From the IMG/VR virus record IMGVR_UViG_2541047705_000005: a stretch of 17,849 nucleotides of DNA. The stretch is one strand, 5' to 3'. This DNA is from a virus (Duplodnaviria > Heunggongvirae > Uroviricota > Caudoviricetes). Made by a program: the position numbers and the translations under genes. Positions within the stretch are counted from its first letter, which is position 1, and each line of letters opens with the position of its first letter. A model generated the notes under the pieces. The model searched no databases. It saw nothing but the letters and a program-made list of their open reading frames with translations, and was not told where the DNA came from. Below, piece after piece: positions 1-17,849 of the stretch.

Positions 1-1254
1 ATGCTGGAACAAATGGGCATTGCCGCGAAGCAAGCCTCGTATAAATTAGCGCAACTCTCCAGCCGCGAAAAAAATCGTGTGCTGGAAAAAATCGCCGATG
101 AACTGGAAGCACAAAGCGAAAGTATCCTCAACGCTAACGCACAGGATGTTGCAGACGCGCGTGCCAATGGCCTTAGCGAAGCGATGCTTGACCGTCTGGC
201 ACTGACGCCCGCACGGCTGAAAGGCATTGCCGACGATGTGCGCCAGGTGTGCAATCTCGCCGATCCTGTGGGGCAGGTAATCGATGGCGGCGTACTGGAC
301 AGCGGCCTGCGTCTTGAGCGTCGTCGCGTACCGCTGGGGGTGATTGGCGTGATTTATGAAGCGCGCCCGAACGTGACGGTTGATGTTGCTTCCCTGTGCC
401 TGAAAACCGGTAACGCGGTGATCCTGCGCGGCGGCAAAGAAACCTGTCGCACTAACGCTGCAACGGTAGCGGTGATTCAGGACGCCCTGAAATCCTGCGG
501 CTTACCGGCGGGTGCCGTGCAGGCAATTGATAATCCTGACCGTGCGCTGGTCAGTGAAATGCTGCGTATGGATAAATACATCGACATGCTGATCCCGCGC
601 GGTGGGGCTGGTTTGCATAAACTGTGCCGCGAGCAGTCGACAATCCCGGTGATCACAGGCGGTATAGGCGTATGCCATATTTACGTTGATGAAAGTGCAG
701 AGATCGCTGAAGCCCTGAAAGTAATTGTCAACGCGAAAACTCAGCGACCGAGCACATGTAATACGGTAGAAACGTTGCTGGTAAATAAAAACATCGCAGA
801 TAGCTTCCTGCCCGCATTAAGCAAACAAATGGCGGAAAGCGGCGTGACGTTGCACGCTGATGCAGCCGCGCTGGCGCAGTTGCAGGCAGGCCCCGCGAAG
901 GTGGTGGCTGTTAAAGCCGAAGAGTATGACGATGAGTTTCTGTCATTAGATTTGAACGTCAAAATCGTTAGCGATCTGGATGACGCCATTGCCCATATTC
1001 GTGAACACGGCACGCAACACTCCGATGCGATCCTGACCCGCGATATGCGCAACGCCCAGCGTTTTGTTAACGAAGTGGATTCCTCCGCTGTTTACGTTAA
1101 CGCCTCTACGCGTTTTACCGACGGCGGCCAGTTTGGTCTGGGGGCGGAAGTTGCGGTAAGCACACAAAAACTCCACGCGCGCGGCCCAATGGGGCTGGAA
1201 GCTCTGACCACTTACAAGTGGATCGGCATTGGTGATTACACCATTCGTGCGTAA
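1..1254 (+). CDS. proA: Gamma-glutamyl phosphate reductase (glutamate-5-semialdehyde dehydrogenase), complete
   Basis: 417-aa ORF whose translation ([36 protein letters not shown]...[12 protein letters not shown]) I recognise as enterobacterial ProA; length matches E. coli ProA; ATG at position 1, TAA at 1252-1254. Confidence 0.95.
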
Positions 1255-1368
1255 ATAAAACCGGGTGATGCAAAAGTAGCCATTTGATTCACAAGGCCAT
1301 TGACGCATCGCCCGGTTAGTTTTAACCTTGTCCACCGTGATTCACGTTCGTGAACATGTCCTTTCAGG

Positions 1369-1444
1369 GCCGATATAGCTCAGTTGGTAGAGCAGCGCAT
1401 TCGTAATGCGAAGGTCGTAGGTTCGACTCCTATTATCGGCACCA
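1369..1444 (+). tRNA. thrW: tRNA-Thr (anticodon CGU)
   Basis: 76-nt sequence GCCGATATAGCTCAGTTGGTAGAGCAGCGCATTCGTAATGCGAAGGTCGTAGGTTCGACTCCTATTATCGGCACCA: acceptor stem, D-loop AGCTCAGTTGGTAGAGC, anticodon loop with CGT, T-loop GGTTCGACTCC, encoded CCA; sits just downstream of proA as thrW does in E. coli. Confidence 0.93.
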
Positions 1445-1457
1445 TTCTAATGTCTCC

Positions 1458-1607
1458 CCAAGTCTACTCAAGTATTTAAAAACCTCTTATAATCCGCATG
1501 TTAGCGCCCCTTTTAGTCTTTTGACGTCTACTTAAGTACTCCAAAATCTACAGTCAATTGGGGGTACTTTTGGGGGTATTTGCTGTTCGGTTTAGTGGAG
1601 GTACCCC
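1458..1607. repeat. attL-proximal repeats: direct TCTACT(C/T)AAGTA x2 and a 10-bp inverted repeat TTGGGGGTAC...GTACCCCCAA (1557-1566 / 1598-1607); candidate integrase arm-type or int regulatory sites
   Basis: Read directly from the sequence between thrW and the int start codon; function inferred from position only. Confidence 0.35.
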
Positions 1608-1610
1608 CAA

Positions 1611-2825
1611 GTGAAACTCAATGCCCGTCAAATAGACACTGCCAAGCCAAAAGAGAAGGCTTACAAGCTGGCTGATGGTGGTGGTCTGTATCTCTTGGTA
1701 AAACCTAGTGGAGGAAAATATTGGCGCTTCAAGTATCGTGTAGCTGGTAAAGAGAAGCTGTTAGCACTAGGTGTGTATCCTGAAGTTACCTTGGCTGATG
1801 CTCGTGCAAAACGTGAAGAAGCTAAAAGGGGTATCGCTGGGGGTATCGATCCGATGGAAGCGAAACGAGAGGAAAAGATTGCCCGGGAAACGCAGTTAAA
1901 CAACACCTTCAAAGATATTGCCCTTGAGTGGCACAGCAGCAAATTAAAAAAATGGTCTGCTGGTTATGCTTCAGACATCCTCGAAGCCTTCAACAAAGAT
2001 GTGTTCCCTTACATTGGCAAAAAACCAATCGCCGAAATCAAACCACTTGAACTGCTGAATGTGCTGCGGCGCATCGAGGGGCGCGGTGCTACCGAAAAAG
2101 CCAAAAAAGTGAGGCAGCGATGTGGGGAAGTTTTCCGCTATGCAATTGTCACTGGACGTGCTGAGTATAACCCTGCACCGGATCTCACCAGCGCGATGCA
2201 AGGTCATGAATCTAATCATTATCCTTTCCTCACAGCCAAAGAATTACCTGATTTTTTCAAGGCATTGTCCAGTTACTCAGGAAGTGCATTGGTTGTTATG
2301 GCGGCTCGTTTACTGATTATCACCGGTTTGCGGACTGGCGAACTGCGCGGTGCATTATGGGATGAAATCGATCTCAACAAGGCTATCTGGGAGATACCTG
2401 CTTCACGGATGAAAATGCGTCGCCCTCATGTAGTGCCTTTGTCTGAGCAGGCTCTTTCGCTTATTGGGCAGATTAAAGAACTAACTGGCAATTATCCGCT
2501 TATGTTTCCCGGCCGTAATGATCCAAGGAAAACAATGAGCGAGGCTAGCATAAACCAAGTATTTAAACGCATCGGCTATAACGGAAAGGTTACTGGTCAT
2601 GGCTTCCGGCACACTATGAGCACCATTTTGCATGAGCAGGGCTATAACACCGCGTGGATAGAGACACAGCTTGCGCACGTTGATAAAAACTCAATTCGTG
2701 GCACATACAACCATGCGCAATATCTGGATGGGCGGCGGGAAATGCTTCAGTGGTACGCTGATTATATGGATTCGCTCGAGCATGGCGGAAATGTGGTGCA
2801 TGGTGAGTTCGGAAAATGCGGGTGA
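1611..2825 (+). CDS. int: Tyrosine site-specific recombinase, P4-like integrase family
   Basis: 404-aa ORF starting MKLNARQIDTAKPKEKAYKLADGGGLYLLVKPSGGKYWRFKYR (typical P4-family N-terminus); C-terminal catalytic region with ...HGFRHTMSTILHEQGY... (H-x-x-R) and ...LAHVDKNSIRGTYNHAQY (catalytic Tyr region). GTG start at 1611 preceded by GGAGG; adjacent to a tRNA gene. Confidence 0.9.
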   Translation: MKLNARQIDTAKPKEKAYKLADGGGLYLLVKPSGGKYWRFKYRVAGKEKLLALGVYPEVTLADARAKREEAKRGIAGGIDPMEAKREEKIARETQLNNTFKDIALEWHSSKLKKWSAGYASDILEAFNKDVFPYIGKKPIAEIKPLELLNVLRRIEGRGATEKAKKVRQRCGEVFRYAIVTGRAEYNPAPDLTSAMQGHESNHYPFLTAKELPDFFKALSSYSGSALVVMAARLLIITGLRTGELRGALWDEIDLNKAIWEIPASRMKMRRPHVVPLSEQALSLIGQIKELTGNYPLMFPGRNDPRKTMSEASINQVFKRIGYNGKVTGHGFRHTMSTILHEQGYNTAWIETQLAHVDKNSIRGTYNHAQYLDGRREMLQWYADYMDSLEHGGNVVHGEFGKCG

Positions 2826-2953
2826 CTGGTTGAGTATACAGTAGTAGACTTTGAGCGACGAAAGAAAAGGCTGTGTCTAGGGTCGCTCCCGAAAATCCGT
2901 ACACCTCGACGGACTGGTACAGCCACTACAGTAGAGGACGCTGAGGTGTGCGT

Positions 2954-3751
2954 ATGATTGATATTCATGCCGAATTAAACGAATACAAAAAAGATTTTAT
3001 TTCTTTACGTGAATTTCTTGAGGTCGTGCTTAAGGTCGCTGGTGATGATTATGATGTTTCAGATGTCATAACTTGGATACTCAGGAGAATAAGCGGAGAA
3101 CATATCCGCCTGTACACAGTAAATGAATTTAAGCTGTTGGAATCTTTTTGTAACCCGTATCGGGATGAATTTGATAATGATGTTCTTTATAGAAATCTGA
3201 ATGCGGTTCGGAAACGTGGTTGTTTACCTGGTGAGAGGGATGAAAATGGTTTTCTGGTGTCCGGTTATTGGGAAGATCCCGAATTTGAGAACATTGGATT
3301 TATAAGGGGTGAAATTTTCGCAATTTTTCCCGATGTCCTTGACGCGTTAACGAAGCTGGAAGGCGCTAACTCTTCTGAAAATGACGAGGCACAAGGACGC
3401 GATATTGAAAAGAAAGAGTTGCGTACAGAGGATGATTTATTATCCCAAATCGCAATGCTGGAAAAAGAAAACGCAGAGTTAAGGGCAAGGATAGAGCAGT
3501 TAGAGCAAGAGCGCCCGATACACTTATATAAATACTGGGATAAAGACCCATTAGCTAAGGCTATTGAGATTAGAAACAGAGAGTGGGCCAATTACGATCC
3601 AGAAAATGATTTTGCCACCAGGGGAAATCAAGAAGCGATAACCAGGGAGCTTAAGCAGTGGGGGGCAAGTAATGCACTTGCAACGCTCATAGAGAGGACT
3701 GCCTGCCCTATTAACCGAGACAACAGTCAAAAGAACGCAAAGCCGGATTAA
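2954..3751 (+). CDS. Hypothetical protein with central coiled-coil (LLSQIAMLEKENAELRARIEQLEQE); function unknown
   Basis: ORF-track ORF 2948..3751; I prefer the ATG at 2954, which is 5 nt downstream of GAGGTG. No recognisable catalytic motif. Confidence 0.6.
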   Translation: MIDIHAELNEYKKDFISLREFLEVVLKVAGDDYDVSDVITWILRRISGEHIRLYTVNEFKLLESFCNPYRDEFDNDVLYRNLNAVRKRGCLPGERDENGFLVSGYWEDPEFENIGFIRGEIFAIFPDVLDALTKLEGANSSENDEAQGRDIEKKELRTEDDLLSQIAMLEKENAELRARIEQLEQERPIHLYKYWDKDPLAKAIEIRNREWANYDPENDFATRGNQEAITRELKQWGASNALATLIERTACPINRDNSQKNAKPD

Positions 3752-3765
3752 CGCACCATACCGCA

Positions 3766-3910
3766 TACCCTGAGGGTGATTTACTGTTACCCTGAGGGTA
3801 TTTTTTTATCTTCCCCGTCAATTTTACCATCACCCTTAGGGTAGATTTCCTCCCGATTACCATCACCCTTAGGGTAGATTTCCTTCCGGTAACCATTAGG
3901 CCTGAGGGTA
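3766..3910. promoter_or_regulatory. Array of five near-palindromic ACCCT-N-AGGGT sites (3766-3777, 3789-3799, 3832-3842, 3865-3875, 3900-3909), including a 27-bp direct repeat TACCATCACCCTTAGGGTAGATTTCCT x2, upstream of alpA
   Basis: Read directly from sequence; the dyad symmetry suggests binding sites for a dimeric regulator in the alpA promoter region. Confidence 0.45.
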
Positions 3911-3978
3911 TGAAAATATTCGTTATTTCTGTGCCATGATTACCTCGTCAAATTGAGTAGACGTTATGAGGTAAATAT

Positions 3979-4176
3979 ATGTCAAATACGCTTATTCGTT
4001 TAACAGAAGTTCAGCGTAGAACTGGATATAGCAAGGCATGGATTTATCGCCTTATGGGGCAAGGTAAATTTCCTGCATCAGTTAAAATTGGCTCGCGAGC
4101 TATTGCTTTCGTTGAGAGTGAAATTGACGAGTGGATTAATCAGCGTATTGCGGAATCACGCGGAACAGCTACCTGA
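3979..4176 (+). CDS. alpA: AlpA/Vis-family prophage transcriptional regulator (small HTH protein)
   Basis: 65-aa protein MSNTLIRLTEVQRRTGYSKAWIYRLMGQGKFPASVKIGSRAIAFVESEIDEWI, the characteristic AlpA pattern; GAGGT RBS; position after int is typical for P4-like elements and Gram-negative PICIs. Confidence 0.8.
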   Translation: MSNTLIRLTEVQRRTGYSKAWIYRLMGQGKFPASVKIGSRAIAFVESEIDEWINQRIAESRGTAT

Positions 4177-4253
4177 TTAAATGGCTACGGGGCTATTGCC
4201 CCCAGCTATCCACCAGCAAATAAAAGTAACTTAATTCGATAGCAGGAGTTTTT

Positions 4254-5054
4254 ATGAAATTTCCAAAAACGCCCGTACAGGGGCGGGGCTTCGTTCGGCC
4301 TGAAAACCAGAATCTGCAAAATTTCGGCGAAATTATCCCGATTATTTCCGGCGTTATTGGCGGGAGTGAAACCACTATTGTTAGCGCCAGAGCGTTACAT
4401 AAGGCGTTAGGTGTAGGGCGCGTTTTCCGTTCGTGGATCAAGGGGCGCATTGAAGAATATGGGTTCACGGAAGGCGTGGATTATGAGGTTGTTGAATATT
4501 TGAGCCGACCCGATCCGGTGAGCGCAAAATCTCGCCAGCAAACCGCTCTTGAGTACATCATCACAGTGAACATGGCGAAAGAACTGGCGATGGTCGAACG
4601 TACCGAACAGGGCCGCGCCGTTCGCCAGTACTTTATCAAATGCGAGGAGGAGCTACACAAGGTTGCGCCTGTTCGTTCCGCAGCGTTACGCCGGGAACTG
4701 AAAGCCCGTATCACAGTTGCCAGCTACTTTAAGCCAATGTGTGCCGCGCTGGAGGCGTACCGGGCTGAACTGGGTAAAAACACACTCCAGCACCACTACA
4801 CCACGGAAGCGAACATGCTGGCGCGTATCGTGCTGGGTGGCATGACTGCAAAACAGTGGGCACTGGCGAACGGCATTACAGGCGAACCACGCGACCACAT
4901 GAGCACGTTGCAGCTTGAGCACCTTTCTTACCTTGAGCAGAGCAATATCACGCTGATTGAGTTAGGCCAGGACTACCACCAGCGGAAGGCTGAATTAATT
5001 CGTCTTTCGCAGCGTTGGTTAGCCCGTCGCATGGAGGAAAACAGCCATGTGTAA
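4254..5054 (+). CDS. Phage antirepressor-like protein (AntA/AntB-type N-terminal domain)
   Basis: 266-aa ORF; N-terminal SARALHKALGVGRVFRSWIKGRIEEYGFTEGVDYEV and later ITVNMAKELAMVERTEQGRAVRQYFIKCEEEL resemble antirepressor motifs as I recall them; AGGAG RBS 6 nt upstream. Family assignment is from memory, not a search. Confidence 0.55.
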   Translation: MKFPKTPVQGRGFVRPENQNLQNFGEIIPIISGVIGGSETTIVSARALHKALGVGRVFRSWIKGRIEEYGFTEGVDYEVVEYLSRPDPVSAKSRQQTALEYIITVNMAKELAMVERTEQGRAVRQYFIKCEEELHKVAPVRSAALRRELKARITVASYFKPMCAALEAYRAELGKNTLQHHYTTEANMLARIVLGGMTAKQWALANGITGEPRDHMSTLQLEHLSYLEQSNITLIELGQDYHQRKAELIRLSQRWLARRMEENSHV

Positions 5055-5771
5055 CGCTCTGACCGTTACAAAAAGAGAAAGCGCCCCGTTGCCGGAGCGC
5101 CTTTGTGAACGAATAGCCTACTGCGCCATATTGCTTACTGTCTACGAGGCAGATTATAGCGTTGTGGTCGCACAGAGTGAAGGCGCTGATCACCGTTACT
5201 ACAGCACGCCAGAAATGCAGAATATTTTGCTGCAAAATGTCGTTGGTCACACTGTCCGGAAAGCAAAAAATTTTGCTGGTGGCGCGACTGATGCGATTTT
5301 GTCAGGTCGCCAGGTGCTGATCAATCTGATGTCTGATTTCGTTCTGGATAAAACAAAGGCGACCGCAGAGGGCCGCCAGTGGGAAAGCTACATACTTGAA
5401 CGCATCGCCAACAATGCCAGATTTGCGGCTGGTGGGCAATGTGTCAGCTTTGCACCAATGACTCTATGTTTAACTGAGGGTCATTATGGTGAATATGCTG
5501 GCTTGCTGGTGGGCTATTCCTGCTCTTTAACATTGCCATGCCGCGATGTTTTCCAGGTATGCGACCCCATTTTTGTGCACCTGTACTCTTTAAGGAATTT
5601 CTCAAGGACAAACGCACAGGGCGCGAATCTGTCTGACTCATGCTCGTACGCTATCTTTCTGCGCTGTCTTTTCCGTGCCGGTGATGGTGTATTGGTTGAT
5701 TCTTTGTTGGTCATGGCGCTGCCCTGTAAAATAATGCACCGTAGTTCCTCACACCACGGCACCTATAGTGG

Positions 5772-6044
5772 TTATTCCTGCTCTTTAGCTTTGCGCCGCT
5801 GGAGTTCTTCACGCGCGACGGTGACGAGTTGCCCGATTTCCTCGGCAGCTTTGACTCCGATTTTTTCCACCTGCGCTAGGGCATCGAGCGAAGAAACCAG
5901 GGGATTTTCTCCGCTTCCTTCTGCCTGGCGGCGGGCGATTTCACCGCGAACGGCTGTAATCACGAAAGCGGCTATTGTTTCCCCTTCCGTTTTCGAATTT
6001 TCCATTTCCTCGATTACATCATGGGGGAAGCGGATATTTTTCAT
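5772..6044 (-). CDS. Putative ribbon-helix-helix (CopG/Arc-like) DNA-binding protein, divergent from the replication operon
   Basis: Minus-strand ORF (track 5772..6077); internal start gives MKNIRFPHDVIEEMENSKTEGETIAAFVITAVRGEIARRQ, which fits the RHH N-terminal beta-strand/helix pattern. No clear SD for either start, so the start is uncertain. Confidence 0.45.
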   Translation of the reverse strand: MKNIRFPHDVIEEMENSKTEGETIAAFVITAVRGEIARRQAEGSGENPLVSSLDALAQVEKIGVKAAEEIGQLVTVAREELQRRKAKEQE

Positions 6045-6168
6045 TTGCGATCTGCTGTTGATGTTTCCTGTTGCCATCAGAATGTCCGGTTATTTTGAGG
6101 TGTGTACACATTACACCAAAAGGTGTGTTGATAAAACACTTGACACTGTAGCACACTTAAATTTAATT

Positions 6169-6201
6169 TGTATATACACCAATTGTTGTGGTGTATATAC
6201 A
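6169..6201. promoter_or_regulatory. Perfect 12-bp inverted repeat TGTATATACACC-N9-GGTGTATATACA (candidate operator) in the divergent intergenic region; a TTGACA hexamer lies at 6140-6145
   Basis: Read directly; lies between the minus-strand RHH ORF and the plus-strand operon starting at 6268. Confidence 0.45.
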
Positions 6202-6267
6202 GCAACGCCCCGCAGTGGTGGCACACATGCAGGGCGTCTAACCAAACCGTTAAACGAGGTAACGATT

Positions 6268-6633
6268 ATGGCTGGAACACAGCATACCCAAACTCACCCT
6301 AAATTTATATACACCTTCCTGGCGGTGCACCGTGATTGCATTGCTGACGGTAAAAACACTGTACACGTAGCCGCCGATACGCTGGTTGATGCCTGCGAGA
6401 TGCTCAATGACATGGGCTATATCTCGGCAACATGGAAAGGGCGCGAAGAAAACACGCTGTTTATTCAGAAATGCGAAAACAATTTTATCTGGCGTTTTAT
6501 CGCCCTGAGTACGGCACAACCGCGCGTGATTCACATCGAGGCCACCAGCGAACAGGAAGCACGCCAGCAATCTCCTGATGGCTGCGTGATGGTATTCGCT
6601 GCCCGTATTCGCCAGGAGGTGGAGCATGTGTAA
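6268..6633 (+). CDS. Hypothetical protein (first gene of replication-module operon)
   Basis: ATG at 6268 preceded by GAGGT; it is the 3' part of the stop-free track ORF 5047..6633; the stop overlaps the next start (CATGTGTAA junction). Confidence 0.6.
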   Translation: MAGTQHTQTHPKFIYTFLAVHRDCIADGKNTVHVAADTLVDACEMLNDMGYISATWKGREENTLFIQKCENNFIWRFIALSTAQPRVIHIEATSEQEARQQSPDGCVMVFAARIRQEVEHV

Positions 6634-6850
6634 TGCAACATGGCCTGATGCAGCGGTAGACGCTATCAAAACGCTGATGGATTCACTTATTGAGATTTCT
6701 GCTATCGCTGGTGTGGCGCATAAACACGCAGCCAGAGAATCAGAATGCATCTCCCATTATTTAGCATTTGTGCAGCTGAAAGCCGATCAGGCACTGGATA
6801 AGGCCGGAAAAATTATCATGGCTGATGTACAGGAGGTGCACCATGCATAA
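6626..6850 (+). CDS. Hypothetical small protein
   Basis: 74-aa ORF, start overlaps upstream stop (translational coupling). Confidence 0.5.
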   Translation: MCNATWPDAAVDAIKTLMDSLIEISAIAGVAHKHAARESECISHYLAFVQLKADQALDKAGKIIMADVQEVHHA

Positions 6851-7208
6851 CCTGTCAATTTCTGACCTTAACAGCATTCAGTTTGACGAGATATTTTCCG
6901 GGCAGCTACTGGTCAACGTGGAGAATGGACGCGTGGTAAGTAATTATCACCTGCCGGATGGTGCAATTGCCGGAAGCGTTGAAGCATTGCTGGAGCTGGC
7001 GGAACGTGCGCGACTGATTAAGCCGTCAACGTGCCATCACGATGATGATCTGCATTTTACCGGGTGTATGGTGAGTCACTACGAAAACGGCGTTGAAGTA
7101 TCCTGCGAACGTCTGCGTGATGATTGCTGTTTCGGCACACTGCCGGAATTTATCGAATTGCTGACCAGTTGCGGTTATCAGGTCATTCAGGGGGGTAAAC
7201 ATGCGTGA
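6843..7208 (+). CDS. Hypothetical protein
   Basis: Track ORF 6825..7208; I prefer the ATG at 6843 (MHNLSISDL...) preceded by CAGGAGGT; overlaps the upstream stop by 8 nt. Confidence 0.55.
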   Translation: MHNLSISDLNSIQFDEIFSGQLLVNVENGRVVSNYHLPDGAIAGSVEALLELAERARLIKPSTCHHDDDLHFTGCMVSHYENGVEVSCERLRDDCCFGTLPEFIELLTSCGYQVIQGGKHA

Positions 7209-7434
7209 TGATCGTTTTAATTCCCTGAAACAGGAGTTTGATGGCGCACCGGAAGATACATCGGGCGCATTGTTGAGCATTGCTGACATGATGAAAGCTG
7301 CATATTTTCTTATCAATACCAGTGGCTACAAGTCAGAGGGTGAAATGATTCTTAGTATTGCGTCGGACTATGCTGAATATGTGGCAGAGACGCGTTACAG
7401 AAGAAAATCTCTGGAGGATGTAAGCCATGCATAA
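7201..7434 (+). CDS. Hypothetical small protein
   Basis: 77-aa ORF; ATG overlaps the upstream TGA. Confidence 0.5.
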   Translation: MRDDRFNSLKQEFDGAPEDTSGALLSIADMMKAAYFLINTSGYKSEGEMILSIASDYAEYVAETRYRRKSLEDVSHA

Positions 7435-7627
7435 TCATGAAGCGCATGTACCCGTAGTGCTTAATGTGCCAGATGATTTCACCGGACGCGTGCTGGTTTA
7501 CCTGGATAAAGGGAAAGTGAAATCACAATGCCGACTGAAAAGTAATGAGATTGTTGGTTCTCCTGAATTTTTTTCTGAACTTTGTATTCGTGCGGAAATA
7601 AAACCGGAACTGCTGACAGGAAAATAA
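7427..7627 (+). CDS. Hypothetical small protein
   Basis: 66-aa ORF; GGAGG 9 nt upstream; overlaps the upstream stop. Confidence 0.5.
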   Translation: MHNHEAHVPVVLNVPDDFTGRVLVYLDKGKVKSQCRLKSNEIVGSPEFFSELCIRAEIKPELLTGK

Positions 7628-7631
7628 AACC

Positions 7632-7922
7632 ATGAAAAAGAAAAATTCTGGCTTTACTGCCAGCGGCCTCTCTCGGCCTGAAATCCGCCCCGGTGATATT
7701 TTCCGGGACACCAGACGCGGGGGACGGGTGGTTATTCGTCACGTTACGCCAGGCAATATCACCTACCGCCGTGAGGCTTACGAATATGACTGCGTAATGC
7801 CGCGCCGTCAGTTTGAGCGTGATTTTATTCTGGTGGAAAACAAACAACAGGCAGTGGCGAGACGTGCAGCCACGAATATTAAAAAAATCCGGGCAATGTT
7901 GGTTGCGGGAGGTAAGAAGTGA
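7632..7922 (+). CDS. Hypothetical small basic protein
   Basis: 96-aa ORF; its stop overlaps the GTG start of the primase-like gene. Confidence 0.5.
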   Translation: MKKKNSGFTASGLSRPEIRPGDIFRDTRRGGRVVIRHVTPGNITYRREAYEYDCVMPRRQFERDFILVENKQQAVARRAATNIKKIRAMLVAGGKK

Positions 7923-9724
7923 AAAACGCACCGAATTTAAAATATCAGCCGAAGGATAAATTCACCGAGGTAATCATTTTTGCCGGGACGGATGCTTACG
8001 CCCATGCTCAACACTGGATTGAAAGCGAAGGACGAAAACACGGCGATAACGTGCCTCCTGTTTACCTGGGGCCAAAGCAACTGGCAGACCTGGCGAATAT
8101 CCGCATTGTCGACGATGAACGTCGCTTTGCGCGTGTCTATCTCGCGGGGGAGATAGAGCCAATCCAGATCAATGCTATTGCTGAAAAGCTGGCGCTGGCT
8201 GGTGTACAGGACGCGAAATTATACAAAGGTATCACCGACCGGGAGCCGGAAAACTGGCGCGACTACCTGCAACGGATCCGCGAACAGGCAGAGAGTGGGG
8301 AAGTTTCAGCGATGAAATTAGCCACAAAAAATATTGACCTATCCAGGCCAGCACTAAATCAGATGGGAGCCAGCCAGAGAGGGGAAGTGTTACTTGAATA
8401 TTATGGAAGAGCACTGGCTATAAATGATGATTCTGATGTAGTTCACCATTACAACGGAATTGTCTGGGTGCCTGTATCTGATAAGGAACTCCAGCGGTCT
8501 ATGGCGAAGATTTTTATTGATGCTGGAATCAGTTATTCGCAAAACGCCATTAAATTTGCCGTAGACACAATGAAATTGAGCCTGCCTGTTATGGGCGGGG
8601 CAGACAGGAATCTTATTGGATTCAGTAACGGGGTATTTGATACCCGGACGGGAAATTTTCGGGAGCATAACAAAAATGACTGGTTGTTAAATGCCAGTGA
8701 ATTACCGTTCAGCCCACCAGCAGAGGGGGAAACGCTGGCAACACATGCGCCGAATTTCTGGAAGTGGCTGCGTCGTTCGGTGGCAGATAATGAGCGTAAA
8801 GCTGATCGCGTACTGGCGGCATTATTCATGGTACTGGCGAACCGGTACGACTGGCAGTTATTCCTTGAGGTAACAGGCCCAGGCGGAAGCGGTAAAAGTG
8901 TGATGGCTGAGATTTGTACCATGCTGGCGGGTAAGGCCAACACAGTATCGGCAAGCATGAAGGCTCTGGAAGACGCAAGGGAACGCGCGTTAGTAGTTGG
9001 CTTTTCGCTGATTATCATGCCGGATATGACTCGCTACGCTGGCGATGGTGCAGGAATTAAGGCAATTACTGGCGGCGACAAGGTGGCAATTGATCCGAAA
9101 CATAAAGCCCCCTACTCCACACGTATTCCGGCAGTAGTGCTTGCGGTAAACAATAACGCCATGTCATTCAGTGACCGAAGCGGGGGGATCTCGCGTCGTA
9201 GGGTGATATTTAATTTCTCTGAGGTCGTACCGGAGAACGAACGCGATCCCATGCTGGCGGAAAAGATAGAAGGCGAACTGGCGGTAGTGATTCGCCATTT
9301 GCTAACACGATTTACCGACCAGGACGAAGCTAAAAGACTACTTTATGAGCAGCAAAAATCAGAAGAAGCGCTGTTGATAAAGCGCGAAGGTGATTCACTG
9401 GTGGACTTTTGCGGCTATCTGATGTCGTTGGTTAAATGTGAAGGAATGATGGTGGGCAATGCGGAAATAGTGCCATTTAGCCCGAGGCGATACCTGTATC
9501 ATGCTTATTTAGCCTATATGTCAGCGCATGGCCTGGGAAAACCAGTATCACTGACACGCTTTGGTACTGATATGCCAGGAGCTATGGCGGAATACGGAAA
9601 GGAGTATAAGCGGGCTAAATGCACTAAAGGCCCGGATAAAGGGCGAGTGATAACAAATGTTCTGTTAGATGATGATGCTGATGGCTGGTTGCCAGCAGCT
9701 ACAGGGATTAACGACAGAACATAA
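7919..9724 (+). CDS. Primase/helicase-like replication initiator (P4-alpha / D5-type NTPase family)
   Basis: 601-aa ORF, GTG start after GGGAGGT; Walker A P-loop LEVTGPGGSGKSVMAEI in the C-terminal half; last gene of a coupled operon and followed immediately by an iteron array, as expected for satellite pri/rep genes. Confidence 0.75.
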   Translation: MKNAPNLKYQPKDKFTEVIIFAGTDAYAHAQHWIESEGRKHGDNVPPVYLGPKQLADLANIRIVDDERRFARVYLAGEIEPIQINAIAEKLALAGVQDAKLYKGITDREPENWRDYLQRIREQAESGEVSAMKLATKNIDLSRPALNQMGASQRGEVLLEYYGRALAINDDSDVVHHYNGIVWVPVSDKELQRSMAKIFIDAGISYSQNAIKFAVDTMKLSLPVMGGADRNLIGFSNGVFDTRTGNFREHNKNDWLLNASELPFSPPAEGETLATHAPNFWKWLRRSVADNERKADRVLAALFMVLANRYDWQLFLEVTGPGGSGKSVMAEICTMLAGKANTVSASMKALEDARERALVVGFSLIIMPDMTRYAGDGAGIKAITGGDKVAIDPKHKAPYSTRIPAVVLAVNNNAMSFSDRSGGISRRRVIFNFSEVVPENERDPMLAEKIEGELAVVIRHLLTRFTDQDEAKRLLYEQQKSEEALLIKREGDSLVDFCGYLMSLVKCEGMMVGNAEIVPFSPRRYLYHAYLAYMSAHGLGKPVSLTRFGTDMPGAMAEYGKEYKRAKCTKGPDKGRVITNVLLDDDADGWLPAATGINDRT

Positions 9725-9751
9725 TACGAAATTTATAAGCTGAAACGTAAA

Positions 9752-10090
9752 GGTAGACGGTTGGTAGACAGATTCACTTAACCCTCTACCAACCATCTAC
9801 CAATTAATATTTTGAATTATAAAGATATTTTCAATGTGGTAGAGAGGTAGACAGTTATTTCTATATTCCTACACCACGGGGGGTATATAAAAAACAGATA
9901 GTTAAGGGGGCATTTTTTAAATTTCTCTTTTAACTGTCTACACTGTCTACCATTTAGTAAAAATCATTAATTATCAATGTATTAATGCGGTAGACCGTTG
10001 GTAGACAGTTTGCAGATTGTTTTTTTGTTATGTGTTAATAACATTAAATAAATCAATCAATTATATCGGTAGACAGTTGGTAGACAGTTG
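9752..10090. repeat. Iteron array: six copies of a ~20-bp unit GGTAGAC-N3-4-GGTAGACAG in both orientations (9752-9773, 9784-9801 inv, 9838-9856, 9933-9951 inv, 9989-10010, 10068-10090) separated by AT-rich spacers; putative replication origin
   Basis: Read directly; iterons plus AT-rich spacers immediately downstream of the primase/helicase-like gene match origin architecture of P4-like satellites and PICIs. Confidence 0.5.
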
Positions 10091-10095
10091 TAACG

Positions 10096-10638
10096 ATGGG
10101 GCAAAGCATGACTAAGCTGACCATTAACAGAAAACCAAAAGGTATTTACGGCACGCCGCAGAAAACGACGCAGGCGGCGCAGCAGCAGGATAAAACCACA
10201 TCGGCGCATAAAGTGATGCCCGGTAACCAGAAAGCGCAGCAGAAGCCCACAGGGGCAACACCGTGGCGGCATATGACCAAACGGCAGCGAAAAAACCGCA
10301 GACGCGTTAACCGCCTCACTGAGTTGTGGCCTGAATTATTCAGCCGGGAAGCACCGAAGCCGCTTAAGGTGGGGATATTCGACGACCTGATGCAGGATCT
10401 CGCCGTCAGGGGGCTGGCATTCGGGCCAGGGGCATTGCGTGCGACGCTGGCATCTTATGCGCAGTGTCCGCGCTATTACCGCGCCTTAATGGCTGGTGGG
10501 GTACGCTACGACCTGAAATGCCAGCCGTGCGGCGAGGTGACACCACAGGAACAACAGGACGCAGAAACGCGGCTGGTTGCGCTGAATGAGAAACGCAAAC
10601 GTCAGCGTCGGGCAGCAAAGGAGAAAACAGGCGCATGA
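10096..10638 (+). CDS. FinO/ProQ-domain RNA-binding protein (RNA chaperone-like)
   Basis: 180 aa; PLKVGIFDDLMQDL...LRATLASYAQCPRYYRAL...GVRYDLKCQPCGEV parallels the ProQ N-terminal domain (PLKIGIFQDL...LRSALRLYTSSWRYL...RVDLDGNPCGEL) as I recall it; start could be 10096 or 10108. Confidence 0.75.
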   Translation: MGQSMTKLTINRKPKGIYGTPQKTTQAAQQQDKTTSAHKVMPGNQKAQQKPTGATPWRHMTKRQRKNRRRVNRLTELWPELFSREAPKPLKVGIFDDLMQDLAVRGLAFGPGALRATLASYAQCPRYYRALMAGGVRYDLKCQPCGEVTPQEQQDAETRLVALNEKRKRQRRAAKEKTGA

Positions 10639-10922
10639 TTCACGACAGCAAAGCGGAAGCTCTGGAAGCGCGTGGTCTGTACCGGAGAGCGGCGGCGCGG
10701 TGGGCTGAGGTCATCATGCTGGCGAATGATGACAAGGCACGGGAGCAGGCGGCAAAACGTCGCGCGGAATGTATCCACAAGGCAGCACGCCCACCAGCAA
10801 GGCAGGATAATTTCGGGGAGATGCGCAAAACCATCAGCCGGGCACATGCCGGGATGGGATTACATCAGCCCAATGGTGAGGCATTCAGGAAATACCAAAA
10901 AAAGAACAATTGTAGTCAGTAA
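10635..10922 (+). CDS. PerC-family transcriptional regulator-like protein
   Basis: 95 aa; N-terminus KAEALEARGLYRRAAARWAEVIM matches my recollection of the PerC-family signature; ATGA overlap with the FinO/ProQ gene. Family call is from memory. Confidence 0.5.
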   Translation: MIHDSKAEALEARGLYRRAAARWAEVIMLANDDKAREQAAKRRAECIHKAARPPARQDNFGEMRKTISRAHAGMGLHQPNGEAFRKYQKKNNCSQ

Positions 10923-11056
10923 CAGAGGATGGGATTCTCTTGGTTTTTTGTTGATGCTTTCTGAGGAAATCTACTACGTTGCTGAGCAGATGAATATTCA
11001 ATTGCATCTGGGTTCCTGATAAGATTAATCTGAATATTTTCATTTGGAATAGGGAT

Positions 11057-12199
11057 ATGAATAAAACTTTAATTGCAACATTAGTCGGTATAGTAATGTT
11101 AACCGGATGTGGGCCAGAAGAGTTAACTCCAGAACAGAAACAGGAAGTAGCGGCTCTTAAAGCTGAACTGTCGCAAACGGAAGGTGAAATATCAGCAGCT
11201 AAGGAAGTTGACCAGCAGTTTTCTGGTGGGTTGATAAAAAATCTGACAACAGCAAGACTGGAAATATTAGGAACTAATAAAGCGCTTTTGGAACAGCGTA
11301 TTAATGCTATTGAATCAGGCGCCAAAATTGATGTTGTTGTATCTGGAGTAAAACCTGATCCTGAGCTTGCTGCTTCAATTAAAACTGAAATTGACAGCTT
11401 AGATGCAAAAATCAACGAAGCCAAAGCTGATGCTCGTCAGTATAGTGGTGGTCTGATAAAGGTACTAAAATTATCTACTGTTGCCACTGAAGAGCAGACT
11501 ATGGCAATGTTGCAGCAAAAGTACCTCACAGCCAAGTATGGCCTCGCTGAAGTTAAGCTGGCATCAGTACAAGATAATGACGCAAAAAACAGTACTGAAA
11601 CGGAAGTAACAGCCAAAAATTCCCAAGATCAACTTCCTTTACTCCCGCCAGCGGATGGTCCGTTTGGCTTAGAAGCCGGTCTTACACAGAAAAACATCGA
11701 AGATATGATCGGTGCTAAGCTCAAGCCACTACCAGACAGTGTGAATCTGTATACTTCTGATAAATTACCGAAGCAAAACGCAGATTTTGAAATGTATGGT
11801 TTGTTGATCTCCCCGAAAGCTGGTTTATGTCAAATACGGGCTTTAGGAAAAAATATTGATACTGATAGCTATGGATTGGCTCTTAAATCCAAGTTTGAAG
11901 AATTGAGTAATTCTTTAAGTTCTCTGTATGGAAAGGCTGATACTACAGACTTTTTGCTGGCTGGTTCAATTTGGAAAGATCCTCAGGACTGGATGAGGGG
12001 GCTAAACAAAAAAGAACGCTTCTTATCTGCCACATGGAAGGGAACAAAAGAAATACCATTAAAAAACAATATTGATACTATCTCTATTGAGGCCAGAGCG
12101 AACAATTCCACTCAGGGATATGTCTATCTGCAGTACTCATTTACAAATGACGAAATTTGTCAGGCAGAAATTGAAGGGGCGAAAAAAAGTTCCCTTTAA
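11057..12199 (+). CDS. Predicted lipoprotein (signal peptide with lipobox LTGC), function unknown
   Basis: 380 aa; N-terminal MNKTLIATLVGIVMLTGCGPEE; the mature region has repeated coiled-coil-like segments (ARLEILGTNKALLEQRINAIESGAKIDVV / ...IDSLDAKINEAKADARQYSGGLIKVLK). Confidence 0.7.
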   Translation: MNKTLIATLVGIVMLTGCGPEELTPEQKQEVAALKAELSQTEGEISAAKEVDQQFSGGLIKNLTTARLEILGTNKALLEQRINAIESGAKIDVVVSGVKPDPELAASIKTEIDSLDAKINEAKADARQYSGGLIKVLKLSTVATEEQTMAMLQQKYLTAKYGLAEVKLASVQDNDAKNSTETEVTAKNSQDQLPLLPPADGPFGLEAGLTQKNIEDMIGAKLKPLPDSVNLYTSDKLPKQNADFEMYGLLISPKAGLCQIRALGKNIDTDSYGLALKSKFEELSNSLSSLYGKADTTDFLLAGSIWKDPQDWMRGLNKKERFLSATWKGTKEIPLKNNIDTISIEARANNSTQGYVYLQYSFTNDEICQAEIEGAKKSSL

Positions 12200-12211
12200 A
12201 CAATCCGTGCA

Positions 12212-12238
12212 AAGCCCCTTAGTAAGGGGCTTTTATAT
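12212..12238 (+). terminator. Rho-independent terminator after the lipoprotein gene
   Basis: AAGCCCCTT-AGT-AAGGGGCTT perfect 9-bp stem followed by a T-rich tract (TTATATATT). Confidence 0.55.
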
Positions 12239-12262
12239 ATTAATGTCCAACGGGGGGATTAG

Positions 12263-12586
12263 ATGAAAGATAATCTAGAAAAACTAATTGAAAATACTTT
12301 AAAAGATATTCTATTAGCTAATGCTGCTCTAACATTCATTTTTGCAATACCAATGGCTATTATCAGTAGGCATGGGATGGGCATCACAATCTGGTTTATA
12401 ACTGTGCTCATTGCACCTGCTCTGTGTGCAGTAGGTGCATGGCTTGTATCTCGAACATTCGGCCATGCTGAGGAGTTCTTTCATCGTCGGTGGGCTAAGC
12501 GAATTTATGTTTTTTATACTCTTGCGGCTGCCGAGTTTTTGCTTGTGTACTCAATCGCGCAAATAATGAAAAATCTGATGAAATAA
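12263..12586 (+). CDS. Small integral membrane protein (two to three predicted TM helices), function unknown
   Basis: 107 aa with hydrophobic segments ALTFIFAIPMAIISRHGMGITIWFITVLIAPALCAVGAWLV; GGGGGGA RBS. Confidence 0.6.
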   Translation: MKDNLEKLIENTLKDILLANAALTFIFAIPMAIISRHGMGITIWFITVLIAPALCAVGAWLVSRTFGHAEEFFHRRWAKRIYVFYTLAAAEFLLVYSIAQIMKNLMK

Positions 12587-12775
12587 TTAACAAGTTATTA
12601 TCATGGGGTTTGTGGCTGTTAACCTGCAGTGAGGCGACAATCGTGTATTTATAAAAACTTCCCCTTTTCACTCCCCGCTGTTTCTTCTGCTATTGCCTTT
12701 ATGTTTGCATGCACCAACATCTGCCATACCTTTGCAGAAAAATCAGAGCATTCAGTGCCGAAGGTTGGTTTATTG

Positions 12776-12868
12776 ATGCTTTTCGTTTCATTTATTGCAA
12801 TTGTCTCTGGTATCATTTCAATTTGTGCAATAATTGCAATTATTGTCATTCAGAAGGGATCATCATGA
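12776..12868 (+). CDS. Possible 30-aa hydrophobic peptide (MLFVSFIAIVSGIISICAIIAIIVIQKGSS)
   Basis: In-frame ATG inside track ORF 12629..12868; single TM-like helix; its TGA overlaps the next ATG (ATGA). Weak SD; speculative. Confidence 0.3.
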   Translation: MLFVSFIAIVSGIISICAIIAIIVIQKGSS

Positions 12869-13032
12869 AAAATCACGGAGTAAAGCCAGTTTTACTTTCC
12901 CGGAGGCAGATCGAAGCCCTGCAACGCATCCAGGACGAAGAGCGTCAGAAATCTGTGCTTGGTGTGGCACCGTCGATTCATGTTACTGCCCGGCAACTGA
13001 TGGATAAGGCACTTAAAGAGGTGAGGCTGTGA
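12865..13032 (+). CDS. Small 55-aa protein (MKNHGVKPVLLSRRQIEALQRIQDEERQKSVLGVAPSIHVTARQLMDKALKEVRL)
   Basis: 3' part of track ORF 12709..13032; ATG at 12865 preceded by AGAAGGGA; stop overlaps the GTG start of the next gene. Confidence 0.45.
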   Translation: MKNHGVKPVLLSRRQIEALQRIQDEERQKSVLGVAPSIHVTARQLMDKALKEVRL

Positions 13033-13301
13033 AATTAAATATCAGAGTGGATAAACGCCAGCTATGGCAGAAAAAAGAGAACAGCGAGGCATTCAGGGCT
13101 TTGCTGGTGGAAAATCTTCGGCACCGGTTCAGTGGAGAGTTGCCAGATGCACTGGGGAAGAAACTGGAATCCCTGACAGTGGAAATTGGCGATTATGGCT
13201 TTGTTGATGTTGAAAGCACGACTGCCAACACAGAAATCGTAAAACAGGTCGTCAATGATGTAATGAAAACCACGCTTAGCCAGCCATCCTGGCGCAACTG
13301 A
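13029..13301 (+). CDS. Hypothetical 90-aa protein
   Basis: ORF-track ORF with GTG start overlapping the upstream TGA (GTGA); followed by a hairpin. Confidence 0.5.
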   Translation: MKLNIRVDKRQLWQKKENSEAFRALLVENLRHRFSGELPDALGKKLESLTVEIGDYGFVDVESTTANTEIVKQVVNDVMKTTLSQPSWRN

Positions 13302-13309
13302 ATCAGTAA

Positions 13310-13330
13310 GGGGCGGTTATTGCCCCTTTC
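13310..13330 (+). terminator. Terminator-like hairpin (GGGGC-N7-GCCCC followed by TTTCCTCC)
   Basis: Read directly; T-tract is weak. Confidence 0.3.
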
Positions 13331-13400
13331 CTCCATACCCACAACGCATTCCCTTTCCGCATGAAATTATTTTTTATCGTATATGCATGAGGTGAGCTAC

Positions 13401-13928
13401 ATGTTGATGAGTAAAGCCGAATACGCCAAATACAAAGGCGTAAGCCGCCAGACAGTTTACGACTGGCTCGAGAAAGGCGAAGTGGTCATGTCCGGTAAAA
13501 AAATTGATGTGGAAGCGACAGAGCAGCGGAACAGCCCACCAGCACAGGGGAAAGACACCATTTCTGAAATGTGGCCAGAAAGAACGCTGGAAATGACATG
13601 GGGCGAGTTCTGGAAAGCAGTTAAGGCCAGAGACGGTAAAATTCCTGCGCCAGTAACGGACGAGGGCATACAGCAGCATGTGCTGTATGCAGCCGGGGAA
13701 TTAGGCTGGGAAGTGCACTTTCTTGATGATGGTGCTATCTGTCTTGAGGATGATGAAGGGCAGCATTACTTTGAAAAATACAATTTGCGAGGTAATGCCA
13801 GGCTGGCAATTCGTATGCTGCGTTGCGAACTCTGCTATGTTGCCAGCGATTGTCCCGATGAACAGGACACATGGAGTGAGGCAGGACTAAACGCCTTGGC
13901 TGAATGGGAAAAATCAGGCCATCAATGA
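13401..13928 (+). CDS. HTH DNA-binding protein with Nu1/TerS-like N-terminal pattern; candidate packaging-redirection (Rpp-like) or regulatory protein
   Basis: Track ORF 13383..13928; I prefer the ATG at 13401, 7 nt after GAGGTGA. N-terminal MLMSKAEYAKYKGVSRQTVYDWLEKGEV resembles the lambda Nu1 wHTH pattern (KKQLADIFGASIRTIQNWQEQG) in spacing of conserved positions; followed by a dense repeat array. Confidence 0.55.
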   Translation: MLMSKAEYAKYKGVSRQTVYDWLEKGEVVMSGKKIDVEATEQRNSPPAQGKDTISEMWPERTLEMTWGEFWKAVKARDGKIPAPVTDEGIQQHVLYAAGELGWEVHFLDDGAICLEDDEGQHYFEKYNLRGNARLAIRMLRCELCYVASDCPDEQDTWSEAGLNALAEWEKSGHQ

Positions 13929-13933
13929 CCTCA

Positions 13934-14190
13934 AAAAGTGTCAAGTTGAGCAGTTTGCCAGGTTGACACTTTACACTCTGAACGCGAAAAAGTGTCAACC
14001 TCGCTGGATGCCTCGCCATTACTGGCCTTGTACCATATTCACCACGTCAAAAAACCGAAAAAATAGCGAAAAGTGTCAAGTTGCCATGCTTAGAAATGCT
14101 AAGGTTTGATAAGGTTTTTCGCGAAAAAGTGTCAAGTGTGTCAACCTGCGGTATTAAGATTTATTAAGGTCTTAAGCCGGAAAGTGTCAA
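13934..14190. repeat. Array of seven GTGTCAA core repeats (six direct, one inverted; consensus CGAAAAAGTGTCAAC) plus TAAGATTT-N-TAAGGT repeats; candidate packaging (cos/pac-proximal) or regulator binding region
   Basis: Core copies at 13938-13944, 13963-13969 (inverted), 13992-13998, 14073-14079, 14129-14135, 14138-14144, 14184-14190; read directly. Confidence 0.5.
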
Positions 14191-14221
14191 CCAGCCCCTA
14201 AGATTTCCTAAGGTGTAAATC

Positions 14222-14401
14222 ATGACCATCACCGAAGCCGATATGCTGGAGATGCTCCGCAGCATTGCCGAAATCAAACAACCAGCAAGCAAAATTAACA
14301 GGTGTTCAGCGCCTGTTTCCGTTGTGCTGCAACAGGAACGCCACCAGCATGATGATGTGAGGCCGTATCAGTGGAAGAAACCGGACAGGCTGCGGCGATA
14401 A
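14222..14401 (+). CDS. Possible 59-aa protein (MTITEADMLEMLRSIAEIKQPASKINRCSAPVSVVLQQERHQHDDVRPYQWKKPDRLRR), absent from ORF track
   Basis: ATG at 14222 is 6 nt downstream of TAAGGTG; ORF is 60 codons, presumably just below the track's length cutoff. Confidence 0.35.
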   Translation: MTITEADMLEMLRSIAEIKQPASKINRCSAPVSVVLQQERHQHDDVRPYQWKKPDRLRR

Positions 14402-14750
14402 AGGGTTGTTTAAAAGGTAGTTCAAAATTGAGTTCGCTAGCCGTCTAGCTTATCGATGCGTTAATTGGTTGATATTTTTTATGTCGTAATATTGTGTTCT
14501 GTGGCTGGTGGGAGTTTATGTTGAAAACTACCGATTCTGATAGGCTTTTTGCCATACGTATGCAGGAGAATTGACCATGTGAAGCAGGCAGGCATGTTGA
14601 GGAGAGCACTTACGCAGGATTGCTTAATCATTATTGAAAGACTCTGTGTTTCAAGTATCCTAATCAGTTAACTTCAGGAGCAAATTTTGAGCTTATACGG
14701 ATCCCCGTATTATGAGCCTCAATTGAAAATTTTGGGTAAGTGATTTAAAG

Positions 14751-15977
14751 ATGATTGCAGGCGCGAAAAGAGGGAGAAACGAACGCAAGGGGCTTCACTC
14801 TTGGCATCCATACTATGCGGGCTATTCAGAGTCATTTGTGGCTTCTGTTTTGCAGGCTGAAGGAGTTAAGTCGTCCGCTACCGTTCTTGATCCTTGGATG
14901 GGAAGCGGTACCACTGGTATAGTTTGTCAAAAGCAAACCATAAAGTGTATTGGAGCAGATATTAATCCTGTAATGAGCTATTTTGCTGCAGCCAAAAGTA
15001 GGGATAATATTTCAGCGCTGGATTATACCGGAGAGCAACTCCTGGAAAGGATACTGCTTTGCTTTAGAAAAAAAACAAAAGATATAACTGAGTCATCGAA
15101 GGGCTATCCACTTATTGAACAGTTACAAAAGTTTTATAAATGTATCTGTGATCAGTTTATGGATAAAGGACAAAATGATATCGTAAATCCTTTAAAAGCA
15201 TTTTATTGCAGTGTTTTATTTTATACTGTTCGCAATGTCCTTGATGTTAGGTCAACTTCAAATCCTACATGGATTTCTAAAAAAGTAGACTTTAATAATA
15301 AATTTGATATTTGTTTTGAATATAATAAAAATTTTAAAATTATGCGTGAGCAGTTAAGTGAATATTATGGCAGCGCTAATGGGGGGGCATGTTACTCGAT
15401 TTTAAACGTGGATAGTAAAAAATTAAATATTAAAAGTAACACAATTGATCTTGTTATTACATCGCCACCGTATTTAACACGAATAGACTATGCCGTTTCT
15501 ACTCGTCTTGAGTTGGAAATAATTTTAGGGAGTGAGGGATATAAGTCTCTTAGAAAGGAAATGATGGGCACGACGACTGTGCCTAAAGTTGCGGATGAAA
15601 TTAATAAAAAATGGGGGCCATTGTGTATGGATGTTTTGTCATCGGTAACATCGCATACATCAAGAGCATCTGGAAGTTATTACCTTAAAAATAAAATTAG
15701 ATATTTTTCTGATGCGTATGAGTCATTAATGGAAATCTTTAGAGTTTTAAAGGTAGGTTGCTCTGGTTATTTTGTAATACAAAATTCATATTATAAGGAA
15801 ATAGAGATTCCGCTTTATGATATTTATTGTGAAATGGCGCTTTCTATTGGGTTTTCAGAAGCGAAATGTGTGAGAGAAGATCAAGTTAAAGCAATATTTG
15901 GACAAATAAATACCAAGTCAAAAAATTATATTAAAGATAAAGTTTATTTTGAAAAAATCATAAGGATAACAAAATGA
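14751..15977 (+). CDS. DNA methyltransferase (amino-methyltransferase: N4-cytosine or N6-adenine), motif I before motif IV
   Basis: 408 aa; SAM-binding motif I VLDPWMGSGTTG (14889-14918) and catalytic motif IV SPPY in DLVITSPPYLTRIDYA (15462-15473); AT-rich codon usage; stop overlaps next start (ATGA). Confidence 0.8.
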   Translation: MIAGAKRGRNERKGLHSWHPYYAGYSESFVASVLQAEGVKSSATVLDPWMGSGTTGIVCQKQTIKCIGADINPVMSYFAAAKSRDNISALDYTGEQLLERILLCFRKKTKDITESSKGYPLIEQLQKFYKCICDQFMDKGQNDIVNPLKAFYCSVLFYTVRNVLDVRSTSNPTWISKKVDFNNKFDICFEYNKNFKIMREQLSEYYGSANGGACYSILNVDSKKLNIKSNTIDLVITSPPYLTRIDYAVSTRLELEIILGSEGYKSLRKEMMGTTTVPKVADEINKKWGPLCMDVLSSVTSHTSRASGSYYLKNKIRYFSDAYESLMEIFRVLKVGCSGYFVIQNSYYKEIEIPLYDIYCEMALSIGFSEAKCVREDQVKAIFGQINTKSKNYIKDKVYFEKIIRITK

Positions 15978-17086
15978 ATGACGTAACTAAATTGCTATCT
16001 CAGATAGATGAAAAAAGAGATGAGGTAGTAACTGATTCTTATACCATATCATGGCGTGAAGTAATTAATCTATATAAAGAAAATGAGATAACCATTTCTC
16101 CAGACTACCAAAGGCTTTTTCGTTGGGATAACGCAAGACAAAGCCAATTTATCGAGTCATTACTTTTAAATATACCTACGCCAACACTTTTTTTCTACAT
16201 TGATAATAATGGTAAGCAGGAGGTTATCGATGGATTGCAACGTGTGAGTACTATAATTAGATTTTTTTCAGAGGATATTTTTAATAAGGAAGAAATAGAT
16301 AATGCAAAGAAACAAAACTCTGTAAATGATGTCCGTAATCCAACTGTTCTTGATGATGTGCCTATAATTACAGAATTAAATGGATGGACTGCAAAAGGAT
16401 TGCCGGACAAAGTTAGCCGAACTATAAAAAATGCGCGAGTAAATGTTGTTATTTTGGAGCAAGAAACAAAACCTGAAACTAAATATAATGTTTTTAAACG
16501 ACTGAATAGGTCTGGTGTTCGTTTGAGTGACCAGGAAATACGTAATTGCATGGCTAGATTAGCAGGGAATGAATTTGCAGATCGCTTACGTAAGATGGCC
16601 GAAATTGATGGTATTGTTCAAGCTCTTGGAATAAATGAAGATGGCCAAAAATCTCAAGGTGTTGAGGAAGCTTTGCTACGAGTTATGGCATCTTTGACTT
16701 ATGCGGATAAATTTAGCCATAGTGTAACTGACTTTTTGGATGAATTTATGTTCTACGCGGCAGAACATAATGTTATTGATATTAATTTTGAATTAAAAAT
16801 AAAAAGAACTTTTGATTTGATAAATATTGCTGGTTTATCTGGTAAAGCATTTAAATTTAGAAAGGATGGTGCTCCAAGTGGCCCGTTTAGTACTAATTTA
16901 TTAGATGTTGTTGCTGTTGGTATTTTTAGTAATGTAGATAATTTAACACCTGCTGAGGTGGCGAAAAGATTTGATTATTTAATGGATGGTGAGATCAAAG
17001 AATTAAGAGCTTGTACTGGTTCTGGATCTAATACTAAAGCCAAATTAGAGAAAAGAATCGCTCTTGGGAAGAAGGTGTTTGGATAA
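15974..17086 (+). CDS. DUF262 (ParB/Srx-like NTPase domain) protein, stand-alone (no DUF1524/HNH domain evident)
   Basis: 370 aa; N-terminal signature PDYQRLFRW...IESLLLNIPTPTLFF...VIDGLQRVSTII (DGQQR-type motif, 16229-16243); AAGGA RBS; translationally coupled to the methyltransferase. Confidence 0.8.
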   Translation: MNDVTKLLSQIDEKRDEVVTDSYTISWREVINLYKENEITISPDYQRLFRWDNARQSQFIESLLLNIPTPTLFFYIDNNGKQEVIDGLQRVSTIIRFFSEDIFNKEEIDNAKKQNSVNDVRNPTVLDDVPIITELNGWTAKGLPDKVSRTIKNARVNVVILEQETKPETKYNVFKRLNRSGVRLSDQEIRNCMARLAGNEFADRLRKMAEIDGIVQALGINEDGQKSQGVEEALLRVMASLTYADKFSHSVTDFLDEFMFYAAEHNVIDINFELKIKRTFDLINIAGLSGKAFKFRKDGAPSGPFSTNLLDVVAVGIFSNVDNLTPAEVAKRFDYLMDGEIKELRACTGSGSNTKAKLEKRIALGKKVFG

Positions 17087-17087
17087 A

Positions 17088-17849
17088 ATGAGAATATCAG
17101 ATTTCGATGATTTCAAGGTGATGTTGGAAAAGACGAAAAATGAAAGTCTTGGATTCCTTGAGAGCATAAAGTCTATTAATGAGTTTATGTCGAGATCAGG
17201 TGATAAAGACAAGGAGGATATGTTTAGAATAATATCGGTCCCAATGATTTATTCTTCTTGGGAGGGTTTTTTTACTGAAACAATGTCAGTTTGCTTAAAT
17301 ACATTGAAACTCTCAGATAGAGAAGCATTTAGATACTCTGCAGAAATTCGAGCACTTTGGTTGCAACGAGAACCATTTTATAGCAAGTATGTAGATATGA
17401 TAAAAAATATTTATGATGCTGACTCACACCGAAGCATTGTCCATAATGGCGCCCAAATAAAAAAGAAAGTTACGAAGGGGGCGTTTAAACTAACAAGTGA
17501 GGTAATTCAACACATTGACAGGTTTAATAAATCCACATTATCAGATTGCGATGTTTCTGAATTAGTTATGACATTTTCCAATGTGAATGAAATGGTTGTC
17601 AAGGTGAATTTCGATGCTATAGGTTTGGATTATTCATTACTTGATTTATCGCAACTAGGTGAGGTTGTTGGCCTTAGAAATTCTTTGGGACATGGGGAGT
17701 TTAAAAGTAGTGTTAACCCTAGGAAATTTAATTCAATAATTGTGTATGTGGAAAATCTGATCATCGATTTGAATCAATGTGCTATAACGTGGTTGGATAA
17801 ATTAGAAGATGAAATAACTAAGCCTGAAGATAATGAGACTATTCAGTGA
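17088..17849 (+). CDS. Predicted all-alpha protein with C-terminal Rx4H motif (LRNSLGHGEF); putative HEPN-domain RNase effector
   Basis: Track ORF 17064..17849 uses a TTG; I prefer the ATG at 17088, 10 nt after GAAGGTG. R-N-S-L-G-H at 17676-17693 fits the HEPN Rx4-6H motif; stop TGA is the last codon of the window. The HEPN call rests on motif and composition only. Confidence 0.5.
   Translation: MRISDFDDFKVMLEKTKNESLGFLESIKSINEFMSRSGDKDKEDMFRIISVPMIYSSWEGFFTETMSVCLNTLKLSDREAFRYSAEIRALWLQREPFYSKYVDMIKNIYDADSHRSIVHNGAQIKKKVTKGAFKLTSEVIQHIDRFNKSTLSDCDVSELVMTFSNVNEMVVKVNFDAIGLDYSLLDLSQLGEVVGLRNSLGHGEFKSSVNPRKFNSIIVYVENLIIDLNQCAITWLDKLEDEITKPEDNETIQ

Follow-up and report, generated by a model that had tools for sequence, protein, structure and literature searches.

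The stretch of DNA analysed here (17,849 nt; hereafter the window) carries on its plus strand an ATG-initiated frame that stays open for 528 codons (5047–6633), as the preliminary description had stated. Its 3' portion is an Icd-like gene that heads a replication operon, and the preceding 407 codons, referred to below as the bridge, enter this gene in frame after passing antisense through a YlcI/YnfO-family gene and an operator region (Table 1). The start context also proved to be as described: the Shine-Dalgarno sequence lies 8 nt before the ATG, which overlaps the stop of the upstream antirepressor gene (CAT GTG TAA, 5046–5054), and this junction (ATGTGTAA) is invariant in 32/32 metagenome loci. 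Both CATGTGTAA junctions that had been pointed out are present; the recurring one, CATGTGTAAYGC, joins the stop of Icd to the start of the gene that follows. The 8-nt ATGnnTAA overlap also couples at least four later gene pairs of the operon (stops at 6633, 6850, 7208, and 7434). A scan for intrinsic terminators across the bridge returned only weak 5-pair sites on the plus strand, none of them strong, while the minus strand has clear ones. The plus-strand GC skew is only mildly C-rich, with no obvious rut site.

Table 1. Features of the bridge and its surroundings in the window (nucleotide positions).
Feature	Position	Strand	Basis
AlpA-like HTH regulator gene, 65 aa	3979–4176	+	RefSeq: HTH transcriptional regulator; leads rightward operon feeding the bridge
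AntA/AntB-family antirepressor gene	4254–5054	+	Pfam AntA 2.5e-23; stop overlaps bridge start
Translational-coupling junction: Shine-Dalgarno GGAGGA 5033–5038, bridge ATG 5047, AntA TAA 5052–5054	5033–5054	+	Read from sequence
Bridge: 407 stop-free codons, in frame with Icd	5047–6267	+	Stop counts, conserved openness, no coding signature
Intrinsic terminator: 11-bp GC-rich hairpin 5078–5103 and U-tract	5068–5103	-	Terminator scan; fold -22.6 kcal/mol, z -5.3
Sigma-70 promoter-like site: -35 TTCACT, 17 nt, -10 TATAAT	5153–5181	-	Scan, 10/12 match
Optional 447-bp cassette, 149 codons	5326–5772		ORF architectures and DNA junction compared across islands
Terminator-like hairpin and U-tract	5358–5377	-	Downstream of gene H; fold -14.2 kcal/mol, z -3.4
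Direct repeat copy 1	5512–5536		KEQE-TAA end of gene H
Gene H, 66 aa	5514–5714	-	RefSeq WP_071849567.1; phrog_21027 at 4e-31
Direct repeat copy 2	5770–5794		KEQE-TAA end of RHH gene; sole copy in cassette-less islands
YlcI/YnfO-family gene, putative RHH repressor	5772–6077	-	NCBIfam YlcI_YnfO_N (NF041551)
Candidate operator region: GGTGT/ACACC half-sites 6099, 6113, 6122, 6176, 6190	6099–6201		Repeat search
Likely Icd-operon promoter: TTGACA, 16 nt, TTTAAT	6140–6167	+	Read from sequence, inferred
Conserved GC-rich hairpin, ~30 nt upstream of Icd Shine-Dalgarno	6205–6237		Alignment fold, 3 compensatory pairs
Icd-like gene, long type, 121 aa	6268–6633	+	RefSeq CDS; own Shine-Dalgarno GAGG 6256–6259 and ATG
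Second CATGTGTAAYGC junction: Icd stop and start of next gene (6626–6850)	6625–6636	+	Repeat search

The E. coli E189 chromosome matches the window at 100%, with the gene series proA, tRNA-Thr, int ... AntA, YlcI/YnfO, Icd-like, DUF4222, primase, ProQ, and PerC. The window belongs to the EcCICFT073 family of PICI-type phage satellites and has thrW of E. coli as its integration site. As expected of PICIs, int (1611–2825) is followed in the same orientation by an alpA-type HTH gene, and a primase/replication module, with DUF4222 and a DUF5906 primase at 7632–9724, lies downstream; an int-alpA RNA motif is found at 2870–2937. In a related island of strain GF43, the gene at the position equivalent to alpA is annotated “AlpA family”, and with the EcCICFT073 family in strain NCTC86 the terminator segment is ~91% shared and the module order is identical. 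Satellites of this family have matches in 1597–1841 of 5426 complete E. coli genomes. The window's island may likewise be induced, packaged, and transferred by a helper phage, as has been demonstrated for EcCICFT073 alone (PMC6092414). The layout is that of a leftward regulatory cassette set between a rightward alpA-antA operon and a rightward icd-primase operon, the cassette comprising the putative YlcI/YnfO repressor gene, an optional small gene, terminators, and a divergent operator/promoter region.

The YlcI/YnfO gene, whose product matches the YlcI_YnfO_N family at 64.2 bits (cut-off 30, E 8e-18), has a coding signature (38:39 vs. about 10:65) and lies antisense within the bridge such that the third codon positions of the two coincide. 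A profile-profile comparison matched it to Arc/HicB-like repressors that occupy the same slot in other islands (91.8%, E 7e-7), one of which exceeds the cut-off for Pfam HicB, an RHH domain, with weak RHH_1 and Arc matches. The window's own protein has no direct Pfam RHH match, and sequence searches of the PDB with the repressor returned nothing significant, the best profile hit being the Mnt repressor (E 0.38). We refer to it as a putative RHH repressor of the switch.

The 25-nt direct repeats noted earlier are real (22/25 identical, spaced 258 nt, i.e., 3 x 86), at coordinates that differ by a few bases from those first given, and each copy does hold the ...KEQE-TAA end of a minus-strand ORF (5514–5714/5762 and 5772–6077). 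The suggestion that they represent a duplication or insertion scar holds for the 25-nt repeats only, as the homologous 3' ends of two minus-strand genes. A 447-bp cassette with its own minus-strand terminator and gene H is present in the long forms of the ORF and missing from the 283-aa forms, in which ...VLIN abuts YSCSLALRRW. The repeats flank this cassette and probably mark the borders of its insertion, which appears to have kept both the phase and the openness of the frame. Gene H has only a weak coding signature and is placed antisense to the bridge in the wobble-matched phase.

Upstream of Icd, the inverted repeat in the operator region is perfect, as had been claimed, with arms of 13 rather than 12 nt (6169–6181 / 6189–6201), and the RHH protein may bind the repeats of this region. 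The inverted repeat overlaps the -10 element and start site of a likely promoter of the Icd operon, which a strict scan skipped because position 2 of its -10 element is T. Since the Icd operon probably has its own promoter, read-through may not be its main expression route. The conserved hairpin that follows folds at -19.5 kcal/mol on the plus strand and -23.1 kcal/mol on the minus strand, and is read within the bridge as ...TPRSGGTHAGRL.... The earlier idea of an unannotated regulatory or RNA region is hence partly right, given the two minus-strand terminators, a predicted antisense-RNA promoter, the operators, and this hairpin.

The 5' end of the bridge overlaps an intrinsic terminator that would end the leftward repressor operon as well as a predicted antisense RNA. 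The 19-nt core of its hairpin lies in a near-invariant context in 33/33 sequence variants, EcCICFT073 included, recovered using that core itself as the search key. Nucleotides 1–64 of the ORF have just 2 variable positions because the antisense terminator lies there. From the promoter-like site upstream of the terminator we predict a minus-strand cis-antisense RNA of ~78 nt, from about 5146 to 5068, lying opposite bridge codons ~8–33 and complementary to them. Both hexamers are retained (TTCACA/TAAAAT) in an allele whose flanks have diverged by ~50%, and the EcCICFT073 type has an extended -10 element (TGATATAAT) that is likewise ~44 nt from the hairpin, so that hexamers and terminator keep a fixed spacing in three diverged lineages. 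Rfam has no family match in the span, a weak ctRNA match being the terminator hairpin alone, and a c4-type immunity RNA (RF01695) was rejected, with no match at E ≤ 1 anywhere in the window or at E ≤ 10 in 5030–5200. A consensus fold of the predicted RNA recovered the invariant terminator alone, its 5' parts being unalignable between lineages, and a search for trans targets within the window found none.

Searches at the DNA level, or with the Icd domain as the sole criterion, gave ~100 related loci in which the bridge frame is open, over lengths of 283–650 codons. It extends from the stop of the upstream alpA/antA/bro operon to the Icd gene, crossing the antisense terminator, one to three minus-strand genes (including at least six RHH repressor types), and operator regions that are not homologous to one another. 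All embedded minus-strand genes lie in the wobble-matched phase relative to the bridge. In a DNA-level search with the first 93 codons, 28 of the 29 complete metagenome loci are open in frame up to the Icd start codon (ORFs of 283–534 aa), among them a locus with a truncated Icd followed by an HNH gene (L033); in the 29th, the frame stops 32 nt before the Icd ATG. The frame is likewise open over the repressor gene and operators in 57/57 unique IMG/VR loci picked by the Icd domain alone and carrying a detectable RHH gene. Islands that occupy different att sites and have different genes ahead of the bridge (a BRO-N fragment, BRO, or alpA immediately upstream) also keep the frame open, and one locus has a 650-codon bridge spanning two repressor modules. 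In some islands the bridge is not fused to Icd, its end still lying ~13–32 nt from the Icd ATG; in three it ends ~20 nt before the ATG, and in one more 10 nt after it. The loci L040 and L105 have a bridge without an obvious ATG coupled to the upstream gene. The bridge is absent from a Rahnella relative, which came from a profile search of genome contigs with Icd (3 loci, one irrelevant), and from the islands L125–127, in which an accessory gene lies upstream of the repressor on the minus strand; thus, the device is not obligatory for such satellites. Indel lengths were uninformative on frame maintenance: raw blastn gaps are mostly of 1–2 nt in divergent blocks, and cleaning left just a single 6-nt event plus a 1-nt event where modules join.

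Conservation of the frame is not accompanied by conservation of its product. Across loci, variable columns in bridge codons 1–93 are distributed 32:30:31 by codon position, and the synonymous:non-synonymous ratio is ~30:70 in all six frames; the AntA control gave 40:38:94 and 94:98, respectively. The third-position or synonymous excess of an ordinary gene is thus not seen in 5047–6267, and the signal in the part antisense to the RHH gene is that of the opposite-strand gene. No match was found in Pfam, NCBIfam, or PHROG for 5047–5541 and the non-Icd part of the ORF, nor in phages by tblastn for the first 165 residues. Where homologues might have revealed a conserved full-length product, they retain the openness of the frame and not the protein sequence, an outcome that the preliminary description had not anticipated. 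What is selected is an open frame, whatever peptide it encodes.

We propose that the translated bridge, coupled to the upstream operon, carries AlpA-driven transcripts antisense through the repressor module into the icd-primase operon without Rho polarity, a reading that we hold with modest confidence. We infer from sequence that the bridge is translated and that transcription from the alpA promoter reads through, as we do any involvement of Rho. A helper phage would switch on alpA, whose product would auto-activate its own promoter; transcription would read through antA, and ribosomes would re-initiate at the coupling junction and trail RNA polymerase. Translation of the bridge would melt the antisense terminator hairpin and shield from Rho 0.7–1.9 kb of antisense RNA that would otherwise be untranslated. 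The polymerase-ribosome pair would pass the repressor gene, disturbing convergent transcription, and then the repressor-occupied operators, and ribosomes would reach the Icd start in frame or within about 13–32 nt, from where the chain of 8-nt overlaps would extend coupling to the primase gene. In the quiescent state, the predicted ~78-nt antisense RNA would block or cleave leaky transcripts, leaving Rho to terminate them. In EcCICFT073, AlpA acts as activator of its own promoter and of an “ORF3” reporter fusion, and over-expression of AlpA by itself triggers PICI replication (PMC6092414). This “ORF3” appears to be the bridge, the two being equated by gene order and not by the coordinates of that paper.

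The act of translation might instead be selected for a purpose other than Rho shielding, such as protecting the long mRNA from RNases, letting polymerase win head-on collisions with leftward transcription or push past bound repressor, silencing the repressor by antisense transcription that is translated, or simply delivering ribosomes to Icd. This alternative, which we consider unlikely, accounts equally well for stop avoidance without peptide constraint, and it agrees with a GC skew that has no strong rut signature and with a bridge end that is always at or in the Icd initiation region; nothing in our analysis separates it from the Rho version. Against it, the related P1 icd/ant operon, in work of Biere, Citron and Schuster from 1992, is said to be controlled via translation-dependent Rho termination. 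Untranslated nascent RNA, antisense RNA included, is a target of Rho, and a long untranslated antisense RNA is its textbook substrate (PMC5909445).

It is considerably less probable that the ORF encodes a functional protein, in which an Icd domain bears a long, fast-evolving, low-complexity N-terminal extension and the repressor genes are overprinted on the linker. Such a protein would explain why the frame joins Icd in the 28/29 and 57/57 loci above and why many such ORFs are annotated in RefSeq (“Icd-like / ash family”, ~284 aa). However, its unique N-terminal part has no codon-position or synonymous bias, and the phage_ICD_like model (NF033153), at 75.5 bits (cut-off 25, E 2.4e-21), matches only residues 480–523 of the 528-aa ORF. 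This 48-residue model covers just the last 48 residues of the Icd-like gene, and the other 479 residues of the ORF fall outside the family; the gene itself, earlier called clearly real, is indeed under purifying selection (synonymous:non-synonymous 30:15). In addition, the middle is swapped for non-homologous modules, its sequence being set by opposite-strand genes and operators, the N-termini are unrelated among island types (MCNALTV..., a BRO-N fragment, MNITKS...), and several islands end the frame just before or after the Icd ATG.

A chance “shadow” ORF, in which a frame with coinciding wobble is naturally stop-poor and one lucky sequence was inherited by all, is very improbable. Each small minus-strand gene alone does leave the frame open fairly often under synonymous recoding (P 0.13–0.32), and many of the loci are closely related. 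However, the non-genic parts are open too: for the 467-nt 3'UTR part P is 0.0006, and for each of seven tested operator/intergenic variants, some of them partly homologous, it is 0.007–0.04. In the window, 5047–6267 has no stop in the bridge frame, 20 and 22 in the other plus-strand frames, and 12–16 in the minus-strand frames, with a joint P of ~1.7e-7 for the window alone, from simulations that applied dinucleotide shuffling to the non-genic parts and recoded both minus-strand genes synonymously. Non-redundant sequence (716 codons) has 0 stops in the bridge frame vs. 42 and 43 in the others, a wider set (2022 codons) has 0 vs. 111 and 144, and the simulated P over all modules is ~1e-20. Independent modules, insertions, and deletions all preserve phase and openness. 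A shadow ORF is effectively refuted. Least credible of all is the initial suggestion that a short, real gene starting at 5047 lost its stop in one strain and ran on by accident, a reading which a good Shine-Dalgarno sequence, an ATG overlapping the upstream stop, and an Icd-like GC by codon position in 5047–5513 (0.57/0.43/0.48) favour, yet which the homologues refute, since no ancestral stop is found in any of them, the ~100 open loci have very different middles, the first 93 codons have neither a coding signature nor purifying selection on the peptide, and the first 60 nt are antisense terminator rather than conserved protein.

Translation-dependent control with an antisense RNA has a precedent in the immI operon of P1/P7 (c4 antisense RNA, icd, ant), reportedly described by Riedel et al. 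in 1993 and by Biere, Citron and Schuster in 1992. There, translation of an upstream ORF is needed against Rho-dependent termination, and an antisense RNA of ~77 nt gates this translation. In both systems, one translationally coupled operon holds an antirepressor gene together with an Icd-family ORF, and an antisense RNA of similar size is predicted in the window. By contrast, the order is reversed here (ant, bridge, icd), the predicted RNA lacks an Rfam C4 match and is encoded in cis opposite its target, and the gated ORF has hundreds of codons and lies antisense over a repressor gene. Leader peptides such as tnaC and mgtL, of 10–30 codons, sense metabolites and control Rho-dependent termination; like the bridge as proposed, they let translation decide the Rho termination of downstream genes with a product that is (nearly) irrelevant, but the bridge has 283–650 codons, spans whole opposite-strand genes, and has no evident sensing function. 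Lambda N and Q and P4 Psu are dedicated proteins acting on RNA polymerase or Rho. They serve the same goal of letting the long transcripts of a mobile element escape Rho, as in anti-termination by lambda N (PMC3526286), whereas here ordinary ribosomes on a purpose-kept ORF would suffice.

In the excludon of Listeria, a long antisense transcript represses one operon and is the mRNA for its neighbour (PMC7154746). A similar transcript is predicted here, running antisense through a divergent regulatory gene and then providing the message for the adjoining operon, whose function is the opposite, as suggested by the lack of a strong plus-strand terminator and by the AlpA-dependent ORF3 reporter (PMC6092414). 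The antisense segments of excludons are described as non-coding, whereas here a stop-free frame is under selection, which would imply translation. The antisense overlapping genes reported from E. coli O157:H7, ano among them, are short and have been put forward as coding for functional proteins (PMC5960689; PMC9927249). They resemble the bridge in lying antisense to annotated genes in the context of mobile elements of pathogenic E. coli, but with the bridge the annotated genes lie inside the ORF, not the ORF inside a gene, and the peptide sequence is unconstrained.

The closest relative is EcCICFT073 (Fillol-Salom et al. 2018, PMC6092414), with homologous DNA and a like gene order (int, alpA, bridge, YlcI/YnfO on the minus strand, Icd-like, small coupled ORFs, DUF4222, primase, and PerC), including an open bridge of like build with 428 codons. 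The window's island differs in its thrW site and in the AntA gene between alpA and the bridge. As published, these islands are transcribed rightward only and have no known repressor, and “ORF3” is an ordinary gene (PMC6092414); by contrast, we find a leftward repressor cassette inside an ORF that lacks protein-like constraint.

As to how PICIs are silenced and induced, our analysis points to a leftward RHH repressor cassette hidden within an annotated “ORF3 / Icd-like / ash family” protein, to a predicted antisense RNA, and to a frame that selection keeps open solely for its lack of stops. That this amounts to a novel device, in which a “nonsense” ORF is kept for its translation as a ribosome-borne anti-termination bridge, gated by an antisense RNA, with the RHH gene as the missing switch logic of PICIs, is a tentative proposal that we rank somewhat below an even chance. 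If it holds, it would supply the repressor and induction logic of Gram-negative PICIs in roughly one third of complete E. coli genomes, and if the bridge model is true, it would be a simple ribosome-based answer to the Rho problem, in contrast to the dedicated proteins of lambda and P4; the model can be tested within the existing CFT073 genetic system. The RefSeq entries “284-aa Icd-like” and “ash family” probably do not represent conventional proteins, and the repressor genes beneath such ORFs are sometimes unannotated, as in strain THO-008.

A plus-strand open reading frame of 528 codons (5047-6633) crosses the minus-strand YlcI/YnfO-family gene and the operator region and continues into the Icd-like gene; we refer to the part ahead of the Icd-like gene, 5047-6267, as the bridge. 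The preliminary description had remarked on the lack of stops in this frame, and the count bears it out, with none over 5047-6267 versus 20 and 22 in the remaining plus frames. The bridge ATG overlaps the AntA stop (ATGTGTAA) and has GGAGGA 8 nt ahead of it (5033-5038), and CATGTGTAAYGC is found again at 6625. Over 4200-7300 the sequence matches the E. coli E189 chromosome with 100% identity, and this region has matches in 1597 of 5426 complete E. coli genomes. The gene layout, taken from the RefSeq annotation of E189 (window coordinate equals locus coordinate minus 3801), is that of a Gram-negative phage-inducible chromosomal island (PICI), and the window shares its gene order, conserved terminator segment and module build with EcCICFT073, the prototype PICI that has been studied experimentally.

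Features of the island around the bridge, in window coordinates
Feature	Coordinates	Strand	Source or remark
proA	1-1254		RefSeq annotation of E189
tRNA-Thr	1369-1444		RefSeq annotation of E189
Integrase	1611-2825		RefSeq annotation of E189; hypothetical gene next
Hypothetical gene	2954-3751		Between integrase and alpA-like gene
65-aa HTH regulator (alpA-like gene)	3979-4176		RefSeq annotation of E189
AntA antirepressor	4254-5054		RefSeq annotation of E189
Gap without annotation	5055-5513		RefSeq annotation of E189
Second terminator	5358-5377	minus	After gene H, inside the optional 447-bp cassette (5326-5772)
Small hypothetical gene (gene H)	5514-5714	minus	RefSeq annotation of E189
YlcI/YnfO-family gene	5772-6077	minus	RefSeq annotation of E189
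'Icd-like' gene	6268-6633	plus	RefSeq annotation of E189
Small-ORF chain, DUF4222, DUF5906 primase, ProQ/FinO, PerC	right of Icd-like gene		RefSeq annotation of E189

When the first 165 residues were searched against proteins, the matches were mostly 'Icd-like / ash family' proteins of 283-287 aa, which share the first ~93 residues and continue through an un-protein-like middle into the Icd domain. Because gene-caller bias was to be avoided, related loci were gathered at the DNA level. Among 32 metagenome loci located by the first 93 codons, 29 were complete, and 28 of these are open from the ATG to the Icd start codon (ORF lengths of 283 to 534 aa); in the 29th (L028), the bridge stops 32 nt ahead of the Icd ATG. 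A second set of 80 IMG/VR loci was selected by the Icd C-terminal domain only, and in all 57 unique loci with a detectable ribbon-helix-helix (RHH) gene a plus frame is open through the whole repressor gene and the operators into Icd. In islands at other att sites, the open frame spans 347-479 codons and starts at the stop of a BRO gene (again ATGTGTAA), 20 nt past alpA, or 53 nt past alpA, where a BRO-N remnant has its start codon. EcCICFT073 has its own version of the bridge, of 428 codons, at about 1379766-1381052 of NC_004431.1, and in one IMG/VR contig (2737471855_000016; L105, 1704-3656) a single stop-free frame of 650 codons runs through two consecutive repressor/operator modules. The suggestion that a stop was lost by accident is thus wrong, as the open frame is widespread among related loci.

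The bridge is absent from an island of Rahnella that shares the RHH-Icd switch and from three loci (L125-127) that carry an accessory gene upstream of the repressor on the minus strand, and loci of the L095 type, which also have an upstream accessory gene on that strand, keep only the downstream part of the bridge. L125-127 hint at a link between bridge presence and the orientation of upstream accessory genes. There is no obvious coupled ATG at the bridge start in L040 and L105. A remnant Icd start lies between the two modules of L105. In another locus (L033), the open frame reaches a truncated Icd gene, cut after about 24 codons, and an HNH/AP2-like gene follows (about 3780-4300), linked to it via an ATGnnTGA overlap. 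RefSeq annotation of the bridge locus differs from genome to genome; in E. coli THO-008 (L043, 2220-3152), the long frame is called a 310-aa 'Icd-like protein' and the minus-strand YlcI/YnfO gene below it is omitted.

Fusion to Icd is not the point of the open frame. In one lineage at the roxA site, sampled by three loci (strains KSC1031, P27_L1_05.20 and clone D i14), the bridge has 401 codons and ends about 20 nt ahead of the Icd ATG, and that of strain RM10466, with 352 codons, ends 10 nt past it. The invariant feature is an open frame that arrives at the Icd initiation region.

The peptide itself is not under selection. In the first 93 codons of 33 sequences, variation is even by codon position (32:30:31), and the ratio of synonymous to non-synonymous changes is about 30:70 in each of the six frames. 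As a control, AntA from the same loci gives 40:38:94 by codon position and 94:98 synonymous to non-synonymous changes in its true frame; the corresponding ratio is 30:15 for Icd, and 38:39 for the RHH gene in its own frame versus about 10:65 in unrelated frames. Searches of Pfam, NCBIfam and PHROGs yielded no match outside the last 48 residues of the ORF, and bridge N-termini are wholly different from one island type to another.

The bridged DNA is a mosaic that includes, across loci, small repressor genes of at least six kinds and no fewer than six operator/promoter variants, besides an optional 66-82-aa gene and a small membrane-like gene. All embedded minus-strand genes lie in a single antisense phase with coinciding third codon positions, the phase with the lowest stop proneness. 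The resulting 'shadow ORF' effect is real but small, because an embedded gene recoded with synonymous codons keeps the bridge frame open with P = 0.13-0.32, depending on the gene. When the non-genic parts are dinucleotide-shuffled, P is 0.0006 for 5047-5513 and 0.007-0.04 per operator variant. Multiplied together, these values put the joint probability of openness at about 1.7e-7 in the window alone and, with the modules taken as independent, at about 1e-20 across all of them. With all blastn-alignable sequence taken out, 716 non-redundant codons contain no stop in the bridge frame versus 42 and 43 in the other two; a wider set of 2022 codons, part of which truly codes for protein in this frame (the BRO-N remnant, for example), has 0, 111 and 144 stops in the three frames. 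Overall, the bridge is a widespread reading frame kept open by selection without constraint on the peptide.

The preliminary description had also raised an insertion scar, which holds for the direct repeats, as a cassette boundary, and fails for the rest of the frame. The two 25-nt repeats (5512-5536 and 5770-5794; 22/25 identical, 258 nt apart) each bear the ...KEQE-TAA end of a minus-strand ORF. In islands lacking the cassette, ...VLIN runs directly into YSCSLALRRW, which represents the single repeat copy; in the window, 447 bp (149 codons, open in the bridge frame) are inserted at this joint and end in the second copy. The repeats are thus homologous 3' ends (KEQE-stop) of two genes, gene H and the RHH gene, and mark a cassette boundary.

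The YlcI/YnfO gene matches its NCBIfam model with 64 bits (cut-off 30), and its profile matches Arc/HicB-like repressors occupying the same slot in other islands (91.8%, E 7e-7); its product is therefore likely, though not proven, to be an RHH repressor. The intergenic region contains GGTGT/ACACC half-sites and a perfect 13-nt inverted repeat (6169-6181/6189-6201) that overlaps a promoter-like site, TTGACA-16-TTTAAT, directed at Icd. Between this promoter and the Shine-Dalgarno sequence, a GC-rich hairpin (6205-6237) is conserved with three compensatory base-pair changes, and it may also be a terminator against leftward transcription, because a T-run trails its minus-strand version in several variants. 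Downstream of Icd, the small-ORF chain (6626-7922, plus strand) has 8-nt ATGnnTAA/TGA overlaps at no fewer than four junctions (stops at 6633, 6850, 7208 and 7434) and then a 4-nt overlap with the primase gene, an arrangement that points to obligatory translational coupling throughout the replication operon. The Icd-like protein resembles two Icd-type modules placed in tandem: over its first 20 residues it is 65% identical to the beginning of a 62-aa Rahnella Icd, and its match to phrog_1743 falls in two stretches. Other islands have a short Icd of one module, and the Icd-frame products of L026, L027 and L100 are much longer.

The first 64 nt of the ORF are near-invariant, with two variable positions, and include a strong intrinsic terminator on the minus strand, whose hairpin (5078-5103; -22.6 kcal/mol, z -5.3) is followed by UUUCUCUUUUU; this terminator is kept in all island types. 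The stretch 5055-5325 thus serves as 3' UTR and terminator for the leftward repressor operon. On the minus strand, a promoter-like site (5181-5153, TTCACT-17-TATAAT) lies about 44 nt upstream of the hairpin. Its hexamers are retained (TTCACA/TAAAAT) in an allele in which roughly half of the surrounding sequence has changed, and the EcCICFT073 lineage has TGATATAAT at the same position. From this site and the terminator, a cis-antisense RNA of ~78 nt (5146-5068, minus strand), complementary to bridge codons ~8-33, is predicted; its conserved -10/-35 elements lie at a fixed distance from the conserved terminator in three diverged island lineages. No Rfam family matches the predicted RNA, and the window contains no second copy of it. 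In EcCICFT073 (L132, 7715-7766), a GC-rich hairpin (GGCGGCACACAGCCGCC) with no T-run lies between the alpA stop and the bridge ATG.

In EcCICFT073, alpA is switched on by helper phages, AlpA in turn activates both the alpA promoter and an 'ORF3' reporter fusion, and AlpA over-expression by itself leads to island replication; no repressor was known, and transcription of the islands was believed to be rightward only (PMC6092414). By gene order, ORF3 would be the bridge, which overlaps a repressor cassette of E. coli PICIs that had so far escaped notice. Untranslated antisense stretches are, as a general principle, exposed to Rho (PMC5909445); the plus strand of the bridge is only mildly C-rich. 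We infer, as the simplest model fitting all of this, that transcription driven by AlpA would read through the upstream operon and ribosomes would re-initiate at the overlapping ATG to translate the bridge, so that the transcript would show Rho no long untranslated antisense stretch. The polymerase-ribosome pair would then cross the repressor gene and operators and hand over to the tightly coupled icd-primase operon, and the predicted antisense RNA would hold off leaky read-through in the quiescent state. Such a scheme echoes the c4-icd-ant circuit of P1. The bridge joins known principles (translational coupling, Rho polarity and excludon-like antisense read-through) in a previously undescribed form; no description of such a frame was found in the searchable literature, and the chance that it represents a device of a new kind is substantial.

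Elsewhere in the island, a match to the Rfam int-alpA RNA motif (RF02996; 2870-2937, plus strand; 45.5 bits, gathering score 35.8) sits directly downstream of the integrase gene. A small hairpin occurs twice in tandem at 3766-3800 on the plus strand (TACCCTGAGGGTG / TACCCTGAGGGTA), with a T-run after the second copy; because of its position between the hypothetical gene and the alpA-like gene, it may be a terminator immediately before the alpA promoter region. The right part (14751-17849, plus strand) contains a DNA methyltransferase gene and more large ORFs, possibly defence or restriction-modification cargo.

Follow-up and report, generated by a model that had tools for sequence, protein, structure and literature searches.

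A Candidate RHH-Type Repressor Divergent from the Replication Operon of an Escherichia coli Phage Satellite, with Predicted Sites on the Operon Promoter

Comparative analysis of an E. coli phage satellite, contained in a window (the whole stretch of DNA analysed) of 17,849 nucleotides, strongly supports a divergent RHH-type repressor gene whose operator lies on the replication operon's promoter. In the full proposal, to which we give roughly two chances in three, the YlcI/YnfO-family protein encoded at 5772-6077 on the minus strand would be an RHH repressor, its dimers recognising a set of five sites (O1 to O5) by the side chains of strand residues 12, 14, and 16 (M, N, and R in the window); C-terminal bridging between dimers, autoregulation, and a read-through by-pass would complete the switch. 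A first-pass annotation had proposed a repressor/operator pair controlling the replication module; conservation, purifying selection, class-specific sites that track the recognition strand, and cassette exchange all favor that core, but three details (the extent of the operator, the role of the inverted repeat, and the nature of the intergenic region) needed correction.

The Satellite and Its Replication Operon

Gene content and order identify the window as a PICI-type phage satellite of E. coli, integrated next to a tRNA-Thr gene (Table 1). It has the conserved int/alpA/primase order and the insertion at a specific attachment site that mark Gram-negative PICIs of the EcCICFT073 type, and the order in EcCICFT073 itself (int / alpA / ylcI(-) / icd / DUF4222 / primase / PerC) is the same. 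Helper-phage induction, packaging, and transfer have been demonstrated for EcCICFT073 (PMC6092414). The seven-gene plus-strand operon of the earlier annotation is present and matches NF033153 and TIGR01613; a 17-nt inverted repeat lies at 9752-9801, downstream of the primase gene.

Table 1. Coordinates of the predicted switch and neighboring features in the window
Feature	Position	Strand	Description
tRNA-Thr	1369-1444		
int	1611-2825		
AlpA	3979-4176		PF05930, E 2.4e-19
Stop-free frame	5047-6633	+	528 codons; in phase with icd; frame without stops from 5023
Small basic ORF	5514-5714	-	66 aa; downstream of ylcI; motif ERFAPCAFVLxxFL; in RefSeq; phrog_21027 (function unknown)
Terminator-like hairpin	5736-5762	-	Directly 3' of ylcI stop codon; 10-bp stem, then ATTATTTTAC
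ylcI-like gene	5772-6077	-	101 aa; begins MATGNINSRSQMKNIRFPHDVIEEMENS
O1 (predicted)	6101-6110	.	Palindromic TGTGTACACA; exact TGTRTAYACA match
Tentative -10 of ylcI promoter	6110-6115	-	TGTAAT; between O1 and O2
O2 (predicted)	6124-6133	.	Degenerate TGTGTTGATA; 7/10 matches to O1 by eye; 23 nt from O1
-35 of icd-operon promoter	6140-6145	+	TTGACA; analogue of P4 PLE
O3 (predicted)	6147-6156	.	Half-site TGTAGCACAC; between -35 and -10
-10 region of icd-operon promoter	6162-6169	+	TTTAAT with 16-nt spacer or TAATTT with 18-nt spacer; by eye
O4 (predicted)	6169-6178	.	TGTATATACA; plus CCA, left arm of inverted repeat
O5 (predicted)	6192-6201	.	TGTATATACA; preceded by TGG, right arm of inverted repeat
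Leader hairpin 1	6205-6237	+	MFE fold; followed by conserved sequence UCUAACCA
Leader hairpin 2	6248-6264	+	CGUUA/UAACG; Shine-Dalgarno GAGG in loop, 8 nt before icd ATG
Seven-gene operon	6268-9724	+	Overlapping or abutting ends; RefSeq annotation of identical locus
Icd-like gene	6268-6633	+	First in operon; RefSeq
Five small ORFs	Between Icd-like gene and DUF4222	+	RefSeq
DUF4222	7632-7922	+	RefSeq
Primase	7919-9724	+	PHROG primase match, E 7.6e-157

A Conserved Gene of the YlcI/YnfO Family

The minus-strand ORF that had been singled out for its RHH-like N-terminus is present, the peptide then quoted corresponding to residues 12-28 of its product; we place the start at the ATG at 6077 because M1, N7, and S10 are invariant among homologues. 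Residues 9-50 match the full 42-position model of NF041551 (YlcI_YnfO_N; 64.2 bits against a cutoff of 30, E 8.2e-18), which makes the protein a member of the YlcI/YnfO family. YlcI (DLP12) and YnfO (Qin) of E. coli K-12, both uncharacterised prophage proteins, belong to the same NCBIfam family through their N-terminal 42 residues. Homologues of ylcI (138 in all) are spread across the Enterobacterales (Escherichia, Salmonella, Citrobacter, Yersinia, Klebsiella, Serratia, Erwinia, and others), and DNA similar to the locus occurs in 1220 of 5426 complete E. coli genomes, about a fifth. In a phage collection, DNA similarity was limited to the leader and the start of icd, and the protein search gave a single weak match, in a Pasteurella satellite; the 101-aa form had no further match in deposited phage records at the sensitivity used. 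Among the papers we searched, none gives a function to YlcI/YnfO proteins or describes an RHH repressor in PICIs.

The first-pass proposal depended on conservation of this ORF, and substitution patterns indicate that the ylcI-like gene is real and under purifying selection. Its dN/dS is 0.086 in the C-terminal part, below that of the overlapping plus-strand frame in 67 of 74 pairs, and 0.167 in the N-terminal part, where 34 of 37 pairs show the same (101 of 111 in total). Together with a conserved Shine-Dalgarno sequence (the block AAACTCC is invariant within one class) and the match to the family model, these values led us to reject the reading of ylcI as a shadow ORF of the long plus-strand frame.

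Predicted Fold of the Protein

An AF2 monomer model (mean pLDDT 81) has an extended strand at residues 12-17 (MKNIRF), a helix at 19-28, a turn at G32-E33-T34, a second helix at 35-54, and a long C-terminal helix at 59-100. A G-x-S/T/N turn between the helices is a hallmark of RHH proteins; G32-E33-T/S34 is conserved among the homologues, with E33 invariant, and both the turn and the strand-helix-helix topology are those of the RHH (MetJ/Arc/CopG) group. The best Foldseek matches, at E-values of 1.5 or worse, are mostly to Arc, CopG, CdbA, and the RHH domain of MatP, and TacA and PutA-RHH are also among the fold matches. Profile alignment by hhalign gave E 0.0019 against Arc and E 0.035, over 13 columns, against Mnt. 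In the Pfam scan of the protein and its homologues no family passed its threshold, PF07704 matching below threshold in 24 of 33 homologues; a profile search of PDB sequences returned no RHH protein, the best match being a helix-hairpin-helix segment of Hef (E 0.013). With moderate fold support, the protein is predicted to consist of an RHH domain (residues 10-55 or so) and a long C-terminal helix. The model, being a single chain, does not display the two-stranded antiparallel sheet that an RHH dimer would form; that such a sheet would read repeated DNA subsites is supported indirectly by the way site sequence changes with strand residues 12, 14, and 16, as described below.

The C-terminal helix probably joins dimers, and one oligomer could then bridge sites two helical turns apart. 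The RHH gene of EcCICFT073, C_RS30120, encodes a 59-aa form without this helix, which is therefore dispensable in at least one active satellite.

Promoters and the Five-Site Array

The perfect inverted repeat described initially as TGTATATACACC-N9-GGTGTATATACA was confirmed and extends a little beyond that description: its 13-nt arms (6169-6181 and 6189-6201) are 100% complementary and 7 nt apart. Counting non-overlapping arms of at least 12 nt within 40 nt of each other, the 17.8-kb window holds three interrupted inverted repeats of that size, of which this is the sole perfect one. Each arm contains the same 10-bp palindrome (O4 and O5 in Table 1). The three exact matches to TGTRTAYACA in the window all lie at 6101-6201; allowing one mismatch there are seven matches, against 1.56 expected, a number reached by 1 of 200 shuffles. 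A scan had flagged the repeat as a minus-strand terminator, which we rejected in view of its poor tail (AATTAAATTT) and because other classes of related loci have not kept the repeat as such.

The predicted sites start at 6101, 6124, 6147, 6169, and 6192, a spacing of 22-23 bp, with the 23 nt from O4 to O5 in register with O1 to O3. O1 stands at +22 to +24 from the ylcI ATG, the place of the first class-specific site in all related loci, and O2 occupies the place of the second; O3 aligns with TGCACACC in three other loci having the same recognition strand, O2 and O3 both being degenerate in the window. The inverted repeat that had been described as the operator is, in our reading, only part of it: its arms are the O4 and O5 pair of a larger predicted array.

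The TTGACA hexamer noted earlier is present and is the -35 of the icd-operon promoter in our reading; a consensus promoter scan did not call this promoter because position 2 of the -10 is not A. TAnnnT is kept at the -10 place in related loci, and the adjoining spacer varies freely. Transcription is predicted to start at about 6174-6177, inside O4. The array covers the icd-operon promoter and, to judge from sequence, probably also the presumed promoter of ylcI, whose tentative -10 corresponds to TATACAC(A)AAAA (TATACT or TATAAT as the reverse complement), a class-independent block without variation in the LTTVRV class. On the proposed mechanism, O3, O4, and O5 would lie over the icd-primase promoter (its spacer, -10, start site, and first 25 or so nt) and so shut it off, and O1 and O2 would bracket the presumed ylcI -10 and allow autoregulation.

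The RHH protein might instead be the antitoxin of a toxin-antitoxin-like pair, with Icd, a cell-division inhibitor, or the downstream small ORF as its partner and the sites mainly autoregulatory. We think this improbable: three of the five sites are on the icd-operon promoter rather than on that of ylcI, and the EcCICFT073 protein is without any C-terminal helix. The small ORF matches no toxin family (its sole match is phrog_21027); it is separated from ylcI by the terminator-like hairpin and 57 nt. Its start, after the hairpin, is present in 9 of 11 other E. coli loci and the ORF is absent in two (L016 and L017); the hairpin is kept in 10 of 11.

Sites Change with the Recognition Strand

In all 29 related loci compared, class-specific 8-12-mers occur at about +22, +45, +67, +90, and +112 relative to the start codon of ylcI, and the -35 lies near +61; TTGAC is found 60-64 nt from the ATG in most of them, the variants being TTGCA, TTGAA, and TTAAC. 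The sequence of the sites changes with residues 12, 14, and 16 of the predicted DNA-reading strand: TGTrTAyACA(CC) in the MKNIRF class (four diverged loci), GAAACACAC in the LTTVRV class (E. coli, Xenorhabdus, Photorhabdus, and Serratia), CTTACAC in the SLTARI class (E. coli and Enterobacter), GAATCACAC in the QISIRI class, TGTATMTCAC in the MTTIRV class, GAATmCC in the QxNARF class, and GTGGGCCACACC in the ALKARV class. Distances within and between classes are 0.21 and 0.64 for O3 and 0.14 and 0.55 for O4 (permutation p=0.0002, in a test that ignores shared ancestry), compared with 0.42 and 0.54 for the spacer. Within one class, variation is seen in the 9 nt that separate O3 from the -10 but not in the sites, the -35, or the -10 itself. 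Part of the co-variation could reflect linkage rather than co-adaptation, since the RHH domain and the sites are physically adjacent.

One locus (L016) encodes AlpA (WP_000072422.1) and AntA proteins identical to those of the window, and its icd DNA is 96-100% identical; the DNA for the C-terminal half of YlcI is 93-100% identical, but the RHH domain and sites (window 5952-6191) are just 56-76% identical. As these alignments indicate, elements that are otherwise nearly identical exchange the RHH domain together with its sites, as a single cassette. EcCICFT073 has the same switch layout as the window.

Phased short repeats beside a replication module resemble iterons, and the P4 origin has TGTTCACC repeats bound by the alpha protein. 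AlpA, moreover, is a proven activator in EcCICFT073 (PMC6092414), so another factor could be imagined at the sites, either a primase or initiator reading iterons or AlpA reading activator sites, with the YlcI-like protein irrelevant. We give this very little weight. AlpA, Icd, and primase type do not co-vary with the sites; within the SLTARI class a single site type is found with RepA helicase, DNA primase, and DUF927 initiators, and iterons or a replication origin at O1-O5 were rejected on this independence from primase type. AlpA as the main reader was likewise rejected, since L016 has different sites with an identical AlpA, and sites downstream of a start site would be unusual for an activator. 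The PICI origin, furthermore, has been reported downstream of pri (PMC10111431), where the window has its 17-nt inverted repeat.

The icd Leader

The inverted repeat begins at about +1 of the predicted transcript and would therefore also fold into a hairpin where the mRNA starts, a second and non-exclusive role beside the operator reading of the first description. Because transcription would start inside the left arm, the stem-loop would stand at the very 5' end of icd mRNA, and the repeat might act mainly as RNA, stabilising the message or setting its translation, with its resemblance to protein sites secondary. Folding of an RNA from 6174 predicts an 8-bp hairpin right at the 5' terminus and two more hairpins further along the leader, and several classes have a short inverted repeat immediately following O4, with differing arms (CACCTTGA/TCAAGGTG in EcCICFT073, CCTTGAG/CTCAAGG in Xenorhabdus, CACCTTG/CAAGGTG in the SLTARI class, and ACACCA/TGGTGT in the window). 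In the E. coli LTTVRV class and the MTTIRV class, however, the repeat is absent and O5 is a direct repeat of O4; the right arm keeps to the 22-23-bp phase of the array and contains the whole class-specific palindrome; and a hairpin leaves O1-O3 and the co-variation with the protein unexplained. We consider a mainly RNA-based role unlikely, though hairpin and repressor are compatible.

The region of leader hairpin 1 is conserved in all loci, with compensatory changes in 3 of 7 consensus pairs, and is found also in E. coli elements without ylcI (matches to query positions 430-529); no Rfam family matches this hairpin. The stem of hairpin 2 co-varies elsewhere (CGATA/TATCG, TGTAA/TTACA, and CATTA/TAATG, by eye). 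RNA immunity of the P4/P1 type was rejected for this element: the Rfam families C4 and isrK matched nowhere in the window at gathering score and nowhere in 5300-7000 with E up to 5, and apart from a chance match of 8 nt the leader hairpin is not complementary, in antisense, to sequence nearby.

A Stop-Free Frame across the Switch

The region first called intergenic does lie between ylcI and icd, but it is not free non-coding DNA, being inside a conserved stop-free plus-strand frame that passes antisense through the small ORF and ylcI and through all the operators. The ATG of the frame (5047) overlaps the antA stop codon (5052-5054). The frame in icd phase is open for 600-1600 nt in 20 of 28 loci and contains stops in the other 8; the two remaining plus-strand frames close within 3-126 nt in all of the 28 loci but one, and in shuffles the intergenic part was stop-free in just 0.7-4.3% of cases per locus. 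A long frame in the Kil/Icd phase, an early promoter inside it, and upstream coupling are the features of the nested eta/kil arrangement of P4, and all are seen here at the level of sequence.

We rejected an ordinary protein-coding role for the long frame: over the middle 350 residues it is rich in Cys and Ser, has no family match, and is under less constraint than ylcI, and its ends alone are protein-like (a Bro-like N-terminus, by eye, in EcCICFT073, and an Icd-like C-terminus). Given this weak constraint and absence of a family match, we read the middle as kept open rather than domain-encoding; if translated, a frame over a repressor gene and its operators would be unusual, kept open for the act of translation and not for the product.

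The proposed switch would sit inside a stop-free frame continuing from the AlpA/AntA operon into icd, much as PLE sits inside P4 eta. From this we infer that AlpA-driven transcripts made on helper induction, by being translated through the repressor gene and operators, may by-pass the repressed internal promoter. Over-expression of AlpA alone induces replication in EcCICFT073 (PMC6092414), so the RHH protein cannot be the sole control and is not a sufficient lock. AntA/Bro as a dedicated anti-repressor of YlcI is not supported, since two loci (L022 and L026) have no annotated Bro-type gene between alpA and ylcI and the YlcI C-terminus is still conserved.

Relation to Known Switches

Mnt and Arc of the P22 immI region are small, self-regulating RHH repressors encoded divergently from the ant operon, with the operator on its promoter; in Mnt the RHH domain is N-terminal, and a helical domain at the C-terminus serves oligomerisation. 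The satellite resembles them in its divergent small RHH-type gene facing an early operon and, as modeled, in an N-terminal RHH domain with a C-terminal helix as in Mnt, and the recognition strand aligns in register with that of Arc (NIRFPHDV on NLRWPREV). At the hhalign values given above, however, no family-level homology to either is detectable, and the satellite has five sites 22-23 bp apart where P22 has a single 17-21-bp operator, would control a replication module, and carries its candidate repressor gene antisense in a stop-free read-through frame. NikR holds RHH dimers apart via an oligomerisation domain and reads inverted half-sites about 22 bp centre to centre, a spacing that matches the O1/O2 and O3/O4 pairs (for example, GTGTGTTTC-N15-GAAACACAC); the YlcI-like protein, in contrast, has no metal-binding domain and no homology to NikR beyond the RHH fold, and its array has five sites whose orientation differs between classes.

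Stl/Rpr proteins are larger helix-turn-helix proteins, not RHH, and their relief by helper-phage proteins has been demonstrated. In SaPIs and Gram-positive PICIs, their gene is divergent from the excision/replication operon, which it silences until the helper phage acts (PMC6092414). Position and proposed repressor logic are thus similar by analogy, but the predicted fold of the YlcI-like protein is RHH and no homology to Stl/Rpr was found. In Gram-negative PICIs, AlpA is the known activator and the repressor has been described as "unclear" (PMC6092414).

In P4, PLE lies inside the nested eta/kil genes, immunity involves the CI RNA with seqA, and the late promoter PLL works with Vis (PMC10111431). 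The satellite is like P4 in homologous operon content (an Icd/Kil-like first gene and a P4-type primase, with Ash-like genes in relatives) and in an internal promoter within a long frame, in Kil/Icd phase, coupled to an upstream AlpA/Bro-type gene. It differs in that P4 immunity is an RNA causing premature termination, whereas the satellite has no Rfam C4 or isrK match, and its long frame holds an opposite-strand protein gene and operators.

A broader reading, which we offer tentatively and with some doubt, is that Gram-negative PICIs, including EcCICFT073, have a nested YlcI/YnfO RHH immunity repressor with exchangeable immunity-group cassettes and a translated by-pass. The five-site array and the repressor gene would be nested antisense in an "eta-like" frame; AlpA-driven transcripts, being translated, would escape Rho-dependent termination, and the same transcripts would interfere with repressor expression. 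If true, this arrangement would parallel the CI RNA/eta circuit of P4, but with a protein as its basis, and the exchangeable domain-plus-sites cassettes would define immunity groups among satellites sharing one host. If the repressor idea fails, the region is an ordinary promoter with repeats. As it stands, the locus offers a concrete candidate, with mapped predicted sites, for the repressor long sought in the satellite; since roughly one complete E. coli genome in five carries it, as does EcCICFT073, the repressor question becomes directly testable.

Genomic Context of the Candidate Switch

The window sequence is identical to part of the Escherichia coli E189 chromosome, and its gene order is that of Gram-negative phage-inducible chromosomal islands (PICIs); around ylcI (a candidate repressor gene of the YlcI/YnfO family) and the Icd-like gene (icd), the order is also that of the model element EcCICFT073. 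Between the integrase gene and the following ORF, the sequence matches the Rfam int-alpA RNA motif (RF02996; 45.5 bits, gathering score 35.8). A 17-nt inverted repeat (GGTAGACGGTTGGTAGA / TCTACCAACCATCTACC; 94% complementary, arms 16 nt apart) begins 28 nt past the primase stop codon, and PICI replication origins have been reported downstream of the primase gene, where this repeat sits (PMC10111431). The cargo at the distal end is likely to serve anti-phage defence.

Features of the window, with inferred elements marked as predicted or putative
Feature	Position	Strand	Remark
proA			window start side, before tRNA-Thr
tRNA-Thr	1369-1444		island integrated after this gene
Integrase	1611-2825
int-alpA RNA motif match	2870-2937	+	RF02996
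AlpA-family regulator (alpA)	3979-4176
AntA/AntB protein (antA)	4254-5054
Long ORF in phase with icd	5047-6633	+	528 codons
Small basic ORF	5514-5714	-	phrog_21027
Terminator-like hairpin	5736-5762	-	conserved
ylcI	5772-6077	-	YlcI/YnfO family
Putative sites O1-O5	starts 6101, 6124, 6147, 6169, 6192		spacings 23, 23, 22, 23 nt
TTGACA	6140-6145
Putative -10 of icd	6162-6169		by our reading
Inverted-repeat arms	6169-6181 and 6189-6201		perfect over 13 nt
Predicted icd start site	~6174-6177		inside left arm
icd-leader hairpins	6205-6264	+	two
Icd-like gene (icd)	6268-6633	+	first of seven-gene run
Near-copy of putative site	6304-6313	+	within icd
P4-type primase	7919-9724	+	end of seven-gene run
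17-nt inverted repeat	9752-9801		past primase stop
ProQ/FinO and PerC genes			past primase
DNA methyltransferase, DUF262 protein, HEPN-like nuclease	14751-17849	+	distal end

A Candidate Ribbon-Helix-Helix Repressor

Divergent ribbon-helix-helix (RHH) repressor-operator pairs are textbook biology (Mnt and Arc of phage P22), and the first-pass annotation had proposed such a pair facing the seven-gene operon. Its minus-strand ORF is present and encodes 101 aa, the quoted MKNIRFPHDVIEEMENS being residues 12-28; the start is placed at the ATG at 6077 because the N-terminus MATGN.N.KSQ is conserved in homologues. The product passes the curated YlcI/YnfO family model, a family with no function assigned in the literature searched; homologues (n = 138) occur in many Enterobacterales genera, and similar DNA is present in 1220 of 5426 complete E. 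coli genomes. In an AF2 model (mean pLDDT 81), residues 12-17 are extended, a conserved G-E-T/S turn divides the helices at 19-28 and 35-54, and residues 59-100 form a long helix. Profile comparison with Arc (E 0.0019) aligns NIRFPHDV with NLRWPREV, which would place residues 12, 14, and 16 on the base-contacting positions of Arc. An RHH fold is likely, with moderate support. Downstream of ylcI in most E. coli loci is a small basic ORF (motif ERFAPCAFVLxxFL), with a terminator-like hairpin between the two.

The inverted repeat noted earlier is real, with arms 7 nt apart that each contain the 10-bp palindrome TGTATATACA, and the TTGACA hexamer is also in place; exact matches to TGTRTAYACA number three in 17.8 kb, all between 6101 and 6201. 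The window was compared with 29 other loci: 11 in E. coli, 13 in other genera, three sharing its recognition strand, EcCICFT073, and one Pasteurella satellite, which was left out of the site comparison. The loci were classed by the six predicted-strand residues at positions 12-17. Their ylcI ATG-icd ATG region has a fixed layout: class-specific 8-12-mers at about +22, +45, +67, +90, and +112 from the ylcI ATG, a -35 hexamer at about +61, and a TAnnnT -10 at about +84. Given this layout and the 22-23-nt spacing in the window, the repeat, previously taken as the operator itself, is the last two sites, O4 and O5, in an array of five. Putative sites 3-5 extend over the predicted icd promoter, beginning at the spacer and ending near +25; between sites 1 and 2 lies a class-independent block (reverse complement TATACT, TATAAT, or TGTAAT) that may be the -10 of the ylcI promoter.

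A toxin-antitoxin pair has some support from the fold matches and the small downstream ORF, but it leaves the three putative sites on the icd promoter unexplained and does not fit loci without the small ORF. A role for the inverted repeat in RNA is plausible, and compatible with an operator function, since it folds as a hairpin at the extreme 5′ end of the predicted icd mRNA and short repeats recur at its position in several classes.

The icd leader itself carries two conserved hairpins with compensatory changes in both across loci and no Rfam family match; the first, followed by invariant UCUAACCA, is also found in E. coli elements lacking ylcI, and the loop of the second contains the Shine-Dalgarno sequence. 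Within icd, 112 nt past O5 and off the 23-nt register, lies a sixth sequence closely resembling the sites (TTTATATACA, then CC). In four loci from other genera (L003, L008, L012, and L013) a perfect DnaA-box consensus, TTATCCACA, occurs about +100 to +110 from the ylcI ATG, the position of the right inverted-repeat arm in the window; a fifth locus, L002, has TTGTCCACA there.

Putative Sites Vary with the Predicted DNA-Contacting Strand

The putative site sequence varies with the six predicted-strand residues.

Putative site sequence by class
Residues 12-17	Site	Remark
MKNIRF (window)	TGTrTAyACA(CC)	four loci, proteins only 53-72% identical
LTTVRV	GAAACACAC	E. coli, Xenorhabdus, Photorhabdus, Serratia
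SLTARI	CTTACAC
QISIRI	GAATCACAC
MTTIRV	TGTATMTCAC
QLNARF/QINARF	GAATmCC
ALKARV	GTGGGCCACACC	EcCICFT073

Within classes, 21% of positions differ in O3 and 14% in O4, against 42% in the spacer between them; between classes the values are 64% and 55% (class-label permutation p = 0.0002, in a test that ignores shared ancestry). Members of the LTTVRV class have exactly the same sites, -35, and -10 but differ freely in the 9 nt adjoining O3.

Other E. coli loci are 73-100% identical to the window over 5772-5951 (YlcI residues 43-101) but only 50-76% over 5952-6191 (residues 1-42 and all sites), and in several of them identity returns from about 6192. The clearest exchange is in L016, an E. coli locus with the same AlpA and AntA proteins and nearly the same DNA for icd (96-100% identical) and the YlcI C-terminal half (93-100%), yet a different RHH domain and sites; one site class also occurs with three different replication initiators. 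The putative sites thus track the RHH domain rather than AlpA, Icd, or primase. This contradicts their being iterons or AlpA sites, readings for which no co-variation with primase or AlpA is seen. Some of the pattern stems from linkage, since the domain lies next to the sites; co-adaptation is supported by the sharp edges of the block and by the footprint seen within a class.

A Stop-Free Frame through ylcI and Its Putative Sites

The long plus-strand ORF, whose ATG overlaps the antA stop codon, traverses the operator region and runs antisense to ylcI. In 20 of 28 loci the icd-phase frame extends without a stop for 600-1600 nt ahead of the icd ATG, likewise crossing the putative operators and lying antisense to ylcI; the other two plus-strand frames shut within 3-126 nt in all loci but one. 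Dinucleotide-shuffled versions of the ~190-nt operator region are free of stops in only 0.7-4.3% of cases per locus, and synonymous recoding of ylcI leaves the antisense frame open in 1-31%; as this pattern recurs across at least nine cassette classes, openness is under selection. ylcI is the more constrained frame (dN/dS 0.09 and 0.17, against 0.21 and 0.32 for the overlapping frame), and the middle part of the long frame, when translated, resembles no protein family.

In EcCICFT073 the long frame opens directly past alpA, and its N-terminus looks Bro-like by eye. Pasteurella phage Pmp7 (OR544138.1) has an unannotated YlcI-like ORF of 59 aa (MATGNKNNKSLKKGIRFPHELIQQI...; L030 4778-5032, plus strand) antisense within an annotated 224-aa "transcriptional repressor" with an Icd-like C-terminus; the nested arrangement therefore reaches Pasteurellaceae satellites, and the annotation probably gives the repressor label to the wrong strand. 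In E. coli RM9975 a 602-codon plus-strand frame (L020 1834-3642) spans two consecutive leader/icd-start modules and is also antisense to a second small RHH-like gene (MSTPLEKRSPPYQMRLPEEF...), suggesting a tandem duplication of the switch.

Proposed Control and Comparison with Known Satellites

From these sequence patterns we infer a mechanism in which RHH dimers on O3-O5, probably joined via the C-terminal helix, would silence the icd-primase operon, while dimers on O1-O2 would restrain their own synthesis. Helper infection would lead to AlpA production, as demonstrated for EcCICFT073 (PMC6092414). AlpA/AntA-operon transcripts may then extend along the stop-free frame and reach icd and the genes for replication; no strong plus-strand terminator was found between alpA and icd. 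Translation would shield these transcripts from Rho, and they would oppose ylcI transcription, by-passing the predicted icd promoter.

Phage P4 has its early promoter within eta, whose in-phase C-terminal portion is kil; eta is translated only when transcription starts at the late promoter upstream, and this prevents termination (PMC10111431). The predicted nested promoter and in-phase icd frame of the window match this plan; however, the P4 immunity factor is an RNA, whereas the window has a protein gene and putative operators there, on the opposite strand, and no match to Rfam C4 or isrK.

EcCICFT073 encodes a 59-aa YlcI/YnfO protein (L032 8474-8653; NC_004431.1 1380473-1380652) divergently from its Icd-like gene, and the promoter carries two 12-nt direct repeats (GTGGGCCACACC) 23 nt apart. 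An in-frame deletion removes the C-terminal helix in this form, and the element is an active satellite induced by AlpA alone (PMC6092414), so the ylcI protein would be at most one layer of control. The founding paper called the repressor in Gram-negative PICIs unclear (PMC6092414). Relative to the literature searched, a proposed role for YlcI/YnfO proteins, a candidate repressor for these islands, and a candidate repressor gene nested within a read-through frame are new.

Follow-up and report, generated by a model that had tools for sequence, protein, structure and literature searches.

A putative iteron-type replication origin 3′ of the initiator gene in a PICI-type satellite of Escherichia coli

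The closest described systems to the locus considered here are EcCICFT073, which serves as the reference phage-inducible chromosomal island (PICI) of Gram-negative bacteria, the SaPIs, P4 and EcCIMP1. In EcCICFT073 the origin has been defined directly 3′ of pri-rep, where sets of iterons flank AT-rich DNA (PMC6092414). Cloned rep-ori gave Rep-dependent plasmid maintenance that mutations in rep or ori eliminated or lowered, deletion of the ori lowering it without eliminating it (PMC6092414); the deletion primer used by those authors includes GGTAGACAGGGTAGACAG. The Rep/ori modules of the SaPIs (SaPIbov1, SaPI1) consist of a gene for a self-loading helicase-initiator followed by an origin with at least two iteron sets around AT-rich DNA (PMC6092414), and the specificity of their iterons is matched to the initiator (summarised in PMC6092414). 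The alpha protein of P4 (777 aa) begins with an N-terminal DnaG-type primase domain, and its origin-binding domain (OBD) is a winged helix located C-terminal to the SF3 helicase (PMC2777425); in Rfx, a structural relative, DNA is contacted by the recognition helix and by the wing, a beta-hairpin that comes after it (PMC2777425). The repeats annotated in P4 as 'ori type 1 repeats' are GGTGAACAG, and its crr lies directly 3′ of alpha. Finally, EcCIMP1, the PICI of E. coli MP1, occupies tRNA-Thr next to proA with the att core TCCTATTATC, and its induction and packaging by a helper phage have been demonstrated at the level of the island (PMC11773190), in a paper that contains no description of its origin. 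The HE-PICI paper has nothing about iterons, and literature searches for GGTAGAC and TGTTCACC as plain motifs yielded nothing beyond unrelated lists of primers.

Set beside these systems, the DNA analysed here (17,849 nucleotides, hereafter the window) contains an array of iterons that, on comparative sequence evidence, is very probably the vegetative replication origin of a PICI-type satellite at tRNA-Thr, recognised by the C-terminal winged-helix domain of a 601-aa initiator. The window is E. coli DNA from a chromosomal island that has integrated at tRNA-Thr, next to proA, and the right end of the island falls outside it. The tRNA gene occupies 1369–1441 (Rfam) with TCCTATTATC inside it at 1428–1437, and the gene order is tRNA-Thr, int, alpA-type HTH, antirepressor, Icd-like, DUF4222, pri, array, FinO, PerC; an int-alpA RNA family (Rfam, 45.5 bits) lies at 2870–2937, in the interval from the integrase to the gene that follows it. 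RefSeq annotates an identical copy in strain 4314 with an integrase, a hypothetical protein, an HTH regulator, an antirepressor, an Icd-like protein, small ORFs, DUF4222, a 'DNA primase family protein', ProQ/FinO, PerC, further genes and, at the end, a methyltransferase/DUF262/HEPN cluster. The island thus has the hallmarks of a PICI: an integrase at one end, an alpA-type regulator, rightward genes and, in the RefSeq annotation of the identical island, no structural or lysis set. It resembles EcCIMP1 in integration site, att core and kinds of genes (an integrase of the same length, an AlpA-type HTH, an antirepressor, PerC), the genes being matched by kind; the replication gene of EcCIMP1 encodes a TOPRIM/DUF927 protein, whereas that of the window is of the D5/P4 type.

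Two other parts of the island deserve mention in their own right. The segment at 14751–17849 encodes a DNA methyltransferase, a DUF262 protein and a HEPN-like nuclease and looks like an anti-phage cargo cluster; a sibling island in E. coli O104:H4 has an AAA ATPase and DUF4435 at this position. At 5047–6633 on the + strand there is an uninterrupted frame of 528 codons, present in the longer record L001 as well, that overlaps two minus-strand RefSeq genes (YlcI/YnfO family and hypothetical) and matches known families (Icd-like; PHROG 'transcriptional repressor') over its last ~55 residues only. An open frame of this length is unlikely to arise by chance.

The initiator gene, annotated 'DNA primase family protein', runs from 7919 to 9724 on the + strand and was assigned from its ORF and from Pfam and PHROG matches. 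Pfam places D5_N at residues 156–285, DUF5906 (the SF3 helicase core) at 319–427 and Pox_D5 at 490–567; the match to phrog_864 'DNA primase' reaches 7.6e-157, and that to TIGR01613 falls below its cutoff. A first reading made from the sequence alone had called the protein primase/helicase-like, and half of that name stands: the SF3 core is present, but Pfam and NCBIfam searches detected no primase or TOPRIM domain, so 'primase' is here a family name only. PHROG matches to P4-like primases begin at residue 122 or later. Residues 491–592 (9389–9694, +) match chain residues 2–99 of PDB 1KA8, the P4 alpha OBD, with E=6.4e-19 (phmmer), and are taken as a homologous winged-helix origin-binding domain; the conserved helix alpha2, YLYHAY, is described in PMC2777425. 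Within this domain, an alignment of 26 binding domains delimits residues 561–583 (KEYKRAKCTKGPDKGRVITNVLL; 9599–9667, +) as the presumed beta2-wing-beta3 segment. The wing is placed here from homology to 1KA8 and from the structural account in PMC2777425, the AF2 models being poor in this region: the full-length model, built from a shallow alignment, has a pLDDT of 41.7, and the binding domain modelled alone has 42. The full-length model is confident only at the N-terminal module (pLDDT 63–92 over residues 15–125). This module, residues 1–128 (7919–8302, +), was delimited by sibling comparison and AF2 and is predicted to be a small four-stranded alpha/beta domain; a Foldseek search against the PDB gave no significant fold match for it, with DnaG at E about 0.09.

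The array fills the gap from 9724, where the 601-aa gene stops, to the ProQ/FinO start (10096 by ORF, 10108 in RefSeq). Twelve half-sites of the GGTAGAC(AG) type, each 9 bp long, form six pairs between 9752 and 10087: pair 1 at 9752–9771 (+, GGTAGACGGTTGGTAGACAG), pair 2, inverted, at 9782–9801 (−, GGTAGATGGTTGGTAGAGGG), pair 3 at 9838–9854 (+, GGTAGAGAGGTAGACAG), pair 4, inverted, at 9934–9951 (−, GGTAGACAGTGTAGACAG), pair 5 at 9989–10008 (+, GGTAGACCGTTGGTAGACAG) and pair 6 at 10068–10087 (+, GGTAGACAGTTGGTAGACAG). Pairs 1 and 2 together make a 17-nt inverted repeat that is 94% complementary. Start-to-start spacing of the half-sites is 11 bp (N4) in four pairs, pair 1 included, 8 bp in pair 3 and 9 bp in pair 4. 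Between the pairs lie an AT-rich spacer at 9802–9837 (11% GC), a central 79-bp spacer at 9855–9933 (30% GC, with two G-runs), a second AT-rich spacer at 9952–9988 (16% GC) and the longest AT-rich one, 59 bp at 10009–10067 (19% GC); the first and the last of these are candidate unwinding elements. The sequence-only reading had described six copies of a GGTAGAC-N3-4 unit, four direct and two inverted, interleaved with AT-rich DNA. The copies, their orientations and the AT-rich spacers are as it described, down to the AT-rich string that it quoted, while the unit itself needs correction: N4 applies to four of the pairs, pairs 3 and 4 have the shorter spacings given above, and 5 of the 12 half-sites deviate from GGTAGAC (GGTAGAG twice, GGTAGAT, TGTAGAC, plus variation in the trailing AG).

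The clustering of this motif is far beyond expectation. GGTAGAC occurs nine times in the window, eight of them inside the array, against 0.87 expected, and none of 200 shuffles reaches nine; GTAGAYAG occurs eight times (seven inside the array) against 0.44 expected, and the 20-mer pair sequence four times against 0.00. A scan of the array for DnaA boxes yielded nothing better than a one-mismatch hit, without enrichment. The first iteron, at 9752, stands directly 3′ of the initiator stop, where PICI origins lie, and the six pairs with their low-GC spacers reproduce the arrangement of iteron sets flanking AT-rich DNA described for such origins (PMC6092414). The likeness to EcCICFT073 is specific. 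In that island the 289-bp region 3′ of pri contains the GGTAGA repeat 11 times, reading GGTAGA(C/T)AG. The island shares with the window the surrounding gene order, the location of the origin immediately 3′ of the initiator, the core GGTAGA(C/T)AG and iterons that are grouped with alternating orientations and separated by AT-rich DNA; its Pri and the window initiator are 44% identical over their full length.

It is informative to examine the array in light of two sibling islands, L032 and L033 (E. coli O104:H4 and strain A17), which are largely the same as the window on either side of it. By blastn, the window is 94–97% identical to these islands up to 8302 and again from 10092 or 10094 onward. 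On the left, DUF4222 is 94–95% identical and the first 129 residues of pri 95–96%; on the right, FinO is 95–97%, PerC 93–99% and the 181-aa gene 90–96% identical, and in the O104:H4 island a 380-aa gene is 99% identical. The N-terminal module (window 7919–8302; L032 607–993; L033 1331–1717) is likewise 95–96% identical over its first 128–129 residues, and the bodies that follow this common module are unrelated: D5/SF3 with a P4-type binding domain in the window, DUF927 and the RepA family in the siblings. Each body has its own repeats. The O104:H4 island has a DUF927-type initiator body and ~14 GGGATAT or GGGATAC repeats in alternating groups before FinO, and strain A17 has a RepA-family helicase body and then at least eight AAAGTGAGG repeats; GGTAGAC is absent from both sibling islands. 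What differs is therefore a putative exchangeable replication cassette at 8303–10091 (+), defined by blastn against L032 and L033 and made up of the helicase body, the origin-binding domain and the whole array. Identity resumes 4–6 bp past the last iteron, with FinO and PerC constant, and this places the array with the exchanged initiator unit; by these alignments it is the right-hand end of a 1.8-kb unit that is swapped whole with the helicase and DNA-binding part. The aligned DNA provides clear evidence that satellites trade initiator-plus-origin cassettes at fixed breakpoints.

Other E. coli loci present further arrangements of the same region. In L028 (E. coli ETEC1732; 880–1960) two origins stand in tandem: first a pri of the CFT073 type and, after it, the GGTAGA(C/T) array that belongs to it (about 896–1190), then a RepA-helicase fragment fused to the final ~30 codons of a window-type pri, and last a window-type array. 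In L030 (E. coli FDAARGOS_1300; 2830–4100) an IS3-family element sits inside the array after the first ~255 bp, the last two iteron pairs are gone, and ProQ/FinO and PerC are unannotated in that copy.

We also looked beyond E. coli. A scan of one genome per species gave 23 loci with relatives of the initiator at 50–98% protein identity. A clear repeat array of 5–13 half-sites stands just 3′ of the gene in 21 of these, as it does in EcCICFT073; the exceptions are L014, with two clear sites only, and L026, with no clear array. With the window and EcCICFT073 added to the 23 relatives, the 400-bp segment 3′ of the gene ranks first within its locus for copies of a single 7-mer in 22 of 25 loci. The half-sites generalise to [G/A]G[T/C]-NN-A-[C/T/G]-A-[G/C] and fall into the classes GGTAGACAG, (A/G)GTAGACAC, GGTAGATAG, GGTGAAYAC (the P4 type), GGTGGAGAG, GGTGGACAG and GGCGGACAG, assigned by AG, GA or GG at positions 4–5, T or C at position 3 and C, T or G at position 7. 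The array of E. ruysiae (L004) is the same as that of the window, and P4-type GGTGAAC is present in L005–L011, L021 and L022.

The sequence-only reading had proposed aligning related islands to see whether iteron sequence co-varies with the specificity domain of the initiator, and in such an alignment it does. Among the 26 aligned binding domains, iteron class tracks the segment between EYGKEY and SNVxL, that is, window residues 561–583: domains whose cores are at least 90% identical have wings that are 92% identical if the iteron class is shared and 51% identical if it is not. Thus L025 and L021/L022 are 92–94% identical in the core, differ in the wing and have GGTGGAGAG and GGTGAAYAC, respectively, and L017 and L016/L018, with cores 95–99% identical, differ in the wing and in T versus C at iteron position 3. 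Since the wing codons and the iterons are neighbours, 85–490 bp apart, linkage could account for part of this co-variation; that all copies in an array change together requires a common reader. It is also worth considering that L022 and L025 are related islands in one metagenome-assembled genome (Enterobacterales SMAGNO137), with near-identical binding-domain cores and different wings and iteron classes, which is the pattern that avoidance of origin cross-talk would produce.

The original proposal, that the 601-aa protein serves this origin, is supported by the comparisons: a binding domain of the 1KA8 type, an iteron two bases removed from the P4 type I iteron, the core repeat of EcCICFT073 in the same position, clear arrays in 21 of 23 relatives, iteron variants that track the wing, and the co-exchange of array and initiator body. 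We would go further only tentatively. It is quite possible, if still short of probable, that the wing sets positions 3–5 and 7 of the iteron (GGT-NN-A-Y-AG), that the 1.8-kb cassette of helicase, OBD and origin is traded behind a constant 128-residue module acting as an adaptor (to the DUF4222 protein, to host priming or to a helper factor), and that this spares co-resident satellites origin cross-talk.

A second repeat array in the island was considered alongside the first. At 13929–14195 there are seven copies of AAAGTGTCAA(C/G), one of them inverted relative to the other six, together with three copies of TAAGnTTTnnTAAGGT; on the other strand the motif reads GGTTGACAC, which fits the iteron family consensus. 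This array lies directly 3′ of the gene for the 181-aa HTH protein (13383–13928) and 5′ of a 59-aa ORF; the HTH protein is 'MerR family' in RefSeq and has a weak PHROG match to small terminase. We rejected it as a crr-like partner of the initiator: it is unchanged in siblings that carry other initiators and hence goes with the 181-aa gene. It may be the recognition site of the 181-aa protein, possibly a packaging site.

These observations bear on the alternative that survives best, although it too is improbable, namely that the main array is a crr-like cis enhancer bound by the initiator while synthesis starts elsewhere, as in P4, where ori and crr are both needed. It occupies the place, directly 3′ of the initiator gene, that crr has in P4, and the structure of its pairs resembles that of crr. 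Yet the 22.6-kb record L001, which reaches 4.75 kb past the right end of the window, holds a single GGTAGAC cluster, making such a role unlikely; the array at 13929–14195 is no candidate for the second site, for the reason just given; and in EcCICFT073 cloned pri with the adjacent ori is enough (PMC6092414).

That the island is decaying and the array a relic without activity is slightly less probable again, and very unlikely in absolute terms. Among close E. coli variants (91–100% identity) the iterons are not better conserved than the spacers, with 14 of 107 and 43 of 265 columns variable, respectively (p=0.53), and some genomes have the region interrupted by an IS3 element or rearranged. On the other hand, the 601-aa ORF is intact and all six pairs are there, and the full-length region occurs in 98 of 5426 complete E. 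coli genomes, in every case on the chromosome, and in E. ruysiae as well.

There is little chance, and less than for a relic, that the repeats are operators of a ProQ/FinO-PerC promoter, bound by PerC, FinO or AlpA instead of the initiator. The last pair ends 20 bp ahead of the RefSeq FinO start codon and weak promoter-like hexamers overlap pairs 3 and 4, but three promoter-like hits compare with 2.1 in shuffles, and homologues of FinO and PerC are missing from most of the relatives that bear an array. Binding by a FinO- or PerC-like protein was also the outcome that the sequence-only reading had set against its own proposal, and the siblings speak against it: with FinO and PerC 93–99% identical, the repeats in the gap are entirely different, and an array that swaps with the initiator while FinO and PerC stay argues against either as the binder. 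The array may nonetheless have a secondary transcriptional role, as a roadblock or in autoregulation by the initiator; a scan of the + strand after pri found no terminator, which makes read-through from the upstream operon likely. Hardly credible at all is a structured small RNA that partners the FinO-domain RNA chaperone encoded next to it: the RNAs on which FinO-family proteins act are often encoded close by and the region folds far better than shuffles (z = −6.8), but the opposite strand is nearly as stable (z = −5.7), a symmetry explained by the inverted iterons in the DNA that led us to reject the fold as evidence for an RNA, no Rfam family reaches its gathering score in the region, the + strand lacks a terminator, and arrays occur without FinO as FinO does with other arrays.

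Returning to the array as the origin, we infer a course of events in which binding, the site of melting, helicase loading and priming are all read from the arrangement of the parts. Once the rightward operon is switched on, the initiator would bind the twelve half-sites; these are spaced 8–11 bp within their pairs, so that most would lie on one face of the helix, and the pairs alternate in orientation. The SF3 helicase part could then assemble on the bound array and open one adjacent AT-rich spacer, the helicase would load itself, and host enzymes would copy the excised circle.

An annotated origin for a widespread E. coli satellite helps to delimit its replicon and to build satellite-based vectors, and to predict which islands share or compete for an initiator. 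Of greater interest than the origin itself are the cassette exchange at fixed breakpoints and a naturally occurring set of iteron variants that go with wing variants of a DNA-binding domain whose structure is solved; this set makes origin specificity directly testable.

How, then, does this locus sit among the known systems? With the SaPIs, which are PICIs of Gram-positive bacteria, it shares the same logic, but host range and iteron sequences are different. It is nearer to EcCICFT073, from which it nonetheless differs in several respects. The binding domains are only ~38% identical, and that of EcCICFT073 has a short wing whereas the wing of the window carries a 5-residue insertion. The iterons of EcCICFT073 are laid out as (- -)(+)(- - -)(+ +)(-)(+ +) over ~230 bp, and those of the window as (+ +)(- -)(+ +)(- -)(+ +)(+ +) over 336 bp. 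Downstream of the origin EcCICFT073 has genes for a hypothetical protein, SSB and PerC, the window for FinO and PerC, and the attachment sites are ycfD-phoQ and tRNA-Thr, respectively. The origin of EcCICFT073 (L002, 7155–7230) also has, on the minus strand, GTGGATAA, which read by eye comes close to a DnaA box, and, between iteron groups, a hairpin with an 8-bp stem, TTACTGGC-ATGGTG-GCCAGTAA; neither has a counterpart in the window array.

P4 alpha, like the window initiator, has an SF3 helicase followed by a C-terminal winged-helix origin-binding domain, and P4 too has pairs spaced 9–11 bp in an iteron cluster directly 3′ of the gene. The P4 iteron GGTGAACAG and the window's GGTAGACAG share 7 of 9 bases and differ only at positions 4–5; correspondingly, the P4 type I octamer TGTTCACC (GGTGAACA) is absent from the window, which has GGTAGACA instead, differing at positions 4–5. 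Pair 4 with the two minus-strand bases that follow it, GGTAGACAGTGTAGACAGTT, matches the P4 crr pair GGTGAACAGTGTGAACAGTT at 16 of 20 bases, the sole difference being AG in the window for GA in P4 in each half-site. However, P4 has two clusters, ori and crr, ~4.5 kb apart, whereas the window island has one, and the position 3′ of the gene is that of the P4 crr, not the place where P4 replication starts. In place of the primase domain of P4 alpha the window initiator has an unrelated 128-residue N-terminal module. No sid, delta or psu is annotated in the RefSeq record of the island, and a search for a lambda-type cos gave no match. Because the iteron sequence, the bipartite layout and the primase domain all differ, the array does not, strictly speaking, belong to the P4 ori/crr systems. 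Nor is it a novel type of element: it is an expected feature, built like the tested origins of EcCICFT073 and P4. On these comparisons, the array is a putative Gram-negative PICI origin of the P4-alpha binding-domain type, with a layout of its own and an initiator wing marked by a 5-residue insertion.

Follow-up and report, generated by a model that had tools for sequence, protein, structure and literature searches.

A FinO/ProQ-domain protein and a PerC-family regulator form a putative exchangeable cassette in PICI-type satellites of Escherichia coli

We identified, in a PICI-type satellite of Escherichia coli, a pair of overlapping plus-strand genes encoding a FinO/ProQ-domain protein of 176 aa (10108..10638) and a PerC-family protein of 95 aa (10635..10922). 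Comparison of related loci indicates that the pair is a promoter-less cassette, swapped as a block among satellites with different integrases and primases. The window analyzed is the whole stretch of 17,849 nucleotides, and all coordinates refer to it. FinO-domain proteins are one of the three main bacterial RNA-chaperone classes. Both gene annotations were already known (the RefSeq labels are 'ProQ/FINO family protein' and 'PerC family transcriptional regulator'), as were PerC genes in PICIs and one ProQ/FinO gene in a PICI; a 2026 survey listed a ProQ/FinO-like gene, without analysis, in one Enterobacter PICI (PMC13612085). What is new is the behavior of the pair as a shuffled, translationally coupled cassette and the distinction of its first product from FinO, FopA, and ProQ. 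A full-text literature search returned no functional work on a satellite FinO-domain protein and no experiment on any member of this subfamily.

The window is 100% identical to the chromosomes of several E. coli isolates. It starts with proA, followed by thrW, a tRNA-Thr (CGT) gene (1369..1444, plus strand; ARAGORN and Rfam) that is the integration site. The attL core, CTCCTATTATCGGCACCAT, begins at 1427 and is the 19-nt 3′ end of the tRNA; the same core is found again as attR at window-equivalent position 18213 in the identical locus of E. coli E189, so the island measures ~16.8 kb and extends slightly past the window end. The island tyrosine integrase (1611..2825, plus strand; Pfam Arm-DNA-bind_3, Phage_int_M, and Phage_integrase) is followed by an int-alpA RNA motif (2870-2937; Rfam) and an AlpA-family regulator (3979..4176, plus strand; PF05930, E 2.4e-19). 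In the model island EcCICFT073, AlpA acts as the activator of the PICI and switches on its downstream genes when the helper is present (PMC6092414). Next come an AntA/B antirepressor gene, two minus-strand genes (one of the YlcI/YnfO family), an Icd-like gene with several small ORFs, a DUF4222 gene (7632-7922) and, directly after it, the D5/P4-type primase-helicase gene pri-rep (7919..9724, plus strand; Pfam D5_N, DUF5906, and Pox_D5; NCBIfam primase_Cterm). Related islands often have isrK and C4 antisense RNAs ahead of the Icd-like gene, a place taken in the window by a strongly structured leader (6166-6270; z -4.2), the first hairpin of which is a perfect 14-bp palindrome. A gene-free stretch of 370 nt separates the primase gene from the FinO/ProQ gene. 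After the PerC gene lie a lipoprotein gene and further small genes, and distal to these a methyltransferase/DUF262/HEPN defense module. A 175-aa HTH protein encoded at 13401-13928 matches a small terminase at its N-terminus (phrog_57, E 5e-6), the one feature of the island that hints at packaging by a helper phage; as a candidate Rpp (packaging redirection) it was rejected, with a marginal N-terminal likeness to RppA (E 0.06) and no PDB match.

This architecture bears out the view, part of the original prediction, that the genes are satellite-encoded. The int, alpA, and pri-rep genes occur in this order, ahead of an origin whose iterons flank an AT-rich region; the att site is at thrW, with 19-bp direct repeats ~16.8 kb apart; family-profile searches detected no phage structural or lysis genes in the island, and it has no tra genes. 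Gram-negative PICIs have been recognized by the int/alpA/pri-rep order, an iteron origin, a specific att site, a size of ~12-17 kb, and the absence of structural and lysis genes (PMC6092414), and the satellite label is therefore justified for the host element, judged by its architecture. The putative replication origin (9752..10089) is made of GGTAGACNGTTGGTAGACAG iterons, set in tandem and inverted pairs to either side of an AT-rich stretch, as is the layout of PICI origins (PMC6092414). Eight of the nine copies of GGTAGAC in the window fall within 9752-10085; the chance expectation is 0.87 per whole window, and nine copies were reached in none of 200 shuffles. The final iteron ends 22 nt 5′ of the FinO/ProQ start codon, in agreement with the predicted position of the gene right after the iteron array. 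One weak promoter match lies within the origin, at 9840-9867.

Two plus-strand ORFs with an ATGA overlap had been described, of 180 aa (10096-10638) and 95 aa (10635-10922), and both are present. The length of the first needs revision: the 180-aa ORF exists, but the true start is most likely the ATG at 10108, which gives 176 aa, with the ATG at 10096 as an upstream alternative. This choice follows from the RefSeq start (10108), from the N-termini of the homologs (an M-x-x-LTI block beginning at 10108 is found in all 18 aligned homologs, 16 of which start with it), and from the shared DNA homology, which begins at 10092-10099, at the GGGG ribosome-binding site (10099..10102, plus strand).

As anticipated, the product has a ProQ/FinO-like core. 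The HMM search proposed at the time matched PF04352 with an E-value of 2.9e-22 and 79.1 bits (cut-off 27) over residues 68-172, spanning model positions 5-108 of 109. In the predicted protein, residues 1-50 are disordered and basic, residues 58-73 form a basic helix, the FinO core takes up ~66-145, and a long basic helix (146-174) makes up the C-terminus. Its first 70 residues are indeed basic and of low complexity, with a pI of 12.0, 18 K+R vs 1 D+E, and 38 of 70 positions taken by Q/T/P/G/A/N/S. The AlphaFold model has a pLDDT of ~90 across residues 55-170, and Foldseek matched it with a probability of 1.00 to FinO 1dvo (E 4e-7), 3mw6, 7rgt, 7rgu, and 6s10; the best structural matches are FinO (1dvo), NMB1681, and RocC, the last also in its complex with a terminator hairpin (7rgu). 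A profile of the 18 homologs, compared with the PDB, gave the N-terminal domain of ProQ (5nb9, 3e-19), FinO (1dvo, 8e-16), and RocC (7rgt, 1e-12), as well as the Lpp1663 and NMB1681 structures. Among these homologs, Y123 is nearly invariant and R133 invariant; they are the equivalents of ProQ Y70 and R80, the importance of which has been stated (PMC7491321). K87, equivalent to ProQ K35, is invariant, and K84 and R111 of the window protein align with ProQ R32 and R58. Sequence, predicted fold, and RNA-contact residues together identify the product of 10108-10638 as a genuine FinO-domain protein for which RNA binding is predicted, and by the same residues and model its RNA-binding surface appears intact.

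The protein does not fall into a characterized class of the family. It scores 61.1 bits against the NCBIfam FinO model NF010317 (cut-off 136) and 53.4 bits against the ProQ model NF003434 (cut-off 127). The FinO_N domain (PF12602), present in pMAR2 FinO, was not detected by Pfam in the window protein, nor does it have a ProQ-type C-terminal domain, as it ends in a helix after the FinO core. The closest characterized core is that of F-plasmid FinO (33% identity over 106 aa, 56 bits, hhalign probability 98%), and the profile alignment with FinO is confined to residues 66-160. Assignment to FinO sensu stricto was rejected on the sub-cut-off score, the missing PF12602, and the location in a chromosomal island; ProQ on its sub-cut-off NCBIfam score and the missing Tudor-like C-terminal domain; and FopA (pCol1B9) on a similarity restricted to the core (29% identity over 112 aa, 32 bits). 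Among 1.84 billion representative proteins, searched exhaustively, 4199 belong to the FinO superfamily and only 19 of these have E < 1e-30, which points to a narrow clade. On sequence grounds, the window protein is thus placed in a distinct, narrow, island-borne FinO-domain subfamily that is neither FinO proper, nor ProQ, nor FopA.

The second gene proved PerC-like over its full length: PF06069 was matched with an E-value of 3.8e-32 and 110.8 bits (cut-off 22.6) over model positions 1-89 of 90. Its product shares 43% identity with EPEC PerC and 52% with EcCICFT073 PerC. A single-sequence AlphaFold model predicts a four-helix protein; it has no significant PDB match and no recognizable DNA-binding fold, and a sequence search of the PDB gave no match either. 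The PerC ATG (10635-10637) overlaps the FinO stop codon TGA (10636-10638), and this ATGA arrangement marks PerC as translationally coupled to the FinO gene, as read from the sequence.

To compare genomic contexts, ~90 loci with a relative were collected from IMG/VR, from look-ups of encoding contigs, and from two further Escherichia species; synteny rests on the IMG/VR loci, the encoding-contig look-ups, and RefSeq E. coli. In the loci collected, the FinO gene is always found just downstream of the island primase and origin, and in 31 of 60 distinct alleles it is immediately preceded by an SSB gene, usually ~36-40 nt away. PerC-like sequence occurs within ~400 nt in 49 of the 60 alleles. A PerC-family gene is directly downstream in 42, and 36 have the identical 4-nt overlap, so that the predicted coupling to a PerC-like regulator is conserved across islands; a PerC-like remnant lies 320-360 nt downstream in 5, and PerC is upstream, in the order SSB-PerC-FinO, in 2. 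The other 11 alleles are without PerC, and those examined (L058 in detail) have an 82-aa ORF and HK97-type capsid genes after the FinO gene; since these capsid-forming islands do without PerC, the two proteins need not act together. More distant relatives (E ~1e-27 to 1e-34) are arranged as primase-FinO-PerC or primase-SSB-FinO-PerC with other primase types, and in one of them FinO and SSB-PerC are 3 kb apart.

The flanks of the pair are mosaic. Integrases are 25-100% identical while the FinO genes are 76-100% identical, and the primases beside the cassette are of the D5, DUF927, or Toprim-DUF927 type. In the large majority of related loci, the homology block begins at 10092-10099, at the ribosome-binding site, which forms the left edge of the cassette; it ends either at the FinO stop (10632) or after the T-run past PerC, at 10936-10951 (23 loci). 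The right boundary is a weak terminator-like element (10924..10949, plus strand), a 7-bp hairpin (AGAGGAT-GGG-ATTCTCT) followed by TGG and six Ts, which folds no better than shuffled sequence (z -0.04) and is absent from the terminator-scan list. These boundaries delimit a promoter-less unit, ribosome-binding site-FinO-PerC-(weak terminator), that recombines between satellites; with its own ribosome-binding site at the left edge, the block brings along no RNA element from further upstream. In the same pairs, PerC is far more diverged than FinO, which indicates that the internal junction is a further site of exchange, where PerC alleles recombine independently of FinO. Both genes are under purifying selection, with dN/dS values of 0.17-0.28 for FinO, 0.12-0.49 for PerC, and mostly 0.17-0.32 over both genes.

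The cassette is widespread in E. coli. A sensitive DNA search found some part of it in 1871 of 5426 complete genomes, approximately a third, and at least 80% of it in 239 of 5426. Nearly all of the places found in E. coli are chromosomal (2656/2658). The isolates come from many hosts, and the cassette was also found in E. ruysiae, E. albertii, Citrobacter, and Salmonella. Many of the weaker matches that cover FinO only come from other genomic islands, where the copies are truncated or frameshifted and lie beside YagK/YfjJ-type genes. Plasmid and phage collections contain only distant relatives (at most 41% identity) plus one frameshifted copy in a 17.8-kb record. The subfamily is common in E. 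coli and confined to integrative islands.

The explanation we favor, with somewhat more belief than doubt, is that the coupled FinO-PerC cassette is expressed by read-through from the AlpA operon, with the FinO protein acting on terminator-type hairpins and PerC on transcription. Having no promoter of its own, the cassette would depend for transcription on read-through from the rightward (replication) operon that AlpA controls; the terminator scan found no strong plus-strand terminator between the primase gene and the cassette. Against this stands the weak promoter match at 9840-9867, as transcription might also start within the origin. Induction of the island by a helper phage would then lead to the synthesis of both proteins, a timing that we infer from the gene layout. 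The FinO domain would bind the stem-loop base and 3′ tail of a terminator-type hairpin on one or a few RNAs, which may come from the island, the helper phage, or the host, and would stabilize the bound RNA or promote its pairing, while PerC would act on transcription in parallel. Precedents for such stabilization or pairing are FinO with FinP/traJ, FopA with Inc/repZ, and RocC with RocR (PMC9977716, PMC7491321).

A partner RNA was not identified by Rfam, synonymous-site, hairpin, or terminator searches. Rfam, at gathering and E-value thresholds, reported only tRNA-Thr and int-alpA in the window, neither of which is universally linked to the cassette. C4 and isrK were rejected as partners, as some related islands carry them whether or not the FinO gene is present, and the window has neither. 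A scan of synonymous diversity along the FinO gene gave no clear trough that would suggest an embedded antisense gene, and the minus-strand terminator-like matches at 10316-10300 and 10160-10147 have 5-bp stems and are at chance level. Three antisense candidates, at the antA start, 5066-5148, and 5350-5440, were likewise rejected, none being linked to the cassette; only 5066-5148 folds better than shuffled sequence (z -2.05). The most convincing minus-strand terminator-like hairpin (5103-5078, with a promoter-like site at 5181-5153) belongs to the AntA-linked segment and not to the cassette. The antisense-RNA circuit put forward in the original prediction thus gained no support, with neither a partner RNA nor an embedded antisense signal detected, and stays conjectural. 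To our knowledge, every characterized FinO-domain protein of a mobile element (FinO, FopA) controls a key step of that element through an antisense RNA. That the FinO-like protein is the protein half of a satellite riboregulatory switch, with PerC as its transcriptional arm, is a speculative proposal that we consider improbable.

Although we think it unlikely, the pair might be host-directed cargo (a 'moron') that benefits the lysogen, with PerC modulating promoters of the host or of virulence genes (LEE1, for example) and the FinO-like protein acting on host sRNAs or mRNAs alongside ProQ. The cassette does lie at the border of the accessory region, before the lipoprotein gene and the defense module, and the FinO gene is dispensable for EcCICFT073. 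However, a conserved block without its own promoter is unlike typical morons, and matches extend to about a third of complete E. coli genomes, to many hosts, and to further species and genera; most such strains probably lack LEE. The literature treats PICI PerC genes as accessory or virulence genes, and their influence on LEE expression varies, some of them altering it (PMC6092414; PMC11773190). The effects of the alleles range from none to repression, and the PICI PerC alleles of CFT073 and EDL933, against a virulence role, were reported to be without effect on LEE1 (PMC11773190).

The closeness of the core to F-plasmid FinO, among characterized members, raises the question of whether the protein interferes with other mobile elements instead. 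It would then capture RNAs of helper phages or plasmids, for example as a surrogate FinO on FinP/traJ or on phage antisense RNAs, to the indirect benefit of the satellite or host. Anti-competitor functions are routine in satellites, and a defense module is present in this island. Cross-talk with foreign RNAs (RepX, RocRp) has been described for FinO-domain proteins (PMC9977716). Nevertheless, the N-terminal domain of FinO (PF12602) is missing, the FinO/ProQ protein matches no PADLOC defense family, and the idea is purely analogical, no RNA target having been identified; we regard such a role as quite doubtful.

It is very unlikely, in our judgment, that the protein is a replication accessory factor that assists SSB and primase at the origin, with primer RNA, R-loops, or single-stranded DNA as possible substrates, rather than a post-transcriptional regulator. 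The gene keeps an invariant place after primase and origin, in 31/60 alleles directly after an SSB gene, and the tails of the protein are strongly basic, all of which would suit such a factor; yet we know of no FinO-domain protein that acts directly at an origin, and near-identical FinO genes are found beside widely differing origins and primases, which disfavors a specific origin-protein partnership. FopA does control plasmid replication, though via antisense RNA (PMC9977716), and EcCICFT073 replicates without a FinO gene (PMC6092414). Finally, it is barely conceivable that the two are decaying passenger genes with no current function, as the truncated and frameshifted relatives beside YagK/YfjJ-type genes in other genomic islands might suggest, given an intact window copy, the low dN/dS of both genes (0.17-0.28 and 0.12-0.49), RNA-contact residues invariant or nearly so in 18 homologs, and a 4-nt overlap kept in 36 alleles.

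Judging by the conserved FinO-PerC coupling, PICI PerC proteins may have a role in the biology of the satellite itself, beyond that of simple virulence cargo. If the riboregulatory switch were real, a stabilized structured RNA from the island, the helper, or a co-resident plasmid would set the timing of satellite induction or the interference with helper or competitor. This would add an RNA-based layer of control to Gram-negative PICIs, for which we know of no repressor, similar to FinO/FinP or to the CI/C4 RNAs, which provide RNA-based control in P4 and P1. Should the protein have a specific RNA ligand, phage satellites would gain their first described regulatory layer based on an RNA chaperone. 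If the pair turns out to be ordinary accessory cargo, a corrected and well-delimited annotation of a widespread cassette still results.

Among known systems, FinO of F-like plasmids shares with the window protein the core fold and sequence, the basic extensions flanking the core, and the encoding by a mobile element; however, it has FinO_N and sits at the end of the tra operon, whereas the window gene is on a chromosomal satellite and, unlike in FinO/FinP/traJ, no FinP-like antisense partner was found for its product. FopA (YafB of IncI pCol1B9), which controls plasmid replication via the Inc antisense RNA (PMC7491321, PMC9977716), is likewise encoded by a mobile element, is similar in size, has a distinctive basic N-terminus, and lacks a ProQ-type C-terminal domain. 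Its N-terminus is nevertheless unrelated, its context is yagA and the plasmid backbone rather than a PICI origin and PerC, and it is more distant from the window protein than FinO is. ProQ, RocC, Lpp1663, and NMB1681 share the same domain, the N-terminal domain of ProQ being the best PDB sequence match (3e-19), but ProQ is encoded by a core gene and has a linker and a Tudor-like C-terminal domain, while the window protein has neither and is accessory and island-borne.

For PerC, the counterparts are found on a plasmid and in prophages and PICIs. EPEC perC (EAF plasmid) follows perA-perB, whereas the window perC follows a FinO/ProQ gene; PerB of perABC was considered as a diverged FinO domain and rejected (hhalign probability 0.5%), as it matches only its own Pfam family. 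PerB being unrelated to FinO, an equivalence of FinO-PerC with PerB-PerC is rejected. The prophage pch genes, unlike the window PerC gene, stand alone. The published PICIs EcCICFT073 and EcCIMP1 share with the window the order int, alpA, (YlcI), Icd-like, DUF4222, primase, origin, and small regulators, and EcCIMP1 also shares the thrW integration site; both have PerC-family genes, and the publications on them make no mention of a FinO/ProQ gene. EcCIMP1 differs in having PerC alone, far from the primase, and EcCICFT073 in having SSB-PerC at the same position, with the FinO gene missing. EcCICFT073 was induced, replicated, and transferred (PMC6092414). As it works without the FinO gene, the FinO protein is no general core regulator of PICI induction, and we infer that FinO-PerC is an optional accessory regulatory module rather than part of the core satellite machinery.

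Comparison across loci placed a recombination breakpoint at the junction of the FinO and PerC genes, at window 10632-10638. Within the same pairs of islands, the divergence of PerC is far above that of FinO; between the window and the related locus L050, the PerC genes differ with a dS of 0.95, compared with 0.24 for FinO. In L058 (9539-12201), the SSB and FinO genes are followed by an 82-aa ORF that matches no family and then by HK97-type major capsid and protease genes, and PerC is absent. No PerC match was found after SSB-FinO in L053, L055-L066, L071, and L072. Relatives of the FinO gene that are truncated or carry frameshifts (70-77% DNA identity) were found in L109 (6992-7500) and L110 (7017-7361), which are large non-PICI genomic islands, where they adjoin YagK/YfjJ (inovirus Gp2-type) genes and are not accompanied by PerC. 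Among the weaker matches in E. coli, many are probably to relatives of this type.

Upstream of the cassette, an int-alpA RNA motif (RF02996) was detected by Rfam on the plus strand at 2870-2937 (45.5 bits, E = 9e-7), with the integrase gene on one side and the next gene on the other. This motif is also present in the related loci L023 and L047 and is missing from some of the islands carrying the FinO gene. The Icd-like gene is preceded by a strongly structured leader (6166-6270, plus strand; -39.5 kcal/mol, z = -4.2), in which 6168-6202 forms a perfect 14-bp palindrome. The isrK and C4 antisense RNAs occupy this position in other PICIs; neither was detected by Rfam at the leader in the window. 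The stretch at 5055-5513 contains no genes, and three minus-strand terminator-like hairpins (5103-5078, 5377-5358, and 5762-5736) lie inside it or just past it, accompanied by a 10/12 promoter match on the same strand (5181-5153). The minus strand of this stretch may encode small RNAs. A 528-aa plus-strand ORF at 5047-6633 was rejected as spurious; it overlaps three genes: the YlcI/YnfO gene (5772-6077, minus strand), a small gene (5514-5714, minus strand), and the Icd-like gene (plus strand).

Further downstream, 13401-13928 (plus strand) encodes a 175-aa HTH protein, of which residues 1-42 match the small-terminase family phrog_57 (E = 5e-6). Its resemblance to the N-terminus of RppA is only marginal (E = 0.06). 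A role in redirecting packaging is possible for this protein, and the DNA segment encoding it was found again in approximately 45 related loci. Some related islands, EcCIMP1 included, carry very large downstream genes (L005-L010, with L009 7563-10184; L002 13481-17517) encoding, for example, a lytic-transglycosylase-domain protein or a "phage DNA ejection protein", an unusual cargo for a satellite.

The 3' end of the island (14751-17849) holds a defence-type module. Besides a type II-like methyltransferase and a HEPN-like nuclease, the latter so named in RefSeq, it contains a DUF262 protein with matches to PADLOC NsnA (E = 1e-55) and to PD-T4-2_A. Immune systems are known PICI cargo, and the module is consistent with this habit. 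A 19-bp direct repeat, CTCCTATTATCGGCACCAT, constitutes attL/attR, with copies at window 1427-1445 and at 20489-20507 of L001, the identical E. coli E189 locus. The latter copy is equivalent to window position 18213-18231, and the right end of the island therefore lies approximately 360 bp past the end of the window.

Unlike the window, the model island EcCICFT073 (L108, E. coli CFT073 1377930-1388654) does not encode a FinO-domain protein. Its gene order is primase, a hypothetical gene, SSB, and PerC; capsid-like genes and RppA come next. The PerC of this island is 52% identical to that of the window.

Follow-up and report, generated by a model that had tools for sequence, protein, structure and literature searches.

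The window (the whole stretch of DNA that was analysed, 17,849 nucleotides) contains a phage satellite integrated at thrW of Escherichia coli, and the satellite carries an inserted cassette in which a large lipoprotein gene, an intrinsic terminator and the gene of a small membrane protein follow one another. An earlier note on this DNA had described a 380-aa lipoprotein with the lipobox LTGC and repeated coiled-coil-like segments, a strong terminator and a 107-aa multi-TM protein, and had suggested superinfection exclusion or receptor masking as the role of this cargo. Each of the described features was found, at the following positions.

10937-12784, + strand: inserted cargo cassette (lipoprotein unit plus small membrane-protein gene), 1.85 kb, delimited by BLASTN
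11057-12199, + strand: lipoprotein open reading frame, 380 aa, N-terminus MNKTLIATLVGIVMLTGC
11057-11110, + strand: signal peptide II and lipobox, residues 1-18; codon of the predicted lipidated Cys18 at 11108-11110
11111-11566, + strand: residues 19-170, N-terminal stalk domain built of two repeats; SGGL(I/V) turn conserved
11567-11644, + strand: variable linker, residues 171-196, ending in a conserved PLLPP
11645-12199, + strand: C-terminal globular head, residues 197-380, starting GPFGL; stop codon included
12211-12238, + strand: intrinsic terminator of the lipoprotein unit, AAAGCCCCTTAGTAAGGGGCTTT plus a T-run, 10-bp stem
12263-12586, + strand: 107-aa protein with three predicted TM segments (hydrophobic residues ~15-36, 40-64 and 81-101)

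Anatomy and conservation of the lipoprotein

The protein begins with a signal that, on its sequence, qualifies for processing by Lgt and LspA (positively charged n-region, hydrophobic h-region and a lipobox of the pattern [LVI][ASTVI][GAS]C), with L-T-G-C at residues 15-18 and lipidation predicted. The +2 and +3 residues are glycine and proline, and 26 homologues have G17, C18, G19 and P20 without exception. In E. coli an aspartate at +2 is the inner-membrane retention signal, and lipoproteins are otherwise exported to the outer membrane by the Lol pathway. As the +2 residue is Gly rather than Asp, this rule predicts an outer-membrane location.

The stalk is built from an internal repeat, residues ~31-81 aligning with residues ~105-155 and Q(F/Y)SGGLIK occurring in both copies. 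The BLOSUM62 local score of the repeat was 76 vs 27.4 ± 4.9 for 500 shuffles (z = 9.8). AlphaFold2 modelled the two copies, with moderate confidence (pLDDT 60-80), as helical hairpins (H25-54/H59-87 and H102-126/H133-161), each hairpin being an antiparallel coiled coil with a short strand after it. PDB sequence searches with the whole protein and with per-domain profiles returned only designed antiparallel coiled coils, which matched the stalk profile. The stalk is also found alone, as lipoproteins of 170-230 aa, or fused to other heads; Pfam scans of 20 family members having extra regions identified only one VasI domain (PF11319, E 4e-9), which is T6SS-associated, and one GYF_2 domain. The linker that follows the stalk has unconserved alignment columns, and model confidence falls below pLDDT 50 over residues 163-198.

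Pairwise dN/dS was 0.05-0.12 for the lipoprotein as a whole, 0.02-0.12 for the stalk and 0.1-0.7 for the linker. Purifying selection is very strong on both domains (omega ~0.05) and relaxed on the linker, and dS exceeds 1 between lipoproteins that are 88% identical, an indication of old divergence. A pseudogene or hitchhiker is ruled out by dN/dS of ~0.05-0.1, and these values (0.05-0.12) together with 320 homologues argue that the gene is real and not a chance reading frame. We are highly confident of the anatomy given here.

A head domain without a match among solved structures

The 185-aa head is an alpha/beta domain with conserved Cys258 and Cys368. The AlphaFold2 model of the full-length protein was mediocre (pLDDT 68) and gave no fold match when compared with the PDB by Foldseek, whereas the head modelled by itself reached pLDDT 96.8 and pTM 0.90. 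Foldseek searches of the PDB with this head model gave no match at E<0.01 or TM>0.42, and the head, as modelled, is a fold without a match among solved structures. Its weak PDB neighbours (TM <=0.42) included DcrB, the PsbP/Mog1 class, Tsi3, Tli5 (PA3488) and the SciW chaperone. The invariant residues of the head are two glycines, one tyrosine, one arginine and one tryptophan, and none is of catalytic type. Among viral proteins the best match was a 182-aa lipoprotein of the temperate Erwinia phage Midgardsormr38 (A0A5Q2F5G3), with Foldseek E 5.9e-7, probability 1.0 and TM 0.61-0.63 over 177 columns. The paper on that phage does not mention the lipoprotein (PMC7317114). That the distant structural relatives are temperate-phage lipoproteins was counted in favour of a phage-related role.

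Family searches with the lipoprotein gave nothing above threshold in Pfam, NCBIfam, PHROG or PADLOC. At E<=1 the only Pfam family was LTXXQ at 13 bits, neither Bor nor TraT being present, and no PHROG matched below E 0.03. PADLOC-DB v2 at E<=0.1 gave no defence family for either the lipoprotein or the 107-aa protein. The earlier note had held that homology to a housekeeping lipoprotein family would tell against its reading, and no such homology appeared, three families giving the only hits, all below threshold: scores for the CpxP/Spy LTXXQ family were 13-15.5 bits vs a cut-off of 24.3, and in NCBIfam those for Lpp (PRK15396) and LpoB (TIGR02722) were 13.2 bits vs 108 and 17.4 bits vs 110.6, respectively. 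Neither sequence-profile nor fold comparisons detected similarity to Cor, Llp, Bor/Iss or TraT, and a literature search by the RefSeq accession of the lipoprotein returned no paper.

The properties of the head also bring to mind an immunity or inhibitor protein. The tethered head would neutralise a periplasmic enzyme or toxin, with T6SS peptidoglycan hydrolases or lipases, colicin or bacteriocin domains, lysozyme and phage tail-associated lysins as candidate targets, and the cassette would be a case of 'orphan immunity' carried around by mobile elements. The lipoprotein is predicted to be periplasmic, with a binding-type head that has no catalytic invariants, a relative carries the same stalk fused to VasI, and the weak fold neighbours include the envelope binding or immunity proteins named above. 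However, these fold similarities lie below any reliable threshold, and no toxin or T6SS gene adjoins any examined copy. All told, including the regulatory and distribution data given below, we judge this explanation quite unlikely.

The cassette is an insertion in a PICI-type satellite

A PICI is recognised by having, in conserved order, an integrase, an AlpA-type regulator, a primase-replicase and a TerS-like protein, and by lacking structural and lysis genes (PMC10085698). The window element has all four genes.

1369-1444: tRNA-Thr
1611-2825: integrase, satellite component
3979-4176: AlpA, satellite regulator
7919-9724: replicase, a D5-type primase with D5_N/DUF5906/Pox_D5 matches
13383-13928: TerS-like HTH protein, matching terS phrog_57 at 2e-6

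The element also has AntA, ProQ and PerC genes. Genes for capsid, tail or lysis proteins were not seen in it, and neither the scanned window proteins nor the RefSeq annotation showed an endolysin. By gene content the element is a PICI-type phage satellite, and mobilisation by a helper is putative. Defence-type cargo is present on it as well, namely a MTase, a DUF262 protein (NsnA / PD-T4-2_A matches) and a HEPN protein; elsewhere the same satellites carry KAP NTPase, ORC/CDC6-like and SEFIR proteins.

When window positions 10000-14400 were compared by BLASTN with the locus L013, homology stopped at 10936 and restarted at 12785. The collinear island of E. coli ABU 83972 has 17 bp in place of the cassette (10937-12784). 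It lies directly 3' of the PerC gene and its terminator and is AT-rich, having a GC content of 0.39-0.42 vs 0.52-0.54 in the flanking ProQ/PerC genes (10001-11000). In ARS-C101 a nearby slot is filled by other cargo (NUDIX and DUF2213). The surrounding 4-kb region was matched in 307 E. coli genomes, only 112 of which have the lipoprotein gene. As these carriers are just 112 of 5,426 complete E. coli genomes (2%) and all copies are >=99% identical, the gene is accessory and recently spread in this species.

A moron is an accessory gene unit that has its own promoter and terminator and is inserted in a phage-type element. The lipoprotein unit is present in one and absent from another of two collinear elements, has its own terminator, a putative promoter of its own and deviant base composition, and recurs in satellites and prophages. 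Given these properties of a classic moron, it is very likely an autonomous moron of the PICI-type satellite at thrW.

A promoter-like element and an RcsB-box match upstream of the gene

Three elements precede the start codon.

11017-11025, + strand: extended -10 promoter-like element TGATAAGAT, 32 nt 5' of the ATG, read from the sequence
11020-11033, + strand: TAAGATTAATCTGA, a palindrome of operator type that fits the RcsB-box consensus exactly and overlaps the -10 element
11050-11055, + strand: Shine-Dalgarno region TAGGGA, within the block GGGAT(A/T)AGGGATATG that is kept across loci

TGnTAGGAT is the form that the extended -10 element takes in most homologous loci, and nearly all loci with the upstream element have TGn plus TA(G/A)GAT at the same spacing to the start codon, Tatumella L030/L075 having one extra base. 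The loci that retain the -10 element are found in satellites, the myovirus prophage and chromosomal sites, and the sequence farther upstream diverges. The longer block TGnTAGGAT(T/A)AATCC stays at a fixed distance to the ATG across elements in which synonymous coding sites are saturated. A generic promoter scan called no promoter at 11017-11025, a result that we attribute to the poor -35 region.

The operator-like site conforms to the RcsB-box consensus TN(G/A)GAN4TC(T/C)NA (PMC7913699) and, as in the RcsB regulon, the match is close to the putative promoter. Within the 17.8-kb window no other site matches. Of 20 distinct genome loci, 14 have an exact match at -36 to -39, where 0.003 would be expected per 60 nt, such a match is also present in the 64%-identity satellite clade, and the substitutions among loci are all at degenerate positions. 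RcsB boxes located at the transcription start or beyond it in the downstream direction mostly go with repression (PMC7913699). As the box overlaps the core promoter, repression by Rcs would be expected here. Both the promoter and the RcsB site are putative, being inferred from the sequence, and Rcs control of the gene is plausible, although we lean slightly against it.

The site bears on the immunity explanation in two ways. The E. coli lysozyme inhibitors Ivy and MliC are known to have regulation linked to Rcs, and a similar link would suit an inhibitor of this kind; those genes are induced, however, whereas the position of the RcsB-like box predicts repression.

The terminator and the 107-aa membrane protein

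The 70 nt that follow the lipoprotein stop codon have a folding energy of -19.5 kcal/mol, and a GC-rich hairpin with a T-run lies just 3' of the stop codon in most of 12 homologous loci. The 107-aa protein encoded beyond the terminator has no Pfam, PHROG, NCBIfam or PADLOC match and belongs to a family of which only 17 clusters are known. Its gene lies directly 3' of a 380-aa lipoprotein gene in Klebsiella pneumoniae, in a second genome assembly and in window-type satellites. Two loci checked directly, Enterobacter L002 and Pantoea L006, have the lipoprotein gene without this neighbour, which was not detected in other distant lipoprotein clades either. The Pantoea neighbour, which is also 107 aa long, was rejected as a homologue of the three-TM protein because BLASTP gave no alignment. 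The 107-aa protein travels only with the closest lipoprotein alleles and is an occasional partner.

A coiled-coil outer-membrane lipoprotein beside a three-TM protein of ~105 aa, the size of a class-I holin, superficially resembles a lysis or release module having a spanin-like lipoprotein and a holin-like partner. We rejected such a pair as extremely improbable. Most lineages have the lipoprotein without the TM protein, a strong terminator separates the two genes, and the lipoprotein has no TM segment, such as the C-terminal one of a unimolecular spanin, and no Rz-like partner. The window proteins that were scanned and the RefSeq annotation include no endolysin. Pfam and PHROGs gave no holin or spanin match, and a putative constitutive sigma-70 promoter and the stand-alone chromosomal copies are a poor fit to late lysis.

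Distribution of the lipoprotein family

The 320 homologues, at 60-100% identity, are spread across the Enterobacterales, and the family comprises about 2,860 clusters at 50% identity, each domain also being found separately. The gene recurs in two PICI-type satellite lineages, in lambda-like tail modules of Xenorhabdus, Proteus and Pantoea, at the end of a myovirus prophage, where it is 3' of a tail-fibre assembly gene, on plasmids and in 51 viral contigs of IMG/VR. Isolated chromosomal copies are found in Rouxiella and Pantoea. A tblastn search of 50,697 deposited phage genomes found no copy of the gene.

The head is common as a stand-alone secreted protein of ~200 aa in many non-enteric bacteria of distant phyla and in non-mobile contexts; in an Acidobacteriota genome its gene lies between gatA and secDF. 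This pattern, typical of lysozyme inhibitors and immunity proteins, adds to the case for the immunity explanation. A general periplasmic role is suggested by the spread of the head over distant phyla, in some cases beside housekeeping genes. The neighbourhoods of the stand-alone head proteins were heterogeneous and provided no functional association.

E. coli carriers include the pathogenic lineages O104:H4, ETEC O169:H41 and APEC O78. These carriers, the isolated chromosomal copies, the old divergence under long-term strong purifying selection and the upstream operator of a host envelope-stress type would all be in keeping with an accessory outer-membrane lipoprotein that alters the envelope and is kept on mobile elements for the benefit of the bacterium. 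The benefit could be serum or complement resistance (as for Bor/Iss/TraT), stress tolerance, peptidoglycan-outer-membrane spacing or tethering, or colonisation; the stalk-plus-head design recalls Lpp and LpoB, although the NCBIfam scores are far below cut-off. A gene found in just 2% of E. coli genomes and having no family-level similarity to Bor, TraT, Lpp or LpoA/B does not fit this account well, and repeated capture specifically by satellites and within phage tail modules would be more usual for a phage-related moron. We consider a host-fitness function unlikely.

Discussion

The route from gene to benefit that we favour is as follows. Host sigma-70 RNA polymerase would transcribe the gene in the quiescent satellite, as it does lysogenic-conversion genes, and the lipoprotein is probably expressed from the resident satellite. 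Activity of the Rcs envelope-stress relay would probably turn transcription down. The Lol pathway would sort the lipoprotein to the inner leaflet of the outer membrane, where the stalk and linker would hold the head some way into the periplasm, and the head would bind a conserved target without catalysis. We lean towards the view that the protein is an outer-membrane periplasmic binder. The most likely benefit would be that the carrier cell is shielded from something that enters via the envelope, and the first choice, by analogy with Cor, Llp and HK97 gp15, is that a superinfecting phage would be excluded at adsorption or DNA entry. We propose this function tentatively, as possible rather than probable, and the whole chain from moron anatomy to functional guess falls somewhat short of an even chance.

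The suggestion of the earlier note thus fared unevenly. Its cargo part is upheld by the indel, the AT-rich composition, the unit's own signals and its recurrence, whereas the specific function, exclusion or receptor masking, comes from prior expectation only, the lipoprotein having no similarity to Cor, Llp, Bor or TraT or to PADLOC or PHROG families. The defence-type cargo that neighbours it on the same satellites counts for exclusion, and the isolated chromosomal copies in Rouxiella and Pantoea count against it. The lack of any copy in the 50,697 phage genomes fits phage-specific exclusion less well, and so does the wide occurrence of the head as a separate secreted protein outside enteric bacteria and mobile elements. 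An omega of ~0.05 is unusual where a protein is in a direct arms race with phage proteins; this value argues against such a race, yet it is compatible with masking of a conserved host receptor. Moreover, elements dependent on phages of different types carry one and the same allele, which argues that this allele is not matched to the receptor of one phage.

A bolder formulation, and one that we hold to be unlikely, is that this lipoprotein is the founding member of a large two-module family in which a lipid-anchored double-hairpin stalk carries interchangeable heads as a broad, Rcs-controlled envelope shield. Spread by satellites and temperate phages of several morphotypes, the family would be a new class of superinfection exclusion or periplasmic immunity. 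From its anchor in the outer membrane it would reach over the periplasm to a conserved step, either in toxin action or in the entry of phage DNA.

Satellites and prophages have been seen mainly as carriers of cytoplasmic defence systems, and envelope cargo is less catalogued; the exclusion lipoproteins characterised so far are, to our knowledge, only a few (Cor, Llp). The present gene is intact, under strong purifying selection, common to two satellite lineages and to siphoviral and myoviral prophages, and present in epidemic O104:H4, and its family of ~2,860 clusters has no Pfam entry and no solved structure. Should the lipoprotein block phage entry or neutralise periplasmic toxins, it would represent a new and widespread class of envelope-level immunity, with a bearing on the prediction of host range in phage therapy. 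The conserved RcsB-type operator, if genuine, would mean that mobile cargo is wired into the host envelope-stress circuit. Should the protein be a general envelope fitness factor, the unit would be an ordinary moron of limited interest.

Among known systems, the nearest in outline are Cor, Llp, Bor and HK97 gp15, which are moron-encoded envelope proteins. Cor (phi80/N15/HK022) and Llp (T5) are, like the present protein, accessory-gene products of phage-type elements that act at the envelope of the carrier, both of them lipoproteins, and Cor-type genes lie in or near tail modules, as does the lipoprotein gene in the Xenorhabdus, Proteus and Pantoea prophages. Cor and Llp, however, block FhuA and are small, with a single domain and ~60-80 residues, whereas the present protein has 380 residues, a two-hairpin stalk and a novel head and shares no sequence, profile or fold similarity with them. 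Lambda Bor/Iss and plasmid TraT are likewise outer-membrane cargo of mobile elements, expressed in the resident state and of benefit to the host; they differ in size and architecture, and the lipoprotein matched no Pfam family for them at E<=1. Lpp and LpoB share the layout in which a lipid anchor at the N-terminus is joined, through a spacer that is elongated or flexible, to a functional part at the far end, so that a protein held in the outer membrane can work deeper in the periplasm. Their spacers, however, are a parallel trimer or a disordered linker rather than hairpins, and the head is unrelated.

For the head, the Mog1/PsbP-like proteins (DcrB, LpqN and CyanoP) are the best PDB neighbours, having likewise an antiparallel beta-sheet packed on helices, and several of them are bacterial envelope proteins or lipoproteins; scores of TM 0.30-0.42 and E >=0.03 justify no claim of homology or of a shared fold. 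The only convincing structural relatives of the head are the Midgardsormr38 lipoprotein, also of a temperate phage, and similar phage proteins of ~190 aa, although the Midgardsormr38 protein lacks the stalk and is 16% identical. In genetic organisation the closest parallel is with HK97 gp15 and the lambdoid morons, in which promoter, gene and terminator also sit between conserved genes with deviant GC content and patchy distribution. HK97 gp15 is a small inner-membrane protein and the present product a large lipoprotein, and the unit, unlike lambdoid morons, resides in a satellite and is common to satellites, siphoviral prophages and one myoviral prophage.

A cassette inserted into a PICI-type satellite

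The window is an E. coli chromosomal island inserted at tRNA-Thr(CGU), downstream of proA, and the 4-kb region that we searched (10000-14000) is 100% identical to strains PD23, GF4 and E189. Its features are:

1611-2825, integrase
3979-4176, AlpA
4254-5054, AntA; an Icd-like gene is next in order
7919-9724, D5-type primase/helicase, preceded by a DUF4222 protein gene
10096-10638, ProQ/FinO
10635-10922, PerC
11057-12199, 380-aa lipoprotein
12211-12238, terminator with a 10-bp stem
12263-12586, 107-aa protein with three hydrophobic segments (3-TM protein)
13383-13928, TerS-like HTH protein (phrog_57 match, 2e-6), two small genes beyond the 3-TM gene
14751-15977, type II-like DNA methyltransferase, at the 3' end of the island
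15974-17086, DUF262 protein (PADLOC matches NsnA, 1e-55, and PD-T4-2_A, 1e-41)
from ~17088, HEPN protein of the RiboL-PSP/MAE_28990 type

PICI-type satellites (phage-inducible chromosomal islands) are defined by an integrase, alpA, a primase-replicase and a terS-like gene without structural or lysis genes (PMC10085698), and the gene content of the island fits this definition. A mechanical call gives a 528-aa ORF (5047-6633) where RefSeq has two small minus-strand genes (one of the YlcI/YnfO family) and the Icd-like gene; most likely this ORF is the Icd-like frame spuriously extended. Between 5501 and 6000 the AT skew is strongly negative.

The lipoprotein and 3-TM genes form an inserted cassette. 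The collinear island of E. coli ABU 83972 (L013) is 93-94% identical to the window through 10936 and again from 12785; the 1,848 bp in between are replaced there by 17 bp. GC content is 39-42% in the cassette versus 52-54% in the ProQ/PerC genes. The earlier note had read these genes as cargo, a view strengthened by the 1,848-bp indel, the GC drop and recurrence in other satellites and prophages. In both islands PerC is followed by a hairpin and T-run of unlike sequence (window 10923-10950, AGAGGATGGGATTCTCTTGGTTTTTT; L013 6776-6800, GGGGCCGGGATTTTTCCCGGCC), and as homology breaks inside this hairpin (10936/10937), the left edge of the cassette lies at the PerC terminator. The related island of E. 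coli ARS-C101 (L014, 7030-8563) has NUDIX hydrolase and DUF2213 protein genes between PerC and the TerS-like gene; hence, this stretch is a second variable cargo slot of the satellite family, besides the 3' end.

The right boundary (12784/12785) lies just upstream of a hydrophobic stretch that is kept in the ABU 83972 island (L013 6790-6890). In the window (12629-12868 and 12865-13032) this stretch belongs to a small and very hydrophobic frame (...MLFVSFIAIVSGIISICAIIAIIVIQKGSS), which ends by overlapping the first codon of a conserved 55-aa gene in an ATGA and may encode a small membrane peptide coupled to that gene; RefSeq annotates a minus-strand ORF over the frame instead.

Lipoprotein architecture and constraint

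The 380-aa protein (N-terminus MNKTLIATLVGIVMLTGC) has the lipobox LTGC, as the earlier note had it, with predicted lipidation at Cys18 and Gly at +2; the terminator and multi-TM gene that the note placed downstream are also there. Its internally repeated coiled-coil-like segments proved real: residues ~31-81 match ~105-155 with a local score of 76 versus 27 +/- 5 in shuffles (z = 9.8), each repeat is modelled by AlphaFold2 as a helix-turn-helix hairpin with a short strand after it, and the only PDB matches to the stalk-domain profile (residues 19-170) were designed single-chain antiparallel coiled coils. In 26 aligned homologues (60-100% identity), two highly conserved blocks flank variable residues ~171-196, a linker ending PLLPP, and Cys258 and Cys368 are invariant.

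The head (residues 197-380) was modelled from 44 diverse sequences with pLDDT 96.8 and pTM 0.90. In the PDB, no neighbour surpassed E 0.012 or TM 0.42; the closest folds were envelope proteins of the PsbP/Mog1-like class (CyanoP and DcrB, for example), a similarity too weak to call. Only one structural relative was convincing, a lipoprotein of 182 aa from Midgardsormr38, a temperate Erwinia phage (E 5.9e-7, TM 0.61); other phage proteins of ~190 aa came next. The invariant positions of the head family (two Gly, one Tyr, one Arg, one Trp) form a signature typical of binding, not of catalysis. Neither stalk nor head has a family in Pfam, NCBIfam, PHROGs or PADLOC.

Among 1.84 billion representative proteins, a profile matched 2,863 clusters at E<=0.001. 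Many members are ~200 aa, with a signal peptide whose cleavage site immediately precedes GPFGL and then only the head; others are 170-320-aa lipoproteins having the stalk alone or with a different C-terminal part. A VasI domain (type VI secretion) is fused to the stalk in one such lipoprotein, and a GYF_2 domain occurs in one protein that has the head. As each is found separately or joined to other parts, stalk and head are independent modules.

Nei-Gojobori dN/dS lay at 0.02-0.12 in the stalk, 0.04-0.12 in the head and 0.1-0.7 in the linker, and dS exceeded 1 even for lipoproteins 88% identical. This is an old, functional gene under tight constraint and no decaying hitchhiker; nor does it evolve like a direct arms-race protein.

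A putative promoter overlapping an RcsB-like box

The element TGnTAGGAT(T/A)AATCC(G)A is fixed at -40 to -24 from the lipoprotein ATG in satellites, a myovirus prophage and chromosomal copies; sequences farther upstream are unrelated between loci. The same loci also share a Shine-Dalgarno block, GGGAT(A/T)AGGGATATG. TGnTAGGAT is a putative extended -10 promoter (TGATAAGAT at 11017-11025 in the window). Overlapping it, the 14-mer TAAGATTAATCTGA (11020-11033) fits exactly the structure-derived RcsB consensus TN(G/A)GAN4TC(T/C)NA (PMC7913699). This is the only match in the window (0.86 expected by chance per window, ~0.006 for the 134-bp intergenic region). Of 20 distinct genome loci, 14 have an exact match at -36 to -39 (0.003 expected per 60 nt), and the match extends to a 64%-identity clade; the loci are not independent, as they have common ancestry. 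As all substitutions fall at N, R or Y positions whereas synonymous sites of the coding sequence are saturated (dS>1), conservation of the RcsB-like element argues for selection. In the same study (PMC7913699), most boxes located at the transcription start or beyond it were linked to repression. From the box position we predict a gene active by default and turned down under Rcs envelope stress; it would be expressed from a quiescent element under host control. A terminator directly follows the stop codon in most of the 12 loci examined.

Distribution of the lipoprotein gene and its partner

Among 5,426 complete E. coli genomes, the 4-kb surroundings of the gene (at minimum the ProQ/PerC part) were matched in 307 and the lipoprotein gene itself in only 112, always at >=99% identity (O104:H4 C227-11 included). 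Some carriers have inactivated copies: IS903B interrupts the gene in strain PCP06102, and 5'-truncated alleles starting at gene position 279 occur in several strains (among them FDAARGOS_1300, APEC E19019 and AH20K059).

The window-type satellite, with ProQ/PerC upstream and the 3-TM gene downstream, also occurs in Escherichia ruysiae and 17 IMG/VR contigs. Elsewhere the lipoprotein gene lies downstream of the replicase in DUF927-primase satellites (Enterobacter, Klebsiella, Lonsdalea, Pantoea septica), in lambda-like tail modules (Xenorhabdus, Proteus mirabilis, Ca. Pantoea gossypiicola), past the tail-fibre assembly gene at a myovirus prophage end (Enterobacter bugandensis), in thrW-linked remnants, on one plasmid each of Enterobacter (175 kb) and Aeromonas, and at isolated chromosomal sites (Rouxiella, Pantoea). 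None of 50,697 deposited phage genomes carried it. The 3-TM protein is far rarer (17 clusters), and its gene directly follows that of a 380-aa lipoprotein at every locus checked. As the lipoprotein mostly lacks this partner, it is the cargo core and the 3-TM protein an occasional passenger or accessory.

The Enterobacter hormaechei locus (L005) has two related satellites in tandem (1653-13845 and 14352-21140) that share integrase, AlpA, Bro/Ash and DUF927 primase; the lipoprotein is on the first, and the second integrase begins ~500 bp past its end. At four other loci (L015-L018, including K. pneumoniae and Edwardsiella tarda) the cargo after the lipoprotein/3-TM pair differs by host (KAP-family NTPase, ORC/CDC6-like protein or SEFIR-domain fragment), and the pair sometimes adjoins CP4-6-like genes (KlcA antirestriction, RadC, CbtA/CbeA).

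Possible function

No function could be assigned to the lipoprotein by homology. The +2 Gly rule predicts anchoring in the outer membrane, from which the hairpin stalk and flexible linker would make a binding head reach into the periplasm. The methyltransferase, DUF262 and HEPN genes at the satellite 3' end look like a defence module, and their GC content (31-35%, 14751-17849) is far below that of the rest of the island. Given this nearby cargo, the tail-module and satellite sites, the phage-lipoprotein structural relatives and the precedent of Cor, Llp and HK97 gp15, we rank first, tentatively, exclusion of phage at adsorption or DNA entry. Secreted proteins made of the head alone are also widespread in distant phyla, in some cases encoded amid housekeeping genes, and the lipoprotein is under extreme sequence constraint; both keep non-phage roles in play. 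An envelope fitness or virulence factor is a somewhat less probable second choice, and immunity to, or inhibition of, periplasm-acting toxins or lytic enzymes is a doubtful third. A lysis module formed with the 3-TM protein comes last and is very improbable.

Whatever its role, the cassette is an autonomous moron (an accessory unit with its own promoter and terminator) that encodes a modular lipoprotein and that phage-type elements have captured repeatedly. The lipoprotein belongs to a large, uncharacterized family; what is new is its architecture, a variant of the already known moron-encoded envelope lipoproteins.

Follow-up and report, generated by a model that had tools for sequence, protein, structure and literature searches.

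Multi-box pac systems are familiar from SPP1, in which G1P works with pacL and pacR, from P1, in which PacA is paired with hexamer repeats, and from the TerS of SaPIs; in P4, the iterons of crr are the same as those of ori. Closer to the locus considered here are lambda gpNu1, with the R3, R2 and R1 elements of cosB, and the Rpp (redirecting phage packaging) proteins of phage satellites (RppA, RppB and RppC; PDB 6HLK, 6HN7), which bind the TerS of the helper, block packaging of the phage and promote that of the island. Closer still in integration site and general layout is EcCIMP1, a PICI that has been mobilised experimentally with the helper phage Kapi1; its excision required alpA and int, and its packaging module, according to the authors, resembles none characterised (PMC11773190).

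The locus described below lies in a window of 17,849 nucleotides, by which is meant the whole stretch of DNA that was analysed, and consists of a gene for a predicted DNA-binding protein followed directly by nine copies of a short motif. The pairing of gene and motif recurs in satellites of many enterobacterial genera, the protein very probably binds the motif, and the pair may, on a reading that is held tentatively, mark satellite DNA for packaging. No description of this protein family or of its motif was found in the searchable literature.

A satellite at tRNA-Thr

In E. coli PD23, a locus that adjoins proA and tRNA-Thr matches the window at 100% identity. One copy of the att core TCCTATTATC lies at 1428-1437 and a second at the window-equivalent position 18214-18223, just beyond the window's end, and the island is thus ~16.8 kb long. 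Its order runs from integrase, int-alpA RNA motif, AlpA-type HTH, AntA/B, Icd-like, DUF4222 and D5-type primase through ProQ/FinO, PerC and several unassigned genes to the HTH gene and array, a 59-aa ORF, a methyltransferase, DUF262 and HEPN. The features needed for what follows, other than the HTH gene and array themselves, are these.

1611-2825, int
3979-4176, AlpA-like HTH gene, beside int
7919-9724, D5-type primase
9736-10090, PICI-type origin, with GGTAGACnGTT iterons in both orientations around a 30%-GC core, directly 3' of the primase gene
12865..13032, plus strand, 55-aa ORF; in a tblastn survey it preceded the HTH gene at almost every locus of either protein family, and EcCIMP1 has it too
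13029..13301, plus strand, 90-aa ORF directly 5' of the HTH gene, kept in the module as found in E. coli and in Serratia
13310-13326, GC hairpin after the 90-aa ORF
14222..14401, plus strand, 59-aa ORF, short and homologous to the last gene that is conserved among enterobacterial PICIs; it ends ...PYQWKKPDRLRR

The island carries no capsid, tail or lysis genes and, judged from the sequence of its integrase, AlpA, primase and origin and from its size, is a PICI-type phage satellite integrated at tRNA-Thr. The arrangement of integration, Bro, replication and late regions is that of Gram-negative PICIs and helper-embedded satellites (bioRxiv 10.1101/2022.07.18.500453), and an origin built of iterons around a core corresponds to the layout given in the legend to Figure 2 of PMC6092414.

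The 55-aa ORF seems to open the late or accessory zone; neither it nor the 90-aa ORF has a Pfam or PHROG match. The 59-aa ORF matches phrog_7271 (E=5e-6) and phrog_1561 (E=2e-5), and its sole lead among phages is the cf-PICI record vB_KppS-Ant, sequenced from an induced lysate, in which the homologue is again the last gene and stands just before int. That match helps synteny and is silent on function.

The two-domain protein and the array beside its gene

The gene, the protein domains that it encodes and the elements of the array are listed here.

13401..13928, plus strand, HTH gene for a 175-aa, two-domain predicted DNA-binding protein (ORF, Shine-Dalgarno sequence and RefSeq CDS)
13401..13532, plus strand, N-terminal winged helix-turn-helix, residues 1-44, almost invariant within the family
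13581..13916, plus strand, C-terminal alpha/beta domain, residues 61-172 (secondary structure of the model, pLDDT >94)
13938..14219, no strand assigned, array of nine AAAGTGT(C/A)AA(C/G)(C/T) sites (motif counts, and a logo from 327 sites in 52 distinct arrays)
14015..14025, no strand assigned, GCCATTACTGG, a conserved block that is not a repeat and lies in the spacer separating the left cluster of sites from the right
14089-14103, no strand assigned, palindrome CTTAGAAATGCTAAG, part of a second, interleaved motif set (14089..14219)
14100-14120, 14155-14175 and 14199-14219, no strand assigned, three 21-nt copies of the TAAGATTT-N-TAAGGT repeat (TAAGrTTTnnTAAGGT units; repeat analysis)

The open reading frame spans 13383-13928, and a GAGGTGA Shine-Dalgarno sequence precedes the start at 13401, giving 175 aa; the same gene is the RefSeq CDS WP_021518387.1 of the identical PD23 locus. 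RefSeq labels the protein either 'MerR family transcriptional regulator' or 'hypothetical', and its homologues form 112 clusters, confined to Enterobacterales and nearly all without a name, one UniRef entry among them being labelled 'Repressor'. Residues 1-42 are almost invariant in the homologue alignment and the remainder is divergent. In the AlphaFold model (pLDDT 88), residues 1-44 fold as a winged helix-turn-helix and residues 61-172, with confidence, as an alpha/beta domain; the linker, residues 46-57, is disordered.

The best PHROG match is to phrog_57 (E=5.2e-6, residues 1-42), a profile whose identity as the lambda Nu1 family was checked with Nu1 as control (1.3e-76 over residues 1-181), and which authentic RppA matches at 3.9e-8, likewise in its N-terminal part only. 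Weak PHROG matches to excisionase families were also returned, and comparison with the PDB places the winged fold as near to excisionases, P2 Cox and BldC, an equal nearness to regulatory and recombination multi-site binders that was counted against a packaging role. For the C-terminal domain there was no significant match in the PDB or in BFVD (Foldseek against the PDB, E at least 0.48); a profile search with it reached only 43 clusters among 1.84 billion representatives, a small family without annotation in which some relatives are stand-alone proteins of ~140 aa. One protein that joins an AntA domain to the C-terminal half (P0078) was judged a one-off deletion fusion. PDB sequence searches with the 175-aa protein and with the protein of the second family described below gave no matches, and tblastn found no homologue of the 175-aa protein in 50,697 phage genomes; on that survey of sequence the protein is satellite-specific, as Rpp is according to PMC6739421.

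Seven exact GTGTCAA cores lie in the array (13938+, 13963-, 13992+, 14073+, 14129+, 14138+ and 14184+), one of them inverted and one pair just 9 bp apart, and the sole copy elsewhere in the 17.8-kb window is at 6140. Over the whole window 1.95 copies would be expected, and a count of 8 was reached in none of 200 shuffles. The pattern GTGT[C/A]AA adds 13970- and 14213+, which brings the sites to nine, and related loci use the GTGTAAA variant freely. The nine sites fall into a left and a right cluster with ~80 bp between them. Into the right-hand GTGTCAA sites the TAAG units and the palindrome are interleaved, forming composite units of ~55 bp, and a GCTTAGAAATGCTAAGG block comes after GTGTCAA sites in E. 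coli, Klebsiella, Pantoea and Enterobacter loci. The spacer block is kept as GCC(A/G)TTACTG, between diverging flanks, in the arrays of Escherichia, Klebsiella/Raoultella and Pantoea. GC content is 43-49% across the array, which has no AT-rich unwinding region; a consensus scan of it found no sigma-70-like promoter and no terminator, and Rfam no RNA family. A blastn search with 13900-14750 against 50,697 phage records returned no match; since no part of that region resembles a sequenced phage, no cos or pac shared with a helper is demonstrable.

Much of this had been read from the letters alone in an initial annotation, whose span of 13401-14221 was accurate: the seven cores that it counted, one inverted and two in tandem, were all recovered by exact match, the TAAGATTT-N-TAAGGT repeats that it reported proved to be three 21-nt copies, and the Nu1-type winged-HTH spacing that it saw at the N-terminus is borne out by phrog_57 as the best match over residues 1-42, RppA matching in the same way.

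The pairing of gene and array extends well beyond the window. Among loci from other species and from IMG/VR, the motif lies downstream of homologues in 51 of 52 distinct arrays, the proteins ranging from 37 to 100% identity, and gene and array occur together in Escherichia, Klebsiella, Raoultella, Enterobacter, Lelliottia, Pantoea, Rouxiella, Buttiauxella and other genera. The arrangement follows a plan in which the first site comes 9-22 nt past the stop codon and is followed by one or two inverted sites, one direct site, a gap of ~80 bp and then two to five direct sites; the logo of 327 sites in the 52 arrays reads AAAGTGT(C 0.79/A 0.21)AA(C/G)(C/T). A second protein family, 186-209 aa long, has a different C-terminus and an HTH that is 41% identical and keeps the SRQxxYxW helix; its best profile match is likewise phrog_57, and the same array lies immediately upstream of its own HTH gene. 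That two families share one HTH type and one motif, in both orders of gene and array, makes binding of the motif by the HTH very likely, and from this sequence comparison the 175-aa protein very probably binds the AAAGTGT(C/A)AA(C/G)(C/T) sites.

What lies 3' of the array varies in identity and in orientation, and the gene is convergent at L024-L026, L093, L011 and L012, so no single regulated gene goes with the array. Of 5,426 complete E. coli genomes, 170 (~3%) have the module, in up to four copies each, PD23 and O104:H4 2011C-3493 being among the carrier strains; it is also found in Klebsiella, Enterobacter, Serratia, Pantoea and further genera, and its setting is always a phage satellite with anti-phage defence or virulence cargo. 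A scan of IMG/VR for the inverted motif pair recovered no true phage with an array near terminase genes; its matches were mostly the same islands, together with unrelated AT-rich elements whose TTGACAC repeats resemble origin iterons.

A candidate packaging module and its rivals

The place that the module occupies is the chief reason for considering packaging. At the right end of EcCICFT073, in the CFT073 genome, rppA (144 aa) lies ~90 bp after an exact cosN and is followed by a second cosN, which is inverted, then by a gene of 93 aa, attR and the chromosome. The 93-aa last gene (phrog_1561 at 4e-54) is homologous to the 59-aa ORF of the window, the two having the ending ...Y(H/Q)WKKP(E/D)RLRR in common, and because each module directly precedes this homologous last gene, the HTH gene and array fill the rppA/cos slot of EcCICFT073. 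In Klebsiella satellites the order is HTH gene, array and DUF5681 gene, and phage homologues of DUF5681 are found where the genome starts, in the position of terS, and overlap or abut TerL; the lie of that array upstream of a terS-like gene also suits a regulator of that promoter and was counted against packaging. In a PICI integrated at yicC, a head-protease-like DUF2213 gene is followed directly by the HTH gene, and a satellite inserted in a lambda-E-type capsid gene carries the second-family module in the same late zone.

The best explanation, advanced tentatively and with a likelihood somewhat short of even, is that the HTH protein and its array mark island DNA for encapsidation as a functional analogue of Rpp-cosB or TerS-pac, and the evidence for it is positional and by analogy only. 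Such a Nu1/Rpp-like winged HTH would occupy the nine sites right after its own gene, a multi-protein complex would assemble on ~280 bp of island DNA, and that complex would mark the DNA for encapsidation. The variable C-terminal domain might then, speculatively, contact a packaging protein of the helper phage, either TerS or TerL, the DNA would be cut within the array or close to it, and the block conserved in the spacer would be a candidate site for the cut or for a host factor. With nine sites in two clusters and both orientations, a second motif and a spacing of ~55 bp, the array looks, by analogy, more like an architectural site of the cosB or pac kind than like a simple operator. The initial annotation had taken this stretch for the island's packaging recognition region, a proposal that stands as far as the winged HTH, the repeats conserved across genera and the cos-rppA-cos slot are concerned, and that falls short in that the protein belongs to neither the Rpp nor the TerS family, no cosN is present and the DNA has no resemblance to phage. 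A bolder form of the packaging reading, and a doubtful one, is that a satellite-only protein, made up of a Nu1-like winged HTH and a new domain for docking to the helper, polymerises on the nine-site array and so creates a packaging start de novo, unrelated to Rpp or to phage TerS. Were it true, PICIs and helper-embedded satellites without a lambda-type cos could be packaged by non-lambda helpers, and this would account for how the abundant 'type C' PICIs, EcCIMP1-like islands among them, are mobilised although no known packaging module is present in them.

Against packaging must be set the view that the pair is a transcription factor with its operators, which would repress, activate or insulate distal late or accessory genes (the terS-like gene, the last gene and the defence cargo) and take no direct part in packaging; it is on balance unlikely, though still the main contender. 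The RefSeq name of MerR-family regulator and the 'Repressor' homologue in UniRef point this way, as does the presence among the nearest folds of BldC and P2 Cox, whose control of promoters works through several direct repeats, and the array of the window, like that of Klebsiella, lies directly 5' of a co-oriented gene. In the second family the array 5' of the HTH gene itself is a classic layout for autoregulation, but the family represented in the window has no site upstream of its HTH gene. Nor does the array contain a sigma-70-like promoter, and nine sites in 280 bp together with a conserved non-repeat block exceed what an operator usually needs, while the gene downstream differs by locus and is in several cases convergent, and the model of the protein appears to lack both the dimerisation helix and the effector domain of MerR. 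As a regulator and nothing more, the module would be an HTH-operator pair of the ordinary kind, of use chiefly in marking the boundary of the cargo hotspot. Interference alone is improbable: here the array would serve as a decoy on which the protein sequesters a packaging or replication protein of the phage, to the benefit of the host or of the island, and island packaging would not be directed by it. The phage-blocking activity of Rpp (PMC6739421) lends this some colour, as does a C-terminal domain that is variable and is also found stand-alone, and the module does adjoin defence cargo, both in the window and at other loci (MTase/NsnA-like/HEPN, OLD-like, KAP NTPase); yet PADLOC has no match for the module, and a decoy has no obvious need for nine conserved cis sites beside its gene.

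Two further uses of repeated sites are less probable again. That the array is a second origin or an enhancer like the crr of P4, with the winged HTH protein as origin-binding factor, is very unlikely: two clusters of repeated sites are indeed iteron-like, and TTGACAC arrays surround AT-rich DNA near replication genes in unrelated viral contigs (L049, L073 and L129), but a typical PICI origin is already present after the primase gene, and the array is 4.2 kb from that gene, differs in motif and has neither the base composition nor the AT-rich region expected of a site of unwinding. Slimmer still is the chance that the protein is a recombination directionality factor or accessory of the Xis/Cox type and the array its sites. 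The weak PHROG matches to excisionase families speak for it, and set against them are a protein two to three times the size of such factors, with an extra domain, the AlpA-type gene that the island has of its own beside int, and the location of the array, which, at 4.0 kb from attR and 12.5 kb from attL, is not at attP.

Comparison with known systems

Among proteins that bind several sites through an excisionase- or MerR-like winged HTH fold, Pukovnik Xis, P2 Cox and Streptomyces BldC consist of one domain each, are 50-90 aa long and work at attP or at promoters, whereas the protein described here has an extra domain of 110 aa and an array far from att and without an evident promoter. Membership of the excisionase/RDF group (HTH_17, Xis, AlpA, Cox) was rejected, the protein not being small and single-domain and the array lying at least 4.0 kb from either att core, and so was the MerR family, whose long dimerisation helix and effector domain do not follow the winged HTH and whose operator is one dyad within a long-spacer promoter. 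Origin iterons were likewise set aside, the AT-rich region and adjacent primase being found at 9736-10090 and not at the GTGTCAA array. The multi-box pac systems offer a likeness of design, in that short-repeat clusters surround a conserved spacer that is a potential cut site and the site lies in or beside the gene of its recogniser; they differ in having no sequence or fold relation to the present protein, in which no oligomerisation ring domain is recognisable.

To gpNu1 and the R3-R2-R1 elements of cosB the likeness is closer, the winged HTH belonging to the same profile family and several copies of a recognition element lying beside the gene, in the second family even in the order array and then gene, as with cosB and Nu1; motif and site number differ. 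Assignment as a Nu1-type TerS was nonetheless rejected. The profile match stops at residue 42 and there is no match to Pfam Phage_Nu1 at E < 0.1; the modelled C-terminal domain is alpha/beta and seems to contain no coiled coil, the self-association and gpA-binding regions of Nu1 being lacking; and there is no terL in the window and no homologue in the 50,697 phage records. The comparison of profile and structure with TerS, Nu1 and Rpp that had been proposed as a check of the packaging reading thus came out in favour for the N-terminal HTH only, the C-terminal domain being unrelated. A search for lambda cosN (GGGCGGCGACCT, with at most one mismatch) gave only chance-level matches in the window, the full island and all fetched related loci, in agreement with the earlier remark that no lambda-type cosN was seen by eye; the same script recovered three copies in CFT073, two around rppA and one in a resident lambdoid prophage. 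This absence of cosN, the absence of phage-like DNA and a C-terminal domain unlike the partner regions of Rpp or Nu1 were counted against packaging.

EcCIMP1 shares with the island the tRNA-Thr site, the att core TCCTATTATC, an integrase gene 94.6% identical in DNA, the general layout, the 55-aa gene and homologues of the last gene, and alpA and antA are weakly alike. It differs in its primase and in its late zone, where P22-like ejection genes have been captured, and as a direct precedent it was rejected, being without the HTH gene and array. The module has a bearing on the mobilisation of PICIs in which no known packaging module is present.

The nearest relative in general character is Rpp. 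Both proteins are satellite-encoded and satellite-specific, both carry an N-terminal Nu1-like winged HTH with a phrog_57 match confined to the N-terminus, and they are similar in size (144-153 aa for Rpp, 175 aa here) and in place, coming after PerC and the late genes, beside a cis site and directly before the conserved last gene. Membership of the Rpp family was tried and rejected: BLASTP against CFT073 RppA gave E=0.061 over 35 residues, hhalign of a 35-sequence family with a 13-sequence Rpp family gave 57% over 28 HTH columns only, and phmmer with the 175-aa protein found no match to 6HLK or 6HN7. The C-terminal domain here is alpha/beta, unlike the dimerisation region of Rpp, and in place of the one R3-like site that Rpp has beside lambda cosQ-cosN there are nine copies of a 12-bp motif. 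What appears to be new, to the extent that sequence can tell, is a satellite Nu1-like protein and cis site that occupy the packaging slot, differ in partner domain and in the architecture of the site, and lack a lambda cos. Should they prove to be a packaging module, they would show that the problem which Rpp answers has been solved a second time, independently, and would provide a simple pair of cis site and trans factor for the testing and engineering of satellite transfer.

Relatives of the module, some apparently within prophages

In the Klebsiella pneumoniae locus L021 (10864-11700) the end of the island adjoins a fragment of a major capsid gene encoding 180 aa, followed by tail genes, and in two further K. 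pneumoniae loci, L020 and L022, baseplate genes are duplicated within the island. Each of these three relatives seems to be a satellite that sits inside a myovirus prophage or has become fused with one. The second protein family has a related HTH and another C-terminus. In L090 (11084-11785) its module belongs to a satellite inserted into a lambda-E-type capsid gene, of which only positions 111-329 of the Phage_cap_E profile are left, and in L078 (3262-11274) it lies amid a myovirus tail gene cluster, with tail-fibre assembly and sheath genes on either side.

Two other sequences concern the module itself. The E. coli protein P0078 (226 aa) consists of an AntA domain joined to residues 88-175 of the 175-aa HTH protein; a deletion seems to have linked the early part of the island with the HTH gene. 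L048 (IMG/VR contig IMGVR_UViG_3300029877_000173; 17,086 bp), which is metagenome-derived and called 'viral', carries the module in identical form and at the window's own coordinate; hence the window itself is probably a provirus call of the same sort and not a packaged genome.

Integration region and probable control region

1462-1581: direct repeats between tRNA-Thr and int
2870-2937: int-alpA RNA motif (Rfam RF02996, 45.5 bits), just 3' of the integrase gene
3766-3911: five copies of the palindrome (T)ACCCT(G/T)AGGGT(A), two 33-bp tandem units among them

The direct repeats, likely arm-type sites of the integrase, comprise two copies of GTCTACTYAAGTA... 64 bp apart and the tandem repeat TTGGGGGTAYTT. 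The palindromes sit between a 267-aa ORF and an AlpA-type HTH gene and probably form the main region for regulation or induction of the island.

Other reading frames and cargo

5047-6633: 528-aa open frame
12865-13032: 55-aa ORF (MKNHGVKPVLLSRRQIEALQRIQDEE...), 5' of the HTH gene
14751-17849, extending to about 17.85 kb in strain PD23: three cargo genes

The 528-aa frame is probably not a gene, since RefSeq annotates only its final 121 codons (Icd-like) together with two small genes on the opposite strand. Nearly all loci of both protein families have the 55-aa ORF on the 5' side of the HTH gene, and an ORF of this kind stands first in the late zone of EcCIMP1 as well, a PICI at the same tRNA-Thr site; a family match was sought for the window copy and none was found. 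Its product might work as the module's partner or bind the TAAG-type motifs. Together, the three cargo genes resemble a defence system. One encodes a type II methyltransferase and another a MAE_28990/MAE_18760-type HEPN nuclease; the third product, a DUF262 protein, matches NsnA (1e-55) and PD-T4-2_A (1e-41) in PADLOC.

Likely replication origin

9736-10090: 30%-GC core flanked by GGTAGAC(A/C)GTT iterons, about a dozen, some in each orientation

Replication of the island very likely starts in this region, which lies directly 3' of the D5-type primase gene; its iterons and core have the same arrangement as published E. coli PICI origins.

Follow-up and report, generated by a model that had tools for sequence, protein, structure and literature searches.

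The window, meaning the whole 17,849-nt stretch of DNA analysed here, begins in proA and extends across the thrW tRNA gene into an integrated island. The features of its left part and of the island core are:

1–1254: proA, at the left end of the window
1369–1444: tRNA-Thr (thrW)
1558–1582: left copy of a 25-nt direct repeat, TTGGGGGTACTTTTGGGGGTAT, which flanks the element; the other copy is at 18833–18857 of the PD23 locus (L001)
1611–2825: tyrosine integrase gene
2870–2937: int-alpA RNA motif (Rfam; 45.5 bits, which exceeds the gathering score), in the gap separating the integrase gene from the following ORF
Between this motif and the primase gene: AlpA, AntA/B antirepressor, Icd-like and DUF4222 island genes
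7919–9724: D5-type primase gene, with D5_N, DUF5906 and Pox_D5 as its only domains
After the primase gene: ProQ/FinO, PerC and several small genes of the island core
13401–13928 (+): core gene for a 175-aa protein with an N-terminal winged helix-turn-helix (wHTH)
13935–14190: array of seven AAAGTGTCAA boxes with ~55-nt spacing, a candidate protein-binding array
14222–14401 (+): final gene of the conserved core, 59 aa, at whose stop codon the near-identity with sister islands ceases

The span between the two direct repeats is ~16.6 kb, roughly half the length of a P2 genome (33.6 kb), and its left copy is located outside the tRNA itself, 114 nt further downstream. Four iterons (GGTAGACNGTTGGTAGACAG) are present at 9752–10090 in the AT-rich gap (GC ~0.35) that lies 3′ of the primase gene, and this gap is where replication of the island likely originates. 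A Pfam-type domain search found neither a Psu nor an Ogr_Delta domain in any ORF scanned, which argues that the element is PICI-like and not P4-like. It has neither psu, sid nor delta, nor an alpha primase with a Zn-ribbon/Toprim N-terminus, and therefore falls outside the P4-like satellites. It does have an integrase gene, alpA, a primase/rep gene with an adjacent iteron origin, and a dedicated att site, together with a size within 10–18 kb and an absence of structural and lysis genes, all as in Gram-negative PICIs. Assigned by gene content, the element is thus a PICI-type satellite island at thrW. Gram-negative PICIs of E. coli, EcCICFT073 and EcCIMP1, have been described (PMC6092414, PMC6739421, PMC11773190), and the window likewise has the order int-AlpA-antirepressor-primase-ori iterons-PerC, a size of ~16 kb and no structural genes. 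EcCIMP1 also occupies the same proA-yagU (thrW) site and carries a similar gene set (PMC11773190).

The core of this island is shared with related islands at 83–99% identity as far as the stop codon that ends the 59-aa ORF, which is itself 99% identical to its counterpart in TUM9757 and 83–95% identical to those of other island classes. By megablast, DNA similar to 13300–15300 is present in 170 of 5426 complete E. coli genomes; 13 of these match throughout, and most of the remaining relatives lose similarity at window 14390–14397, i.e. at the end of the 59-aa ORF. As judged by homology, 14401/14402 is a real boundary. Beyond it, related islands contain at least 12 other cargoes, giving at least 13 cargo classes together with that of the window. 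In TUM9757 the cargo is a 229-aa protein together with a zinc-ribbon protein of 576 aa; other relatives have DUF4747 plus a protein of 199 aa, a 662-aa RNA-binding-domain protein, or DUF3800 with a partner on the opposite strand. E. ruysiae has a 480-aa protein, and IMG/VR contigs add further classes. The window's own cassette is found in 13 of the 5426 genomes in copies at least 99.9% identical, a combination of rarity and near-invariance that would fit a single island variant having spread recently. Comparison with related islands therefore upholds the proposal, made in an earlier note on this DNA, that a core/cargo junction in a satellite hotspot lies here, with different cargo filling the same junction. 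The TUM9757 and MFDS cargoes were found only in this island family and not in E. coli P4-like elements.

Five IMG/VR contigs (L021, L022, L023, L025 and L040) have their ends right at the stop codon of the 59-aa ORF, probably because assembly breaks off where cores that are nearly identical lead into differing cargo. The E. ruysiae locus (L011, 6912–7496) has an AT-rich gene for a 194-aa membrane protein between the AAAGTGTCAA array and the 59-aa ORF, indicating that insertions occur to the left of this ORF too.

The stretch between the 59-aa ORF and the first cassette gene, 14402–14750, is divided as follows:

14402–14590 (+): left flank of a cos-like site, of island type (presumed terminase-recognition side), aligning upstream of cos in P2, 186, P4 and P4-like satellites
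14591–14609 (+): candidate 19-nt cohesive-end sequence, GGCATGTTGAGGAGAGCAC (cosN equivalent), matching the P2/P4 sequence GGCGAGGCGGGGAAAGCAC at 13/19 positions
14610–14615 (+): degenerate right border of the cos-like site, TTACGC in place of YGCGCGC, and recombination joint
14616–14750 (+): upstream region travelling with the cassette (putative promoter, 5′ UTR, ribosome-binding region), 94% identical to the Cronobacter locus L043
14634–14661 (+): promoter-like site TTGAAA-16-TATCCT from a consensus scan, overlapping an inverted repeat TTGAAA...TTTCAA

Reference cohesive ends were taken from the records, GGCGAGGCGGGGAAAGCAC for P2 and P4 and GGCGTGGCGGGGAAAGCAT for 186. The right border of the window's cos carries a 1-nt deletion, and an ungapped P2/P4/186 matrix misses the window because of a 1-nt indel; the matrix was replaced by gapped profile searches. 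A first gapped profile, built on the three known cos regions of P2, P4 and 186, identifies TUM9757 (E=2.9e-11) and E. ruysiae (E=5.4e-8), both in the stretch 3′ of the 59-aa ORF, and further island variants in IMG/VR (6e-6 to 1e-4). With this profile the window (E=0.57) and MFDS1006657 (E=0.8) each yield a top match in their locus that is not significant. A second profile, to which the significant island sites were added and from which the window's close relative TUM9757 was left out, matches window 14522–14618 with E=1.4e-4, the sole match in the window, and inclusion of TUM9757 brings this to E=7.6e-11.

Direct alignment of the window and TUM9757 gives 75% identity over 14395–14608 (E=7e-29), such that identity is 99% within the 59-aa ORF, falls to ~75% from its stop codon, and is lost after ~14612. 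A search with 14395–14760 returned 13 identical copies and four genomes with different cargo that match the first 214 nt at 75%. A 33-nt block at 14517–14549, located 42–74 nt upstream of the 19-mer, is identical to TUM9757 at 32/33 positions, suggesting selection on this segment in variants that are otherwise 75% alike. The two 19-mers agree at 15/19 positions, a conservation no better than that of their surroundings.

The invariant G, A and T positions of the cos family are retained in a multiple alignment that includes the window, and at least six distinct island cos variants keep them. Variants of the GGGGAGAGCAT type are also present in L041, a bona fide P4-like satellite whose alpha gene encodes 777 aa, and one island 19-mer differs from the cos of that satellite by a single base. 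The window's 19-mer occupies the same position as the bona fide cos of a Cronobacter P4-like satellite. The site thus has what characterizes the P2/186/P4 family, namely the 19-mer and its conserved flanks of ~28 nt upstream and YGCGCGC downstream, with the right border degenerate; it is also the most diverged of the island set, and its match is at profile level and weaker than those of its sister islands. From these comparisons we consider it very probable that 14402–14615 is a diverged homologue of the P2/186/P4 cos, and this part is therefore not the plain leader that had been described for the whole of 14402–14750.

Of 21 informative related loci, about 9 have no site of this kind 3′ of the 59-aa ORF. 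Such a site is lacking in classes L004, L005, L017, L024, L032 and L036 (L029 is doubtful) and in the Serratia and Pantoea relatives, so that the island family is not uniformly dependent on it. Exact and degenerate searches of IMG/VR for the window's 19-mer returned only island copies, one TUM9757-type island and one P4-like satellite; BLAST of the stretch against 50,697 phage records gave chance-level matches only. With no phage carrying an identical 19-mer found in either set, no helper with a matching cos was identified. EcCICFT073 has a lambda-type cosQ/cosN together with Rpp, whereas the window has a P2-type cos; no lambda-type cosN is present in the window within 2 mismatches and no Rpp protein is sequence-detectable there, and it does not have the Rpp/lambda-cos packaging arrangement.

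The genes to the right of this stretch form a three-gene cassette:

14751–15977 (+): cassette gene 1, N6/N4-type DNA methyltransferase (MTase), 408 aa (Pfam N6_N4_Mtase 6.6e-14; PADLOC MTase_II; GC3 0.27)
15974–17086 (+): cassette gene 2, DUF262/GmrSD_N (ParB-like) protein, 370 aa (Pfam 9.8e-27; PADLOC NsnA 1e-55, PD-T4-2_A 1e-41)
17088–17849 (+): cassette gene 3, HEPN nuclease-like protein (RiboL-PSP / MAE_28990 type; Pfam 2.9e-15, 4.5e-7; RefSeq annotation in PD23)

These domains mark the cassette as defence-like, and an anti-phage role is presumed from them. The DUF262 protein matches the NsnA model and is paired with a HEPN protein, which recalls Menshen (NsnABC). That system needs NsnA (DUF262), NsnB (an ABC ATPase with DUF3696) and an NsnC effector (PMC12065111), whereas the window's cassette has no ATPase gene; with the NsnA-like protein only and NsnB missing, assignment to Menshen was rejected. 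PD-T4-2 consists of two genes, encoding a DUF262 protein (A) and a partner (B), and the A model is matched at 1e-41. The window differs in the addition of a DNA methyltransferase and in a HEPN partner that matches no PADLOC model, and the cassette resembles PD-T4-2 with an added methyltransferase.

Beyond the near-identical E. coli copies, relatives of the methyltransferase are found in Cronobacter sakazakii (87% aa identity) and Enterobacter soli (86% aa identity). The Cronobacter locus (L043), a typical P4-like satellite, has the order alpha (777 aa), DUF5375, ASH, AlpA, a sid-sized gene, Ogr/Delta, Psu, cos, MTase-GmrSD_N-HEPN and int, and is 94% identical to the window in nucleotide sequence from 14616 (AGGATTGCTTAA...) through the start codon, and 88% identical over the whole cassette. 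To the left of 14616 the two share just the resemblance of the cos family. In L043, whose cos scores E=1.3e-21, the shared sequence begins directly after GGCGGGGCGGGGATAGCAT-TGCGCGC, and in the window the cassette homology starts 6–7 nt after the 19-mer; this places the left joint of the cassette at the right border of cos, 14610–14616. The cassette therefore has its own left end at 14615/14616 and not at 14402, where it had been drawn earlier. An IS-flanked metagenome copy (L045) shares the upstream region from 14621 at 75%, and a Providencia copy shares it only from 14728. Two nested joints, 14401/14402 and 14615/14616, thus bracket the cos-like site; these alignments support them well, and we place as much confidence in their positions as in the cos homology itself.

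On the right side, the homology with L043 extends ~190 nt beyond the stop codon of the HEPN gene and reaches sequence that in Cronobacter forms the 3′ part of int. PD23 has at the corresponding side (L001, 18665–18739, ~820–890 nt past the window end) a remnant of a P4-like integrase C-terminus, VIEAT*VHYDKNDIRKEYNSSTYLL, with an in-frame stop. This scar suggests a P4-like hotspot, or a common source with that arrangement, as the origin of the cassette. The window's cos has a left flank of non-P4 type and hence did not arrive with this cassette. A cos-plus-cargo unit is identical in L019 and L034 even though their cores and ORFs are just 86% identical, indicating that cos and cargo move together in these islands. 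The integrase remnant of PD23 sits directly 3′ of the terminator hairpin of the cassette.

GC content is 0.468 in the island core (1611–14401) and 0.340 in the cassette (14751–17849), and GC3 drops from 0.46–0.60 in the neighbouring core genes to 0.27, 0.22 and 0.32 in cassette genes 1–3, in agreement with the AT-rich codon choice noted previously for all three. A compositional break had been placed at ~14400, and the discontinuity is indeed large, but in a single-change-point likelihood scan of 12800–17849 the best change point is at 15063 (2-lnL support 14903–15113, lnL gain 44), inside the methyltransferase gene and ~500–650 bp downstream of 14400. The intervening 14402–14750 was taken to be AT-rich; its overall GC of 0.387 is intermediate, with ~0.34 at both ends but 0.45–0.46 in the middle. 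Similarly, the core upstream is not uniformly GC-balanced, as 9600–10200 (the ori region) and 11057–12586 are also AT-rich. The first 300 nt of the methyltransferase gene (14751–15050) have a GC of 0.46 compared with 0.30 for the rest of the gene, and the homologues from Cronobacter, the metagenome and Providencia likewise have a GC-richer start (3 of 3 cassettes examined). A pattern common to all homologues belongs to the gene itself, and a recombination mosaic at this position was rejected for that reason.

The low GC of the cassette had also been attributed to recent acquisition from a lower-GC donor. However, its GC is 0.30–0.35 in every host examined (E. coli, Cronobacter, a metagenomic enterobacterial contig and Providencia), and it is AT-rich even in the Cronobacter P4-like satellite, whose own genes have a GC of 0.58. 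The alternative cargoes of related islands are all AT-rich as well (GC 0.29–0.43). Low GC is thus a property of the cassette and of hotspot cargo generally, and is uninformative on a recent donor; the nearest source of the cassette is another Enterobacteriaceae satellite.

Among known systems, the cos-adjacent hotspot of P4 and P2 comes closest, the difference being the carrier. In P2 and P4 the hotspots directly adjoin cos, the sole region shared by both element types (PMC9122126). In that system (Rousset et al. 2022, PMC9122126) and in the island family alike, AT-rich variable cargo of defence type lies a few bases 3′ of a P2-family cos and in either orientation, and different gene systems occupy this one position in related elements, as expected for a hotspot. 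The same three-gene cassette, moreover, fills the psu-cos-int hotspot of the Cronobacter P4-like satellite. The carrier in the window, in contrast, has no psu, sid, delta or P4-type alpha gene, and its cos is more diverged than that of any of the P4-like examples examined. P4 (NC_001609) has the order psu-164 bp-cos-227 bp-gop and the window has orf59-189 bp-cos-141 bp-MTase, which are alike in arrangement and similar in sequence at family level only; in P4 the int gene follows directly after the hotspot, whereas the window's island has its attachment site between the two. In a 2026 survey, PICI and cfPICI satellites yielded no close homologues of P4 or P2 defence genes (PMC13586616), and published surveys that located elements by psu (PMC9122126) would have left the window's island out. 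The window, by comparison, has a PICI-type island with a P2-family cos homologue and a hotspot directly 3′ of it, occupied by a cassette 88% nucleotide-identical to that of a P4-like satellite, with both joints mapped, the left at the cos border and the right at a P4-type int scar.

We moderately favour the explanation that this is a PICI-type island in which the apparent leader is a composite of the island's own cos region and the promoter region of its cargo, with cargo being swapped at cos as an anchor. Such an island would excise and replicate after helper induction, and a P2-like helper would supply the terminase that cuts cos, so that the cassette would form the extreme left end of the DNA in the particle, the position that gop-beta-cII has in P4. 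In recombination that exchanges the neighbouring cargo, cos would also provide the anchor on the left, a role suggested by its being the sole sequence shared by otherwise unrelated P2-like phages, P4-like satellites and this island family. Presumably, a dimer of the ~16.6-kb island would fill a P2-size head. We put the chances evenly for and against the window's cos being a working packaging signal. Retention of the family signature in several island variants, the 33-nt block, the joint movement of cos and cargo in L019 and L034 and the half-P2 length speak for its use; the divergence of the site and its damaged right border, the failure to find a phage with the same 19-mer and the related loci without such a site speak against it. 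If it does function, the helper range attributed to such islands would widen to P2-like phages, the locus would provide a concrete example of cos as an anchor of cassette exchange, and psu-keyed surveys would miss part of the cos-linked defence pool. More tentatively, these islands could represent an unrecognised family of enterobacterial satellites with PICI-like regulation and replication and without sid, psu and delta, which would parasitise P2-like phages through a diverged P2-type cos and share a defence pool with P4-like satellites, cos being the docking site for exchange.

A less likely but serious alternative is that the cos-like sequence is a non-functional relic, carried in with earlier cargo captured out of P4-like or P2-like hotspots, in which case packaging, if any, would use some other signal, one candidate being the wHTH protein acting with the AAAGTGTCAA array. 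The P4-like int fragment that survives as a scar across the cassette is in accord with such capture, as are the 13/19 match of the window's 19-mer to P2 and its damaged right border. Many sister islands without a cos-like site nevertheless keep the wHTH gene, the box array and the 59-aa ORF, and the wHTH domain resembles the N-domains of small terminases and Rpp. A relic brought in with this cassette should have a P4-type left flank, which the window's cos does not have, and neither the retention of the invariant family positions in at least six distinct island variants nor the near-perfect 33-nt block (32/33) in variants otherwise 75% alike fits well with loss of function.

The possibility raised by the earlier note, that the whole 350 bp is an AT-rich promoter/5′-UTR leader of the acquired cassette, perhaps with a regulatory RNA, is now very unlikely, as just 14616–14750 travels with the cassette, whereas 14402–14615 is shared with islands of other cargo and is homologous to cos. 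The absence of a conserved ORF and the promoter-like site at 14634–14661 are what remains in its favour, and a promoter is plausible within the last ~135 bp. This site is one of just two promoter-like sites in 13300–15300 by the consensus scan, and the 28-nt block TTGAAA-N16-TATCCT is identical in three contexts (the window, L043 and L045) while the flanks diverge; the match is weak, at 9/12 consensus positions, in a region with fewer such sites than its shuffles. We infer that 14634–14661 is the best candidate for the cassette promoter, and it is possibly also an operator. The P2/P4 late-promoter motif TGT-N12-ACA is absent in and near the stretch. As to RNA, no Rfam family matches the stretch (gathering thresholds over the whole window; E<=5 on 13800–15000), and relative to shuffles the 3′ part folds slightly better (z = -1.76) but the 5′ part worse (z = +1.65), leaving a structured RNA without support from either approach. 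The intergenic stretch would accordingly be annotated as a cos-like site plus putative cassette promoter, not as a leader.

A hidden gene for a small protein on either strand is highly improbable, as the frames of the minus-strand ORFs of 54 aa (14445–14609) and 50 aa (14479–14631) and of an 18-codon plus-strand ORF at 14519 are broken by two separate 1-nt indels relative to TUM9757 and none is annotated in RefSeq; the previous statement that the stretch contains no ORF stands for the plus strand but not for the minus strand.

The AAAGTGTCAA boxes upstream of the 59-aa ORF comprise six exact plus-strand copies and one inverted copy, a count reached in 0 of 200 shuffles, and the array also includes repeat families D1–D6 and three TAAGRTTT..TAAGGT boxes. 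The array is kept in E. ruysiae, and GGTTTACAC-type boxes are present instead in Pantoea. The N-terminal domain of the wHTH protein resembles Xis, small terminases and Rpp at similar scores, and the protein and its neighbouring boxes may constitute a packaging-specificity factor or a regulatory array, or may be unrelated to either. Homologues of the wHTH gene (57% identity) are present in four Klebsiella loci (L049–L052) within primase-bearing islands that adjoin a truncated major-capsid gene and prophage tail genes, with no cargo or cos-like site after them, a layout reminiscent of helper-embedded satellites.

The second AT-rich patch of the island core, 11057–12586 (GC3 0.31–0.32), encodes a 380-aa lipoprotein-like protein and a 107-aa membrane protein, and is replaced by other genes in TUM9757 and EcPF14; it may be a second variable locus of the island. 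In L019 (12999–13503) and L034 (8921–9426) the cargo is followed by a tRNA 3′ end, the att region and the start of int, and these continuations may reflect tandem islands or circular or concatemeric forms.

What the first reader, a model, noticed from the sequence alone, without database searches (positions are those of the whole stretch)
14751..17849. Candidate undescribed defence module: methyltransferase + stand-alone DUF262 + HEPN-like protein at the cargo end of a satellite
Seen in sequence: three co-directional genes with overlapping or near-overlapping junctions (ATGA at 15974; gene 3 starts within a few nt of the gene 2 stop), so they are one operon. Gene 1 has methyltransferase motifs I (DPWMGSGTTG) and IV (SPPY). 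Gene 2 has the DUF262 signature (PDYQRLFRW / IDGLQR). Gene 3 is all-alpha with RNSLGH near its C-terminus. The cassette is visibly AT-rich (roughly one-third GC by eye) against a GC-balanced island core, and is separated from the core by a ~350-bp AT-rich leader. Established knowledge: DUF262 is the modification-sensing NTPase module of GmrSD, SspE and BrxU, where it is fused to a DUF1524 HNH nuclease; HEPN Rx4-6H domains are RNase effectors in abortive-infection, toxin-antitoxin and Cas13-type systems; P4-like satellites and PICIs carry defence systems in variable cargo regions. Inference: here the DUF262 sensor lacks its usual DNase partner and is instead coupled to a separate HEPN-like protein and a methyltransferase. 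This suggests a system in which methylation marks self DNA and DUF262 sensing of unmodified invading DNA licenses a HEPN RNase (abortive infection), or a restriction-modification-like system with an unusual effector. I cannot match this triad to a named system from memory.
Basis: partly seen in the sequence, partly recalled or inferred. Interest (0 to 1): 0.88.

Follow-up and report, generated by a model that had tools for sequence, protein, structure and literature searches.

The report
Methylase plus DUF262–HEPN defence operon
The last three genes of this E. coli mobile island form a real, widely conserved operon (a DNA methyltransferase, a ParB-like DUF262 protein and a HEPN ribonuclease) that extends the already validated two-gene anti-phage system PD-T4-2 with its own methylase, so it is an untested variant of a known kind, not an undescribed system.

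Summary
Three co-directional, translationally coupled genes (14751-15977, 15974-17086, 17088-17849) encode an N6/N4 DNA methyltransferase, a DUF262/GmrSD_N protein with no nuclease domain, and a RiboL-PSP/MAE_28990 HEPN protein with an RNxxxH motif. The cassette is 34% GC against 47% for the island core.

The DUF262+HEPN pair uses the same two Pfam families as PD-T4-2 (Vassallo 2022), which was validated against T4 and whose HEPN His was mutated. The operon "MAE_28990 HEPN + ParB nuclease + DNA methylase" was listed by Anantharaman et al. in 2013. The exact HEPN protein is a high-scoring but untested prediction in DefensePredictor (2026).

In my survey of 80 species, the HEPN gene directly follows the DUF262 gene in 78 loci; the other two are contig ends. 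An adjacent methylase is present in about 40% of loci. These fall in coherent clades and co-diversify with the pair (r=0.79). In two loci a different methylase family takes its place. The same methylase family also pairs with an XhoI-type endonuclease.

Most likely this is a restriction-modification-like system: methylation marks self DNA, DUF262 senses unmarked DNA, and HEPN is the RNase effector. None of that mechanism has been tested. I rate it a new variant of a known kind, with moderate interest.

The parts
14751..15977 (+). Gene 1: DNA methyltransferase (408 aa). Motif I DPWMGSGTTG lies at aa 47-56 and motif IV SPPY at aa 238-241. The motif order is circularly permuted relative to beta-class PF01555 enzymes. 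The segments between the motifs (aa ~81-140 and 181-220) are variable.
   Evidence: Pfam PF01555 6.6e-14. PADLOC MTase_II 7.9e-28. The PDB alignment to 8urk, DpnA and MboIIA shows motif I and motif IV in swapped order. DPWxGxGTT is conserved in most, and SPPY in at least the great majority, of 35 triads. Variability profile. Homologues pair either with DUF262-HEPN or with an XhoI-type REase.
15974..17086 (+). Gene 2: stand-alone ParB-like DUF262 protein (370 aa) with P[DE]YQR and DGLQR motifs and a helical C-terminal half. It has no DUF1524/HNH or other recognisable nuclease domain. It is the predicted NTP-dependent DNA sensor.
   Evidence: Pfam PF03235 9.8e-27. PADLOC NsnA 1.2e-55 and PD-T4-2_A 1.1e-41, both nearly full length. 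AlphaFold2 model pLDDT 78; best Foldseek matches are BrxU, SspE and ParB N-domains. DGLQR is invariant in 15 aligned homologues and in 35 triads.
17088..17849 (+). Gene 3: HEPN protein of the RiboL-PSP/MAE_28990 family (253 aa). The R197-N-x3-H202 motif sits at the start of a C-terminal helix. It is the predicted RNase effector.
14402..14750 (+). Non-coding leader between the last island-core ORF and gene 1, 38.7% GC. The operon promoter is presumed to lie here.
   Evidence: GC. The consensus scan found only one weak sigma-70-like site on the + strand (14634-14661, 9 of 12 matches), which is no more than chance expectation.
1558..1579 (+). Left copy of a 22-bp direct repeat (TTGGGGGTACTTTTGGGGGTAT). 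Together with a second copy 283 bp beyond the gene 3 stop (outside the window, seen in E. coli PD23) it brackets the ~16.6-kb island. The triad is the last cargo before the right repeat.
   Evidence: tRNA-Thr lies at 1369-1444. The integrase is at 1611-2825.

Best explanation
The cassette is a three-gene, restriction-modification-like anti-phage operon. It combines a PD-T4-2-type pair (a ParB-like DUF262 NTPase and a RiboL-PSP/MAE_28990 HEPN RNase) with a dedicated DNA methyltransferase.

Proposed mechanism:
1. The methyltransferase marks the host and island DNA at its target motif. The invariant SPPY motif IV suggests N4-cytosine methylation, but this is inference.
2. The DUF262 protein binds DNA and uses NTP binding or hydrolysis to read whether that DNA carries the mark.
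3. On unmarked, incoming DNA it activates or releases the HEPN partner.
4. The HEPN partner cleaves RNA and halts infection, probably as abortive infection or growth arrest.

Shown here: the domain identities, intact catalytic motifs, obligate DUF262-HEPN linkage, clade-coherent and co-diversifying methylase linkage, and mobility of the unit.

Inferred: every biochemical step, the direction of the methylation logic, and the RNA target.
For: 1. Domains and motifs are as stated in the parts list.

2. The pair is obligate. In 80 species-level loci fetched with a DUF262 profile, a gene-3-like HEPN gene directly follows the DUF262 gene in 78. The two exceptions are contig ends. Their pairwise distances correlate at r=0.96.

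3. The same Pfam pair is PD-T4-2. That system protects E. coli K-12 and its native host ECOR65 from T4. An HEPN H127A mutant was built, and the paper reports such mutations abolish protection.

4. The methylase is part of the unit:
- A gene-1-type methylase lies directly upstream in 26 of the 80 loci and downstream in 3.
- The start/stop junctions overlap in Photobacterium, Vibrio, Shewanella and Morganella, and the triad persists where the HEPN is only 29% identical.
- In every case the flanking genes differ.
- Methylase-linked loci form at least 3 coherent clades in the DUF262 tree.
- Methylase and DUF262 distances correlate at r=0.79, with 0 of 2000 Mantel permutations reaching that value.
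- Within the window's own clade, two loci (L014, L015) carry an unpermuted beta-class PF01555 methylase directly downstream of the HEPN gene instead. This is a non-orthologous replacement that keeps the function.

5. The methylase family is a bona fide R-M family. A 36%-identical homologue with SPPY is translationally coupled to an XhoI-family endonuclease. In the triad, DUF262-HEPN therefore occupies the endonuclease slot.

6. No endonuclease or other gene follows gene 3 in the complete genome.

7. Defence context: the triad is terminal cargo of an integrase/primase island. Related pairs sit in P2-like phage hotspots and on IncX1 plasmids. Gene 3 scores 13.8 log-odds in DefensePredictor, where the threshold is 4.
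Against: - About 55% of surveyed loci have the DUF262-HEPN pair with no conserved methylase, and their upstream neighbours are heterogeneous.
- PD-T4-2 works in K-12 without a methylase. The pair is therefore not intrinsically methylation-gated, and the family may basically sense modified DNA or some other phage cue.
- DUF262 in GmrSD, BrxU, SspE and probably Dazbog reads modified DNA, not unmodified DNA.
- One Providencia draft genome has a frameshifted methylase next to intact DUF262 and HEPN genes. This would be unexpected if loss of methylation were lethal, but a sequencing error cannot be excluded.
- I know of no precedent for DNA-methylation status being transduced to a HEPN RNase.
- PADLOC's PD-T4-2_B model does not hit gene 3. 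Homology to the validated system therefore rests on shared Pfam families and on the A subunit.
- Nothing here is experimental.
Confidence: 0.5

Rival explanations
1. PrrC/EcoprrI-like layered defence, the reading of Anantharaman et al. 2013. The methylase plus the ParB-like DUF262 protein form the DNA-level restriction arm, with DUF262 acting as, or recruiting, a DNase. The HEPN RNase is held inactive by them. It fires as a suicidal back-up only when a phage disables the first arm.
For: [quoted passage not shown]
- The pairing of the same methylase family with XhoI REases fits a restriction role for the partner.
- HEPN and DUF262 co-evolve tightly, as expected for interacting proteins (r=0.96).
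Against: - Gene 2 has no recognisable nuclease domain. Its only fold matches are the NTPase/ParB N-domains of BrxU, SspE and ParB.
- In GmrSD-family enzymes the nuclease is DUF1524, not DUF262.
- In PD-T4-2 the HEPN His was reported as needed for protection. That argues HEPN is the main effector, not only a back-up.
Confidence: 0.2
2. A Type IV-like two-gene system plus a functionally separate methylase. DUF262-HEPN senses modified phage DNA or another phage cue, exactly as the methylase-less PD-T4-2 form does. The methylase is co-mobilised cargo with its own role, such as protecting the island's DNA from host restriction, epigenetic regulation, or countering other elements.
For: - The pair exists and works without a methylase.
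- DUF262 modules characterised so far read modified DNA.
- There is one case of a frameshifted methylase next to an intact pair.
- The Menshen survey also found solitary methylases next to DUF262 systems, with their role left open.
Against: - Simple co-location does not explain the translational coupling.
- It does not explain a fixed gene order kept across phyla in unrelated flanks.
- It does not explain clade-coherent presence and co-diversification (r=0.79).
- It does not explain non-orthologous replacement of the methylase inside a methylase-linked clade.
- A modification-dependent sensor placed next to a methylase would risk self-targeting.
Confidence: 0.17
3. The module is primarily an addiction or stabilisation module of the mobile island. 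Loss of the cassette dilutes methylation, DUF262-HEPN then kills or arrests the segregant, and phage defence is secondary or absent.
For: - The methylase and toxic-effector layout resembles selfish type II R-M behaviour.
- The cassette sits on an integrative island, next to the rep gene on IncX1 plasmids, and in prophages.
Against: - The methylase-less pairs on plasmids and phages cannot act this way.
- The homologous architecture was recovered in a phage-selection screen, and it protects in its native host.
- This rival is not exclusive of the best explanation.
Confidence: 0.08

Closest known systems
PD-T4-2 (Vassallo et al. 2022, E. coli ECOR65)
   Same: It is a two-gene unit of a stand-alone DUF262 protein (PF03235) followed by a RiboL-PSP/MAE_28990 HEPN protein (PF18735/PF18737) with no DUF1524 nuclease. 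Gene 2 matches the PADLOC PD-T4-2_A profile at 1.1e-41 over its full length. The HEPN motif is conserved.
   Different: - PD-T4-2 was cloned and is active without a methylase.
- Its HEPN subunit is shorter (HHpred alignment ends near residue 163, against 253 aa here).
- The PADLOC PD-T4-2_B profile does not detect gene 3.
- Gene 2 scores better against NsnA than against PD-T4-2_A.
- I could not obtain the PD-T4-2 sequences for a direct comparison.
MAE_28990-type HEPN operons (Anantharaman et al. 2013, Table 1)
   Same: [quoted passage not shown] It was interpreted as HEPN RNases working jointly with R-M systems.
   Different: It is a purely computational listing. There is no named system, no experiment, and no analysis of how often the methylase is present.
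Menshen (NsnABC)
   Same: Gene 2 aligns nearly full length to the NsnA profile (1.2e-55). This fits the ParB-DUF262 plus helical DNA-binding domain architecture described for the NsnA sensor.
   Different: No NsnB ATPase and no NsnC inPIN-nuclease effector are present. The effector here is a HEPN protein and a methylase is attached.
GmrSD / BrxU / SspE (Type IV and PT-sensing enzymes)
   Same: They share the DUF262 NTPase module. BrxU and SspE are the best fold matches for gene 2.
   Different: - Those proteins fuse DUF262 to a DUF1524 HNH nuclease and cut or nick DNA.
- Here there is no nuclease domain, and a separate HEPN protein takes its place.
- The motif is DGLQR rather than DGQQR.
Type II restriction-modification (XhoI-type pairs using the same methylase family)
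   Same: A homologous SPPY methylase is translationally coupled to a restriction component. The unit is a mobile self-marking plus effector module.
   Different: The endonuclease is replaced by a sensor (DUF262) plus a predicted RNase (HEPN). The expected target is RNA rather than DNA.
PrrC-EcoprrI
   Same: A HEPN RNase is genetically embedded in a DNA modification/restriction locus.
   Different: PrrC is an ABC-ATPase-HEPN fusion inside a complete type I R-M system. Here there is no HsdR/S and no ABC ATPase.

Membership tests
PD-T4-2 | Subunit A: stand-alone DUF262 protein matching the PD-T4-2_A profile | tested here: met
   PADLOC PDLC04027 1.1e-41, residues 28-369 against profile 41-361/363. 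NsnA scores higher (1.2e-55).
PD-T4-2 | Subunit B: HEPN protein of the RiboL-PSP/MAE_28990 type directly downstream | tested here: inconclusive
   The same Pfam families as PD-T4-2B are matched: PF18735 2.7e-15 and PF18737 4.1e-07, compared with the paper's HHpred table. No PADLOC PD-T4-2_B hit appears at E<=1, so PADLOC would not call the system.
PD-T4-2 | Two-gene system that functions without a methylase | tested here: not met
   A translationally coupled methylase precedes the pair. This linkage is conserved in the window's clade.
PD-T4-2 | Protection against T4 that depends on the HEPN His | not testable with these tools
   Needs plaque assays and an R197A/H202A mutant.
MAE_28990-type HEPN + ParB + DNA methylase operon (Anantharaman 2013) | MAE_28990-family HEPN with Rx4-6H, a ParB-fold gene and a DNA methylase gene in one operon | tested here: met
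   PF18737 and PF18735 hits with an RNSLGH motif, PF03235 (ParB clan), and PF01555. All are co-directional and overlapping.
Menshen (NsnABC) | NsnA-like ParB-DUF262 sensor | tested here: met
   PADLOC NsnA 1.2e-55, 16-366 against 42-376/385.
Menshen (NsnABC) | NsnB ATPase and NsnC effector immediately downstream | tested here: not met
   The only downstream gene is the HEPN protein, which has no PADLOC hit. Nothing follows it in the complete genome.
GmrSD / BrxU / SspE | DUF262 fused or paired with a DUF1524 HNH nuclease | tested here: not met
   Gene 2 has only PF03235. Its C-terminal half is helical, and the matches to BrxU and SspE have low TM-scores (0.23-0.32). No DUF1524 gene is in the island.
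Type II restriction-modification | Amino-methyltransferase with SAM-binding motif I and catalytic motif IV | tested here: met
   DPWMGSGTTG and SPPY. PF01555 6.6e-14 and PADLOC MTase_II 7.9e-28.
Type II restriction-modification | Cognate restriction endonuclease with a recognisable nuclease fold | tested here: not met
   No REase family hits in genes 2 or 3 beyond a weak PADLOC REase_II DUF262-type match (9e-10). No further gene lies before the island end.
HEPN superfamily | Rx4-6H motif and an all-alpha HEPN fold | tested here: met
HEPN superfamily | Metal-independent RNase activity | not testable with these tools
   Needs biochemistry.
Dazbog | DzbA and DzbB profile matches | tested here: not met
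   No Dzb model appears among the PADLOC hits for genes 2 or 3 at E<=1.
Phage satellite (PICI-like) | Integrase, primase/replication module, packaging-redirection gene, no virion structural genes, flanking att repeats | tested here: inconclusive
   - Integrase, Ant-like protein, primase (phrog_864, 7.6e-157) and a PerC-like activator are present.
- There is a weak small-terminase match for the MerR-like ORF (2.3e-06).
- A 22-bp direct repeat brackets the island.
- No psu, sid or delta genes were seen.
- Induction and packaging were not tested.

The most novel reading that the evidence does not exclude
A restriction-modification logic with an RNA-level output. The ParB-like DUF262 NTPase loads on DNA that lacks the mark written by the linked methylase. 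Instead of cutting that DNA, it switches on a HEPN RNase. Methylation-based self/non-self discrimination would then trigger abortive infection rather than restriction. The family would toggle repeatedly in evolution between this methylase-gated mode and a methylase-free, PD-T4-2-like mode.
Probability: 0.35. Interest if true: 0.75.

Novelty: new variant of a known kind. Interest (0 to 1): 0.45.

Why it matters
PD-T4-2 and its relatives are validated but mechanistically opaque. Nobody knows what the stand-alone DUF262 protein senses or how it controls the HEPN partner.

The methylase-linked form gives a direct experimental handle, because the sensed feature is probably the presence or absence of one defined methyl mark. 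If the model holds, the cue could be set by the experimenter simply by growing phage on a methylase-only host.

If the model holds, it would also show that R-M-type self-marking can be wired to an RNase/abortive-infection output. That would widen the concept of restriction-modification. It would also explain why methylases without nucleases sit next to DUF262 systems, a question left open in the Menshen survey.

The system is widespread: 248 species hits across bacteria and archaea. It travels on satellites, P2-like prophages and plasmids. If none of this holds, the cassette is still a routine addition to the defence cargo of E. coli islands.

Tried and rejected
1. Obtaining the real PD-T4-2 sequences for direct comparison did not work.
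- blastn (distant mode) of a Pectobacterium two-gene homologue against E. coli genomes found nothing.
- DUF262-HEPN pairs from an E. coli IncX1 plasmid, phage P2_4B2 and a Klebsiella P2-like phage all score like gene 2: NsnA better than PD-T4-2_A, and no B hit. None is the true PD-T4-2.

2. An apparently truncated E. coli methylase cluster (P0158, 331 aa, 95 members) looked like methylase decay beside an intact pair. The DNA is identical to the window over the gene's 5' region, where the shorter call differs, so it is a gene-calling artefact.

3. Sequence searches of genes 2 and 3 against PDB chains gave nothing meaningful. Only fold comparison was informative.

4. The promoter/terminator scan of the leader gave no more than chance.

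5. The 280-aa C-terminal extension on some methylases (Peribacillus) looked by eye like a PD-(D/E)XK motif, but it has no Pfam hit.

6. Menshen, GmrSD, Dazbog and a conventional R-M pair with an endonuclease outside the window were each considered and rejected on missing defining components.

7. Literature searches for a named MTase+DUF262+HEPN system found none. The library lacks most subscription papers, and REBASE and DefenseFinder could not be queried.


Full report
**What is in the window**

The finding covers the last three ORFs of the window.
- Gene 1 is 14751-15977 (408 aa).
- Gene 2 is 15974-17086 (370 aa). The two overlap by the ATGA start/stop arrangement.
- Gene 3 most plausibly starts at ATG 17088, one base after the gene 2 TAA, and ends at the last base of the window (253 aa).

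The cassette is 34.0% GC against 46.8% for the island core. The 349-bp leader is 38.7% GC, and the first 250 nt of gene 1 are 45.6% GC.

**Domain identities**

Pfam assigns all three above its gathering scores:

| Gene | Pfam family | E-value |
|---|---|---|
| 1 | PF01555 N6_N4_Mtase | 6.6e-14 |
| 2 | PF03235 GmrSD_N (DUF262) | 9.8e-27 |
| 3 | PF18735 HEPN_RiboL-PSP | 2.7e-15 |
| 3 | PF18737 HEPN_MAE_28990 | 4.1e-07 |

PADLOC calls gene 1 a type II methylase (7.9e-28). It matches gene 2 nearly full length to NsnA of Menshen (1.2e-55) and to PD-T4-2_A (1.1e-41). It finds nothing for gene 3.

Gene 1 aligns to the beta-class enzymes 8urk, DpnA and MboIIA with motif I and motif IV in swapped order, so it is circularly permuted relative to them.

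**Genomic setting**

The cassette is 99.9-100% identical in 13 of 5426 complete E. coli genomes. [quoted passage not shown]

In strain PD23 the island lies beside tRNA-Thr, downstream of proBA. It carries the following:
- an integrase;
- an Ant-like protein;
- an Icd-like protein;
- a primase (phrog_864, 7.6e-157);
- ProQ/FinO and PerC-like genes;
- a MerR-like ORF with a weak small-terminase match.

A 22-bp direct repeat occurs at window 1558-1579 and again 283 bp past the gene 3 stop. Nothing is annotated between gene 3 and that repeat, and only an integrase fragment lies just beyond it. The triad is therefore the complete terminal cargo of a roughly 16.6-kb PICI-like element, and no endonuclease lies just outside the window.

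**The unit is conserved elsewhere**

Homologues of gene 3 at 84% down to 29% identity were located in Morganella, Providencia, Vibrio crassostreae, Shewanella, Photobacterium and a metagenome. Each time the order was methylase, DUF262, HEPN. In most the junctions overlapped or abutted, and the flanks were unrelated.

A profile of gene 2 homologues found 248 species in the genome collection, and the best 80 loci were fetched. I called ORFs in these loci and ran an iterative HMM search with the three window proteins. The results were:
- A gene-3-like HEPN gene directly follows the DUF262 gene in 78 of 80 loci. The two exceptions are contig ends.
- A gene-1-type methylase is directly upstream in 26 loci and downstream in 3.
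- 44 loci have no gene-1-like methylase within about 5 kb.

In the methylase-less loci the upstream neighbours are heterogeneous by Pfam. They include housekeeping genes, Shedu, BrxL, SMODS and assorted R-M genes. A genuine two-gene form therefore exists.

**Is the methylase part of the system?**

Several independent lines say yes.
- In a neighbour-joining tree of the DUF262 proteins, methylase-linked loci fall in at least three coherent clades, interleaved with methylase-free clades.
- Across 35 triads, methylase and DUF262 pairwise distances correlate at r=0.79, and 0 of 2000 Mantel permutations reach that value. For comparison, DUF262 against HEPN gives r=0.96.
- The motifs are conserved across the 35 triads: DPWxGxGTT in most, SPPY in at least the great majority, P[DE]YQR and DGLQR in all 35, and RNxxxH in 33, the other two rows being gapped at the motif.
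- In two members of the window's own clade (L014, L015) the gene-1-type methylase is absent. An ordinary, unpermuted PF01555 methylase sits immediately after the HEPN gene instead. This non-orthologous replacement preserves the function.

Searching from the methylase side gave the same picture. Three of four distant homologues (Bacillus siamensis, Rhizobium, Peribacillus) are again adjacent to a DUF262-HEPN pair. The fourth (Laspinema, 36% identity, SPPY) is translationally coupled to an XhoI-family restriction endonuclease. The methylase family is thus an ordinary R-M family, and in the triad the DUF262-HEPN pair sits where the endonuclease would be.

**What is already known**

- PD-T4-2 of Vassallo et al. 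2022 is recorded as 'DUF262, HEPN'. Subunit A hits PF03235 and subunit B hits PF18735/PF18737. It was cloned from ECOR65 without a methylase and validated against T4, both in K-12 and by deletion in the native strain. A PD-T4-2B H127A strain was built, and the paper states that such catalytic mutations abolished protection.
- Anantharaman et al. [quoted passage not shown] They interpret R-M-linked HEPN proteins by analogy to PrrC.
- Makarova et al. 2013 noted DUF262 fusions to HEPN associated with DNA modification.
- The 2025 Menshen survey names PD-T4-2, Dazbog and Menshen as uncharacterised DUF262 systems without DUF1524. It asks whether solitary methylases next to them cooperate with DUF262.
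- DefensePredictor (2026) lists WP_021518391.1, the exact gene 3 protein, among uncharacterised predicted defence clusters. Its mean log-odds is 13.8 against a threshold of 4. It does not appear in their screened or validated tables.

I found no experimental study or name for the methylase-linked triad. That statement is limited by the coverage of the library.

**Mechanism**

The best-supported reading is an R-M-like system.
1. The methylase marks self DNA.
2. The ParB-like DUF262 NTPase reads the mark.
3. The HEPN RNase is the effector.

The evidence for it is the obligate sensor-effector pair, the co-evolving and replaceable methylase, the endonuclease-slot argument and the absence of any nuclease. 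I give it 0.5.

The main counter-evidence is threefold. The pair exists and works without a methylase. Characterised DUF262 modules read modified DNA rather than unmodified DNA. One Providencia draft genome has a frameshifted methylase beside intact partners.

The rivals are:
- a PrrC-like layered scheme with DUF262 as the DNA-level arm (0.2);
- a Type IV-like pair with an unrelated passenger methylase (0.17);
- a primarily addictive role (0.08).

SPPY suggests N4-cytosine methylation. This rests on general knowledge of amino-methyltransferase motifs and on one source annotation, and it is not tested.

**Caveats**

- The survey took the best 80 of 248 loci, found through two peptide patterns specific to this DUF262 subfamily.
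- ORF calling and classification were my own.
- The tree is neighbour-joining on a trimmed alignment.
- Distance correlations partly reflect shared organismal history.
- Homology to PD-T4-2 is shown at the level of Pfam families and the A-subunit profile, not by direct alignment.

**Verdict**

It is not undescribed. It is a methylase-bearing variant of the PD-T4-2/MAE_28990 architecture, noted computationally in 2013 and flagged by machine learning in 2026, but apparently never tested. Interest is moderate. Its value lies in offering a tractable route to the unknown sensing mechanism of stand-alone DUF262 systems, and possibly a methylation-gated RNase defence.

Noticed in passing
window 13935-14191: There are six copies of AAAGTGTCAAS (five on the + strand, one on the - strand) within 260 bp, where 0.02 is expected by chance. 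They lie immediately downstream of the MerR-like ORF 13383-13928, which has a weak small-terminase PHROG match. They may be iterons, a pac site or regulator-binding sites of the island.
   Followed up: partly
window 1558-1579, and L001 19733-19754 (283 bp beyond the window end): A 22-bp perfect direct repeat, TTGGGGGTACTTTTGGGGGTAT, brackets the island. It lies 114 bp downstream of tRNA-Thr rather than inside the tRNA. Similarity does not extend beyond about 25 bp.
   Followed up: partly
L009 4668-5887 (Providencia rettgeri GCA_020564615.1): The gene-1-type methylase is split by a frameshift near codon 273, while the adjacent DUF262 and HEPN genes are intact. This is a single draft assembly, so a sequencing error cannot be excluded. 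If it is real, it argues against lethal dependence on the methylase.
   Followed up: partly
L097 5001-7054 and L028 6767-8415: XhoI-family restriction endonucleases (PF04555) are coupled to a gene-1-type SPPY methylase in Laspinema. In a Desulfobacterales MAG an XhoI-type REase plus a beta-class methylase sits directly after a DUF262-HEPN pair.
   Followed up: partly
L096 5001-7130 (Peribacillus); also P0215 and P0218: Some gene-1-type methylases are about 709 aa, with a 280-aa C-terminal extension that has no Pfam hit. By eye it contains a possible D...D-x-K motif. Its function is unknown.
   Followed up: partly
L092 2878-4518 (E. coli IncX1 plasmid p573-5); L093 140-2015 (phage P2_4B2); L098 2366-4269 (Klebsiella phage ST16-OXA48phi5.4): A methylase-less DUF262 gene, followed by a HEPN gene (annotated as such only on the plasmid), sits next to the replication gene of IncX1 plasmids from E. 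coli and Salmonella; in two P2-like phages a DUF262 gene followed by an unannotated gene of similar size and position sits among phage genes, in the Klebsiella phage between tail genes. PADLOC does not call any of them PD-T4-2.
   Followed up: partly
L077 3716-4999 (Mucilaginibacter MAG): A beta-class methylase fused to a staphylococcal-nuclease-like domain lies 2 bp upstream of a DUF262-HEPN pair.
   Followed up: no
window 14751-15000: The first 250 nt of gene 1 are 45.6% GC, like the island core, while the rest of the cassette is about 31-34% GC. This stretch encodes the most conserved part of the methylase. It could mark a recombination junction for cassette exchange or simply reflect amino-acid composition.
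   Followed up: no
window 5047-6633: The mechanical 528-aa + strand ORF is not annotated in RefSeq. RefSeq instead places two small - strand genes (one of the YlcI/YnfO family) and a + strand Icd-like gene there. The long ORF is probably spurious.
   Followed up: no
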